A program made the position numbers and the translations under genes. From contig JAGVFQ010000066.1 in the NCBI GenBank assembly GCA_020057505.1, positions 1 through 46,111 on the forward strand: a stretch of 46,111 nucleotides of DNA, written 5' to 3'. Shown here piece by piece: positions 1 to 46,111 of this stretch. This DNA comes from Patescibacteria group bacterium. Lineage in GTDB: Bacteria; Patescibacteriota; Patescibacteriia; JAGVFQ01. Each line of letters starts with the position of its first letter. Position 1 is the first letter of the stretch. Below the pieces are notes generated by a model, which was given only the letters and a program-made list of their open reading frames with translations, did no database searches and was not told the origin of the DNA.

Positions 1-127
1 ATTTTTTTGTCATGCTCTCAAAATTTTCAAGCCCCCGCCAAAACGGGGGCGAAGAAAATTTTGGAAGAGATGACAATCCGCCGTAGCTCTCCGTAGCCTT
101 AGCGAAGAAGAACGAAGGCGGATATTC
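1..127. repeat. ~127-bp structured direct repeat, copy 1 (two consecutive imperfect hairpins; may be cut by the window start)
   Basis: Aligns base by base with 1306..1431 (tgtcatgctctcaaaattttc...aaaattttggaagagatgaca; atccgcc...ggcggat). Confidence 0.9.
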
Positions 128-157
128 CCCCTTATCAAAAGGGGGCGAGGGGGATGT
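125..157. repeat. short C/G-tract palindrome (cccctt...aagggggnnagggggat family)
   Basis: ttcccccttatcaaaagggggcgagggggatg; related copies at 18108..18138 and 20975..21060. Confidence 0.75.
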
Positions 158-192
158 AATTAAAGCCAAAAAATTTATGAGCCAAAATAAAC

Positions 193-1242
193 CTAACCAA
201 AATAATTATTAACCACAAATTCCAGCTGTTCAATCAAAAGCTCCTTCAAATATTTCAAATTATTCTGTTCGTAGAATAAAATCATCGCTTTTTTGTATTC
301 AGCTCCATCAATGCTCCGAAAAGATAAAGGCGGCCAGTTGTTGGCCAAGAGCAAGGCATTAGATAAAAGCCGCGATGTTCTTTTATTGCCATCGGCAAAC
401 GGCTGAATATAGGCAATAAGACTTAAAATAATCAAAGCCTTAGCCAGAGGATATTTCTCTTGATTAATAATTCCGCAAGTCTTGTCCAAAGCTTCTTTAA
501 TCTGAAACTGATTATCAATCGGCCGATATTTCGTCCCCACAATGCCAACCACAATTTTTCTATAATCAGTATCAATTTCCAATCCCTTAACTAAAATATG
601 GTGGAGCGATCGAATTTTAGCCGATGTTATAATTTTGAAATCCTTTCTGTTTTTTAAAATATAATCCAACGCTTCTTTATGATTCAAAATCATAATCGCT
701 TCTTCCTTGGTATGTCCAGCGGCTTCTTTTCTCTCTTTAATCAAAATTTCAGTATCAATTAAAGAATAGGTATTGCCCTCTAATTGCGACGACTTCCAGC
801 TAAGCTCAATGGTAATTCTTTCTAATTCTTTTTTCATAATTGCCGGAGACAGCTTGACAATTTTCTTTTGATATTTTTGATTTAACTCATTTAAATATCC
901 GATTTCTTCGGCTGAAAATAAATTTTTGAAAAAATTAAAAATCTGCCAATCGAAATTGATTTTAATTTTTCTTTCATCCGGCAATTGATTGAAATATTCC
1001 TTCACGTCCACAAACTTCAGAAGCGGATTTTTGATTTTTGATTCATAGACAACGCTCCGCCCTCCGCCCTGCCTCGCGATCCATCCTTTTTGAACCAAAT
1101 AACCCAAATCGCGCAAAATAGTCGGCTTGGATGATTTTTCCCACTCTTTTTCCGCCAAACTTATAATTTCTCTAGCGGCAATGGATCCGGTTTTTTCAAT
1201 CAGCGCCAAAATCGCTTTTTGTCTTTTTGTTAAATTAACCAT
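193..1242 (-). CDS. Fic-family protein with N-terminal winged HTH
   Basis: Motif QPFADGNKRTSR (variant of HxFx[D/E]GNGRxxR), inhibitory-type motif SSQLEGN, N-terminal HTH (KPTILRDLGYLVQKGWI). Confidence 0.9.
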   Translation of the reverse strand: MVNLTKRQKAILALIEKTGSIAAREIISLAEKEWEKSSKPTILRDLGYLVQKGWIARQGGGRSVVYESKIKNPLLKFVDVKEYFNQLPDERKIKINFDWQIFNFFKNLFSAEEIGYLNELNQKYQKKIVKLSPAIMKKELERITIELSWKSSQLEGNTYSLIDTEILIKERKEAAGHTKEEAIMILNHKEALDYILKNRKDFKIITSAKIRSLHHILVKGLEIDTDYRKIVVGIVGTKYRPIDNQFQIKEALDKTCGIINQEKYPLAKALIILSLIAYIQPFADGNKRTSRLLSNALLLANNWPPLSFRSIDGAEYKKAMILFYEQNNLKYLKELLIEQLEFVVNNYFG

Positions 1243-1248
1243 AAAATT

Positions 1249-1299
1249 ATCGTCTCATTTTTACGCTTTAATCGTATCATTTTGAGACGAAAAAAGCAA
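1249..1299 (-). promoter_or_regulatory. sigma70-type promoter and inverted-repeat operator for the Fic gene
   Basis: Minus strand TTGCTT-17 nt-TACGAT with extended TG; inverted pair tcgtctca (about 1250) / tgagacga (1283..1290). Confidence 0.55.
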
Positions 1300-1305
1300 G
1301 GAACG

Positions 1306-1431
1306 ATTTTTTGTCATGCTCTCAAAATTTTCGGGCCCCGCCAAGCGGGGGCGAAAAAAATTTTGGAAGAGATGACAATCCGCCGGAGCTCTCCGTAGCC
1401 TTAGCGAAGGAGAGAGCGAAGGCGGATATTC
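1306..1431. repeat. ~127-bp structured direct repeat, copy 2
   Basis: Near-identical to 1..127; differences fall mostly in loops and inner stems. Confidence 0.9.
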
Positions 1432-1446
1432 TTCCCTCTTTCCTTT

Positions 1447-1854
1447 TTATAATAGGAGATTGGATTGACCAGCCTTTAAATAAACAGTGGCGGTTTTGAA
1501 GATAGTTTTCAGCCAAACTGAATATTCATCCGATTCTTTTTCAGTAATTACCGACCCGCCATCATATAGATCACGATTCCTTTTCATTCTCATTCTATCA
1601 CCAATAACTTTAATGTCTCCGTTATTTAAAAATTCAGATAATTTTTCAATCAACTCAATATGATGTCCGGTCCTAGCTTTAATTCGCGAATGATTGAATG
1701 CGCAAACAGTAATTGCCAATTTAAGCAATGCATCGTAACAAAAAATAAATTTTACTTGGTTATCAGAGTTGTTTAAGGCAATATTCAAATCCCGACAGGC
1801 TGTCTGATAATAACGTTTGATCTGATTTTCGCTGAAAGAAAAAGGCTCAAACAT
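1447..1854 (-). CDS. HEPN-like putative toxin
   Basis: 135-aa helical protein with RNRDLY (Rx4Y, HEPN Rx4H-like), directly downstream of an MNT gene. Confidence 0.65.
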   Translation of the reverse strand: MFEPFSFSENQIKRYYQTACRDLNIALNNSDNQVKFIFCYDALLKLAITVCAFNHSRIKARTGHHIELIEKLSEFLNNGDIKVIGDRMRMKRNRDLYDGGSVITEKESDEYSVWLKTIFKTATVYLKAGQSNLLL

Positions 1855-1855
1855 T

Positions 1856-2401
1856 TTAAATTAATTTAATAAATTTATTTTTAAATATATGATTAATAAA
1901 CTCATCTTTAATCTTCAAACGTTTTTTATACTCTTTTTCAGTAAAATCAACCACATTGATTTCGCGTTTAATCTGACTTTGCAATTCTGATATTATACGC
2001 TGAACTTCGATGGAAGAATGATCACCAATCACCAATAAATCAATATCACTATCCTTGCCAAAATGACCCTTAGCATAGGATCCAAATATCATGGCTGATT
2101 TTAGCCCTTTAATCTGCTTAAGACTCTTAGTCAATCTTTCTTCCAAGCCAAAATTGGCGTTAAACATTTTTTTTACTTCGCTAAACAAGGGATATTTAGG
2201 ATTCAGAAAATAATACTTCTGTTTGCCTCTGAATTCCGAAGAAAAAAGACCTTCTCTTTCCAATTCATTCAATTTTTTAAATAAATTACCCGGATCAACT
2301 TTTAAAAGACGAGCCAATTCATTTATATAATGACTGGCTTTGATATTAATAAAATAATATCCCAAAAGTTTTATAACGATTTTCGAATTTAAATTAATCA
2401 T
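1856..2401 (-). CDS. HTH + minimal nucleotidyltransferase (MNT) antitoxin-like protein
   Basis: FGSYAKGHFGKDSDIDLLV = GS-x10-DxD pol-beta/MNT motif; N-terminal HTH (INELARLLKVDPGNL). Confidence 0.88.
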   Translation of the reverse strand: MINLNSKIVIKLLGYYFINIKASHYINELARLLKVDPGNLFKKLNELEREGLFSSEFRGKQKYYFLNPKYPLFSEVKKMFNANFGLEERLTKSLKQIKGLKSAMIFGSYAKGHFGKDSDIDLLVIGDHSSIEVQRIISELQSQIKREINVVDFTEKEYKKRLKIKDEFINHIFKNKFIKLI

Positions 2402-2404
2402 TGC

Positions 2405-2457
2405 TTATTGTTAATATTTACAATAATCATTGTATCACAGTGCAATAAATAGTACAA
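2405..2457 (-). promoter_or_regulatory. promoter and palindromic operator(s) for MNT/HEPN
   Basis: Minus strand TTGTAC-17 nt-TACAAT; palindromes ttattgttaatatttacaataa and attgtatcacagtgcaat overlap it. Confidence 0.55.
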
Positions 2458-2463
2458 TTGACT

Positions 2464-3945
2464 TTAAATCTTCCTCACTATCCCCTTCTCGGCATCCACT
2501 TCAACCAAATCGCCATCTTTAAAAACCTTAGTCGCGATTTTTGTGCCGATGACACAGGGAATTTTTAATTCGCGGGAAATAATGGCGGCGTGAATTGTAA
2601 CCCCTCCTTGTTCAGCTACGAGCGCCTTGGCCAACCGCAAAATCGGCACAAAATCCGGAGTGGTATTATTAACTACCAATATATCCCCTTTCTTCATTTT
2701 GTGAAATTCAGATGGATTTGAAATAACTTTAACCGTCCCCCGGGCAATACCCGGCGAGGCGACCGTACCTTTAAGTTCATTAATCTGCTTTTTTAATCCA
2801 ATTAAATTATTTAAATCTATCTTCTTAATATCTTTGCCCGTCAAAATCAAATGATCATTATTCTGGTTATAGATGAAATAAAGTTTGCCCGTGCGTTTTT
2901 TTAATAAATTTTTGTTAAACCTGCCAAGCAAAGCTGGCTCGACTTCTTCGGCTAGAAGCAAACCCGCTTCTTTGATAGTTAAGTCGGTTCGCCGCGCGAT
3001 TTCGGGAATAAATTTAGTAAAAACATAATGATTCATTCGTAAAACGCCTTCCTTGCGGCAATCCTGCCAATAGGTAAATTTCTCAATTAATTTTACAACA
3101 TTAATTATTTCTTTTGAACGGCCGATTTTTTTAAAAATAAATATTTTATCTTTTTTTAATCTTTCAATTCGTGACAATTCTTGCTTTAATTTTTTATCCA
3201 GATCTCGCTCTTTAGCCAATATTTTGGCTTTTCCAAAAAAATAATCTTTATCTAATATTTTGGCATGATGATAATTATTTTCTATCCAATAATAATTTTT
3301 CTGATGCTTATCTAGTAAATTATTAATTTTATCTTTCTTCCTGATTTTTTGAGCAATCTTCAATAAACTTAAATATTCTTTATTTACGAACGACGGATAA
3401 ACCGGCTGGGTTAGAATATTAAATACTTCTAAAACATCGGCTTTAATATCATGTTCGTAAAAATAATCTCTTAATATTACTAAAAACCAATCTTCCTTAC
3501 CGGCCGATAAAAAAGAATCAACTAATTGCGGCAAGGACATTTCTCGATTATACAAATACCAAGTATTATTATATAAATCAATAAATTCTTTATCGGCTAA
3601 TTCTTGAAATTTAATTTTATCTAATGAATCTAAACGGCTTTTAAATTTTTTCCAATCTTTCCGCCATTTCAATAACAACAAATCAGCGTTTTTAGTATTT
3701 GTTTTATTTATTTTCAATATCTGCTCGCGAAGCCGCACTAAATCATCGTTGTCCCAAAACCATACCCCATTTTCTTTATCAACAAAATTAATAGTGTATC
3801 GAAAACTATCGCCGTATCTGTCATTTAATATTTTGATACAGCCACGGCAAATTAAACTTATCGCCAATAAAGTACAATGGAAATTCTTACAATAGAATTC
3901 TTTTTGAGGATTATTTGCCTCTTTTATTATTTGTTCTAATTTCAT
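2464..3945 (-). CDS. PEP-utilising enzyme: helical N-terminal domain plus C-terminal phospho-His swivel (mobile) domain
   Basis: GTVASPGIARG...TTPDFVP...GGVTIHAAIISRELKIPCVIG...GDLVEVDA. Confidence 0.88.
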   Translation of the reverse strand: MKLEQIIKEANNPQKEFYCKNFHCTLLAISLICRGCIKILNDRYGDSFRYTINFVDKENGVWFWDNDDLVRLREQILKINKTNTKNADLLLLKWRKDWKKFKSRLDSLDKIKFQELADKEFIDLYNNTWYLYNREMSLPQLVDSFLSAGKEDWFLVILRDYFYEHDIKADVLEVFNILTQPVYPSFVNKEYLSLLKIAQKIRKKDKINNLLDKHQKNYYWIENNYHHAKILDKDYFFGKAKILAKERDLDKKLKQELSRIERLKKDKIFIFKKIGRSKEIINVVKLIEKFTYWQDCRKEGVLRMNHYVFTKFIPEIARRTDLTIKEAGLLLAEEVEPALLGRFNKNLLKKRTGKLYFIYNQNNDHLILTGKDIKKIDLNNLIGLKKQINELKGTVASPGIARGTVKVISNPSEFHKMKKGDILVVNNTTPDFVPILRLAKALVAEQGGVTIHAAIISRELKIPCVIGTKIATKVFKDGDLVEVDAEKGIVRKI

Positions 3946-3954
3946 AGCTAAAAT

Positions 3955-3972
3955 CTACAACGTCGTAATTGG
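3955..3972 (-). repeat. duplicated 3' end of the upstream PPDK_N gene (encodes PITTL*)
   Basis: CCA ATT ACG ACG TTG TAG versus CCG ATT ACG ACG TTA TAA at 4610..4627. Confidence 0.8.
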
Positions 3973-4018
3973 AAATAAGTCGTTTTTTATTCATAATTTT
4001 TCTGTGGATAAGTATTAA

Positions 4019-4046
4019 TTGACTTTTAGGCTTGGTTTGCTATAAT
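4019..4046 (+). promoter_or_regulatory. sigma70-type promoter convergent with the NYN gene
   Basis: TTGACT-16 nt-TATAAT with extended TG; perfect DnaA box TGTGGATAA at 4003..4011. Confidence 0.6.
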
Positions 4047-4051
4047 AATAA

Positions 4052-4111
4052 TAGAATTTCTATGAAAAAGTACCTTTTAAGGTTCCGTCCTTAAGCGGTG
4101 CTTTTTCTTTT
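4052..4111 (+). ncRNA. candidate ~60-nt hairpin sRNA antisense to the NYN 3' end
   Basis: Downstream of the promoter; stem gaaaaagtacc/ggtgctttttc with inner ttaagg/ccttaa, followed by T-run. Inference only. Confidence 0.35.
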
Positions 4112-4597
4112 ATATTCAAGCTTTTCTTGCAAATTATCCATAAAAATAATTTTTTCTTTCGCTGATCTTCTTAATAGTACCGAACAGTGGCCAATATAGG
4201 GGCTAATAACTTTTTTTAATTTATTATTTTCATATAAATATTTTACCAAACAATAAAAATCTCCATCGCTAGATACAATTACCGCCTGATCAAAGTTAGG
4301 ATATTCAATCATAGTATGTAAAACCAACTCGGCATCAACATTGCCCTTACAATTTCCATCCTTATTCAAAATTATTGGCTTAAAAATTATTAAAAAACCT
4401 GCTTCCTGCAAAGAAGTATACATAACTTCATTCCCCGGAATATAACCTAAAAATAAATAAGCTTTGGCTATATTGTATTTTTCCTTGAGATAAATTCTAA
4501 ACTTTTTATAATCTAATTTCCAATCCAAATCTTTCATTCCTAAATTAAGATTATTACTATCAACGAAAGAAAAATTATTTTCTTTGGCTTTAAACAT
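4091..4597 (-). CDS. NYN domain (LabA/DUF88, PIN-like) protein
   Basis: FVDSNNL, KGNVDAELV, SSDGDFYCLV acidic motifs. Confidence 0.88.
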   Translation of the reverse strand: MFKAKENNFSFVDSNNLNLGMKDLDWKLDYKKFRIYLKEKYNIAKAYLFLGYIPGNEVMYTSLQEAGFLIIFKPIILNKDGNCKGNVDAELVLHTMIEYPNFDQAVIVSSDGDFYCLVKYLYENNKLKKVISPYIGHCSVLLRRSAKEKIIFMDNLQEKLEYKRKSTA

Positions 4598-4609
4598 AAT
4601 TTAAAATAT

Positions 4610-5683
4610 TTATAACGTCGTAATCGGCCTTGATTGAACTATGTAGAATTTTTTACCTTCATAAGCCCACTCTATATCGCATGGAAATTTATAATGCTTT
4701 TCAATCTGCGCGCAGATTTTAGCCAGCCGCACGATTTCCTCACCAGTTAATTTCTGTTTCTCCTGCTGATTTTTTGGCACGCCAAGCCACTGATTGCCAG
4801 CTATTTTTTTACTTTTAATTTTTCTCACAATCATCTTCTCTTGCTTCGCGATATTAATATCAATCATTCGCCAATCTTTCTTGCTAAGAACATAGCTATC
4901 CGGTGTGATCTGGCCCGAGACAATCGCCTCGCCCAGACCCCAACCGGCTTCGATGATCATTTGATTTTTGTCTTTGGTCACCGGATGCACGGTAAAACAA
5001 ATGCCGGAAATTTCCGACTGGACCATTTTTTGCACCACGACGGCCACGGAGACTTTGCTCTGGCGCATGCCCTGTTCATTCCGATAAAAAATCGCCCGCT
5101 CGGTAAAAAGCGATGACCAGCATTTTTTCACGTTGCCGAGCAAATTGTCTTTCGTCGTATTAAGATAACTCTCGAGCTCCCCGGCCCAGCTCGCCGCGGA
5201 AGAATCTTCCGCCGTGGCGGAAGAACGAACAGCGACTAAAAAAGGCATTCGCGTTTTAATGTTATGGTGAGGCAATGTCATACTGAGCTTAGTCGAAGTA
5301 TCTCGAACCATGGCATTAAAACCCATGTCGCCCTTCGAGAACCTCAGGGTGACATTACTATTTGCGAGAGATTCATGCGCTTTTAAAATCTCCTCCTGCA
5401 AATCCTTAGGCATCCGCGCATCATGAATCAAATCACGGATAATCATCGAAACTTGATTGACCGAATTAATATCTTTATAATTAACCTTTTTTAATTGCGC
5501 TTCGATCTCTATGTTCAAATCCGTTTCTTCAAGAAAACAGTCAAACGCTTTAGCTAAAATCACAAACCCCAGTGGCACGGGAATTCCCGTCTGTGTCATT
5601 TCGCCGAGTGATGCGCCCTTCCCGCCGGCAATATGCGTGCTGGATTTATTTAATTCGAAAAAGGTTTTGATGTGATCAGGCAT
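4610..5683 (-). CDS. stand-alone PPDK_N/PEP-synthase-like ATP-grasp domain protein
   Basis: GGKGASLGEM, VAVRSSATAED, GLGEAIVSG, DIEWA, QSRPITTL. Confidence 0.92.
   Translation of the reverse strand: MPDHIKTFFELNKSSTHIAGGKGASLGEMTQTGIPVPLGFVILAKAFDCFLEETDLNIEIEAQLKKVNYKDINSVNQVSMIIRDLIHDARMPKDLQEEILKAHESLANSNVTLRFSKGDMGFNAMVRDTSTKLSMTLPHHNIKTRMPFLVAVRSSATAEDSSAASWAGELESYLNTTKDNLLGNVKKCWSSLFTERAIFYRNEQGMRQSKVSVAVVVQKMVQSEISGICFTVHPVTKDKNQMIIEAGWGLGEAIVSGQITPDSYVLSKKDWRMIDINIAKQEKMIVRKIKSKKIAGNQWLGVPKNQQEKQKLTGEEIVRLAKICAQIEKHYKFPCDIEWAYEGKKFYIVQSRPITTL
5274..5356. repeat. palindromic element read in frame inside the PPDK_N gene
   Basis: aatgtcatactgagcttagtcgaag...cttcgagaacctcagggtgacatt; encodes extra residues before VAVRSS. 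Confidence 0.7.
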
Positions 5684-5712
5684 ATGGTTTAATAATTTAT
5701 AATTTCTAATTT

Positions 5713-6975
5713 TTATTTCAACAATTCCAATGCCTTCGCCATCTGCGGATCTTTGTTGGCGTTATAATCTTCCTTGGTTAATTTAACTTCAATATCCGGC
5801 GCGATGCCTTGTTCGTTAATCGAACGACCATTGGGCGTGAGCCAATGAGCCACGGTAATCTTTACCGCTGAACCATCATCCAGCGTTTCCATTTCCTGCA
5901 CCGAACCTTTGCCAAAAGTCTTTTCGCCGACAAGAGTCGCTTTTTTATAATCCTGCAAGGCGCCCGCCACAATTTCCGACGCGGAAGCGCTGCCGGCGTT
6001 AGTCAATATTATTGTTTTATAATCTTTCAATCTGGTGCGTCCTTCTGCCGGATAATCAGTTTTTTCTTTATTGCCAAATTCCTCAAATACCACCGTTCCG
6101 TCTTTCACCCATTCGCTCGCAACAGCGACCGCCGTATCCAAAAATCCGCCCGGATTGTTCCGCAGATCGAGAATTATGCCTTTGGGATTTTTAATCAAAA
6201 TTTCTTGGACCACCTTTTCAAAATCAGCCATCGTGTCGCCATTAAAGTAAGAAAGTTTTATGGTGGCAATATTGTTTTTTATGGTTAAGGAAACGCTTTT
6301 TATTTCAATAACATCGCGCGTGATTTTATAATCTTTCAATTCATCAAGGCCATCGCGGCCGATAGTGAGAGTCACGTCCGTGCCTTTCGCGCCGCGAATT
6401 AAATTAGTGGCATAATCAAGAGCCATACCGGTCGTATCCAAGCCATCAATACCATAAATTTTATCGCTAGCTTTGAGGCCCGCTTTTTCTGCCGGCGTAT
6501 CTGGCAAAGGAGCGATAATAGTTAAACGATTGTTTTTAATACCAATTTCCGCGCCAATGCCTTCGAAGGAACCACTAAGTTCCTCGGTGAATTTTTGTGA
6601 AGTTTCCGGATCGAGATAGACCGAATATGGATCGCCCAAGGCCGCGACAATACCCGCGAGCGAACCGTAAAAAAGTTTGGTATCAACGACCGGCTGATCA
6701 ATATATTTATCTTTAACCAAATTCCAAACTTTCCAATAAAGGTCAAACGCCACGTCTTTGGACAAATAGTCTGGTAATTTTTCGTTTTGGTCCAAAACTT
6801 TGCCGCCCTCAACACTCGCAATCTCCTTTTTCACCATAATCTTTTCACCCACTACCAAACCGCCAAGAAAACTGCCAATAATTAAAAATATTACGAGATA
6901 GCCGACTATCCCGATTTTTAAAATATTCCTTACTGATTTTTTGCCGCCTTCACCTTGTATTTTTGTTTGAAACAT
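5713..6975 (-). CDS. ctpA: S41 C-terminal processing protease (PDZ)
   Basis: DPYS, FEGIG, LDLRNNPGG, SASASEIVAGALQD, TFGKGSVQ; start moved to ATG 6975 because the TTG extension is low-complexity repeat. Confidence 0.92.
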   Translation of the reverse strand: MFQTKIQGEGGKKSVRNILKIGIVGYLVIFLIIGSFLGGLVVGEKIMVKKEIASVEGGKVLDQNEKLPDYLSKDVAFDLYWKVWNLVKDKYIDQPVVDTKLFYGSLAGIVAALGDPYSVYLDPETSQKFTEELSGSFEGIGAEIGIKNNRLTIIAPLPDTPAEKAGLKASDKIYGIDGLDTTGMALDYATNLIRGAKGTDVTLTIGRDGLDELKDYKITRDVIEIKSVSLTIKNNIATIKLSYFNGDTMADFEKVVQEILIKNPKGIILDLRNNPGGFLDTAVAVASEWVKDGTVVFEEFGNKEKTDYPAEGRTRLKDYKTIILTNAGSASASEIVAGALQDYKKATLVGEKTFGKGSVQEMETLDDGSAVKITVAHWLTPNGRSINEQGIAPDIEVKLTKEDYNANKDPQMAKALELLK

Positions 6976-6984
6976 AAATTCGTA

Positions 6985-7097
6985 ATTTATAATTTTTAAT
7001 TTACAATTTTCAATCAATTTCCAATGAATTAATTTAATAATTGAAAATTATAAAATTTTAACATTCATTGAAAATTGGAAATTAGAAATTGAAAATT
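6985..7097. repeat. degenerate ~7-bp tandem repeats in two opposed arms
   Basis: aatttttaatttacaattttcaat...attgaaaattggaaattagaaattgaaaatt. Confidence 0.6.
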
Positions 7098-7104
7098 CGA
7101 TTAA

Positions 7105-8361
7105 TTAATCCACTCTCCGAATCCTCGCTCCCAAACTGCCTAATCTTTCTTCGATTCTCTCATAGCCGCGATCAACTATTTCCGCTTCGTTAATAACCGT
7201 CTGGCCTTGAGCAATCAGTCCAGCGATAATTAAAGTCGCCCCGGCGCGCAAGTCAAAGCTCTTAATTTCCTGGCCATAAAGCGGCGTTGGGCCGGTGATA
7301 ATAACGCGATGCGGGTCGGCCACAATGGCGTTTGCTCCCATTTTTATCAATTCCTGCACATAGCCCAAACGTCCCTCGAACATCGGATCCTGAATCAAAC
7401 TTGTGCCGACGCATTGCGTGGCGAGCACGCCGAAAGGCGCTTGCAGATCAGTCGGAAATCCGGGATAAGGCATCGTCTGCAGGTGAAAGGCCTTGAACGG
7501 AGAAGATTTTTTTATTTTCAGCCAATTATCGCCCAATTCAAAATTAACGCCGGCTCGCTCTAATATTAATAAAATAATTTCTAAATGCTCGGGAATAATA
7601 TTTTCAATTGTCACTTCACCGCGAGTGACGGCCGCGGCCACGGCCAAAGTGCCGGCTTCAATCTGGTCGGGAATAATAGCGTGGCTGCTGCCGCCCAAAC
7701 TCAGGACGCCGTCAATAACCAAAGTATGAGTTCCCGCGCCGCTGATTTTTGCGCCGAGATTATTCAAAAATTTAATCAAATCCTGCACGTGCGGTTCGGC
7801 CGCGGCCAATTTAATAACCGTCCGACCTCGCGCCAACGCTGCCGCCATAATCGCGTTCTCGGTTGCAGTTACGGAAAATTCTGGTAGAATGATAGTAGCG
7901 CCGGACAAATTGTCCGCTTGAAATTTATAATGGCCATTTTCCCGGCTGACTTTGGCCCCCAATTTTTCAAGCGCGTACAAATGGGTGTCTATCGGCCTAT
8001 TGCCGATAATACAACCTCCAGGCTCGGGAATGGAAACACTCTTGAAACGAGCCAAAAGCGGACCAAGCAAAAGAATCGAAGAACGCATGCCCGCCACCGC
8101 TTTTTCATTAATTAATCCCACTTGGATATCCCGCGTGGAAATTGTTACTTGATGTTCTCCCTGCCAAATCACTTTGCCGCCAAGACTTTCAATAATTCCA
8201 AGCATCTTTAGAACATCGGCGATTTGAGGGATATTATCAATTACGCAATCTTCTTTGGTAAGTAAAGTCGCGGCGATAATCGGCGTAGCCGCGTTTTTCA
8301 TTCCGGAAACTTTAATGGTCCCGTTCAAAGGAAACCCGCCTTCTATTATAAATTTCGACAT
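7105..8361 (-). CDS. murA: UDP-N-acetylglucosamine 1-carboxyvinyltransferase
   Basis: SGMKNAA, PGGCIIGNRP (catalytic Cys), PGFPTDLQ, DLRAGA, DRGYE. Confidence 0.97.
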   Translation of the reverse strand: MSKFIIEGGFPLNGTIKVSGMKNAATPIIAATLLTKEDCVIDNIPQIADVLKMLGIIESLGGKVIWQGEHQVTISTRDIQVGLINEKAVAGMRSSILLLGPLLARFKSVSIPEPGGCIIGNRPIDTHLYALEKLGAKVSRENGHYKFQADNLSGATIILPEFSVTATENAIMAAALARGRTVIKLAAAEPHVQDLIKFLNNLGAKISGAGTHTLVIDGVLSLGGSSHAIIPDQIEAGTLAVAAAVTRGEVTIENIIPEHLEIILLILERAGVNFELGDNWLKIKKSSPFKAFHLQTMPYPGFPTDLQAPFGVLATQCVGTSLIQDPMFEGRLGYVQELIKMGANAIVADPHRVIITGPTPLYGQEIKSFDLRAGATLIIAGLIAQGQTVINEAEIVDRGYERIEERLGSLGARIRRVD

Positions 8362-8507
8362 GTGGTATTTTAATTAAAGTTAATTTAATACGCATTTTAT
8401 TTGAATAAATTTGAATCAATATTTGAATATTATCTTATTTTAAAGAAATTTACAAGACGATACGATTATCAACCAATTGCGAACTGTTTATTACTAAACC
8501 CCAAATT

Positions 8508-9917
8508 ATGACTCTTAAAACTCGGCAAATCATTGCATATACCTTTATTATCTCTTTTTTAATTGCCGCACCTATTTTAGTTTTATACGGCAATGGCTAT
8601 CGCTTTGATATCAAAAATTGGAAAATACAAAAAACCGGCATAATATTTTTAACCTCAAATCAGGCGGATGTATCAGTCTATCTGAACGATAAATTATATG
8701 GAGAAAAAATCAATAACAAAAATTTGAGCGTCAAAAATTTTCTACCCGGTGACTATATCGTCCGCGCGGAAAAAGACGGTTATACTGCTTGGCAAAAAAA
8801 ATTAACCGTTGCAAGCGGCAAGGCGGTTTTTACCGACGAGATTTTGCTCATGAAAAAATCGATTCCGTTTAATATTGTTTCCGGCAAAATCCAATGGGTT
8901 AATTTTTCCAATAACCAAAAAATGGCGGTTTATTTTATTAGAAATGCTTCTTCAAACGAAATCTGGCTTTATAATCTGGCAAACAAGCAATCCACACTGC
9001 TCTATAAAATATCTTCAATAAATTCATCAACAGAGGCGGCTATCAGTTGGTCGCATAATGACGCAAAAATATTGCTTAATATAAAAAATGGCAATAAAAA
9101 TAATTATTCGATAATTAATATAAACAAACCTGATCAAATAGTTTCACTCGCCGATTTGAGCCAAAAGTCGTTTAGCAAACTGAAATGGAGCGATGATTCT
9201 GATAATATTATTTATGGAATTCTAGGCAACAAATTGAATAAAATCAGCCTAGAGGACCAAAAACCAAATTTGCTTTTGAATCTTGAAATCGGCCCTAAAG
9301 ACACGCTGGATGATTATTTGATTGACAGCGAAAACGTCTATTATATAAGAACAGACAAAAATAATTCCTTCGTGATTGAGCAAAAATTAAATGATCCGAG
9401 CGGCAACGCCTGGATGATAAAATTACCTAGATCGGAAAATTGCTCTTTTGTTCGAGGCAACAACCAATATTTATCGATTCTTTCAACGAAAGACGAAAAT
9501 CTGTTTTTATTCAAAAAAGATTTCTTCCAAAATATAGCTCTCACTCCGGAAAATAACAATTCGATAATAAAACTTAAGGCCCGCGGCGCCTCTTGGCAGC
9601 CCCAAAGTAATCGATTGCTTTTCTATAATGACTTTGAAATTTGGGTTGATGATTTGGATAACGACGATCAAAAACTCATCGCCAGATATTCAGAGAAAAT
9701 TGGGGAAGTGATTTGGCATCCTGATTACGCTTATATTATCGGGCTCATCGGGCAAGACGTTAAAATTTTTGAAATCAACGGAACCGAGAGAAATATCAAC
9801 AGTTTAATAAATTTGAAAATAATACAAAATCTAAAAATTGATCCGCTAGGAGAAAAATTATATTTTATTTCTGAAATCGGACATCAAGAAGGATTGTACG
9901 CCATGGACGTGAAATAA
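8508..9917 (+). CDS. membrane-anchored PEGA-domain protein with probable beta-propeller
   Basis: N-terminal TM, GYRFD...KTG, LPGDYIVRAEKDGYTAWQK (PEGA), repeated WS/WQP/WHPD blades. Confidence 0.75.
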   Translation: MTLKTRQIIAYTFIISFLIAAPILVLYGNGYRFDIKNWKIQKTGIIFLTSNQADVSVYLNDKLYGEKINNKNLSVKNFLPGDYIVRAEKDGYTAWQKKLTVASGKAVFTDEILLMKKSIPFNIVSGKIQWVNFSNNQKMAVYFIRNASSNEIWLYNLANKQSTLLYKISSINSSTEAAISWSHNDAKILLNIKNGNKNNYSIININKPDQIVSLADLSQKSFSKLKWSDDSDNIIYGILGNKLNKISLEDQKPNLLLNLEIGPKDTLDDYLIDSENVYYIRTDKNNSFVIEQKLNDPSGNAWMIKLPRSENCSFVRGNNQYLSILSTKDENLFLFKKDFFQNIALTPENNNSIIKLKARGASWQPQSNRLLFYNDFEIWVDDLDNDDQKLIARYSEKIGEVIWHPDYAYIIGLIGQDVKIFEINGTERNINSLINLKIIQNLKIDPLGEKLYFISEIGHQEGLYAMDVK

Positions 9918-9966
9918 CCCCGTCCGCCCCGTCCGAAATTCCGGTAAATTTCTCAATGAATTATAA

Positions 9967-9999
9967 AAACCGCCCGTATTTTAGGATTACGGACGGTTT
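9967..9999. terminator. hairpin between convergent genes
   Basis: aaaccgcccgta...tacggacggttt. Confidence 0.6.
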
Positions 10000-10002
10000 G
10001 TG

Positions 10003-10767
10003 TTATATACCTTTATTTCGGGCGAGGTTAATCTTCGCCGCGAGATTGGATGCCTTAAGCAGAGAATCAAAAGTACCGGCATCTGTCCATTCCCCTTTTA
10101 TCATTTTATAAGTCATACTCCCCTGTTTCACGTAAAGATTATTAACATCGGTAATTTCCAATTCACCGCGGTGGGAAGGCTTGAGATTTTTAATTATCTC
10201 AAATACTTGATTGTCATAGCAGTAAAATCCAGTCACGCAATAATTGGATTTTGGCTGTTTTGGTTTTTCTTCAATGCTGATAACCTTACCGTCCCGAAGT
10301 TCAGCTACTCCAAAACGTTCCGGATCCGGCACCTCTTTCAATAATATTTTGGCTCCGCCGACTGTCTTGCCATCGGCATTGAATTTTTGCTGATCAAATT
10401 CTTTTACTGCTTTCGCAATCTGTGAATTATCCTCATAAATATTATCTCCCAAAATAACCGCTATTTTATCCTCATCGGCAAAACTTCTCGCAAGACCTAG
10501 AGCCTCGGCGATTCCGCCGGCTTCTTCCTGAACTTCATAGGAAATCCGCACGCCGAATTCCTTGCCCGAACCCAAGAGATTCAAAAAATGGCCGGCATGG
10601 CCTCGGCCGGAAACAATCATAATGTCTTTAATTCCGGAGGCAACTATAGATTTCAAAGGATAATAAATCATCGGCTCATTGTAAACCGGCAATAAATGTT
10701 TATTCGTCACTTTTGTAAGCGGCATCAGCCGCGAACCCGTTCCTCCCGCGAGAATTATTCCTTTCAT
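10003..10767 (-). CDS. rfbA: glucose-1-phosphate thymidylyltransferase (short, SpsI-like)
   Basis: GIILAGGTGSRL, KHLLPVYNEPMIYYP, EEKP, RGELEITD, WTDAGT. Confidence 0.92.
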   Translation of the reverse strand: MKGIILAGGTGSRLMPLTKVTNKHLLPVYNEPMIYYPLKSIVASGIKDIMIVSGRGHAGHFLNLLGSGKEFGVRISYEVQEEAGGIAEALGLARSFADEDKIAVILGDNIYEDNSQIAKAVKEFDQQKFNADGKTVGGAKILLKEVPDPERFGVAELRDGKVISIEEKPKQPKSNYCVTGFYCYDNQVFEIIKNLKPSHRGELEITDVNNLYVKQGSMTYKMIKGEWTDAGTFDSLLKASNLAAKINLARNKGI

Positions 10768-10793
10768 AAAAATGAATTATAAATTATTATCGG

Positions 10794-10823
10794 GTAGGTC
10801 ACGAGCCCTTGCTCGTGACCGAT
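10794..10823. repeat. GTAG-type REP-like palindrome
   Basis: gta-ggtcacgagc-cctt-gctcgtgacc. Confidence 0.55.
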
Positions 10824-10847
10824 CAGGAGCAAAAATTCTCTTTACCC

Positions 10848-11729
10848 TTAATCTAATTTTAAATACTCTTTTAAGGCCTCCTGCCAACTCCGCATCAACG
10901 GCAGTTTGGTATTAATTAATGGGGAAAATTTCGGCCGCCTGGCCGGACGCGGAAATTTATCACCACCGACTGGAATTAAATTTATTTTAATATTTTTTAT
11001 TTTAAAAATTTCTTTGGCAAATTCGTACCAAGTGCAGGCGCCGCTATTTGTAACATGGTAAATTCCCCAAGGATAATGGCCATCCACAATCTCTCGCGTT
11101 CTTTGGGCTAAATCCGGGGCATAAGTCGGACTGGCATATCCTTCATCAACCGCCTCAATTGTATCCTGTTTCCCGGCCAAATTCAACATAATATCAACAA
11201 AGCTTTTCTTCGCCGCCTCGCTTATTGCCGGCCGGCCAAAAAGCTTGCAGGTCCGCAATAAATAATATTTCTCGCCGAATTTCCTAACATTTTCTTCACC
11301 TAATAATTTGCTCTCGCCATATTTGCTGATCGGGCTTGGCGCATCATCTTCTTTATATCCTTCCTTTTTATCGCCGGCAAAAACATAATCAGTGCTGTAG
11401 TGAACCAAAATAATCTCCAGCTCTTTGGCAATTTTCGCCAAATAACCCGGCGCCTCGCCATTAATTTTCTTAGCAATCGCAAAACCCTCCTCTTCTTCGC
11501 ATTTATCAACCGCGTTATATGCCGCGGCGTTAATAATGATATCAGGTTTTAGATCTTTTATTTTTTGATTAACTTCAACTTCGTTCGCAACATCAATTTC
11601 GCCCCGATCCCATCCGATAATCTCTGCACTTTCCGTCTCTTGCCTCTTATCGCCAAAAACCCTCATCAACTCCTGTCCCAACATTCCTTTTGATCCGATG
11701 ATTAAAATTTTTATACTATTTTTCACCAT
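10848..11729 (-). CDS. rfbD: dTDP-4-dehydrorhamnose reductase
   Basis: GSKGMLG, NAAAYNAVD, YSTDYVF, YGESK, PARRP. Confidence 0.95.
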   Translation of the reverse strand: MVKNSIKILIIGSKGMLGQELMRVFGDKRQETESAEIIGWDRGEIDVANEVEVNQKIKDLKPDIIINAAAYNAVDKCEEEEGFAIAKKINGEAPGYLAKIAKELEIILVHYSTDYVFAGDKKEGYKEDDAPSPISKYGESKLLGEENVRKFGEKYYLLRTCKLFGRPAISEAAKKSFVDIMLNLAGKQDTIEAVDEGYASPTYAPDLAQRTREIVDGHYPWGIYHVTNSGACTWYEFAKEIFKIKNIKINLIPVGGDKFPRPARRPKFSPLINTKLPLMRSWQEALKEYLKLD

Positions 11730-12723
11730 ATTGTTTTTTATAATATTCCAAATATTCTCCTGATTTTATTCTCTGCCACCATTCTTGATTATTTTTATAC
11801 CATTCAACTGTTTTTTTAATCCCATCTTCAAAGCCAATCAATGGCTCCCAGCCAAGCTCTTCTTTAGCTTTTGAAAAATCAATGGCATAGCGGCGATCAT
11901 GGCCGGGGCGGTCTTTCACGTATTCGATCATTTCTTCGCCCTGGCCCAAATAACCCAAAATCAATTTCGTAATTTCCATATTCGTTTTTTCCGAATTGCC
12001 GCCCAGGCAATACGTCTCACCGATCTTTCCCTTTTGTAAAATAAGATCAACACCCCTATTATGATCATCAACGTGAATCCAGTCGCGAATTTGCATGCCA
12101 TCGCCATAGACCGGCACTTTTTTTCCTTCAAGCAAATTAGTCACAAACAAAGGAATTAATTTTTCCGGAAATTGATACGGCCCGTAATTATTGGAACAAT
12201 TGGAAATGGTAATCGGCAAACTAAAAGTATGGAAATAAGCCCGCACCAGATGATCTGAACTCGCCTTGCTCGCCGCGTAAGGGCTCCGCGGGCTATATGG
12301 CGTCTGTTCATTAAACGCCGGATCGTCTGATTTTAAAGCGCCAAAAACTTCATCAGTGGAAATGTGGTGAAAACGTTTTTTACCGTTATTTTTCGCGGCT
12401 TCGAGCAAATTAAAAGTGCCGAGAACATTAGTATCCACAAAAGACTTCGCGTCCATGATTGAACGATCAACGTGCGATTCGGCGGCAAAGTGGACAATCA
12501 CATCCGCTTCTTTTACCAAATCGTTAACCAAATTGGCATCTCCAATATCACCCTTTATAAATTTATAATTAGAATTTTGTTCAACATCTTTTAAATTTTC
12601 CAAATTTCCGGCGTAAGTCAAAAGATCCAGATTAATAATTTTATCTTCCTGATGATTCTTCAACCAATAATGAATAAAATTTGAACCGATAAATCCGGCC
12701 CCGCCGGTGATAAGTAATTTCAT
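11716..12723 (-). CDS. rfbB: dTDP-glucose 4,6-dehydratase
   Basis: TGGAGFIG, AAESHVDRS, STDEV, YAASK, DRPGHDRRY. Confidence 0.97.
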   Translation of the reverse strand: MKLLITGGAGFIGSNFIHYWLKNHQEDKIINLDLLTYAGNLENLKDVEQNSNYKFIKGDIGDANLVNDLVKEADVIVHFAAESHVDRSIMDAKSFVDTNVLGTFNLLEAAKNNGKKRFHHISTDEVFGALKSDDPAFNEQTPYSPRSPYAASKASSDHLVRAYFHTFSLPITISNCSNNYGPYQFPEKLIPLFVTNLLEGKKVPVYGDGMQIRDWIHVDDHNRGVDLILQKGKIGETYCLGGNSEKTNMEITKLILGYLGQGEEMIEYVKDRPGHDRRYAIDFSKAKEELGWEPLIGFEDGIKKTVEWYKNNQEWWQRIKSGEYLEYYKKQYGEK

Positions 12724-12757
12724 AAATTATATTAATTCATAATTCTTAATTCATACT

Positions 12758-13165
12758 TCATAATTCTCCCCTTATCTTCTCCGCCACCTCCGCCATTTCT
12801 CCTTCTCGATAAGGCTTGCCCGGCCAATGCTTTAATCCATCGCCTGCGCGGCGCGGCATGATATGAAAATGCGTATGTAAAATCAATTGCCCGGCCGGCT
12901 TGCCATTATTTACGCCAAGATTAAATCCTTCGGCTCCCGTCGCTTGTAAAATCGCCGACGCGATTTTCTTTACCGCTCGAATCATTTCGTCGAGCACGTC
13001 TTCCGGCGTTTCCACGAGATTAGCATAATGTGTTTTGGGAATTACTAAAGTATGGCCGGGATTCACCGGATTAATATCTAAAAAAGCCAAAATCTTGCCG
13101 TTTTCATAAACTTTGGCGCTCGGTATTTCGCCTTTAATAATTTTACAGAATAAACAATTGTCCAT
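12758..13165 (-). CDS. HIT family nucleotide hydrolase
   Basis: CLFCKI, PGHTLVIPK, HTHFHI histidine triad. Confidence 0.93.
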   Translation of the reverse strand: MDNCLFCKIIKGEIPSAKVYENGKILAFLDINPVNPGHTLVIPKTHYANLVETPEDVLDEMIRAVKKIASAILQATGAEGFNLGVNNGKPAGQLILHTHFHIMPRRAGDGLKHWPGKPYREGEMAEVAEKIRGEL

Positions 13166-13184
13166 ATAATTTTAAATTTAATTA

Positions 13185-13637
13185 TTATTCCATCGCATAC
13201 GGCGAATCCTCCCTCCCTTCCCACCTTATCTCATCCACTTCCTCCTTTTTGCCTTCGCCTCGATATAATTTATCAGGAAAATTAATGGAAAAAGCCGGAA
13301 TATCAGAAACGCATTTATAGCCGTGCACCACGCCCAGCGGTACCAATACCGAAACTGGATTAAATTCGCCAACTCTAATTTTCATGGTCTCACCCTTAGT
13401 CTCGCTATCTTCCCGACGATCCCATAAATACAAATCAAATTCTCCCGGTCCGACAAACACAAAAAAATCGCTTTGAAATTTGTGCTCGTGCGGTCCTCGG
13501 CTAATGCCGGGATTTGTCATAGAAGTATAGAGCATCGCGCCGCGATAGTTTTCTTCATCGGTTCTAAAAACCTCCGCCAGCCATCCACGATTATCTTCAT
13601 TCTTTTTTAATTGTTTAATGATAACATCTTTAATCAT
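13185..13637 (-). CDS. rfbC: dTDP-4-dehydrorhamnose 3,5-epimerase-like cupin
   Basis: DNRGWLAE, RGPHEH, VPLGVVHGY; adjacent to rfbB/D/A. Confidence 0.8.
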   Translation of the reverse strand: MIKDVIIKQLKKNEDNRGWLAEVFRTDEENYRGAMLYTSMTNPGISRGPHEHKFQSDFFVFVGPGEFDLYLWDRREDSETKGETMKIRVGEFNPVSVLVPLGVVHGYKCVSDIPAFSINFPDKLYRGEGKKEEVDEIRWEGREDSPYAME

Positions 13638-13682
13638 AAAAAAATATAAATTTACTTTATACTAATGACCAATGACTATTGA

Positions 13683-14048
13683 CTATTTGCTAATTACCCA
13701 TTGTACCAAAAATATCACTATTCCGCCAACAACGGATGCGACCCAAGAAACCCAATCTCGCCCCTGCCAATACAGCGAAATTATTACCATCCCAAACAAA
13801 GAAACCAAACTGGCTAAAACATAAAACTTCCAATCAACTTTTGTTTGTTCAACTTCCAATCTGTCTCTCAAAATAATCGAGATTAAACCACTTAAAAAAC
13901 AAATAACCAAAAGCACATTCACATTGATATAATTCGTGACAAATCCCCTTTCTAAACTTTCCAAAAGAAAAAATACGACAAACGTAACAAAGGAAATTAT
14001 AAAAATATCTTTTGTAATTTTTAAAATTAATTGTTTAGCGGTAATCAT
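13683..14048 (-). CDS. small 4-TM membrane protein
   Basis: Four hydrophobic segments; ATG at 14048 preferred. Confidence 0.7.
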   Translation of the reverse strand: MITAKQLILKITKDIFIISFVTFVVFFLLESLERGFVTNYINVNVLLVICFLSGLISIILRDRLEVEQTKVDWKFYVLASLVSLFGMVIISLYWQGRDWVSWVASVVGGIVIFLVQWVISK

Positions 14049-14083
14049 ATAAAACAAATTACTTTATACTTGCTAATTGTTAC

Positions 14084-15583
14084 TTATAATTTTTCCTTAA
14101 TCTTCTCCCACAATTTTCCCCACGTCAGCGGCTCTTTCTCTAACACAAACTTTATCCCCTTTATTTTTTTATCCTGACATTCTATATCTGGAATCGACAA
14201 GGCGAAGCGCAAAGTATTTTCTCGCCAATAAAGCCGGCCAAGATCAAAATCCGCCGTGGCTACTTTCCAACCATCAATAGTCTTTGGCGTTTGATAATCC
14301 GCTATCACATAATTAATGCCTAGAACTTCTAATTCCGACTCATCGCGGAAAGTAGTTAACAAGGGGTTGAAAAAACTTTCTTTGGAAAAAGAAAATAAAC
14401 CATCTCCCTCTATTAGAATATCATTTTTAGGCGAATAGAGAGAAACAATATTCCTGGGATTTAAATTGTAATAAGAATATTGCTGATGCGCTTCAGCCAA
14501 TTCAATTTCATAATCGTTCGGCTCTGTTAAATTGTTTATTCGAATTGTTTGCTCTGATGTTTGATGCGCGGCCGAGGTTATTATCTTGTAGCCTTTGGCA
14601 TAAACTGTTGTTGGTTTGGTTCTAATATCACTCAAACTATCTTTATATTCATCATTATCAGCCAAATAAAGTCTTCCCGCGAAAGCCAAGAGATGTTCCT
14701 TGGTTTTTATATTGCGAATAAAAATATCATCACTCGCCTTGATTTCTATTTTATAAGTTCCCTGAGTTAAATTAGAAGGCAATAGCCGAATTTTTCGCTC
14801 CTCGCTTGATTCGCCTGATTCATCAGTAATGCCATCGTCAGGCAAAGTCGTGTTGTAAATTCTTTGATCTTTTTTGTAGACAGCAATCTCGGCCGGATCG
14901 GCACCAACATGGCGATTGATGTCTTCAACAGTGAAAGTAAAATCTAATGGTTCACCGCCGTCAATATAAGTATAGATGGTATGCCGGCCGCGAATAGTAT
15001 TATCAATCTCTAATCCTTTTGTTGGTTTATAATCAGGAATTTTAAAATCATAATCCAACTTATAATTATAAACCGCGATTTTACTTATATCGGGTAAATT
15101 ATTCAAAAATTCATCAATGGTATTAAATTTTTTTTCTCGCTCATAAAGAACGACGTCGTTTTCTTCGACTCGCGGCCAATCCAATTGATCTAAATTTTGA
15201 TTTTCTAACGGCTTCATGGCGTATTCCCAATCATTGGGCGTTGCCTGTCCGCCGATCTGAAACAATGTCGGGCAATCAATAGAATCATTTTTGTAAGTTA
15301 TTTCCGCCGTGCCTTTATCAAACCGTTGAGGCAAATTCAAATCAAAATAAACCGGCTGGTCTAAAATTTTCTGGGAATAATTCCCTTGATCATCTTTCTT
15401 AATTTCGGCCACTCTTTGCCAGGGCAAAAGATCTAAAATAAATGGCGAGCCATGCCCAAAATCTTTTTTAACAATCAATTTGCCGGAAATCACTAATTCT
15501 TTATCAACTAAATAACCCAAAACCATAATCGGGATAAGGATTAAAATTATTCTGATTATTTTATGGATTTTATTCAAAGACAT
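14084..15583 (-). CDS. hypothetical membrane-anchored extracellular protein
   Basis: 499-aa ORF, single N-terminal TM, starts 2 nt after the upstream stop. Confidence 0.75.
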   Translation of the reverse strand: MSLNKIHKIIRIILILIPIMVLGYLVDKELVISGKLIVKKDFGHGSPFILDLLPWQRVAEIKKDDQGNYSQKILDQPVYFDLNLPQRFDKGTAEITYKNDSIDCPTLFQIGGQATPNDWEYAMKPLENQNLDQLDWPRVEENDVVLYEREKKFNTIDEFLNNLPDISKIAVYNYKLDYDFKIPDYKPTKGLEIDNTIRGRHTIYTYIDGGEPLDFTFTVEDINRHVGADPAEIAVYKKDQRIYNTTLPDDGITDESGESSEERKIRLLPSNLTQGTYKIEIKASDDIFIRNIKTKEHLLAFAGRLYLADNDEYKDSLSDIRTKPTTVYAKGYKIITSAAHQTSEQTIRINNLTEPNDYEIELAEAHQQYSYYNLNPRNIVSLYSPKNDILIEGDGLFSFSKESFFNPLLTTFRDESELEVLGINYVIADYQTPKTIDGWKVATADFDLGRLYWRENTLRFALSIPDIECQDKKIKGIKFVLEKEPLTWGKLWEKIKEKL

Positions 15584-15585
15584 AA

Positions 15586-17262
15586 TTATAGCCTCTCAAC
15601 TTTTAATAATTTTTCTTTACCCTCAATCTGGACCTCGTTGGTTAATTTTAGATTATAATTTTTTAGAACTTTTTCATTTAGCTCTTCCACATCGGCGGTA
15701 GTTCTATAAGTATAATAATAAACCGGTGCTTTCTCGAGCAAGGCAGGTAAATTAGTTAACACCATTGAATTATCCAAGTTTACAATAATCCGGCGCTCGG
15801 GAAAAAATATTTTGTCCGAGCGTTCAGTAATAATAATAGAATCCAGCTCGGTCAGGGCTAAAACTTTTTCTGCTTTATTTTGATAATCAATCAAATTTTC
15901 CCTCACCGCAAGCAGGCTTTCTTCGCTTTGAGCCAGAACAGCATATGAAGAAAGAATAATTATCAGCACTCCTGCCGCCAAGCTCAGACTATATCCTAGC
16001 CATTTTTGCTTAAAATAATCAAATATCTTAATTAAAAATAAACCCACAAATGGCAAGGACAAAACAAATATCGGCAGCCAATAGCGAACGTGCGAATTGC
16101 CGATCGTTATCTGGCCCGGAATAATATTGTCGCTAAAATCCCAACTGCCGTAATAGACTATTAAAAATAAAATAATAAATAAATAAAATAATAAATAAAT
16201 AAATTGTTTATTTGCGCCAATATCGGTTTTCGATTTTATTCTTTTATAATTTATTTGGAACCATAAAACCAAACCCACAATCAGAGGAATAACCAAATAC
16301 CAAAATAACTGCAAAAAATACTGAGAAAAATTTCGCCAGGCGCTTCGCGGATGAAAACCAAAAGGCAAAAATATTTTAGCCAAAATATTTGCTCCCTGGC
16401 TATTGCTGGCCTGACTATCTAATTGTTCATAACCGGTATGGAATAATCCGCCGTATAAATTATAATTATAATAAAATATTGGGGAAAAAACCAAAATAAT
16501 ACCAGCAATGAAAACTGCCGCTTCCTGCCATTTGATTCGCCGGTGATAGATTATCAACAAAGCCAATAAAACTGTCCCCACCCAAATAATTTCCGACGTC
16601 CGGACAGCGAGCGCCAAACCAATAAATAGACCAGCCAAAAAATAGCAACACACTTCTTTCCAACTAAAGCTGTTTCTTACATTCGTGTTCAATTCGTGTT
16701 CAATTCGTGCCTTATTCGTGTGTGTTAACCAGTAAAATCCAACTACCAGCAAATCCACAAACAAAACATTGAGAAATAAACCCCGCGCGGCATAATACCA
16801 AAAGGCTGGCAGAAATAAAAGTAAAATAGAAGAAACAAAAGCAATTTTATCATCAAATATTTTTTTTACTAAACCATAAAAGAAAAAAACTGTAACAACG
16901 GAAATTAAAGGTGTCAAAAAAGGAACAACTCCTATACTAAATACTTTAGCAATTGAGCCATAGATCAAAATCAAACCCAAAAAACTACCCGGCACCAAAT
17001 AGCCGTTTGAAACATTAATGCTTCGAGGATGAATTATATTTTGGGCAATGAGATTTAATGGTTCATAATATTTTAATTCGCCCCTTTCCGCGAAGAGCTT
17101 GATAAAAAAATAATTAGCGTTTTCATCGGGAGAATTGAACTTCAACGGAGCGGATAAAATCAAAAAAGAATAAATAAAAAAGAAGAGGACGGCCAAAATG
17201 GACAAAATAGCGATCCTGCGATTGTCTTTAAGCCAATTTTTTGCTAAGGTAAACCATGTCAT
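15586..17262 (-). CDS. GT-C fold (PMT/ArnT-like) glycosyltransferase
   Basis: Multi-TM; acidic SPDE in the loop after TM1, GLALAVR, RYWLP. Confidence 0.75.
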   Translation of the reverse strand: MTWFTLAKNWLKDNRRIAILSILAVLFFFIYSFLILSAPLKFNSPDENANYFFIKLFAERGELKYYEPLNLIAQNIIHPRSINVSNGYLVPGSFLGLILIYGSIAKVFSIGVVPFLTPLISVVTVFFFYGLVKKIFDDKIAFVSSILLLFLPAFWYYAARGLFLNVLFVDLLVVGFYWLTHTNKARIEHELNTNVRNSFSWKEVCCYFLAGLFIGLALAVRTSEIIWVGTVLLALLIIYHRRIKWQEAAVFIAGIILVFSPIFYYNYNLYGGLFHTGYEQLDSQASNSQGANILAKIFLPFGFHPRSAWRNFSQYFLQLFWYLVIPLIVGLVLWFQINYKRIKSKTDIGANKQFIYLLFYLFIILFLIVYYGSWDFSDNIIPGQITIGNSHVRYWLPIFVLSLPFVGLFLIKIFDYFKQKWLGYSLSLAAGVLIIILSSYAVLAQSEESLLAVRENLIDYQNKAEKVLALTELDSIIITERSDKIFFPERRIIVNLDNSMVLTNLPALLEKAPVYYYTYRTTADVEELNEKVLKNYNLKLTNEVQIEGKEKLLKVERL

Positions 17263-17372
17263 AATTTAATCTAATCATATCAAATTTTAGCTAAATTACA
17301 AGTCTTTCTTTATTCTATTTTAGGCTAATCTATGGTAAGATTAATTCATTAATATTAATTTTTTATAAATCT

Positions 17373-17752
17373 ATGAGCATAGAAAAAGAGCCAAAACCTA
17401 GCACCCCCCCATTCAAGATATTATAGAAAAGCTTAATAAAATTTTGACTGAATGGAAAGATGGAATACCGAAAGAAATAAAAAACTCTACGGATAAAGAT
17501 AAAAATTACAAAGCCAGAGACGCTTGGTTTCAGCTTGTGAGTTTCCAACTATATAAATTGACAGAAGCCAATAAGAAAAGGCTAATCGATCTTTCGCCAA
17601 AGATTATTTCAAATATAAAAATTTTTGAAGAAAAATTTGAGAATCAAGAATTTTCATTAAGAGATACAACTGAAGAAGATATAAATTTAGCCAACAAAAT
17701 AATAGATGAAATATTAGCAGAATTAGAACAAATTTCTAATAAACCAAAATGA
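17373..17752 (+). pseudogene. hypothetical protein frameshifted in a C7 tract
   Basis: ATG 17373 frame stops at 17424..17426; one more C at 17404..17410 joins it to ORF 17444..17752. Confidence 0.55.
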
Positions 17753-19950
17753 ACCTAAATACAAAAAAATATCTTGTCGCTTCCCTGGCAATTATTTTAG
17801 TACTAATGCTCAATATTTTTTATTGGCACACTCTTTTCCTCGGCCTGATTTTCGGCTTGGCTTTTTTGGTTTTAAACAGTTATAGCTTGGGAAGCTTTAT
17901 ATTCCAAAAAGACCATCTCGCTATAAAATTAAGCCTAGGCTTATTATTTTTACTTTCCGTTATCTCCTCCCTCGGCGCTATAATCTATTATTTTTATAAA
18001 TTAGATCGATTTATTATCATTATTTTATTAATTATAATAACAATCGCAAATTACTTTATTATCCACAAGCTTCAACCCTCAACTTTTGTTGAAGGTAGTT
18101 TTTCTAGTTCCCCCTTAGCAAAGGGGGCCAGGGGGATGTTTACCACTATCCGGCTCAACAAATTTATAGCCTGGGCAACTAAAAATTGGCTAATGATAAT
18201 TTTAATCATCATCTATCTACTCCTCATCGCTTACAGCTTCTTCCTCCTTTTTACTCGCCAAACCACTGAAGCCATCCGTTCGCCCTGGGAAATCCTGCCG
18301 ATCAAATTTTTTATTAGTTACTTCCTGGCGACATTAGTGCTAATTAGTGTAATTATCAAAAACAAAAAAACCTGGCTCTCATTCATGTTGGCAACTCTCC
18401 ACGGCCTTCTATCTTTTTCCGTTGCCTTGATTGTCTATAAAGTCGGCTATGGTTTTGATCCCTTCATCCACCAAGCGACGGAAAAATTGATTTATGCCAC
18501 GGGCGCCGTCACGCCCAAGACACTTTATTATCTTGGCCAATATTCATTGGTAATTTTTTTAACTTATCTCTTGAATATTGATCTAGCCTTGGTTGATAAA
18601 ATTTTAGCCCCAATTCTTGCCGCCATTTTTATTCCTCTAACTATTTACTATACTTTTAGCCGTGCTTTTGATTGGGAGAAAAAAAATTATTTGGCTTTAA
18701 TAATCGGCTTTCTCACCCTGCCTTTCAGTTCATTTATCGCCACCACGCCGCAAGGCCTGGCTAATTTATTTTCAATAATTATTATCCTCTTCGGCCTATT
18801 ATATTTGAATAAAAAAATCTCTTTCTATCCCCTGCTAATTTTGGGCTTTGCTGACTTTATTATTCATCCTTTGGCCGGCGTGCCTATTATAATTTTTCTA
18901 TTTTTCCTTTGGCTTTATTCTTATTCAGGAAAAGAAACCAACCCTATTATCAAGTTTAAAAAAATACTCATCACTATCTCGGCAATCTTGGCTTGTTTTA
19001 TTTTGCCTATAATTTTTATTATCTTTTCCCGCCTCTCCTCAAATCTCGGCATTAGCTTTAATGCCAACTTGTTAGCTATCAGCCAAATAATTTCCTTGTT
19101 CAGCCCAGGACAAATTCAAAAAAAATTCCATTTCGTCTATGATTTGATTTATTCTTATAAAAATTATCTTAATCTATTCTTGCTCTTCGCGGCGTTTGCG
19201 GGCATTTTTATTGCTAAAATAAAAAAACAGGCCGCGATCTTTTGGTCATACATTTTGGTCTTTCTTATTACTTTAATAAACTATATTACCCTAAAACTAT
19301 TTATCTCTTTTTCCGGATTGATTGAATATGAACAGGGAGATTATTCAGAACGCATCTTGGAACTTAGTTTTTATTTCCTTATCCCTCTTTTCCTCTATGC
19401 TTTTTATTGGCTGATCAAAAAAATCAGAGAAGATAATTCGCATCTGCAGTTTATTTGGCTTTGCCTAATTTCAACAATTATCGCTTTTTCACTTTATCTT
19501 TCTTACCCCAGGGTAGATATTTATGATCCAGGCCATAATTTTAGCACGAGCGCTTCGGATATCAAGGCTGTCCAATATATTAATAAAGACTCAGGTAATC
19601 AAGATTATATTGGTTTGGCCAACCAATCTGTTTCCGTCGCCGCGATCCGCGAATTCGGCTTCAAAAAATATTTTCAAATAAATTACCAAGGCCAAACCAA
19701 AGAAATATTTTATTATCCGATACCCACCGGCGATCCGCTTTATCAATTTTATTTGGATATGGTTTACAAAAAACCGACCAAGGAAACCATGCTTCTGGCA
19801 ATGAATTTGGCCGGAGTAAATCAAGCCTATTTTGTGATTAATCGTTATTGGCAGGATTCAGCCAAAATTATCGAGGAGGCGATGTCCACGGCCGATAGCT
19901 GGCAGAGTATTGATAACGGGAAACTTTTTGTATTTAAATATATAAAATAA
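17749..19950 (+). CDS. large polytopic membrane protein, possibly GT-C-like
   Basis: More than 15 hydrophobic segments, GYGFDPFIHQA loop motif, soluble C-terminal domain; lies in a glycan locus. Confidence 0.65.
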   Translation: MNLNTKKYLVASLAIILVLMLNIFYWHTLFLGLIFGLAFLVLNSYSLGSFIFQKDHLAIKLSLGLLFLLSVISSLGAIIYYFYKLDRFIIIILLIIITIANYFIIHKLQPSTFVEGSFSSSPLAKGARGMFTTIRLNKFIAWATKNWLMIILIIIYLLLIAYSFFLLFTRQTTEAIRSPWEILPIKFFISYFLATLVLISVIIKNKKTWLSFMLATLHGLLSFSVALIVYKVGYGFDPFIHQATEKLIYATGAVTPKTLYYLGQYSLVIFLTYLLNIDLALVDKILAPILAAIFIPLTIYYTFSRAFDWEKKNYLALIIGFLTLPFSSFIATTPQGLANLFSIIIILFGLLYLNKKISFYPLLILGFADFIIHPLAGVPIIIFLFFLWLYSYSGKETNPIIKFKKILITISAILACFILPIIFIIFSRLSSNLGISFNANLLAISQIISLFSPGQIQKKFHFVYDLIYSYKNYLNLFLLFAAFAGIFIAKIKKQAAIFWSYILVFLITLINYITLKLFISFSGLIEYEQGDYSERILELSFYFLIPLFLYAFYWLIKKIREDNSHLQFIWLCLISTIIAFSLYLSYPRVDIYDPGHNFSTSASDIKAVQYINKDSGNQDYIGLANQSVSVAAIREFGFKKYFQINYQGQTKEIFYYPIPTGDPLYQFYLDMVYKKPTKETMLLAMNLAGVNQAYFVINRYWQDSAKIIEEAMSTADSWQSIDNGKLFVFKYIK

Positions 19951-19955
19951 CAATT

Positions 19956-21227
19956 TTAATTATTCAACAATTTAGCAATATATTCCTCAATTTCTAAACC
20001 TTTGACTGTGTTTAAGGCATTCTGTCGCAAATCCTGACCTCTATTTTCTATACTTAATTTCAAAACTCGCAACAAATCTTCTTCGTCCCCCGCTTCAAAA
20101 GTAAAGCCATTAATACCGTCTTCCACTAATTCTGCCACGCCGCCAATCTTCGCAGCTATCACTGGCACGCCAAAAGAAAAACTCTCATAAATCACTCCTG
20201 GCGAATTCTCATAACAAAGTGAAGGCACGATCGTAAAATCAGCTTGGCTCAAAACCTCATTGATTTTTTCATGAGGCACCCTGCCTAAAATTTTAATCCG
20301 CGGCTCATCAGCCGCTATTTTTTTTATTTCTTCAAGTCTTGAACCATCGCCCGCAATTAGTAGCTGGTATTTAGTATTTTGTGTCTGGTATTTCAAAAAA
20401 TCTTTAAATGTATTAACCAAAAATGGAACCCCTTTATGTTCTTCTATTTGACCTAAATATAACAAATTAACTGTTTGCTGTTGCCTGCTTTCTGCCATCT
20501 TGCTTGGCAGAGAAATAATTACTGGATTTGGTATTATTAATTTTTTTGAATTTTTAAAAAACCCTTTCTCGCTATAAAAATCCATCAACCACTTTGACGG
20601 CGAAATAACTACATCCGGCGAATCAAACAAAAAACGACAAATTTTCTCATACCATTTTTTCAAAAAAATCCTTTGCTCTAAATTATTTTCTTGATCCTTA
20701 ATAATTAATCCGCCGGGCGTTGATAGCTGGACATCATGAACAGTATGAAGCCACTTAATTTTAGATCTCTTAATCGCCCACGGCACAAGATAACCGATTC
20801 CTTTCAAATTATGCGTCATCACCATATCCGGCTTTTCTTTCTGCAAGATATTTCGCACAACAAAATAAGAATGCAAATTAAAAACATCCAATTTGTGCCA
20901 AATCAACCGACAAAAAATATTATGCCGGCTGATATTAATAAATGAAAAAATATTCAGAGGATAAAAACGGTAGACATCCCCCTCGCCCCCCTTAATAGGG
21001 GTTAATTCAGGAAAAACCTCCGTACTCACTGCCCCCTTGTCAAAGGGGGTTAGGGGGATTCGGTTATTATCAGGCCACAGCGAAAACAAACCTTGAAACG
21101 GTTTTATTGTGATTACAACAACCTTATGACCAGCAGCTTGTAATCCATTAATAATATTATCAAAAACCACCTCGGCGCCGCCGCGGGAATAAGGTTTATA
21201 CAAGCTATTTATAAGACAAATTTTCAC
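19956..21227 (-). CDS. glycosyltransferase family 4
   Basis: GGAE, HKG, ENSPGVIYES (Ex7E), GGVAELVEDGINGF. Confidence 0.9.
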   Translation of the reverse strand: MKICLINSLYKPYSRGGAEVVFDNIINGLQAAGHKVVVITIKPFQGLFSLWPDNNRIPLTPFDKGAVSTEVFPELTPIKGGEGDVYRFYPLNIFSFINISRHNIFCRLIWHKLDVFNLHSYFVVRNILQKEKPDMVMTHNLKGIGYLVPWAIKRSKIKWLHTVHDVQLSTPGGLIIKDQENNLEQRIFLKKWYEKICRFLFDSPDVVISPSKWLMDFYSEKGFFKNSKKLIIPNPVIISLPSKMAESRQQQTVNLLYLGQIEEHKGVPFLVNTFKDFLKYQTQNTKYQLLIAGDGSRLEEIKKIAADEPRIKILGRVPHEKINEVLSQADFTIVPSLCYENSPGVIYESFSFGVPVIAAKIGGVAELVEDGINGFTFEAGDEEDLLRVLKLSIENRGQDLRQNALNTVKGLEIEEYIAKLLNN

Positions 21228-21239
21228 AAAATTAAAATT

Positions 21240-22421
21240 TTATAATCCCTTATAAATAATATCCAACTGTTTGCCAATTTCTTCCCATGTATATTTTTCT
21301 TCAACTAACTGCCTGCCCGCCTCACCCATCTTTCTTCTTAGTTCATCATTGGCCAGCAGCTTATTAATTTTATCTGCCAAATCATTTTCATTTTTCACCT
21401 CAGCCAAAAGTCCTGTTTTACCTTCTTTAACCACACTCCGCACTCCTACTAAATCAGAAGCAATAGTCGGCTTGCCCGAAGCCATTGCTTCGAGTAAAAC
21501 CAAACCAAAGGCTTCAGATTTATCAATTGATGGCAAAACAAATAAATCGGCTAGATTATAATACTGCGGCAGGTCCTCATCAGAAATATAACCGGCAAAA
21601 ATGACTTTATCGGCGATACCCAATTTCTCAGACAAGATTCTATATTCAGACAGCAAATCTCCTTGTCCAATAATTATAAGTTTGACTCCCTTATCTTTGG
21701 TATTATTTGCGACTAGTGCAAAAGCTCTAAGCAAATAACCAACGCCTTTGAAATAATGCGCTCGATCCAAATTGCCAACAAACAAAATAATCTTATCATC
21801 AATAATCAGATTATGCTTCGCTAACAAATTCTTATCTTTTTCTCGCGGATAAAAATTATTCGGCGAAACCCCGCACGGTATTTCAACAAATTTTTCTCTA
21901 TTTTCCCGCACCAATCCGGCAATATCGGAATGCTCGGCATAATTAAATGACGTAACAATTACTTTATCAGCGGCTTTTATAATCAACGGCAAAATAAATT
22001 TATTATGCAATCTAAAAATCCAACCCAACCAACCATTTCCCACTACATCCATATGGTAAGTTATAATGAGCTTAGCCTTTAGGCCAATTAATTTTCTTAG
22101 CCAAATAATTTCCGCTCCGCCAAAAAATGGATAATGCAAATGAATAATATCAAACCCCTTGTCCTCTGTAGCCTTAGCAAAGGGGGGCGATTGCCAAAAT
22201 AACTGCGGCAAAAAGGCAGCATTGCCATAGCGAAAAAGTGGCTTTAGATATTTGATTTGAAAAATATTTTCTCCCACCATTGCCGGGTCTCGCTCATGTT
22301 TGGGTGTAAACACAACAACTCTATGGCTCAGGTGAGCCAATTCCAAAGAGTTGTAATATGCGACATTGCCAATACCTCCGGGATACGGCGGAAAGGTACA
22401 GACTATTTGAGCTATTTTCAT
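21240..22421 (-). CDS. glycosyltransferase family 4
   Basis: GGIG, FKG, EAFGLVLLEAMASG. Confidence 0.92.
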   Translation of the reverse strand: MKIAQIVCTFPPYPGGIGNVAYYNSLELAHLSHRVVVFTPKHERDPAMVGENIFQIKYLKPLFRYGNAAFLPQLFWQSPPFAKATEDKGFDIIHLHYPFFGGAEIIWLRKLIGLKAKLIITYHMDVVGNGWLGWIFRLHNKFILPLIIKAADKVIVTSFNYAEHSDIAGLVRENREKFVEIPCGVSPNNFYPREKDKNLLAKHNLIIDDKIILFVGNLDRAHYFKGVGYLLRAFALVANNTKDKGVKLIIIGQGDLLSEYRILSEKLGIADKVIFAGYISDEDLPQYYNLADLFVLPSIDKSEAFGLVLLEAMASGKPTIASDLVGVRSVVKEGKTGLLAEVKNENDLADKINKLLANDELRRKMGEAGRQLVEEKYTWEEIGKQLDIIYKGL

Positions 22422-22443
22422 AAATTTTAATAGGTGAAAAGGA

Positions 22444-22471
22444 TTGACTGATTCCCTAAATCTGTTATACT
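22444..22471 (+). promoter_or_regulatory. putative promoter of the VTC/CYTH operon
   Basis: TTGACT-16 nt-TATACT with extended TG. Confidence 0.45.
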
Positions 22472-22599
22472 TTTAATGGTCTAAAAATGCTCTTTCTCGC
22501 GTTAATTATAAGCAAATACTAACACAAAAATCAAAATAAGCCAAAATTAGCCGGTTGATATAATTTCACCCAATTGTTTATTTTTTATTCATATTTTAT

Positions 22600-23883
22600 A
22601 TGAATAAGCGAATAAAAATTGATCTGCCCGAAAGGACGGAAAGAAGATATGTTATCCCGTCTCCTCAGAAATTTTTAGATAAAATTTCCTCTTTTATGGA
22701 ACGGAAAAAATTTTCCGATAATGAATATGTTCAGACTATATATTTTAATAATGACGAGCATACTCTCCCGTTTGATCTTTCAATAAAGGCCAGGCGCTAT
22801 CTGCCGCGTCTGCCCAGCCATCCGGTATTAGATGAAGGGCTATATTTTCTCGAACTTAAAATTGATAAAGGGGAATACAAACAAAAAGTCAGAATGGACG
22901 CCGCGAAAATCATTAACGAAGAATATTCTTTTTTGGAAAAAAATTTACGGCCTTATATTTTAGTTGAATATCATCGCGAGCATTATACTCTCAAAAATCA
23001 AGAAAAGGCCAGAGTGACGATTGATGACAATATAAAATATTTCTATCTCCCGCCTAATCAAAAAAAGTGGATTTTAATTGGCAAGGAAGAAGATTACGCC
23101 AGACTGGAAGTAAAAGAAAAAAGAAGCAATAAAAATTTTTCTATTTTAATTAAAAAAATACTCGAAGATTTTGATGTTCGCCCTATTATCTCAAAGAGAT
23201 TCACTTCCTATAATTTTCTTAACAAATATTTTCTAGCTAAAAATAAAATACATCTCTATAAAGAATTAAATGATTGCGAAATAGAATCTAAACTGGAAAT
23301 CAAAAATAAAATCGATCCGGAAACAGTTTTTCAAGAAATAAAACAATATTTTAAAAAAAATAATTCTAAATTCAAATTACCCAAGCATTTCCCCCGCACT
23401 CTCGAATCGGCATCAATAAATCGATATTGCAAAAATAAAAACGGCTTATTTAAAATATCGATGAAAGGAGATAAGATGAGAATAATTTTTAAAAGCAAAA
23501 AAGAAATTTTAAAAAACTCAAAAAAATTAACTTGTATTTTAAAAAGAAAAGAGAGAAAAGGTGATTATTTTTCGATTTGGTCAAAATCAATCGAGTCGGC
23601 GGAATTATTAGAAGAAATCAAGCGGAAGAAAAAATTTTTCTACATCGTCAATTCACTAACTAAAAGATTTTATCAGATTAGTTTAGATTACTGTTATAAT
23701 TATTTTAATAAAAACCTGCGCCAAATAGAAATCGAATACATCGGTAGATCCATAAAATTAAAAACAGCCGAAGAAAACAAAATTGTCGAAGATATCGCCA
23801 AAATTACTGAAATTTTATTGAAAAAATTCCCGGCGCTTCGCCCCAGTCAGCAAACCAAAGAAGAATGGCTGAGGATAAAGTAA
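22600..23883 (+). CDS. VTC-domain protein with a second CYTH-like (triphosphate tunnel) domain
   Basis: RTERRY, TIYF, KARRY, FLELK, YHRE, RVTID, LEVK; then EIESK...ISLD...QIEIEY...TKEEWL. Confidence 0.65.
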   Translation: MNKRIKIDLPERTERRYVIPSPQKFLDKISSFMERKKFSDNEYVQTIYFNNDEHTLPFDLSIKARRYLPRLPSHPVLDEGLYFLELKIDKGEYKQKVRMDAAKIINEEYSFLEKNLRPYILVEYHREHYTLKNQEKARVTIDDNIKYFYLPPNQKKWILIGKEEDYARLEVKEKRSNKNFSILIKKILEDFDVRPIISKRFTSYNFLNKYFLAKNKIHLYKELNDCEIESKLEIKNKIDPETVFQEIKQYFKKNNSKFKLPKHFPRTLESASINRYCKNKNGLFKISMKGDKMRIIFKSKKEILKNSKKLTCILKRKERKGDYFSIWSKSIESAELLEEIKRKKKFFYIVNSLTKRFYQISLDYCYNYFNKNLRQIEIEYIGRSIKLKTAEENKIVEDIAKITEILLKKFPALRPSQQTKEEWLRIK

Positions 23884-23904
23884 ATTTGGAATCTAAAAAA
23901 TTAA

Positions 23905-24544
23905 ATGAAAAAGAATTTAAATTTTTACGAAAATTTATATAACAGATTGAAAAAAACAAAATATACTTTTGGTTTGCCGCAAAAAGAATTAATAAAATTC
24001 ATGAATTCGGCTCGCTGGAAAAAAGCAAGAATTTTGGATCTAGGTTGTGGCGATGGCAGAAATATAATATTTTTAGCGTTAAAAAACTTAGCTGTTTGGG
24101 GAATTGATAACTCTGTTTCTGGTTTGAGAAAAATAAAAGAAAAAAACAAAAATAATCCACTTATTCAAAATATTCACTTAAAACAAGCAGATTTAAAAAC
24201 AATTAAATTAAAACAGCGCAATTATTTTGATTTAGTTATTTGTGTTTACACTTTTCATGAAATTGGACTAAATGGTGTAAAAAATATTATTAAACAAGCG
24301 AAACTTTCTACCAAACCACATGGGATAAATTACCTCGCCATTTTTATTCCCCAAAAAGGAACCTTCATCAGAAAAGAATGTTATTACCCCAATGAAAATG
24401 ATATTATTAAAATACAGGAATTGGAAGATTATAAAGAAAAAGAAAGTCTTTTTGACGCACAGCCATCCCATTCCTTATTCAAAAAGAAAAGAAATAAAGC
24501 ATAAACATTATGTTTGTCATTTATTTTTAGAAAAAATAAAATAA
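23905..24544 (+). CDS. class I SAM methyltransferase (TehB-like), probably frameshifted near 24410
   Basis: ILDLGCGDGRN; annotated frame stops at 24504, shifted frame gives YRNWKII...HSH...HKH to TAA 24544. Confidence 0.75.
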
Positions 24545-24554
24545 TTCTTTAAAT

Positions 24555-25118
24555 ATGGCTGAAGTAAAAATTTTAATCCAGGGCTATTTGATGGCTGATT
24601 TTAAAGATAAGAAAAAAGCCGGCACTTGTCCGACTATTTCTCTAATCCGCGACCAAGGAAAAAATATCGTTGTTGATCCAGGAACAGTCAAAGACCAAAA
24701 AATAATCAGAAACAAATTAAAAGCGGAGGGTTTAACCATAGATGATATTAACATCGTCGCTATCACTCATTCCCATCTGGACCATTACCGGAATATCGGC
24801 ATGTTTCCGCGGGCGAAAGCTTTGGATTACTGGGGCATCTGGGAAAGAGACAAGATTAAAAAATTACCCGCCCGATTCACGAACGACATTGAAATAACAA
24901 AAACTCCAGGCCATAGCTACGATGGTATCAGCCTTATAATTAAAACCAAGGAAGGTAAAATTGCCATTGTGGGCGATCTCTTTTGGAAAGAAAATTATCC
25001 CCAAAAAGATCCTTACGCCAGTGATCCAAAAAAACTAAAAACCAACCGCAAAAAAATTTTAGCTTTGGCTGATTGGATTATCCCCGGACACGGGGATATT
25101 TATAGAGTTAAAAAATAA
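24555..25118 (+). CDS. metallo-beta-lactamase-fold hydrolase
   Basis: VVDPG, THSHLDH, TPGHS, VGD, IPGHG. Confidence 0.9.
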   Translation: MAEVKILIQGYLMADFKDKKKAGTCPTISLIRDQGKNIVVDPGTVKDQKIIRNKLKAEGLTIDDINIVAITHSHLDHYRNIGMFPRAKALDYWGIWERDKIKKLPARFTNDIEITKTPGHSYDGISLIIKTKEGKIAIVGDLFWKENYPQKDPYASDPKKLKTNRKKILALADWIIPGHGDIYRVKK

Positions 25119-25119
25119 A

Positions 25120-25156
25120 TTGACAATATCCTTTGCCCGAATTATAATGAATTCGG
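25120..25156 (+). promoter_or_regulatory. consensus sigma70 promoter with inverted repeat around -10
   Basis: TTGACA (25120..25125)-17 nt-TATAAT (25143..25148); ccgaatt/aattcgg inverted repeat 25137..25156. Confidence 0.85.
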
Positions 25157-25160
25157 CTTT

Positions 25161-25247
25161 ATGTTGAACACTATAATTGGATTAAATATTACAAAAGACA
25201 AATTCAAAAAATTGGCGTTTTACCGCTCAAATATTAATATTTTCTAA
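25161..25247 (+). CDS. candidate 28-aa leader peptide MLNTIIGLNITKDKFKKLAFYRSNINIF
   Basis: Open frame between the promoter and a terminator that begins at its stop codon. Confidence 0.4.
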   Translation: MLNTIIGLNITKDKFKKLAFYRSNINIF

Positions 25248-25275
25248 AAATCTCGATAAAATCGGGATTTTTTGT
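25246..25275 (+). terminator. intrinsic terminator/attenuator in the 5' leader
   Basis: aaaaatctcgat-aaa-atcgggattttttgt. Confidence 0.6.
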
Positions 25276-25333
25276 ATACCCCCAACACCTACAACCTAAA
25301 AAGCTAAAGAGCTAACAAGCTACCACCTAATCT

Positions 25334-26314
25334 ATGCCCAAAACCTACGCACCCGAAGAATTGAAAAAAAGATTCAAAAAAGTAAACTGGGTTTTTGCCT
25401 ATGAAGAATTGCTAGCCGCCTATGACGAAAAAGCGAAACTCGTTATGCTGATTGAAGACTATATGAAAGGCGTTTATGCCGAAGCTTGGCGCGTTTATCA
25501 TTTTCCGAGAACCAGCCCCTTAGTCAAATACGCCAAACGAGAAGGCACAAAATCAATTTTTTATCTGAAAGAAGGCACAGCCAAAAAACTTCGCCTCGTC
25601 CCCTCTTTTGCTCCGATCGGCATCAAGCAGGTAATCGTGAGCGGGAATGAAATAAAAATACTTTATAGCGGCTTGGGCGGCGGCGGGGTGAGTGCGGCCT
25701 ATTGCCGAGGCCTCGCCAAGGGCGTGAAAAAGATCAAAGTTGTAAATGAAGCCGGCGGCAACCAGCATGGCGAAGCTATGGTGACGCTTCCCCGCTATCA
25801 TCATATGATTATCGGTATTGACGACACGGACAATGAAAAAGAAGGCGCCACATACGCTCTCGCTCATAATATAGCCTTGGCTATCAGTAATGATAAAAAT
25901 ATCCGCTATATCTCACATACTAATACCCAGCTCTATCCGGAAAATCCTTCGAAAACCAAAAACTGTATGAGCACGAGCATCGGCTTTCTCGTTCGGCCTG
26001 GCCTGGAAGACAAAATAATTAAATTTTTTGCGAAAGAATTAAAAGCAAAAACCTTGAGCCAAAATACGGCTATGGTCGTGCTCCGCGGATTTTTTATCCC
26101 GGAAAAATTAAAATTGTTTAGCCGACGATTAAGAACCAAATTTTTTACTAATCTCCCATACGCCAAACGGCTCGCCAAAGAGCTAAATTTGGAATGCCAT
26201 ATTATTACCGGCGAAAAGGGACTGATCGGCGCGCTCGGGGCCGTGAGTATGCACGACAATCCGGATCTCGCCGCCAGTCTGCCGCCCGGATTTGATAAGA
26301 TGGTAAAATGGTAA
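25334..26314 (+). CDS. mmp11: methanogenesis marker protein 11-like (TiaS N-terminal-related domain)
   Basis: RTSPLV, GLGGGGVSAAYCRGLAKGV, IIGIDDTD...GATY, QLYPENPSKTKNC, GLIGALGA; recognised from memory of the family. Confidence 0.8.
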   Translation: MPKTYAPEELKKRFKKVNWVFAYEELLAAYDEKAKLVMLIEDYMKGVYAEAWRVYHFPRTSPLVKYAKREGTKSIFYLKEGTAKKLRLVPSFAPIGIKQVIVSGNEIKILYSGLGGGGVSAAYCRGLAKGVKKIKVVNEAGGNQHGEAMVTLPRYHHMIIGIDDTDNEKEGATYALAHNIALAISNDKNIRYISHTNTQLYPENPSKTKNCMSTSIGFLVRPGLEDKIIKFFAKELKAKTLSQNTAMVVLRGFFIPEKLKLFSRRLRTKFFTNLPYAKRLAKELNLECHIITGEKGLIGALGAVSMHDNPDLAASLPPGFDKMVKW

Positions 26315-26347
26315 AAATTACTATTAAATAAACTCACTATTTAAAAT

Positions 26348-26376
26348 TTGCTAAATTACCCCATTTAATCTAAAAT
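26348..26376 (+). promoter_or_regulatory. putative promoter of the FecR-domain gene
   Basis: TTGCTA-17 nt-TAAAAT. Confidence 0.5.
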
Positions 26377-26405
26377 AGATTATAATAATTATTAATTATC
26401 CACTT

Positions 26406-27962
26406 ATGAAATTCCTCAAATCCCTCTTTTTTATCGTAATTTTAGGGGCAATCGGCGCGGCCGCCTATTTTTATCTGCCAATATTGCGACAGGATAGTTC
26501 TAATAGCAACACCAATATCAACATGCCTATCGGCGCTAATCTTGCCTATGTCGAGGGAATCGCTGAATATCGCGATCCCGCAGGCAGCTGGAAAGAAGCT
26601 AAGGCGGATCTGAATTTACTCCAAGGATCATCGCTTAAAATTACAGGTCCGGGCCGAGCCATTATCAATCTCGATGACGGTAGCGCTCTACGCATCGGCG
26701 CCGATTCATCAATGACGCTTGAAAAACTTGATCCCAATAATATTATCGTTGTTAACAATCGCGGCGAACTTTATTTAAGGATCGCAAAATCAAGCCGAAT
26801 ATTTGAAGTCAAATCCGACGGCATTACTTACGAATCAATGGGCACGGCTTATAAAACAATCAATAAAGACAAAACCCAGGGCGTGGAAGTCTATGAAAGC
26901 AAAGTAAAAATTATTGGCGCCGAAGACGCCGAAGTCATCGTTGATCAAGGGAAAAAATATTACTTAGCTAATGAAACCGATCAATCAAGCGTTAAAGTGA
27001 TAAAAGAACTTAAGCTGGAAGAAATCAAAAAAGATGAATTTGTTATGTGGAACAAAACCCAAGACGAGTCGCAAACTGAATTCAAAGACGAGATGGGCAT
27101 TCTCTCTGATCTCACCCCCCCTGAATTATCCATCACCTCTCCTGAAAATGGCGCGAAGACCAAAGAGTCAAGCATATTAATAGAAGGCAAGACTGACGCT
27201 GAAGCGAAAATTTTAATCAACAATGCGGAAGTCAAAAATGAAAGCGGCGTTTTTTCTTACAAAGCAAATTTAAACGCCGGTGAAAATAAAATAAAAATCT
27301 CAGTGGTTGATACTGCCGGAAATAAAACCGAAAAAGAACTGACTATTACCAAAGTTGTCATGGAGCCGGCTGTAACAAACAACACAAGCATCAAGCTCAG
27401 CGCCGTTGTCACCACGGGCGGCATTAAATTCAGCTGGACAGTCGGCGGAATCAATGTCGATCAGGGATTCAAACTCATAAAAAGCTTGGAAATTAATCCG
27501 GTCTATCCGGGCAATGATTATCAATACCTGACCGAAAGCGGCACGAGAAGCTATACTTGGAAAATAAGCGACGGCAAAACATATTATTTCCGAGTCTGCC
27601 AATATCTTGGCGGCAAATGCGGCGTTTACAGTAATAATGTCAAAATCAAAGCGCCATTGGCGGAAACTAATAATACTTCCGGTGTTGTTAAATCAATCAA
27701 TCTAAGCGCCATTAGCGGCGCCACAGTGAGCTGGACGCTAAACGGCTATTCCAGCCAAGGCTTCAAAGTCGTTTGGTCAGAAACTTCCGGGCCAACTTAT
27801 CCCACGAGATCCGCTGATCAATATAATTATTACAGCGACCCCGGCCAGAGAACGAGCACACTCCAAGCCTTCAACGGTTCCGGCCTCTATTACGTCCGCG
27901 TTTGCGAATATCTCGGCGGCTCCTGCGGCGTTTATTCGAACCAAATCCAAATCAATCTCTAA
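26406..27962 (+). CDS. membrane-anchored FecR-domain protein with Ig-like and two Cys-containing repeat domains
   Basis: RAIINLDDGSALRIGADS, GT, VEVYESKV (FecR); PPELSITSP...DTAGN (Ig); 2x YY.RVC.YLGG.CGVYSN. Confidence 0.75.
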   Translation: MKFLKSLFFIVILGAIGAAAYFYLPILRQDSSNSNTNINMPIGANLAYVEGIAEYRDPAGSWKEAKADLNLLQGSSLKITGPGRAIINLDDGSALRIGADSSMTLEKLDPNNIIVVNNRGELYLRIAKSSRIFEVKSDGITYESMGTAYKTINKDKTQGVEVYESKVKIIGAEDAEVIVDQGKKYYLANETDQSSVKVIKELKLEEIKKDEFVMWNKTQDESQTEFKDEMGILSDLTPPELSITSPENGAKTKESSILIEGKTDAEAKILINNAEVKNESGVFSYKANLNAGENKIKISVVDTAGNKTEKELTITKVVMEPAVTNNTSIKLSAVVTTGGIKFSWTVGGINVDQGFKLIKSLEINPVYPGNDYQYLTESGTRSYTWKISDGKTYYFRVCQYLGGKCGVYSNNVKIKAPLAETNNTSGVVKSINLSAISGATVSWTLNGYSSQGFKVVWSETSGPTYPTRSADQYNYYSDPGQRTSTLQAFNGSGLYYVRVCEYLGGSCGVYSNQIQINL

Positions 27963-27967
27963 AATAG

Positions 27968-28006
27968 AATCAAAAAACTGTCTTGCAAAGAGACAGTTTT
28001 TTGATT
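27968..28006. terminator. bidirectional intrinsic terminator
   Basis: aatcaaaaaactgtct-7 nt-agacagttttttgatt between convergent genes. Confidence 0.85.
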
Positions 28007-28119
28007 TAAAATTGATAGCACAATAGGGGTTTGGGGGCGTAAATTGCGCCTAATCCGCGTTAAGTCTGCATAAGCCTTCTTTTAGATATTTAAAATTAAA
28101 CAAACTTAAAGGCATAAAA

Positions 28120-29187
28120 CTACCACTTAACTATCTTTTTTATTAAGAGCCAATACAAATTAAAAATCGGATTAACAAAATATTTCAAGATGGGGTTGTT
28201 AATCTCTTGAAATTCAATCTTGCCTGTAAACAGCCGAACTACTTCGTGATCTTTTGCTTTCCTGATTTTAATAATCTGAAAACGCCTTTTAACCAAATAG
28301 GGCCAGTGCCAAGGATTAATAATCCAGAAATAACATTTAATTTTTTCTCCCCAGAAACCGTTTATAAAAGAAAAAACGAATAAGCCCGCTTCCATAATCA
28401 AAAAAGCCGGCAAGATCAAAATTAAAGTCGCGATTTTGTAATTCGTAAGAAGGCAGATAAAACGATTGCGCTCCATCCAATAATACTTCTTTATGCTTTT
28501 GGAAAAACTGTACTTATGATAAATTACAGAACCAGCCGCCAAAACCGATTTATAGCCAGCAAGCCTCAACCGCCACCCCAAATCCAAATCTTCGTGATAC
28601 ATATAAAATTTATCGTCGAACAGACCGATTTCTTTCAAAGCGCTAATCTGCCACAAGCTCGCCGCTCCCGATGTATAGGCAATTTCCTTATTCATCCCAA
28701 ACTGATGACTAGTGACTAATGACTGATGACCACCTGCGTATCCAAACCCCAAAAAATGCAAATTATTACCCAAGGAATTAACCTTATCCTTCTCGGGCCA
28801 CAGCATCAAGAGCGACTGCGCCGCGCCAACTTGATTATCACTATCTAAGGCTTTAGTCGCTTCAATCAAAAAATCAGGGTCAACAATCGTGTCCTGATTC
28901 AAAAGATAAATGTAATCGAAATCTCTATCTAGCGCCCATTTAATCCCGATATTATTTCCGGCGGCAAAACCAAGGTTCTTTTTATTCAAAATAATCTCAT
29001 ATCGCTCCGGATTTTTTTTAGTATATCTTTTTATTAAATCCAACGAATGATCAACCGAAGCATTATCAACTAAAATAATTTTTAATAAATCTCGCGGGTA
29101 ATTAATTCTGTCCAAACTATTAAAACAATCTCGCAAATATGCTTCACCGTTATAAATAACAATTATGATCGCTATCTTCTTTTTCAT
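28120..29187 (-). CDS. glycosyltransferase family 2 (WbbL/rhamnosyltransferase-like)
   Basis: VDNASVD, NLGFAAGNN, LLNQD, GLFDDKFYMYHEDLD. Confidence 0.9.
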   Translation of the reverse strand: MKKKIAIIIVIYNGEAYLRDCFNSLDRINYPRDLLKIILVDNASVDHSLDLIKRYTKKNPERYEIILNKKNLGFAAGNNIGIKWALDRDFDYIYLLNQDTIVDPDFLIEATKALDSDNQVGAAQSLLMLWPEKDKVNSLGNNLHFLGFGYAGGHQSLVTSHQFGMNKEIAYTSGAASLWQISALKEIGLFDDKFYMYHEDLDLGWRLRLAGYKSVLAAGSVIYHKYSFSKSIKKYYWMERNRFICLLTNYKIATLILILPAFLIMEAGLFVFSFINGFWGEKIKCYFWIINPWHWPYLVKRRFQIIKIRKAKDHEVVRLFTGKIEFQEINNPILKYFVNPIFNLYWLLIKKIVKW

Positions 29188-29219
29188 AGCAAATTAACCT
29201 TTTATCAATACGCAATAAA

Positions 29220-30239
29220 TTACTCTTCGCTCCTCACGCCAACCAACACTTTGTGCGCCTTGGCATAATTAATAGTCTTTTTCAGCCCGGTCTCAAGCGT
29301 TGTAATGGGTAGCCAATCAAGTTTTTCTTTGGCCAAACCGATATCCGGCAAACCAAGCTGACTCATAAAAAGCAATGCTGGTTCAAAGACAATCTTTGAT
29401 TTCGATCCGGTCATTTCTATAATCTTTTTGGCAACATCAACCAGGGAATAATCATCCGGACTGCCGAGATTAATCGGCTCCTTTTCACTCGATGCCATCG
29501 CCTTAATACAACCCTCAACTAAATCTTCAACATAGCAGAGTGAAGTGGAGAATTTTTCATCGCCGTAAATTATCAAATCTTTATTATCAAGCGCTTGCAC
29601 TACAAAATCCGGCACCATTTCTCCTGCAAAAAGCCTGACCCTGGGCCCGTAAGTGCGGAAAATTCTGACAATTTTTATATCAATATTATAAACATCGCGA
29701 TAAGTCACGGCAAGGCTTTCGGCAAATCTTTTTCCTTCATCATAACAACTTCGAGGCGAAACCGGATCAACCGGCTGATAATCATTTTCTTTGAAATATT
29801 TTTTTTCCGCCGTGCGAGAGCCATAAACAGTAGAAGTCGAAGCCTGCAAAAATTTCGCTTTATATTTTACCGCCATTTCAAGCATATTGGCCGTACCGAC
29901 GGAATTGGCGAGAGCCGTCTCGATTCTATACTTATCAAAATCTTTAGGCGACATCGGGCAAGCAAAATTGTATATTTCCTGGATACCCTGAATATTGATT
30001 TTAAATTTTTCCAATTCGGGATAATTTTCCAGGTCCAAAGGCTCGGAAATATCATGTTTGATAAAAACAAAATTAGAATTACGCAATAATTGTTCAATAT
30101 TATTTTGGTTGCCGGAAACAAAATTATCCACGCAGATAACGTTATTTTCTTTTACTAGCCGATCGCAAAGAAAAGAGCCGATAAAACCCGCACCGCCGGT
30201 GACTAATATGTTTTTCCTGCCCAAAATGAATGTTGGCAT
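29220..30239 (-). CDS. UDP-glucuronate decarboxylase-like extended SDR
   Basis: TGGAGFIG, ACPMSP, RSCYDEGKR, RIFRTYGP; ATG 30239 preferred. Confidence 0.85.
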   Translation of the reverse strand: MPTFILGRKNILVTGGAGFIGSFLCDRLVKENNVICVDNFVSGNQNNIEQLLRNSNFVFIKHDISEPLDLENYPELEKFKINIQGIQEIYNFACPMSPKDFDKYRIETALANSVGTANMLEMAVKYKAKFLQASTSTVYGSRTAEKKYFKENDYQPVDPVSPRSCYDEGKRFAESLAVTYRDVYNIDIKIVRIFRTYGPRVRLFAGEMVPDFVVQALDNKDLIIYGDEKFSTSLCYVEDLVEGCIKAMASSEKEPINLGSPDDYSLVDVAKKIIEMTGSKSKIVFEPALLFMSQLGLPDIGLAKEKLDWLPITTLETGLKKTINYAKAHKVLVGVRSEE

Positions 30240-30259
30240 ATTGTTAAAAATTGAATTTA

Positions 30260-30697
30260 TTACTCTATTATTATACCTTTTCCCGGCCGAAACGTCCATA
30301 ATTTATTCAGGCCGAAATTCCAAAACAAAACTATGCCAATAGCCAAGGCCTTGGCTAAAAGGTCACTTAAGTGGAAATATACCACCAAAAAATAGAGTAG
30401 CGATGTATTGATGCCCAACCCGATAACATTGATAATAAAAAACTTAAAATACTGACTTTTAATTTTATTGACCTGGTTCCTAAATGTCCAATATTTATTA
30501 AGAATAAAACTAAAACTAACTGCCACTAAAAAAGAAAAGATATTGGCGGCAATAAAATAAACCAAAAATATCCTAGTTAAAAAAAGATAAACCGAAAAAT
30601 CAACCAGAGTATTAAAAAATCCCACCAGACAAAATTTTGCAAACTGCTTCAAAATCGGATATTTTAAAATATATCGATGATTTTTAATTTTATTCAT
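30260..30697 (-). CDS. GtrA-family protein
   Basis: QFAKFCLVG, FILNKYWTF, WNFGLNKLWTF; ATG 30697 overlaps the upstream stop. Confidence 0.9.
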   Translation of the reverse strand: MNKIKNHRYILKYPILKQFAKFCLVGFFNTLVDFSVYLFLTRIFLVYFIAANIFSFLVAVSFSFILNKYWTFRNQVNKIKSQYFKFFIINVIGLGINTSLLYFLVVYFHLSDLLAKALAIGIVLFWNFGLNKLWTFRPGKGIIIE

Positions 30698-30941
30698 TAT
30701 CCTTGTTAGGATTCTCATTTGGATAACAACAAAGTACATTATCTAAATATTCAATTCCGCAAAAATATTGACATATGGAAATATTTTTTATGGCACATTT
30801 GTGATTATTGTTTTTATCGACTTCATTCCAAGGACATTTATCTTGCTTCCAAGAAATATCACTTTCATTGGTAGATAGATCTATATCCATATTTGCTCCA
30901 ACTAATTTTTTGATTATTCCTTCTTTCATATAGTCAAACAT
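30690..30941 (-). CDS. small Cys-rich hypothetical protein
   Basis: CPWN...HKCA...ICQYFCG...CCY; in operon orientation. Confidence 0.6.
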   Translation of the reverse strand: MFDYMKEGIIKKLVGANMDIDLSTNESDISWKQDKCPWNEVDKNNNHKCAIKNISICQYFCGIEYLDNVLCCYPNENPNKDNE

Positions 30942-30994
30942 TAAATTTTTTCTTAAAATCTATAAACTAATAGCTAAAACCTAATACCTAAAAA

Positions 30995-33250
30995 CTACTT
31001 AACCACTGCCGTATTAAGACCGCCGCGGAAATCACGGTTGTAGGCGTAGAATTGATACCTGACTTGGCCTTTGGCATCAAATATTCGGACGTGCGGTTCG
31101 CCGCCCTTGCCGGCGCCAGCGATAATCTCGTCATATCCGTCGTTATCCACGTCGCCCGAAGCGACACTTACCCCGCCCTTGAAATTTTTATCAAAAGCCA
31201 AAAACTGCAGACGCGTCCTGCCTAAATTATCCAAAATTTTCACCTGCGGCCCGCCGCCGAAAACCGGAGCCACTACAATTTCTTTAATTCCGTCATTATT
31301 AAGGTCGGAGGTAGCCAAGTTAACGCCACCGCGAAAATCACGACTGAAAGCAAAAAACTGTTCTTTCATCACACCATTATTATCGAACAATCGGACAAAA
31401 GGATAATTGTCTTTCGCCGGGGAAGCAATAATCTCTTCCCGCCCGTCATTATCTACGTCTCCCGCGGCCAAATTTACTCCACCCCTGAATTTATCGCTGA
31501 AAGCAAAAAACTGCAGTCGCAATCTACCCGTGCCGTCAAAAACTTTTATTTGCGGACCACCGGCCGATGCGGGCGTAACCAAAATTTCTTTAATCCCGTC
31601 GCTGTTTAGATCGGCGGTAGCAATATTAATCCCACCCTTGAAATTTTTGTCAAAAGCTAAAAATTGTTTTTTTAAATTTCCTCGTCGGTCAAATATTTTT
31701 ATTTCCGGTATTCCGCCCGCCAGTTGGCCGGTAATTATTTCCATTTTGCCATCGCCATCCACGTCTCCTGACGCCAGAGACACGCCGCCTTTGAAACTGG
31801 AATCATAAGCCAAGAATTGATAACGGATTAATTTGTTAATCGAATCAATGGAATTAACTTCAGGAATAAAGTTGGAACGCGGGCTGACAACCAATCGGGC
31901 GAGCGCGCCCGGACTTGTATCTACGGCCTTGCCGGCGACAGAAAGAAGCGCTTTATTGGCGTTAACTAAACCTCTTCCGAGCTTGCCCAAAAAATCATTG
32001 TTTAATGAATCAATTTCATCAGCGCTATTGAGCAAATGATTGATAATTTCATTATTGGTTAAGCTTTGATTTTTTGATTTAATTAAAGCCGCCACGCCGG
32101 AAACCAAAGCCGCGGAAAGAGAGGTGCCTGACCAATAGCCGCCATAAGGATACGTAAAATCTTTACCTGAAATATTATAAGCTTCCGTGCCGTAAAATCC
32201 GATACCCGGAGCCGAAAGATCAACGCAATCATGGCCATAATTAGAAAAAGAAGTCTTTCGCTTATCATAATCAACCGAGGCTACGCCGATTACCCAATTT
32301 TCTCCTTGCAGACCGCCATAGCAAATCGGATACATTTTTTCCTTATCCAAATCGATCGCACCCTTCGGATTACTGTCATTTCCCGCCGAAGCCACGATAA
32401 TTAATCCCGCTTCGTAAGCGCGTCGGATAGCTTCAGACATTGTTTTGCTGTAATTATCACCAACAAAACTCAAATTGATTATATTTGCTCCATTTTTAAC
32501 TGCATAATCAATAGCTTTGGCCACGGCAAAAGCATCACCAACTCCAGCGCTATCAAGAACTCGTAGCGGCATAATTTTGCTTCGCCAGCTTATCCCGGCA
32601 ACGCCTTCTCCGTTATTGCCGCGGGCGGCAATCAAACCGGCGATAATCGTGCCGTGGTTTACTCCGGCGCGGCTGCAAGTCTTTTTCTCGATACAGCCAT
32701 CTTCAAAATCCGGCCGAGGATCATTATTATTCAAAACAAGATCCCAGCCATTAATATCATCCACATAACCGTTCTTGTCATTATCAATACCATCTCCGAT
32801 TATTTCTTTCTTATTTTGCCAAATATTTTCTTTCAAATCAGCATGATCAATATCGACTCCTGAATCCAAAACGGCAATCACAACATCTTCACTGCCGGTA
32901 GTTTGGTCCCAAGCCCGAGGCACATCCATTTGATCCAAATATTTTTGCTCAAAATAAAACGGATCGTTTGGCGCCAAAATCGCCGCTTCATACAAATAAT
33001 TTGGCTCGGCGTATTCAACCAAAGGATTATTCTGATAGAAATTCAATAATTCTCCTAAATTATTATCAGTTTTAATTTTATAAATTTTGCCGTTGTTTTT
33101 CATTTTCACTAAAATTTCGCTGACGTCAGATTCATTTTTTGACACCGCTTTATCAGAACCGAAAATAGGCCCTAGGGGATAAAATAAGGCTAAAATTAAA
33201 ACTAAATTTAGCCCAACTAAAGCAAATTTTCTTGATTGAAAGACTGTCAT
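30995..33250 (-). CDS. S8 subtilisin-like protease with FG-GAP/VCBS-like repeats
   Basis: VLDSG (D), HGT (H), SGTS (S), SAGN; repeated GG(V/I).(L/I/V)A..D(V/L)(D/N).DG..EI units. Confidence 0.93.
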   Translation of the reverse strand: MTVFQSRKFALVGLNLVLILALFYPLGPIFGSDKAVSKNESDVSEILVKMKNNGKIYKIKTDNNLGELLNFYQNNPLVEYAEPNYLYEAAILAPNDPFYFEQKYLDQMDVPRAWDQTTGSEDVVIAVLDSGVDIDHADLKENIWQNKKEIIGDGIDNDKNGYVDDINGWDLVLNNNDPRPDFEDGCIEKKTCSRAGVNHGTIIAGLIAARGNNGEGVAGISWRSKIMPLRVLDSAGVGDAFAVAKAIDYAVKNGANIINLSFVGDNYSKTMSEAIRRAYEAGLIIVASAGNDSNPKGAIDLDKEKMYPICYGGLQGENWVIGVASVDYDKRKTSFSNYGHDCVDLSAPGIGFYGTEAYNISGKDFTYPYGGYWSGTSLSAALVSGVAALIKSKNQSLTNNEIINHLLNSADEIDSLNNDFLGKLGRGLVNANKALLSVAGKAVDTSPGALARLVVSPRSNFIPEVNSIDSINKLIRYQFLAYDSSFKGGVSLASGDVDGDGKMEIITGQLAGGIPEIKIFDRRGNLKKQFLAFDKNFKGGINIATADLNSDGIKEILVTPASAGGPQIKVFDGTGRLRLQFFAFSDKFRGGVNLAAGDVDNDGREEIIASPAKDNYPFVRLFDNNGVMKEQFFAFSRDFRGGVNLATSDLNNDGIKEIVVAPVFGGGPQVKILDNLGRTRLQFLAFDKNFKGGVSVASGDVDNDGYDEIIAGAGKGGEPHVRIFDAKGQVRYQFYAYNRDFRGGLNTAVVK

Positions 33251-33305
33251 AATCACCTTAATAATAGCTAAATTCAATCTTCCAGTCAATCCAACATCAT
33301 ACTAA

Positions 33306-33340
33306 AATGTAGGGATAGAATATTATTCTGTCCCTACATT
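33306..33340. repeat. GTAG-type REP-like palindrome
   Basis: aatgtagggatagaa...ttctgtccctacatt. Confidence 0.65.
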
Positions 33341-33359
33341 ATTACAAAAATTTTTTCTT

Positions 33360-35012
33360 CTAATTTCCTAATCCTTTGTCAACGTTAATATTTGTCGCCG
33401 CGAATTTAATCACGCTTGGAAAAAATTCCGTTGTCGCGACAATCGGATCGCCAATTTTATAATTCGTGAAAAACGCATCTGATATGTCTTCAACGAGCTG
33501 GCTCCAATTATTGCCATAAATAGCTCTGGCAATATCTTCGCTCTGTACCCAGCGCAAAGTACCATTCGCCGCAACGGCGTAAACCTTGGGGTCAGTGGTA
33601 ATCTTTACCATTTTGACGCCGGGTTTGTAGGTAACATTGCCGCCGATTGTGATGGCAGCTAATTCAGCGTCGGTAATTGTTTTAACCGTGCTGAAATCAG
33701 CATACCAGGTCTTGTAGGTCTTTTCGTTCGGGAAAACATATCTCTTGCCATCAGCGCCATAGTAGTAGACGGCTGCTGTGCTCGCCTTGATCAGATCTCC
33801 GGCAGCGATAGCAACTGTTGTAAATTGAATAGTAATCGTTTTATCAATCACTGTTCCATCCACGGTTAGACTAAAAATGGCAGAACCGACGATTTTTGAT
33901 TTCACTTCAAAACTCGCGTGGCCATTGACATCAGTAGTGGCGGAGATTGTTTTAATATCATCTTGATCGCCCCTATTTGATACCAAGCCGACAATTTTAC
34001 CGGCCAGCGGATTATTGCTCGCATTTTTTACCGTCGCCGTAATGACTGTTTTAGTTAAGCCATCAGCCGGCAAAATATTTTCTGGAGCAATAAGCGAAGT
34101 GGTGGTTGAAGCTACGGAATTAGCCGCGCCGGTATTCACTGTAACTGTTATTCCGCTCCCGACTGTTTCTTTATTACCTGTCCAATCTGTTCCTTGGGTT
34201 TTAATAATATATGTGCCATCAGCCGGAATCACCCAATTATATTCCCAAGTGGAAAAATTGCTGCCGATCGCCGTGACATCTGACCAGGGACCGCTGTTAA
34301 AAGAAATTTGCAATAATGCCGGAGTAGATCCAGCCTGATCTCGCGCCGTTCCTTTAATGGTATAAGTATTGGCGGTAATCACGATGCCATTAGCCGGATT
34401 AGTAATCACAGTTTTAGGCCCGACAATATCAGCGTTATAAACACGGATAGTTGAGATTGAAGGATTCACAATATTTATAGCAGGACCCTGCACGCCATCC
34501 ATAAAAATTCCCTGATCGCCAATCTGAAATTGCCCTGTTGCGCCGTTATCAACCAAAGCCGGAATCTCCATTTGCACCAAAGCGTTAGCGCTGATGGTCG
34601 TGGGCGTTTCAATGCTTACAAAAGTTCTCAAACCTTGAGATGGAACAAATTTATTTAAACCGGACAAATACCAACCGTTATAAGTATCAGTCCAAGTGGC
34701 TTCGCCCAATTTTTCGTCAATATCCATTCCTTGAAAACCAGTCTGGCCGACATCCGCCCAAACTACGACCTTGCTGATGCTATTAATATTGGCTGAACCG
34801 GTATTTTGAAAAGTTATCGCTCGCAAAGTATCAGCCAGCAAATCACTTCTGGAAATAGTAACATCCATAACTAACTGGTCGAATTCCGAGCGATAAATGT
34901 CAATCGCCGGAGCGCTATTGTTAGTAACTGTCATTGTGCCCACGGCGCTGGCTGGCTTTAAACCAGCTAAAGCCAAACTCAAAACAAAAATTGCTAAAAT
35001 TGTTTTGCGCAT
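33360..35012 (-). CDS. secreted Ig-like (Big_1-type) surface protein with C-terminal shared domain
   Basis: Signal peptide (ASA), LPADG...ATVKNASNNPLAG, C-terminal GDLIKAS...VYYYGADGKRYVFP. Confidence 0.8.
   Translation of the reverse strand: MRKTILAIFVLSLALAGLKPASAVGTMTVTNNSAPAIDIYRSEFDQLVMDVTISRSDLLADTLRAITFQNTGSANINSISKVVVWADVGQTGFQGMDIDEKLGEATWTDTYNGWYLSGLNKFVPSQGLRTFVSIETPTTISANALVQMEIPALVDNGATGQFQIGDQGIFMDGVQGPAINIVNPSISTIRVYNADIVGPKTVITNPANGIVITANTYTIKGTARDQAGSTPALLQISFNSGPWSDVTAIGSNFSTWEYNWVIPADGTYIIKTQGTDWTGNKETVGSGITVTVNTGAANSVASTTTSLIAPENILPADGLTKTVITATVKNASNNPLAGKIVGLVSNRGDQDDIKTISATTDVNGHASFEVKSKIVGSAIFSLTVDGTVIDKTITIQFTTVAIAAGDLIKASTAAVYYYGADGKRYVFPNEKTYKTWYADFSTVKTITDAELAAITIGGNVTYKPGVKMVKITTDPKVYAVAANGTLRWVQSEDIARAIYGNNWSQLVEDISDAFFTNYKIGDPIVATTEFFPSVIKFAATNINVDKGLGN
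33536..33802. repeat. 267-bp coding repeat, copy 1
   Basis: 11 mismatches versus 39486..39752 (manual count). Confidence 0.95.
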
Positions 35013-35040
35013 AAAATTTTATTAATTATAAATTAATTTT

Positions 35041-35712
35041 TTAATTGCCACTTTTTAATCTCTCTAGCGTGTTTTTTGCCGTTTCATTAGTGGGATCAAG
35101 CACAACTAATTTTTCGAAATATTCAATAGCTTTATCTTTGGGACCAAAATCTTCGTAATAAACCGCAAGCTGACCGACGAATTCCGCGTCAACACCCATG
35201 CCTTCGTTATTTTTTAAACCTAATTCTAAAATTTTTGGTATATCGGTTCTTTTCTCCTGAAGATTGTAACGATAAAGACCGGCCAGATTGCGATAAGCAT
35301 TAGTCCATTTTGGATTAGTATCTATGACTTTTAAATAATTTTCCTCAGCTTCTGTATATTGTTTATTGCGCACATACAATTCTGCCGCATTCATCAAAAG
35401 CAAGGTGTCAGTCGGCCTTATTTCAATCGCGGCATTATAAATTTTAATCGCGTCTTCATATTGACCCTTGTCTCGTTTATAAGAAGCAACAGTTAAATAT
35501 GAATTAATATCCGTCGGATTATTGTTGATATTGTCGACGGCTTGTTTTACATTTTCCGGCAATTCCTCTTTCAGCGGAAAAATTTGGCTGATAATACTTT
35601 TGACGTTAACGAGCTTCCCCTGCCACAGCCAAACCTTAACGGCCAAAAGACCGCCCGCCAAAATTATAATTAAAACAATGATAAGAATAATTTTTTTGTT
35701 TTTTGTGAGCAT
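35041..35712 (-). CDS. membrane-anchored TPR protein
   Basis: N-terminal TM; YEDAIKIYNAAIEIRP, AIEYFEKLVVLDP. Confidence 0.88.
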   Translation of the reverse strand: MLTKNKKIILIIVLIIILAGGLLAVKVWLWQGKLVNVKSIISQIFPLKEELPENVKQAVDNINNNPTDINSYLTVASYKRDKGQYEDAIKIYNAAIEIRPTDTLLLMNAAELYVRNKQYTEAEENYLKVIDTNPKWTNAYRNLAGLYRYNLQEKRTDIPKILELGLKNNEGMGVDAEFVGQLAVYYEDFGPKDKAIEYFEKLVVLDPTNETAKNTLERLKSGN

Positions 35713-35915
35713 AATATTAAATTATAAATATTTTAATTGAATTAATAACGCCCTATATCAAGGCACGTAAACAGCCACTCTTCATCTCTTATTTTAACGT
35801 ATTTTTTGACGATTGAAAAGGGATAATAAAAACTCGCTTAATTTTTTGCAAATCCCATGCTTTAACGGATTATTATGAATATAGTTGAAATATTTCTAAA
35901 AGTCAATAAAACCAA

Positions 35916-35947
35916 AACCCCCCTCCGATGGCCATCGGAGGGGGGTT
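35916..35947 (-). terminator. strong terminator after the large surface protein gene
   Basis: Perfect palindrome aacccccctccgatggccatcggaggggggtt with T-rich flank on the minus strand. Confidence 0.8.
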
Positions 35948-35952
35948 GGTTT

Positions 35953-36138
35953 AGTTAGGAAAATATATTTTTATATATTCCCTAACTGTTAGCAGTTTTG
36001 AAGGTTGCTGCTAAACCTATAGATTCTATTCTCCGAGCTTCCTTGGTCACTATAGCTTTACGCCGCAGTGGCAAGATCAAAGGAGAACTTGTTCTCCGAA
36101 GCTCCAGCCCCGCGAATGCGGGGCGGAGCGAAGGAGAA
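35953..36138. other. four back-to-back hairpins in the 3' UTR
   Basis: 35953..35987, 35989..36014, 36029..36087, 36092..36138. Confidence 0.65.
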
Positions 36139-39100
36139 TTAGTAGGACAAGCTTCCACCTACGAGAGGCAGATTCTTGGTCGCTGGATGAGTGCTATTTG
36201 CGCTACCAGTCCTATTGCCGACATCAGAGCTAGAGCCATCCCAGTAAGTCACACCATAAGTGGTGGTGGGATTTGTAGTGGCGTTAGAAACTGACATCTG
36301 ATAGGTGTTGGTAGAAATTCCGCCAGTAGTATCGCCAAAGATTCTAATGACTTTGGTAACACCGGCAGAGATTTGCAAATTGCCGTCTGAAGTCCATTGA
36401 CCAGCACAACCATCACCGGTAGCGCCAGCGCCGGCAATTGTACAAGCGCCTGTGCCAGCAGCTGAACCGATTGATATGGCTGAGTTTCCTAAGACCACCG
36501 TATCGCCATTATACGTATTAGCGTTAGCTGACGTAACCGTGGCATAAGTGGTATTAAGATCGTCGCTCTTAACGGTCAAACTGCCCGTAGCCGAGAAATT
36601 AGCAACAGCAGTACCGCTATTGACTAATTCAAGCTCGCGGATAGTGATATCATCACCGGTCGCCTGCAAGTTGAGTCTTAAGACTTCTTTGCCCGCGCCA
36701 GCTGTCTGAGTGCCTGAAGGCGTAGCCGCATTCAAGCTCACAGTCAAGATACCTTTGTGGATACTGAAACCATTGGAACCGAATACCTGAGAAGCAGCCA
36801 CTGTACCAAGGCTGTTAATGGTATTCATGAGAATAGTAGCACCTGATTGCTGACCAGTGGCAATGATGTAGTAATCATTGGCTGTGGCAGCGCCCGCGCT
36901 CCATAAGGTATCTTCCGAAGCTGTACCCGGTTGACCGGCTGTACCATCAGCAGATTCAATACCAATTTGGAAATTGGCTCCAGTGCTGGTAGTTACCTGA
37001 GTCTTGTCCGGTATATCCATCTTGATGGTAATAGTGCTATAGCTGTCTTTGGGAATAACCAAAGTACCGCTATTCAAAACTACTGGGGTCATGCCATTCG
37101 CATCAAGAGTATAACCGGCGGTATTGCCGATGAGAACGCCATTGGCATAAAGATAAACTTTAGACACATTGGCTCTCGTGCATTCAGTACCACCCTGGGT
37201 ATTGTTACCGCAGAAAATATCGAGTACCGAGACATCAATCGGTTCATAAGAAGCAGTGAATTTATACTTCATTACTTCATTGCCGGTTGAAGAAGAAACA
37301 AGCTGGGCCGCTGAAGGCATATCAGCTGATTTCTCAATTTTCAACAAACCTTTGGCCTGGATTGTCTGGACTTGGCCAATACCGGATACTCCTTTCGATC
37401 CGGCGGCTAAGGTGTTGCCTGTAACTTTACCAGTTGCAACTGCATCACCGACTGCCGCGACTCTGAATCTATGGTCAGTACCAGTCGCTGAAACAATACT
37501 GCCTTTCAGTGTTAAGCGTGAAGAAGTATTCATGGCAACAACAACAGGTGTCTGGAAAGTGAAAGTGACCGTGCAGGTGCCAGCGGCAGAGTTGGTCAAA
37601 GCCGCGGTTGAATTTGAAGTCGGCAATTGGATAATCGCGGCTCCGGCCACGGTATTATCCTGGATGCCCCACAAAGTCAAATTGTTAACACCTGAGCAGT
37701 CCGTGCCGCCGCCACTCATTGTGTCGGTAAGCATTAATGAACTGACTCGAACATCTTCACCGCCCGCTGACGCGTCAAGGTCAAGAGTGGAGAAAGTTTG
37801 CTGTTGAGCGTTAACTACCAAATTGGCAGCCGCGGGAGTAGCCGCGGTAATCATACTTAAGAAAGCAGCCTTAACTGTCTGCGTATTGCCGGTAACAGCA
37901 GCGGATGGAGGAACGGTAGTACCGGTTGAAGTAGTATAAGTACTCTTGCCGGAATTAGCGCCCTTGGCTGTAATCTTATTCGCCGCCATATCAGCATGGA
38001 TTGTGTCATTGGCTACAGTTGATGAACTTACATTGGCTTTAATTATAACTACAGTGGTGCCAATCGGCAGAGTATAGGCATCAGTAAAGGTTACTGTGTC
38101 TGTACCGGCGATATCAGCAATACTCGCATCGCGGTCTTTCGGACCGGCGAGAATGGCGCCCGTGGCGCTATTGTACAAAGTAAAGCTGGTAAATTTGCCG
38201 ACAGTAGCTGTAACAGTCGTATAATTGATAATAGTCTGGCTGACATTGACTGGTTCGCCATCAACCTTGACATCTAAAGTCGTCAAAGCTACTTGTGTCG
38301 CGCCCTGAGCAATATTGCCCGTGGCAGGAGTCAAAGCGCTCTTGATAACTGTCAAATAGCCCTGATTAATGGTTTGGGTCTGGCAAAGCTTATTGGTCGC
38401 GCCGACCATACAAGTCGCGCCAGCGCTGCCATCAGTGACCGCTACTTCAAAGCCATAGGTCTGACCTAAACCTCTAACAGTAAAGGTCGTGCCATCATAG
38501 ACATCAAAGGAAACAGTTCTGCCTGAACCGCTGCCAGCGATGCTAGCTTTGATTGAAAGGTCAGCTGAACCGCCCTTATCAATGCTAACTGTTAAATTCT
38601 GGAAAGTAGCTCGGCCATTACTGTCTAAACCGGCGAGGGTCGCGATCGTCTGGCCAGAAGTATCATTGACCAATTTGATATCCTTGACATCAGAATTGGA
38701 GGCTGTGCCATTTTTGATGGCAGTTACGGAATTAATCAAAACCGCTTCAGCCGAAGTAGTCGCTAAATGAACCTGAGTAAATCGGACATCGGTCGCGTTG
38801 GAATCAACGCCGCTATCCGCCGTCGGGTTCAGGGCGCCACGAGTAATCGTGAGGCCGCCGATGGTGACATTGGCAACAGTCATAGTGTTGCCATTGATTG
38901 GGAAAGTGCCGGCAACGGTAGAAGTGGTGGTAATATCAGTGGCCGCTGTAATTCCCAACATATGCATATCAGCGACGAAGGTCGCGCTAATATCAGCCGC
39001 GATTACTACCGTAACCGGAGTTCCGGCATTAACGGTAATTGGGCTATTGGATAAATTAAAGGTGGCCTGATGAACTGAACTCAAAGTCTGTGAAGTGCCC

Positions 39101-39876
39101 TTCTGGACGCCATCAACATATAATTTGATAGCTGAAAGGCGGATATCAGCGCCAAGACCAGTTCTGGTCACTTTCAAACTGGTAACAGAGGAGGTACCGC
39201 CGCTAGCAGTTAAAACAACCTTGGTAAAGGTGACATTGCTCGCGCCGATTGGGACTGAAGTGGAAGCTGGGGAATCAGAAGCCAAAGCGACTGATAATTG
39301 GCCGGCCGCTACTGTAGTCAAATTTTTATCGACGTTAATCGAAGTGGCTGCTGTTTGAGCGGTAACTACATTGAAATCAGCTGAAGAGGTGACATTCGCG
39401 CCAATTGTATAATTGGTAAAAAATGCATCTGAGACATCGTCAATCATTGTATTCCAAGTAGTTCCATACAAAGACATAGCAATCGCTTCGCTCTGTACCC
39501 AGCGCAATGAACCATTCGCCGCAACGGCGTAAACCTTGGGGTCGGTGGTAATCTTTACCATTTTGACACCGGGTTTGTAGGTGACATTGCCGCCGATTGT
39601 GATGGCAGCTAATTCCGCGTCGGTAATTGTTTTAACCGTGCTGAAATCAGCGTACCAAGTCTTGTAGGTCTTCTCGTTCGGGAAAACGTATCTCTTGCCA
39701 TCAGCGCCATAGTAGTAGACGGCTGCTGTGCTCGCCTTGATCAGGTCTCCGGAGGTCATAGTGGCCGCCTGAGCTGATAAAGGGATGAGAGCCGCTACGC
39801 CGATTGACCAAGCAATGGTCGTCACGGCGACGCTAACAGTCAAGGCTCGTTTTCCTTTTTTTATTAGGTCTGTCAT
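36139..39876 (-). CDS. 1245-aa secreted S-layer-like/major surface protein
   Basis: Signal peptide ending AQA, Thr/Ala/Ser/Gly-rich repeated beta domains, AAGGAG RBS at 39887..39892. Confidence 0.75.
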   Translation of the reverse strand: MTDLIKKGKRALTVSVAVTTIAWSIGVAALIPLSAQAATMTSGDLIKASTAAVYYYGADGKRYVFPNEKTYKTWYADFSTVKTITDAELAAITIGGNVTYKPGVKMVKITTDPKVYAVAANGSLRWVQSEAIAMSLYGTTWNTMIDDVSDAFFTNYTIGANVTSSADFNVVTAQTAATSINVDKNLTTVAAGQLSVALASDSPASTSVPIGASNVTFTKVVLTASGGTSSVTSLKVTRTGLGADIRLSAIKLYVDGVQKGTSQTLSSVHQATFNLSNSPITVNAGTPVTVVIAADISATFVADMHMLGITAATDITTTSTVAGTFPINGNTMTVANVTIGGLTITRGALNPTADSGVDSNATDVRFTQVHLATTSAEAVLINSVTAIKNGTASNSDVKDIKLVNDTSGQTIATLAGLDSNGRATFQNLTVSIDKGGSADLSIKASIAGSGSGRTVSFDVYDGTTFTVRGLGQTYGFEVAVTDGSAGATCMVGATNKLCQTQTINQGYLTVIKSALTPATGNIAQGATQVALTTLDVKVDGEPVNVSQTIINYTTVTATVGKFTSFTLYNSATGAILAGPKDRDASIADIAGTDTVTFTDAYTLPIGTTVVIIKANVSSSTVANDTIHADMAANKITAKGANSGKSTYTTSTGTTVPPSAAVTGNTQTVKAAFLSMITAATPAAANLVVNAQQQTFSTLDLDASAGGEDVRVSSLMLTDTMSGGGTDCSGVNNLTLWGIQDNTVAGAAIIQLPTSNSTAALTNSAAGTCTVTFTFQTPVVVAMNTSSRLTLKGSIVSATGTDHRFRVAAVGDAVATGKVTGNTLAAGSKGVSGIGQVQTIQAKGLLKIEKSADMPSAAQLVSSSTGNEVMKYKFTASYEPIDVSVLDIFCGNNTQGGTECTRANVSKVYLYANGVLIGNTAGYTLDANGMTPVVLNSGTLVIPKDSYSTITIKMDIPDKTQVTTSTGANFQIGIESADGTAGQPGTASEDTLWSAGAATANDYYIIATGQQSGATILMNTINSLGTVAASQVFGSNGFSIHKGILTVSLNAATPSGTQTAGAGKEVLRLNLQATGDDITIRELELVNSGTAVANFSATGSLTVKSDDLNTTYATVTSANANTYNGDTVVLGNSAISIGSAAGTGACTIAGAGATGDGCAGQWTSDGNLQISAGVTKVIRIFGDTTGGISTNTYQMSVSNATTNPTTTYGVTYWDGSSSDVGNRTGSANSTHPATKNLPLVGGSLSY
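39486..39752. repeat. 267-bp coding repeat, copy 2
   Basis: Matches 33536..33802. Confidence 0.95.
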
Positions 39877-40201
39877 TTAAATTGATCTCCTTAAATCGCG
39901 AATTTTTACAAATTTATCGCGAATTATCGCAAATATTTCTATTCGCTTAAATTCGTATATGATTCGCGTTAAATTAATATTTAATGCAGAAACCTCTTTC
40001 CACGGATTCCGCGCTTAATTAAGTTCGCGCAATCCGCGTCATTAGAGTCGACCTTTATGTTCCTACAATTAATTAGCATATTTATTCTGCCGCTTCCGGT
40101 TTTGGCATCCGCTGCGAGACAAACTCCATGTACGATTATGATTAAGTAAAAATCACACGCAAGGTTTGTCCCGCCGCCTGCCTAACTGGAAAGGGCATTA
40201 A
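39877..40201 (-). promoter_or_regulatory. long structured leader/intergenic region
   Basis: Hairpins 40088..40197 and 40002..40037, AAAGGTCGA at 40048..40056, RBS. Confidence 0.5.
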
Positions 40202-41341
40202 TTATTTACTTTCTTCATACAACAGTGAGCCGGAAACATTTACATTCTCATTAACCATTGCCCCGCCTTCCACCTGGCTCGGCTGTTCGCTGTTAGTATT
40301 AGTTGAATTAGTATTGGCTGCACCCGCTGCTACATCAGATGAAGCACTCGCCGCGGTAGCTTCTGCCTTATCATCATTAATATCTTCAGCGGTACGAGCC
40401 AACTCATTACTCTCTTTTACCTTGTCAAAAGCCGAGGACAAATTTCCGCTTTCGAGAAGAACTCTTGCTTCATCAAGCGTCTTCTTTATCTCATCTGATT
40501 TTATACTAGCTTCTTTAATATCAGTTGTATTAATTTTTTCTTGTATCTGTAATTGCTTAACTCTCTCATCAGTCTTATTAATTCTATCTTCAACTTTCTT
40601 TACTAGATCATCTTTAGCGTCTTTATTATTCGCCTGATTATGATTATCTATAATAATACTCACGGCATTGTTATTGGTCTTTTCCGAAGCGGCCAGGGCT
40701 TCCTTGATTGTGTCTTTTGTCGAAGACGGCATTTCTTTTTTTGTCGCTTCAAGCGCGCTCGTATAGCTCTCAGTCATATCATCCACGATAACAGCCAGAT
40801 TGACCACGTCCGCCGCATTGCCGGTTTTTTTCAAATTGTCCAACCGATTATTGATACTGCCCAGTTCTTCAGTAAACCGCTGTAATGGTATTTTGATCTT
40901 AGCGTCTCGCGCCGAACTCTCATTAGAATTTTTTACCTTTTTCAATTCTTCGATTCTCTTGCCGGCTAATTCCATTTCCATCGTCATCTTATCTTTCTCG
41001 TCGAGCTTTAAACTAAGTTGCACTCTTTCTGCGGTAATTTTCACCGGATAAAGAGTGTCTCCCGGCAAACTACTGAAGGCGGCGTTAACTGTGACAATGC
41101 CACTGCCCATAGCCAAAGTGGAAATTACTATTACTACTCCGGCCGGACGAAGCGTGAAAGCTGTTAATTTTTTAAATTCTATAAAAATAATCGATGAGAC
41201 TGACAACCGAGGTTCCAATTTCTGCCTCTGGGATTTTATTTGAGACAACAAAAGCTCTCGGCCGGATTGTTTCCAATCTTGCCGAGGCTCAATTTTTTTC
41301 AAGCTCTTTAATTGTCCGAATAATTCTTTTTCGGATGGCAT
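40202..41341 (-). CDS. DUF5667-domain putative anti-sigma factor
   Basis: TM followed by SLPGDTLYPVKITAE...KRIEE, coiled coil; directly after an ECF sigma gene. Confidence 0.8.
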   Translation of the reverse strand: MPSEKELFGQLKSLKKIEPRQDWKQSGRELLLSQIKSQRQKLEPRLSVSSIIFIEFKKLTAFTLRPAGVVIVISTLAMGSGIVTVNAAFSSLPGDTLYPVKITAERVQLSLKLDEKDKMTMEMELAGKRIEELKKVKNSNESSARDAKIKIPLQRFTEELGSINNRLDNLKKTGNAADVVNLAVIVDDMTESYTSALEATKKEMPSSTKDTIKEALAASEKTNNNAVSIIIDNHNQANNKDAKDDLVKKVEDRINKTDERVKQLQIQEKINTTDIKEASIKSDEIKKTLDEARVLLESGNLSSAFDKVKESNELARTAEDINDDKAEATAASASSDVAAGAANTNSTNTNSEQPSQVEGGAMVNENVNVSGSLLYEESK

Positions 41342-41353
41342 ATGAATATTTAA

Positions 41354-41908
41354 CTATTTACCATTTTTTTCATTCAAAATTTCTTTCAAGGTTTCGAGCG
41401 ATCGAAAGATCAGCACTCTGACCGCGCCTTTGGACTTCTCCAAAATTTGCGCGATTTCGCTGATAGATAATTCTTCAATAAATCTGAGAATAATTACTTC
41501 GCGGTATTCATCCTTCAGCTCTCGCAAATTCTTTTCAATATTTTCCATCTCCAGACTTATTTGCATTTTATCAAACTCGTCGCTCGCTATTTCCAAATCA
41601 TCAGTCAACTCGTCATTCATTTTTTCTTTCTGCGCTCGTTCGCGATAATAATCAATAACAATATTGCGCGCGATTCGATAAAGCAAGGCGCCGATGTGTT
41701 TGATTTCTCCCTTGCCCTCGTTGATGTATTGCCAGGTTTTCAAAAATACTTCTGATGTTAAATCTTCCGCCTCTTCAACCGAAGAAACTTTAAAATAAAT
41801 AAACCTGTATATCTTCGAAACATACAAGTCATAGATTTCGCTAAATGCATCCGGGTCTTTCTTCTGAAGCTGATTTTGGATGATTTTTTCTTTTAACCAG
41901 TTTCGCAT
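41354..41908 (-). CDS. ECF RNA polymerase sigma factor
   Basis: AEDLTSEVFLKTW, LYRIARNIVIDYYR, LSISEIAQIL...GAVR. Confidence 0.95.
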   Translation of the reverse strand: MRNWLKEKIIQNQLQKKDPDAFSEIYDLYVSKIYRFIYFKVSSVEEAEDLTSEVFLKTWQYINEGKGEIKHIGALLYRIARNIVIDYYRERAQKEKMNDELTDDLEIASDEFDKMQISLEMENIEKNLRELKDEYREVIILRFIEELSISEIAQILEKSKGAVRVLIFRSLETLKEILNEKNGK

Positions 41909-41913
41909 TTAAT

Positions 41914-41941
41914 AAGACGAAAAAAAATAAAATTTGTTACA
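41914..41941 (-). promoter_or_regulatory. ECF-type autoregulatory promoter
   Basis: TGTAAC-16 nt-CGTCTT ending 5 nt before the ATG. Confidence 0.65.
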
Positions 41942-42067
41942 CCAAATTTGAACTAATTATAACTTATTAATGCAAAAAGTAAAGCCTTTTAATATAAATA
42001 TTTAAGCTAAACATCTTGCTAAAATTTTAAAATAATGTTATATTGCTAATAATTGTCCACACTATTC

Positions 42068-42096
42068 TAGACAATAATCACTAAATAAGATACAAT
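42068..42096 (+). promoter_or_regulatory. putative sigma70 promoter
   Basis: TAGACA-17 nt-TACAAT. Confidence 0.55.
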
Positions 42097-42144
42097 TAAA
42101 TTATCAACATAATAAATCAAAAAATTAATAAATAAATTATTTCT

Positions 42145-42456
42145 ATGCCCTTATCAACACCCGCTAATTCCCCTAATAACATCATTCGCCTCTCGGTTTC
42201 CGAGGCCAGCCGCTTCTTCGGCGTAGACCAAAAAACGATCCGCCGCGCCATCGCGAGCCAAGAGCTCCGCTATGTCGTGGTCCGCAGTCGATACAAAATC
42301 CATTTTGAGAGCCTCCTCAAATGGTCGCAGCAAAAGACAACTATAAAAAATAAATTAGCCAATCGCGGCATCGGCCAATATGTGGATGCGTGGAAAATAA
42401 AAAATAAACTTTACAGTCCAAATCCAGCAAGCATTAATAATCCCAAAAAAGAATAA
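42145..42456 (+). CDS. excisionase-like HTH DNA-binding protein
   Basis: LSVSEASRFFGVDQKTIRRAI. Confidence 0.8.
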   Translation: MPLSTPANSPNNIIRLSVSEASRFFGVDQKTIRRAIASQELRYVVVRSRYKIHFESLLKWSQQKTTIKNKLANRGIGQYVDAWKIKNKLYSPNPASINNPKKE

Positions 42457-42516
42457 TCACCCGCGTCGAAATGCAATATTTTCTGTCTTCAAGGATTTAT
42501 TAAATATCAACGTGAT

Positions 42517-42751
42517 GTAGGGAACGGTTTCTAACCGTTCCCTTTGTTGTTAAAAATTATTCACGTAAAGACGTAATATTTTACGTCTCTTTTTATCATT
42601 TACGTAAAGACGCCGATTTATCGCGTCTCCAAAAAATATAATATTTTATTTTATACAATCGTAGAGACGCGCCATGGCGCGTCTCTACAACCTTCGGTAA
42701 CGATTCTCGCAAAAAAAACAACGAACGGCTAGAAACCGTTCGTTGTTTTTT
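42517..42751. repeat. cluster of five REP-like palindromes
   Basis: 42517..42543, 42565..42590, 42604..42629, 42661..42688 (gtagagacgcgccatggcgcgtctctac), 42713..42751 (terminator-like). Confidence 0.75.
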
Positions 42752-42764
42752 ATCACCCGTATTA

Positions 42765-43928
42765 TCAAATTTTTTTCTCTTCGGAATAATTGACTAATTC
42801 GCCCAAGCCACTAGAATCATCGGCAATTAATTCTTCATAAATATCAATAGTCTTCCTCGCAACCTTGTCCCAATTATAATTTGCCGCCATATGCGCTCGA
42901 GATTCCTCGCATTTTTCTTCAATCAATTCGGGGCTATCCAAAAGAAATTTTAATTTTCTTTCAAGATCGTTTACGCTCTTATTCCTAAAAACAAATCCAA
43001 TATCGAGCACTACTTCTTTGTTTTCCGAAATATCGCTTACGAGTGTAGGCAAGCCATAGCTCATCGCTTCAAGTAAAGCGATTGAAAGCCCTTCAGCTTC
43101 AGACGGCTGGACAAATAAATAAGCGTTGGAATAAAGCTCAGCCAAAATTTTATCTTTTTGTTCGCCGGTAAAAATGATTCTCTTATCATCCCCTGCCAAA
43201 TCTTTGAGATATTTGGCATAGCTATTGGTATAGCTCGAATCGCCGACGATTACTAATTTCTTATCCGTATCCAAATTTTTGTAAGCTTCAATTAAGTACT
43301 GAAGTCCTTTGTGTTCAATGAGTCGGCTCACGGCTAAAATATAATCCCCCTCCCCGAGATTCCACTTCTTCAAAATCAAATCCGCCTCTACTTTATTATA
43401 TAGAGGAACGCCATTAGGAATATAGATGGGGTCGCCGCCAAATTCTTTGCGGCATTTTTCCCGCTGTGAAACCGAAACTGCGATTGCTTTGTCAGATACA
43501 TTAAGAGAGATATAGGCTCCAAGGCCCAAACATTTTTGCGCAAACCAACCCCACTTCTGATGTTTCCTGTCGTCAGAATGGAAAGTAGAAACGACCTTGG
43601 CTTTTCTTTTCAAAATTTTTACAATCCACAAAAGTGAAGACGGACCAATTGCCTGATAATGAATGACATCAACTTTTCGGAAGAGCACATCAATAGTGGC
43701 CAAAAAGGTATGGACGATGGCGTCCAAATGTTTAGTCTTGATAGTCGGCAAATGGATCAATTGCACTCCTTTATAATTCTTGAGATTTTTAGCAGTATAA
43801 TGATCTCGGCAATAACAAATCACCTCATGGCCTTCTTTGGCTAAACGAGTTGCTAATTCTTCCACGTGGCGTTCGACGCCACCGGAAAAAGCCGGTATCC
43901 CCTTTTGTCCGATAAATGCTATTCTCAT
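42765..43928 (-). CDS. glycosyltransferase family 4
   Basis: GQKGIPAFSGGVE, HKG, EGLSIALLEAMSYG. Confidence 0.93.
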   Translation of the reverse strand: MRIAFIGQKGIPAFSGGVERHVEELATRLAKEGHEVICYCRDHYTAKNLKNYKGVQLIHLPTIKTKHLDAIVHTFLATIDVLFRKVDVIHYQAIGPSSLLWIVKILKRKAKVVSTFHSDDRKHQKWGWFAQKCLGLGAYISLNVSDKAIAVSVSQREKCRKEFGGDPIYIPNGVPLYNKVEADLILKKWNLGEGDYILAVSRLIEHKGLQYLIEAYKNLDTDKKLVIVGDSSYTNSYAKYLKDLAGDDKRIIFTGEQKDKILAELYSNAYLFVQPSEAEGLSIALLEAMSYGLPTLVSDISENKEVVLDIGFVFRNKSVNDLERKLKFLLDSPELIEEKCEESRAHMAANYNWDKVARKTIDIYEELIADDSSGLGELVNYSEEKKI

Positions 43929-43996
43929 ATTCTTTATTTATTCGCTTATTATTCGCTTTCTAATTAGCTTAAATTAGCGATATTCAATAACTCTCT

Positions 43997-44025
43997 ATAT
44001 TATCACATTTAAAAAATTATGTCAA
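43997..44025 (-). promoter_or_regulatory. putative promoter of the GT4 gene
   Basis: TTGACA-17 nt-TAATAT. Confidence 0.55.
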
Positions 44026-44087
44026 CCCCCCTGCCCCTACATTCTATCCACAAGCGCAACATCCGTTTTCCGCCTCATACTTCTCCT

Positions 44088-44123
44088 AAGATGCTAAACA
44101 CCCTGCAGGGTGTTTAGCATCTT
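44088..44123. repeat. perfect 36-bp palindrome
   Basis: aagatgctaaacaccctg|cagggtgtttagcatctt. Confidence 0.9.
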
Positions 44124-44159
44124 CACCTTAATTTTCAAAATCCGCATAATTCCGTGCAA

Positions 44160-44196
44160 AAGAAAAAGCGGTTTTCAATTAGATTGAAAACCGCTT
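44160..44196 (-). terminator. intrinsic terminator of the FN3 gene
   Basis: aagcggttttcaat-tag-attgaaaaccgctt, T-run on the minus strand. Confidence 0.75.
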
Positions 44197-44230
44197 GTGT
44201 TTATTTTCCTCCTGTTCTACCCCTTTTAAT

Positions 44231-46111
44231 TCAAGGGGCTGTTAAACTAATAGGTCCGGCGGGGGCGCTAAGATTTCCATCCCAATCACGAGACTGAACG
44301 ATGAAGTAATACGTAACCCCAATGTCCAAACCTAAGGTTTGAGATGTGAGATTTCCGAGCACCGCGTGCCCGGTATAATCCCCCAGAGTTGTACCCCAGG
44401 ACAGATTGTAACCGGCGATGGTGTCCGTGTTTGGGTTCCAGGATAAGCTGGCGATATTGCCGCCGACGATTTCTCCAATGAAACCGGTCGGCATGTCAGG
44501 TCCGGATCCTCCTGCGCCGACAACTGGCACCGCGGTCACTTCCGCCGAGTAACCGCTTTCATTGCCGGAGCTGTCGTAGGCGGTCAGTGCGAAGAAATAT
44601 TCGGTGCCATTCACGAGACCGTCGACTTGGAAAGAAGTGCGATCGCCGAGATTTAGCGGAGTGCCATAAGCGCCCGACGACGTTCCGACGTAGAGATTAT
44701 AACCCCAGAGGTCGGCTTCGCCATTTGCAACCCACTGCAGGTCGACGAAACCATCGCCGGCGGCAGCGACGAGTCCTGTCGGCGGTGCGGGCGGTGTGGT
44801 ATCGCCGCCTCCCGCTTGCGGCGCCGCAGTGACTTCCGACGAATAACCGCTCTCGTTTGCTGAGATGTCAACGGCCGTGAGCACGATATAGTAAATCGTG
44901 CCGTTCACGAGATTGTTGATTTGGTATGTCGTAGCGGTGCCGCCGTTGATTGGCGCTCCGTAAACCCCAGGCGCCGTACCGAAACGGATATTGTAATGCG
45001 AAAAATCCGCTTCGATATTGGCGGACCAGGAGAGATTGATCTTCTGGTTGCCAGGTAGCGCGACGAGATTAACGGGTGGCGCGGGTGGCGTCGTATCGGG
45101 AACTGTACCGTTCGGAACTGCCGATCTCTCGATGGATTTCTCGCTCTCGTTGCCGGCGGTATCGACCGCAGAGACGGCAAAGAAATAGAGAGTGCCATCG
45201 GTTAATCCGGAAACGCGGCGGCTTGGCTGGGTGATATTGTTGACCACGTTCGGGTAAACGCCCGAGGACGTGCCCCAGTATAGATTGTAGCTCGCCAGGT
45301 CAGGTTCGAGATTGGCCGACCAGTACAGGTCAACGAGACTGCTTCCTGGCTGAGCGCTTAAGTTTTCAGGCCGCAACGGCGGAGTGACATCCGGATCCAG
45401 CGCGGGCTGAGCGTTTACCTCGTTTGAGTAGCCGCTTTGGTGATCGGCCTGATCATAGGCCGTGACTGCAAAAAAGTATTGCTGTCCATTCACCAAACCG
45501 ACGACATGATAAACACTCACATTGCCAACGACGGTGTGCGCCGTATAATTACCAGCGCTTGCGCCGCGATGAACAATGTAGCCGCCCAGATCCGGTTCGG
45601 CGTTGGTATTCCAAGCGAGATCAACCGCGCCATCGCGTGCTACGGCGACGAGCCCTGTTGGCGGCGCCGGCGGCAGATCGGCTTGCGGTCTGGCGCTGAC
45701 TTCAATGGAATTCCCGCTTTCGTTGCGATTCGGACTATTGTCATAGGCCGTTATCACGATGAAGTAGGTCGTGCCATTGGTCAAGCCTGAGAGCAAGTGA
45801 GTCGTTTGGTTGCCGACGTCGATCGGAGCGCCGTAGACGCCCGACGACGTGCCGTAATAAACACGGTAGCCGCCGAGATCCGCTTCAGCGTTTTCCGACC
45901 AACGAAGACTGATATTCCCATCGCCTGCGATCGCCACCAGATTAACTGGCGGCTGAGGAGGCGTAGTGTCGGGAATAATCCCGTTTGGTATCGCGCTCCG
46001 TTCGATTGAGAGTCCGCTCTGGTTACCGCTCGTATCTACGGCCAAGACAGCGAAGTAATATGACGTGCCGTTTGTGAGGCCCGTCACTTGCTGACTCGTA
46101 CCCGTGATGCC
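44231..46111 (-). CDS. fibronectin type III repeat protein (5' truncated by the window)
   Basis: At least six complete FN3 units plus one partial (PPAPP..L.A...W...GY..Y.G...GL.NG..Y.F...A.D..GNES); frame stays open to 46111. Confidence 0.9.
   Translation of the reverse strand, partial: GITGTSQQVTGLTNGTSYYFAVLAVDTSGNQSGLSIERSAIPNGIIPDTTPPQPPVNLVAIAGDGNISLRWSENAEADLGGYRVYYGTSSGVYGAPIDVGNQTTHLLSGLTNGTTYFIVITAYDNSPNRNESGNSIEVSARPQADLPPAPPTGLVAVARDGAVDLAWNTNAEPDLGGYIVHRGASAGNYTAHTVVGNVSVYHVVGLVNGQQYFFAVTAYDQADHQSGYSNEVNAQPALDPDVTPPLRPENLSAQPGSSLVDLYWSANLEPDLASYNLYWGTSSGVYPNVVNNITQPSRRVSGLTDGTLYFFAVSAVDTAGNESEKSIERSAVPNGTVPDTTPPAPPVNLVALPGNQKINLSWSANIEADFSHYNIRFGTAPGVYGAPINGGTATTYQINNLVNGTIYYIVLTAVDISANESGYSSEVTAAPQAGGGDTTPPAPPTGLVAAAGDGFVDLQWVANGEADLWGYNLYVGTSSGAYGTPLNLGDRTSFQVDGLVNGTEYFFALTAYDSSGNESGYSAEVTAVPVVGAGGSGPDMPTGFIGEIVGGNIASLSWNPNTDTIAGYNLSWGTTLGDYTGHAVLGNLTSQTLGLDIGVTYYFIVQSRDWDGNLSAPAGPISLTAP

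Follow-up and report, generated by a model that had tools for sequence, protein, structure and literature searches.

The window, by which we mean the whole analysed stretch of 46,111 nucleotides, carries an intact mmp11-family gene on its forward strand, with a promoter-like site and a terminator-like element ahead of it. The features located at the gene and in its leader, with the basis of each in brackets, are these:

25120-25148, forward strand: Sigma-70-type promoter-like site, TTGACA-17-TATAAT, 12/12 matches (consensus match only)
25245..25273, forward strand: terminator-like A-tract, hairpin and U-tract in the leader (folds; coordinates read by eye)
25334..26314, forward strand: mmp11-family gene, intact, ATG start, 326 aa, stop codon within the end coordinate (open-reading frame, TIGR03280, AF2 model)
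25334..25792, forward strand: N-terminal alpha/beta domain, residues 1-153, family-specific (model, structure and profile searches)
25670..25726, forward strand: Gly-rich strand-loop-helix motif, G113-L-G-G116-G-G118-V119 ... R125 ... G130-V131 (conservation, model)
25796..26287, forward strand: TiaS-type kinase module, TCKD plus ferredoxin-like domain (FLD), residues 155-318 (VIA-align, Foldseek, PDB profile)
25820..25852, forward strand: catalytic-core motif, D163-D164-T165-D166 ... G171-A172-T173 (alignment to TiaS)
25952..25966, forward strand: K207-T208-K-N210-C211 motif (conservation; its K-T aligns with the K-T of TiaS)

The first-pass annotation had placed this full-length open-reading frame in the methanogenesis marker 11 family, and the assignment holds: the 326-aa protein scores 295.5 bits (E 3.5e-88) against TIGR03280 methan_mark_11 (NCBIfam; curated cut-off 255.8), in one stretch that pairs residues 23-315 with profile positions 2-291 of 292, and a whole-genome search with the same profile returns the same locus. 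The motifs it quoted are all present, namely GLGGGGVSAAYCRGLAKGV (residues 113-131), GIDDTD (161-166), KTKNC (207-211) and GLIGA (296-300). Archaeal marker 11, listed as “DUF1743 domain-containing protein” in some records, shares the two-domain architecture with the window's protein and is of about equal length. The AF2 model of the protein (pLDDT 92.7, pTM 0.90) and the profile agree on this build, a family-specific N-terminal domain followed by a TiaS-like TCKD/FLD, and Pfam returned no domain beyond TiaS_TCKD in the 326 residues.

Modelled alone, the N-terminal domain reached a pLDDT of 93.7. Compared with solved structures, its best VIA-align match had a Z of 5.0, below the tool's noise level, and its best Foldseek match an E of 0.089, with 0 rows at E ≤ 0.001; these failed matches do not show that its fold is new. 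Among 1.84 billion representatives a profile of the domain found, repeat noise aside, only mmp11-type proteins: there were 119 matches at E ≤ 0.001, the full-length proteins among them all measured 280-373 aa and began with the domain, and the two long multi-stretch matches that were looked at, P0178 and P0182, proved to be repeat proteins of no relation. No fused mmp11 form was found at E ≤ 1e-5 among longer proteins (572-2000 aa), which is weak evidence. In the ESM Atlas, residues 1-153 gave a single match at 0.78, an archaeal cluster of the marker 11 family, and no lead. The matches to the domain give no hint of a ligand. By eye the domain could be divided into two beta-beta-alpha-beta-beta units, and this candidate internal duplication was rejected when hhalign of the two halves returned a probability of 0.8%.

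The relationship to the ATP-using domain of TiaS, which the annotation had named, is real but partial. Pfam TiaS_TCKD matches at 37.8 bits (cut-off 27), and the family profile recovers TiaS structures from the PDB at an E of about 3e-8 over profile positions 152-305, with 3u02 ranking first of the solved structures in this profile search (E 1.1e-12, profile positions 158-305). TiaS is represented in the PDB by 3amt, 3amu, 3au7, 4rvz and 5xob; VIA-align superposed the kinase module on TiaS 3amt_A with a Z of 20.6 and an rmsd of 2.0 Å over 155 aligned residues at 19% identity (model 155..318 against chain 0..252 of 417), on 3u02_A the Z was 15.9, and Foldseek gave the module an E of 2.9e-8. With the full TiaS model NF040849, whose cut-off is 600, the protein reached just 22.5 bits, over residues 158-306 only. 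Set beside TiaS, the tRNA(Ile2) 2-agmatinylcytidine synthetase, mmp11 retains the TCKD and ferredoxin-like fold, the DDTD and the Thr18 position, but it has neither the OB-fold nor the zinc-ribbon domain that hold the tRNA; it ends 8 residues past the aligned part and carries the new N-terminal domain instead. In 3u02, a structural-genomics fragment of Pyrococcus furiosus TiaS (252-residue chain), the kinase and ferredoxin-like part matches, whereas a counterpart of mmp11 residues 1-153 is absent.

Within the kinase module, D163-D164-T165-D166 and T173 occupy the same alignment columns as D8-D9-T10-D11 and T18 of A. fulgidus TiaS, residues described as functional in that enzyme, and D163, T165, D166, G171, A172 and T173 are invariant. 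Conservation was compared between 64 bacterial-type and 54 archaeal-type rows. In both clades alike, 32 positions are at least 95% conserved, including DxTD, GAT, QLxP, TxNC (T208, N210, C211) and the Gly-rich loop, of which G113, G116, G118, V119 and R125 reach this level; in the predicted model the Gly-rich motif sits between strand 106-114 and helix 116-127. Every catalytic-looking motif of archaeal marker 11 is common to the bacterial copies, and only four positions discriminate the two clades across the 118 rows: position 46 is Cys in 96% of archaea and Gly in 97% of bacteria, and W/Y at position 174 is also fixed differently.

The promoter-like site falls in a 215-bp spacer after the upstream gene. 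The annotation had put mmp11 under a bacterial promoter, and a perfect TTGACA-17-TATAAT does stand upstream, but the terminator-like hairpin lies between this site and the start codon, so that the site is no more than a candidate promoter of mmp11. No RNA data set was listed for the locus. The hairpin is retained in both the MFE and the centroid fold of 25155-25340, with a whole-leader z-score of only -1.6. Rfam returned sub-threshold matches only on the leader: PsrR1 at 26 bits (threshold 42), Trp leader at 20.8 bits (threshold 41) and rimP at 23 bits (threshold 47).

The genome measures 1.01 Mb in 66 contigs and is 95.6% complete and 1.3% contaminated. On the 46-kb contig, bacterial housekeeping genes flank mmp11 on both sides, and these flanks, the small genome and the CPR-named close homologues bear out the bacterial, CPR-like setting that had been proposed. 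Ribosomal protein L9 is present in the genome; L30, which CPR bacteria are not known to have, was looked for in it and not found. The codon usage and GC of mmp11 are native: its codon score lies at the 59th percentile of the genome and its GC of 0.453 compares with a mean over the genes of 0.412 (sd 0.052).

A branch with SH-aLRT 100 divides the 118-row tree: it sets apart 64 rows, which include the window's protein and 6/6 bacterial-labelled rows, from the remainder, in which 5/5 archaeal-labelled rows fall. In the careful tree the bacterial clade comprises 17 of 54 rows at a support of 100/99, on a weak backbone (36/76). The clade has a long stem and within-clade identities down to about 42%; the window's protein is 72-84% identical to other bacterial members and about 43% identical to the best archaeal one. 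Its named close homologues come from Levyibacteriota, Daviesbacteria and Portnoybacteria, and the clade also includes a Saccharibacteria label. Across the phylum 2 of 401 genomes carry the gene, and within the class 1 of 61 does. The window's protein belongs to an old, rare and diverse bacteria-only branch of the marker 11 family, a well-supported placement. Archaeal members bear names from Methanobacteriaceae, Methanomicrobiales, Methanoperedens, ANME, Archaeoglobales, Korarchaeum and Verstraetearchaeota. One sub-cut-off member within an archaeal group is labelled as a “Syntrophus sp.” MAG; either its contig was binned wrongly or the family occurs a second time in bacteria.

How the gene came to lie here can be read in several ways. 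The bacterial clade most likely goes back to one old transfer from archaea to CPR, which would have been followed by loss in most CPR lineages, by exchange among lineages, or by both. All that speaks for this direction is that every other branch, those of TACK lineages among them, is archaeal; given the weak backbone and the midpoint rooting, it is argued from distribution and not from a root. A family of bacterial origin, or two clades that form the two sides of the root, would fit the 118-row tree, whose midpoint root falls exactly between bacteria and archaea, and would fit the depth of the bacterial clade. We nonetheless consider such an opposite transfer or primordial split improbable: the bacterial clade is one spoke (100/99) against at least five archaeal ones, Korarchaeum and Verstraetearchaeota among them, the gene is found in so few genomes of the phylum, and once divergent archaeal members are added, in the careful tree, the midpoint root shifts inside the archaea. 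The annotation had instead suggested a cross-domain transfer, possibly from a host, that is, a recent acquisition by an episymbiont from its methanogen. The family is typical of methanogens, and in PMC10936435 and PMC12281837 some Patescibacteria are reported to live on methanogens. The cross-domain relationship stands, whereas the host origin is contradicted by the identities, about 43% at best to archaea against 72-84% to bacteria. No methanogen group encloses the protein, which sits in a bacteria-only clade at 100% support, and neither tree contains a supported sister relation to methanogen groups; codon usage and GC are native, and by label the clade covers several CPR groups, from Levyibacteriota to Saccharibacteria. 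A pick-up from the host is thus very improbable. A broad, vertically inherited bacterial clade, which the annotation had named as grounds for abandoning its reading, is found in part: the clade is diverse, but it is rare and not broadly vertical. The locus is a clean example of an old cross-domain family that a name-based reading would take for a fresh host transfer.

An artefact, either archaeal DNA spliced into a bacterial contig or contamination of the bin, was also considered. An independent assembly of the run that contains the stretch breaks at 24341-24370 and at 27054-27083, contains a 56-bp piece that joins both break points in inverted orientation, and has uneven depths across its pieces (143/280/472); in the run, examined as contigs, neither break is bridged by any single record. 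However, a single 2,743-bp record, identical at every position (0 differences), takes in mmp11, the MBL gene ahead of it and a part of each flanking gene, both breaks fall inside open-reading frames that read through, and homologues from other genomes of the class cross the breaks, FecR-like ones (G015, 35-429; G003, 37-375; G016, 5-415) as well as methyltransferases (G028, 12-169; G014, 8-159; G027, 26-160). A further 13 bacterial-type loci in other assemblies hold mmp11 amid bacterial genes, and the codon usage points the same way. The chimeric assembly that the annotation had allowed for is therefore unsupported, with continuity argued from the read-through frames and the homologues across the breaks, and we regard an artefact as extremely unlikely.

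No conserved neighbour was found across the 14 bacterial-type loci. Mmp11 from the 4 nearest loci shares 72% identity with that of the window, against 26-65% for 16/16 flanking orthologue-like genes, which points to selection on mmp11. In two separate archaeal lineages mmp11 lies downstream of hacA-hacB, with aksF, a SufS-like gene and ribH in between in one lineage and a gene resembling a TPP-dependent decarboxylase in the other, and in two archaeal lineages a lipoyl-synthase-like radical SAM gene adjoins mmp11. The coenzyme B genes (hacAB, aksF) stand beside archaeal copies only: hacA/hacB, aksF, the SufS-like gene, ribH, the TPP enzyme, Mmp4 and the lipoyl-synthase-like radical SAM gene were found in 0 of the 14 bacterial-type loci. 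A role independent of methanogenesis, as had been proposed, is supported by the gene content of the bacterial carriers: McrA (TIGR03256, with the control positive in both methanogens) was found in 0/4, Mmp4 in 0/4 and an aconitase-family (hacA-type) gene in 1/4. In the phylogenetic-profile sense, of a gene that tracks methanogens and so has a host with methyl-coenzyme M reductase, the bacterial copies are not methanogenesis markers.

For function, we lean towards a native bacterial mmp11, descended from an old archaeal transfer, that acts as an ATP-dependent kinase on something that is not a tRNA. ATP would bind at the DDTD site, and an oxygen of the substrate (carbonyl or carboxylate), held by the N-terminal domain, would be phosphorylated; the phosphorylated substrate would then be activated for attack by an amine, in two-step chemistry as in TiaS. 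The activation of an oxygen by ATP and the ensuing amine attack are assumed to be alike in the two enzymes, and we infer the kinase mechanism from homology to one characterised enzyme. The substrate would be other than C34 of tRNA-Ile2, and is most likely a small molecule.

A different role in tRNA, in which mmp11 substitutes for TilS/TiaS in AUA reading, could be supposed from the TiaS-like kinase module, from the 18% of Ile codons that are ATA and from tilS, which was not found in this genome. The annotation had proposed a check for tilS; that gene was indeed not found here, but this has no bearing on mmp11, as it was not found elsewhere in the class either (TilS above cut-off in 0/61 genomes, mmp11 in 1/61), and genome G072 carries both mmp11 and a true TilS (203 bits). 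Methanogens likewise carry TiaS as well as marker 11. The substitution is contradicted by the tRNAs: the 50 in the genome include Ile(GAU), Ile(UAU) and only two CAU, so that AUA is read by tRNA-Ile(UAU), and a spare CAU tRNA that would be tRNA-Ile2(CAU) was not found in this 95.6% complete genome, where a missed tRNA is conceivable. The protein itself gave no match to the TilS/PP-loop family (TIGR02432, PF01171) at E ≤ 1. We give this substitution a negligible probability. An RNA modifier like TiaS that acts on some other tRNA or rRNA nucleotide, as a substrate common to methanogens and these bacteria, is fairly unlikely, with more to be said for it: RNA is the obvious substrate common to both domains of life, miaA adjoins mmp11 back to back in three close relatives (L002, L009, L010), miaB shares the block in these and in L011, and the bacterial members are basic (median pI 9.23, above 8 in 53/64). 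TiaS, the one relative of the kinase module that has been characterised, is a tRNA modifier (PMC11938285). The basic pI may reflect a polyanionic substrate in bacteria, RNA for instance, but the proteome of this genome is also basic. The tRNA-modification genes miaA/miaB beside mmp11 in the closest relatives count against a non-RNA reading. The order gatB ... mmp11 ... miaA/miaB, present in 3-4 close relatives, is however not kept in this genome, where the miaA/miaB block lies on another contig (C49) with a different 402-aa open-reading frame in the mmp11 slot, and the basic pI tracks the genome's own bias (long-ORF proteome, median 8.51). Archaeal members are acidic to neutral (median pI 6.03, above 8 in 6/54) and sit amid cofactor genes, not RNA genes; the tRNA-binding OB and zinc-ribbon domains of TiaS are absent, and the N-terminal domain matched no known RNA-binding fold, its best match lying below noise level.

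The hacA-hacB context, the radical SAM neighbours and the archaeal Cys (96%) that is lost in bacteria suggest another role, in which marker 11 would be a late, ATP-dependent activating enzyme of coenzyme B biosynthesis in the style of TiaS and the bacterial clade a repurposed version of it. The late coenzyme B steps are not known to have been assigned, and among the literature matches listed no paper assigning them was found. Either the carboxylate of 7-mercaptoheptanoate would be phosphorylated and then attacked by the threonine amine, or threonine would be phosphorylated; the bacterial protein would be an acyl-amino-acid ligase or kinase on another acid or amine, perhaps one supplied by a host. 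We hold this role to be unlikely.

A strongly conserved bacterial branch whose examined carriers gave no methyl-coenzyme M reductase shows that marker 11 chemistry is useful outside methane metabolism. Marker 11 is a conserved “methanogenesis marker” protein without a known function; in titles and abstracts, no paper on the function of marker 11 or TIGR03280 was found among the matches listed, and those that concerned methanogens dealt with M. maripaludis or with methanogen genomics in general. The bacterial carriers offer a small and simple genetic background for a substrate search, which is narrowed by the shared catalytic core, by the four systematic differences between the clades and by coenzyme B neighbours that are archaeal only. 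One CPR paper names marker protein 1, not 11, and the JGI name for the bacterial proteins is “methanogenesis imperfect marker protein 11”.

The 326-aa open-reading frame at 25334..26314 on the plus strand, whose ATG start is common to its closest homologues, matches the methanogenesis marker protein 11 family (Mmp11; TIGR03280, NCBIfam) end to end, with profile positions 2-291 of 292 on residues 23-315 (295.5 bits, E 3.5e-88; curated cut-off 255.8). All the motifs quoted in the first-pass annotation were found in this frame, and its claim of a full-length marker-11 homologue in a bacterium is confirmed, with bacterial genes on both sides. The relationship to TiaS that it had also proposed holds for one domain, Pfam TiaS_TCKD on residues 159-218 (37.8 bits; cut-off 27), whereas the full TiaS model scores 22.5 bits against a cut-off of 600; Mmp11 is neither a TiaS nor a TilS. 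By every sequence and structure criterion tested, the protein is a TIGR03280 member. Public databases already annotate the family in the CPR (‘methanogenesis marker protein 11 [Candidatus Levyibacteriota bacterium]’; ‘imperfect marker’ at JGI), our literature search found no paper on a marker-11 protein, and the window's Mmp11 is a new member of a known family without a characterised function. To this we add a clade confined to bacteria and a testable functional lead from archaeal contexts, and we exclude the readings of host transfer and of TilS. The overall first-pass interpretation is partly supported, the cross-domain story being older and less dramatic than proposed, but the gene still offers good access to a methanogen protein family that has yet to be solved.

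In an AF2 model built from a 36-sequence alignment (pLDDT 92.7, pTM 0.90), residues 155-318 superpose on TiaS (3amt_A; Z 20.6, rmsd 2.0 Å, 155 aligned residues, 19% identity), the match taking in chain residues 0..252 of 417, and 3u02_A is matched at Z 15.9 (Foldseek E 2.9e-8 for the C-terminal half). Solved structures hit by the family profile were 3u02 (E 1.1e-12) and TiaS entries (~3e-8), always over profile positions 152/158-305. The profile alignment places D163-D164-T165-D166 and T173 on D8-D9-T10-D11 and T18 of A. fulgidus TiaS, which we take, after the 2011 TiaS papers, to be the metal/ATP motif and the autophosphorylated threonine. Unlike TiaS, which continues beyond its ferredoxin-like domain with a part that has no counterpart here, Mmp11 ends at residue 326. 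Residues 1-153, the N-domain, folded alone with pLDDT 93.7 (63 sequences) and had no convincing solved relative by VIA-align (48,161 chains, best Z 5.0, no other chain at Z 5) or Foldseek (best E 0.089), which is no proof of a new fold. Searched against 1.84 billion representatives, its profile gave 119 matches at E <= 0.001: the full-length matches measure 280-373 aa and begin with the domain, and the remainder comprise fragments plus about a dozen long proteins, each matched in many short stretches, of which the two scanned (P0178, P0182) were rejected as unrelated repeat proteins. The most conserved N-domain feature is a strand-loop-helix with G113, G116, G118, V119 and R125. An alignment of 118 proteins, 64 of bacterial and 54 of archaeal type, has 32 positions with at least 95% conservation in both clades, comprising E41, W52, the Gly-rich loop, R125, G141/G142, DxTD and GAT, then H195, QLxP, TxNC, S242, T245 and GxxGA; fixed differences between the clades are limited to four positions (bacteria/archaea: 46 G/C, 57 F/Y, 95 I/A, 174 Y/W).

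TIGR03280 exceeded its cut-off in one of 61 genomes of the class, the window's own, and in two of 401 genomes of the phylum, the other being G072. A word-indexed protein search gave 131 homologues; among the matches listed, the top ~64 were of bacterial type (42-84% identity), archaeal ones started at ~43%, and the close homologues bearing names were Levyibacteriota, Daviesbacteria and Portnoybacteria. A quick IQ-TREE of 118 of the best 120 of these 131 (two under 280 aa were left out) split 64 rows from 54 with SH-aLRT 100, all six bacterial-labelled rows on one side and all five archaeal-labelled rows on the other, and its midpoint root fell on this split. The profile search also gave divergent members below the TIGR03280 cut-off (147-234 bits), with cluster names from Korarchaeum, Verstraetearchaeota/Methanomethylicia, Archaeoglobales and Euryarchaeota/Methanogenium and one ‘Syntrophus sp.’ MAG. 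A careful IQ-TREE of 54 rows (34 full-length representatives, 19 listed homologues and the window's protein; fragments, repeat matches, P0149 and P0171 left out) recovered a bacterial clade of 17 rows, support 100/99, as one spoke of a radiation whose remaining spokes are all archaeal; backbone support in this tree is weak (36/76), and midpoint rooting shifts the root to within the archaea. The single clade hence reflects one transfer event or one split. A transfer from a methanogen host, as first suggested, is contradicted: neither tree shows nesting within a sampled methanogen group, and the bacterial stem is long, so mmp11 is not a recent gift from a host. Transfer from archaea to bacteria is the favoured direction on distribution only, both trees being without a root. 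At the four closest loci (L002, L009, L010, L011) Mmp11 shares 72% identity with that of the window, and all 16 orthologue-like flanking genes share 26-65% identity with the window's counterparts; mmp11 is therefore under strong constraint, or has moved among CPR lineages after their divergence, or both. L002, a 266-kb contig with one of these 72%-identical genes, is titled ‘uncultured Gammaproteobacteria bacterium’, a doubtful label because the genome measures only ~1.1 Mb and the Mmp11 it encodes falls in the CPR clade. The ‘Syntrophus sp.’ protein (P0191, on a 6.3-kb contig) groups with deep archaeal members, so that either its contig was binned wrongly or the family occurs a second time in bacteria.

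The window is the complete 46,111-base contig C13 of a 1,009,896-base genome (66 contigs; 95.6% complete, 1.3% contaminated), and the bacterial genes to either side of mmp11 include a MurA-type EPSP synthase, an S41 Ctp protease, the rhamnose pathway, an ECF sigma factor, glycosyltransferases and parts of PEP-utilising enzymes. Bacterial ribosomal protein L9 is present in the genome and L30, which is not known from the CPR, was not found in it (control positive in 13 of 14 genomes); class and phylum members that were sampled have genomes of 0.6-1.3 Mb. The codon score of mmp11 lies at the 59th percentile of the genome, and with a GC of 0.453 the gene is within one standard deviation of the average gene (0.412, sd 0.052). 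Assembly at 23500-28500 was checked in the records, kept as contigs, of the only public run with the stretch, possibly the source of the window's DNA. A single 2,743-base record spans 24341-27083 with 0 differences and contains complete mmp11 and the MBL gene, flanked by the methyltransferase gene's 3' end and the initial third of the FecR-like one. The run's independent assembly breaks at 24341-24370 and 27054-27083, a 56-base record links both break points in inverted orientation, and the three records around the breaks differ in depth (143, 280, 472). Variation among strains or a chimera formed during amplification could account for the inverted join and uneven depths; if a variant, the join could reflect inversion or inverted duplication of the 2.7-kb mmp11 segment. 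On contig continuity, which the first-pass annotation had asked to confirm, no record of the run bridges either break. Both sit within open-reading frames that read through and are spanned by homologues from other genomes of the class, the FecR-like break (residues 216-226) by G015 35-429, G003 37-375 and G016 5-415, and the methyltransferase break (residues 146-155) by G028 12-169, G014 8-159 and G027 26-160. Another 13 bacterial-type loci from other assemblies also have mmp11 among bacterial genes, and a chimera is very unlikely.

The first-pass annotation had proposed checking the genome for tilS, and TilS was indeed not found in the window's genome, but this has no bearing on mmp11. TilS exceeds its cut-off in none of the 61 genomes of the class (16 have weak PP-loop matches), G072 carries mmp11 together with a true TilS (203 bits), and the window's genome has tRNA-Ile(UAU) beside Ile(GAU), with only two CAU tRNAs, so a role for mmp11 in AUA decoding was rejected. 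PMC3575796 describes the same solution, AUA reading by tRNA-Ile(UAU), in Mycoplasma mobile. In the window's genome the tRNA set (noted at C10:9203-9278 and C36:10379-10611, outside the window), together with the TilS counts for the class, looks like class-wide TilS-free AUA decoding. ARAGORN also called tRNAs with anticodons CUA (‘Pyl’) and UUA (‘Stop’) and a tRNA-Asp(AUC) in this genome, possible suppressor tRNAs or false calls.

Gene neighbourhoods were compared at 84 loci (the window's region and 83 others), with open-reading frames called, clustered by BLAST and assigned to lineage by Mmp11: three archaeal lineages, Methanobacteriaceae-type (MB, 52 loci), G2 (10) and G7 (8), and the bacterial type (14). 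Many loci are short, at least 3 kb upstream being available in 34 MB, 7 G2, 5 G7 and 9 bacterial-type loci.

Gene contexts of mmp11
MB, upstream: hacA (29 loci), hacB (30), aksF (33), SufS-like (21), ribH (44)
MB, beyond mmp11: GT2 on the other strand (34 loci), purE (23), ubiD (15)
G2, upstream: hacA (6 loci), hacB (5), ALS-like TPP enzyme (8); radical SAM gene directly upstream (2)
G2, other: GMC-type flavoprotein downstream (8 loci); Mmp4/MtxX nearby (6)
G7, directly downstream: radical SAM family as in G2 (MSMEG_0568 type, weak LipS2 likeness; 4 loci)
G7, locus L017: two LipS1-like genes
Window: VTC-domain protein, methyltransferase, MBL, mmp11, then FecR-like secreted protein
L002, L009, L010, L011: gatB ... 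mmp11, then miaA and miaB on the other strand
L003: type IV pilus genes
G072: glycolysis genes
L014:3969-4940 and L018:6986-8212 (related bacterial loci): mmp11 adjoining CtlX and an arginine-deiminase-like gene

The archaeal arrays take two forms, hacA-hacB-(ALS-like TPP enzyme)-mmp11-(GMC flavoprotein) with Mmp4/MtxX nearby and hacA-hacB-aksF-(SufS-like)-ribH-mmp11, and hacAB and aksF are known early coenzyme B synthesis genes (PMC3087415). The neighbourhood representatives score just under methanogen-specific cut-offs (e.g. HacA_Meth 548.7 vs. 550), and leucine paralogues exist. Conserved coenzyme B arrays with mmp11 are seen at L019, L022, L026, L031 and L063 (around 1-6000) and in the 52 Methanobacteriaceae-type loci. 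The lipoyl-synthase-like radical SAM genes adjoining archaeal mmp11, LipS1-like or of the MSMEG_0568 family, lie at L017:2364-3389 and the following frame, and just after mmp11 at L050, L052, L070 and L085. Archaeal-type neighbours occur at none of the 14 bacterial-type loci, whose contexts differ from one another; the window's genome has the tmk-gatB ... miaA-miaB block on contig C49, with an unrelated 402-aa frame in the mmp11 slot. A role independent of methanogenesis, as first proposed, fits the four bacterial carriers, in which McrA and Mmp4 were not found (0/4 each) and an aconitase-family gene occurs once (G452). CtlX, a citrulline-utilisation hydrolase (333.6 bits; cut-off 334), and its arginine-deiminase-like companion are notable neighbours because TiaS uses agmatine, an arginine derivative.

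The kinase module of Mmp11 is intact and its key residues are invariant; the tRNA-holding domains of TiaS are absent in Mmp11, which has instead a family-specific domain with an anion-hole-like Gly-rich loop. With ATP in the DDTD site, the N-domain would hold a substrate of which an oxygen would be phosphorylated and then displaced by an amine, as in TiaS, the putative substrate being other than C34 of tRNA-Ile2. We lean slightly towards the combined reading of a native gene from an old bacterial clade, whose product would activate a substrate other than tRNA-Ile2 by TiaS-type, ATP-dependent chemistry; the chemical step alone we put forward tentatively, as somewhat short of probable. Action on an RNA substrate is a serious rival, which we consider unlikely. 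As to the substrate, the gene neighbourhoods in archaea point to the coenzyme B pathway: mmp11 there lies with acid-chain elongation enzymes, a possible decarboxylase and enzymes that handle sulfur. Two late steps of that pathway, amide bond formation to threonine and phosphorylation, are ATP-dependent, and we know of no enzymes assigned to them. The bacterial carriers are unable to feed a coenzyme B-type pathway, a Cys kept by archaeal members is lost in bacterial Mmp11, and the bacterial substrate is probably different but chemically alike.

Upstream of mmp11 the leader contains:
25120-25148: perfect sigma-70-type consensus site, TTGACA-17-TATAAT
25234-25262: weaker promoter-like site, 9/12 matches
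about 25245-25273: A-tract, hairpin and U-tract, ~100 nt after the perfect site and before the ATG

For the bacterial promoter of the first-pass view the perfect consensus site is a candidate, with a terminator-like hairpin between it and the ATG. This hairpin is kept in both MFE and centroid folds; the whole leader is not unusually stable (z -1.6), Rfam gave sub-threshold matches only, and no obvious Shine-Dalgarno motif was seen by eye ahead of the ATG. The strong site could serve mmp11, a short RNA or an attenuated leader, and 25120-25273 could itself be a short RNA or attenuator. Elsewhere in the window, on the minus strand, an NYN-domain frame (4091-4597) lies between a PPDK_N (AMP/ATP-binding) frame (4610-5683) and a PEP-utilisers mobile-domain frame (2464-3945), so that at 2464-5683 a gene insertion seems to have divided a PEP-utilising enzyme. 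A 1,245-aa frame at 36139-39876, also on the minus strand, had no Pfam match at E <= 1e-5 and falls in the raised-GC part of the window (0.47-0.49 against ~0.39 for the contig).
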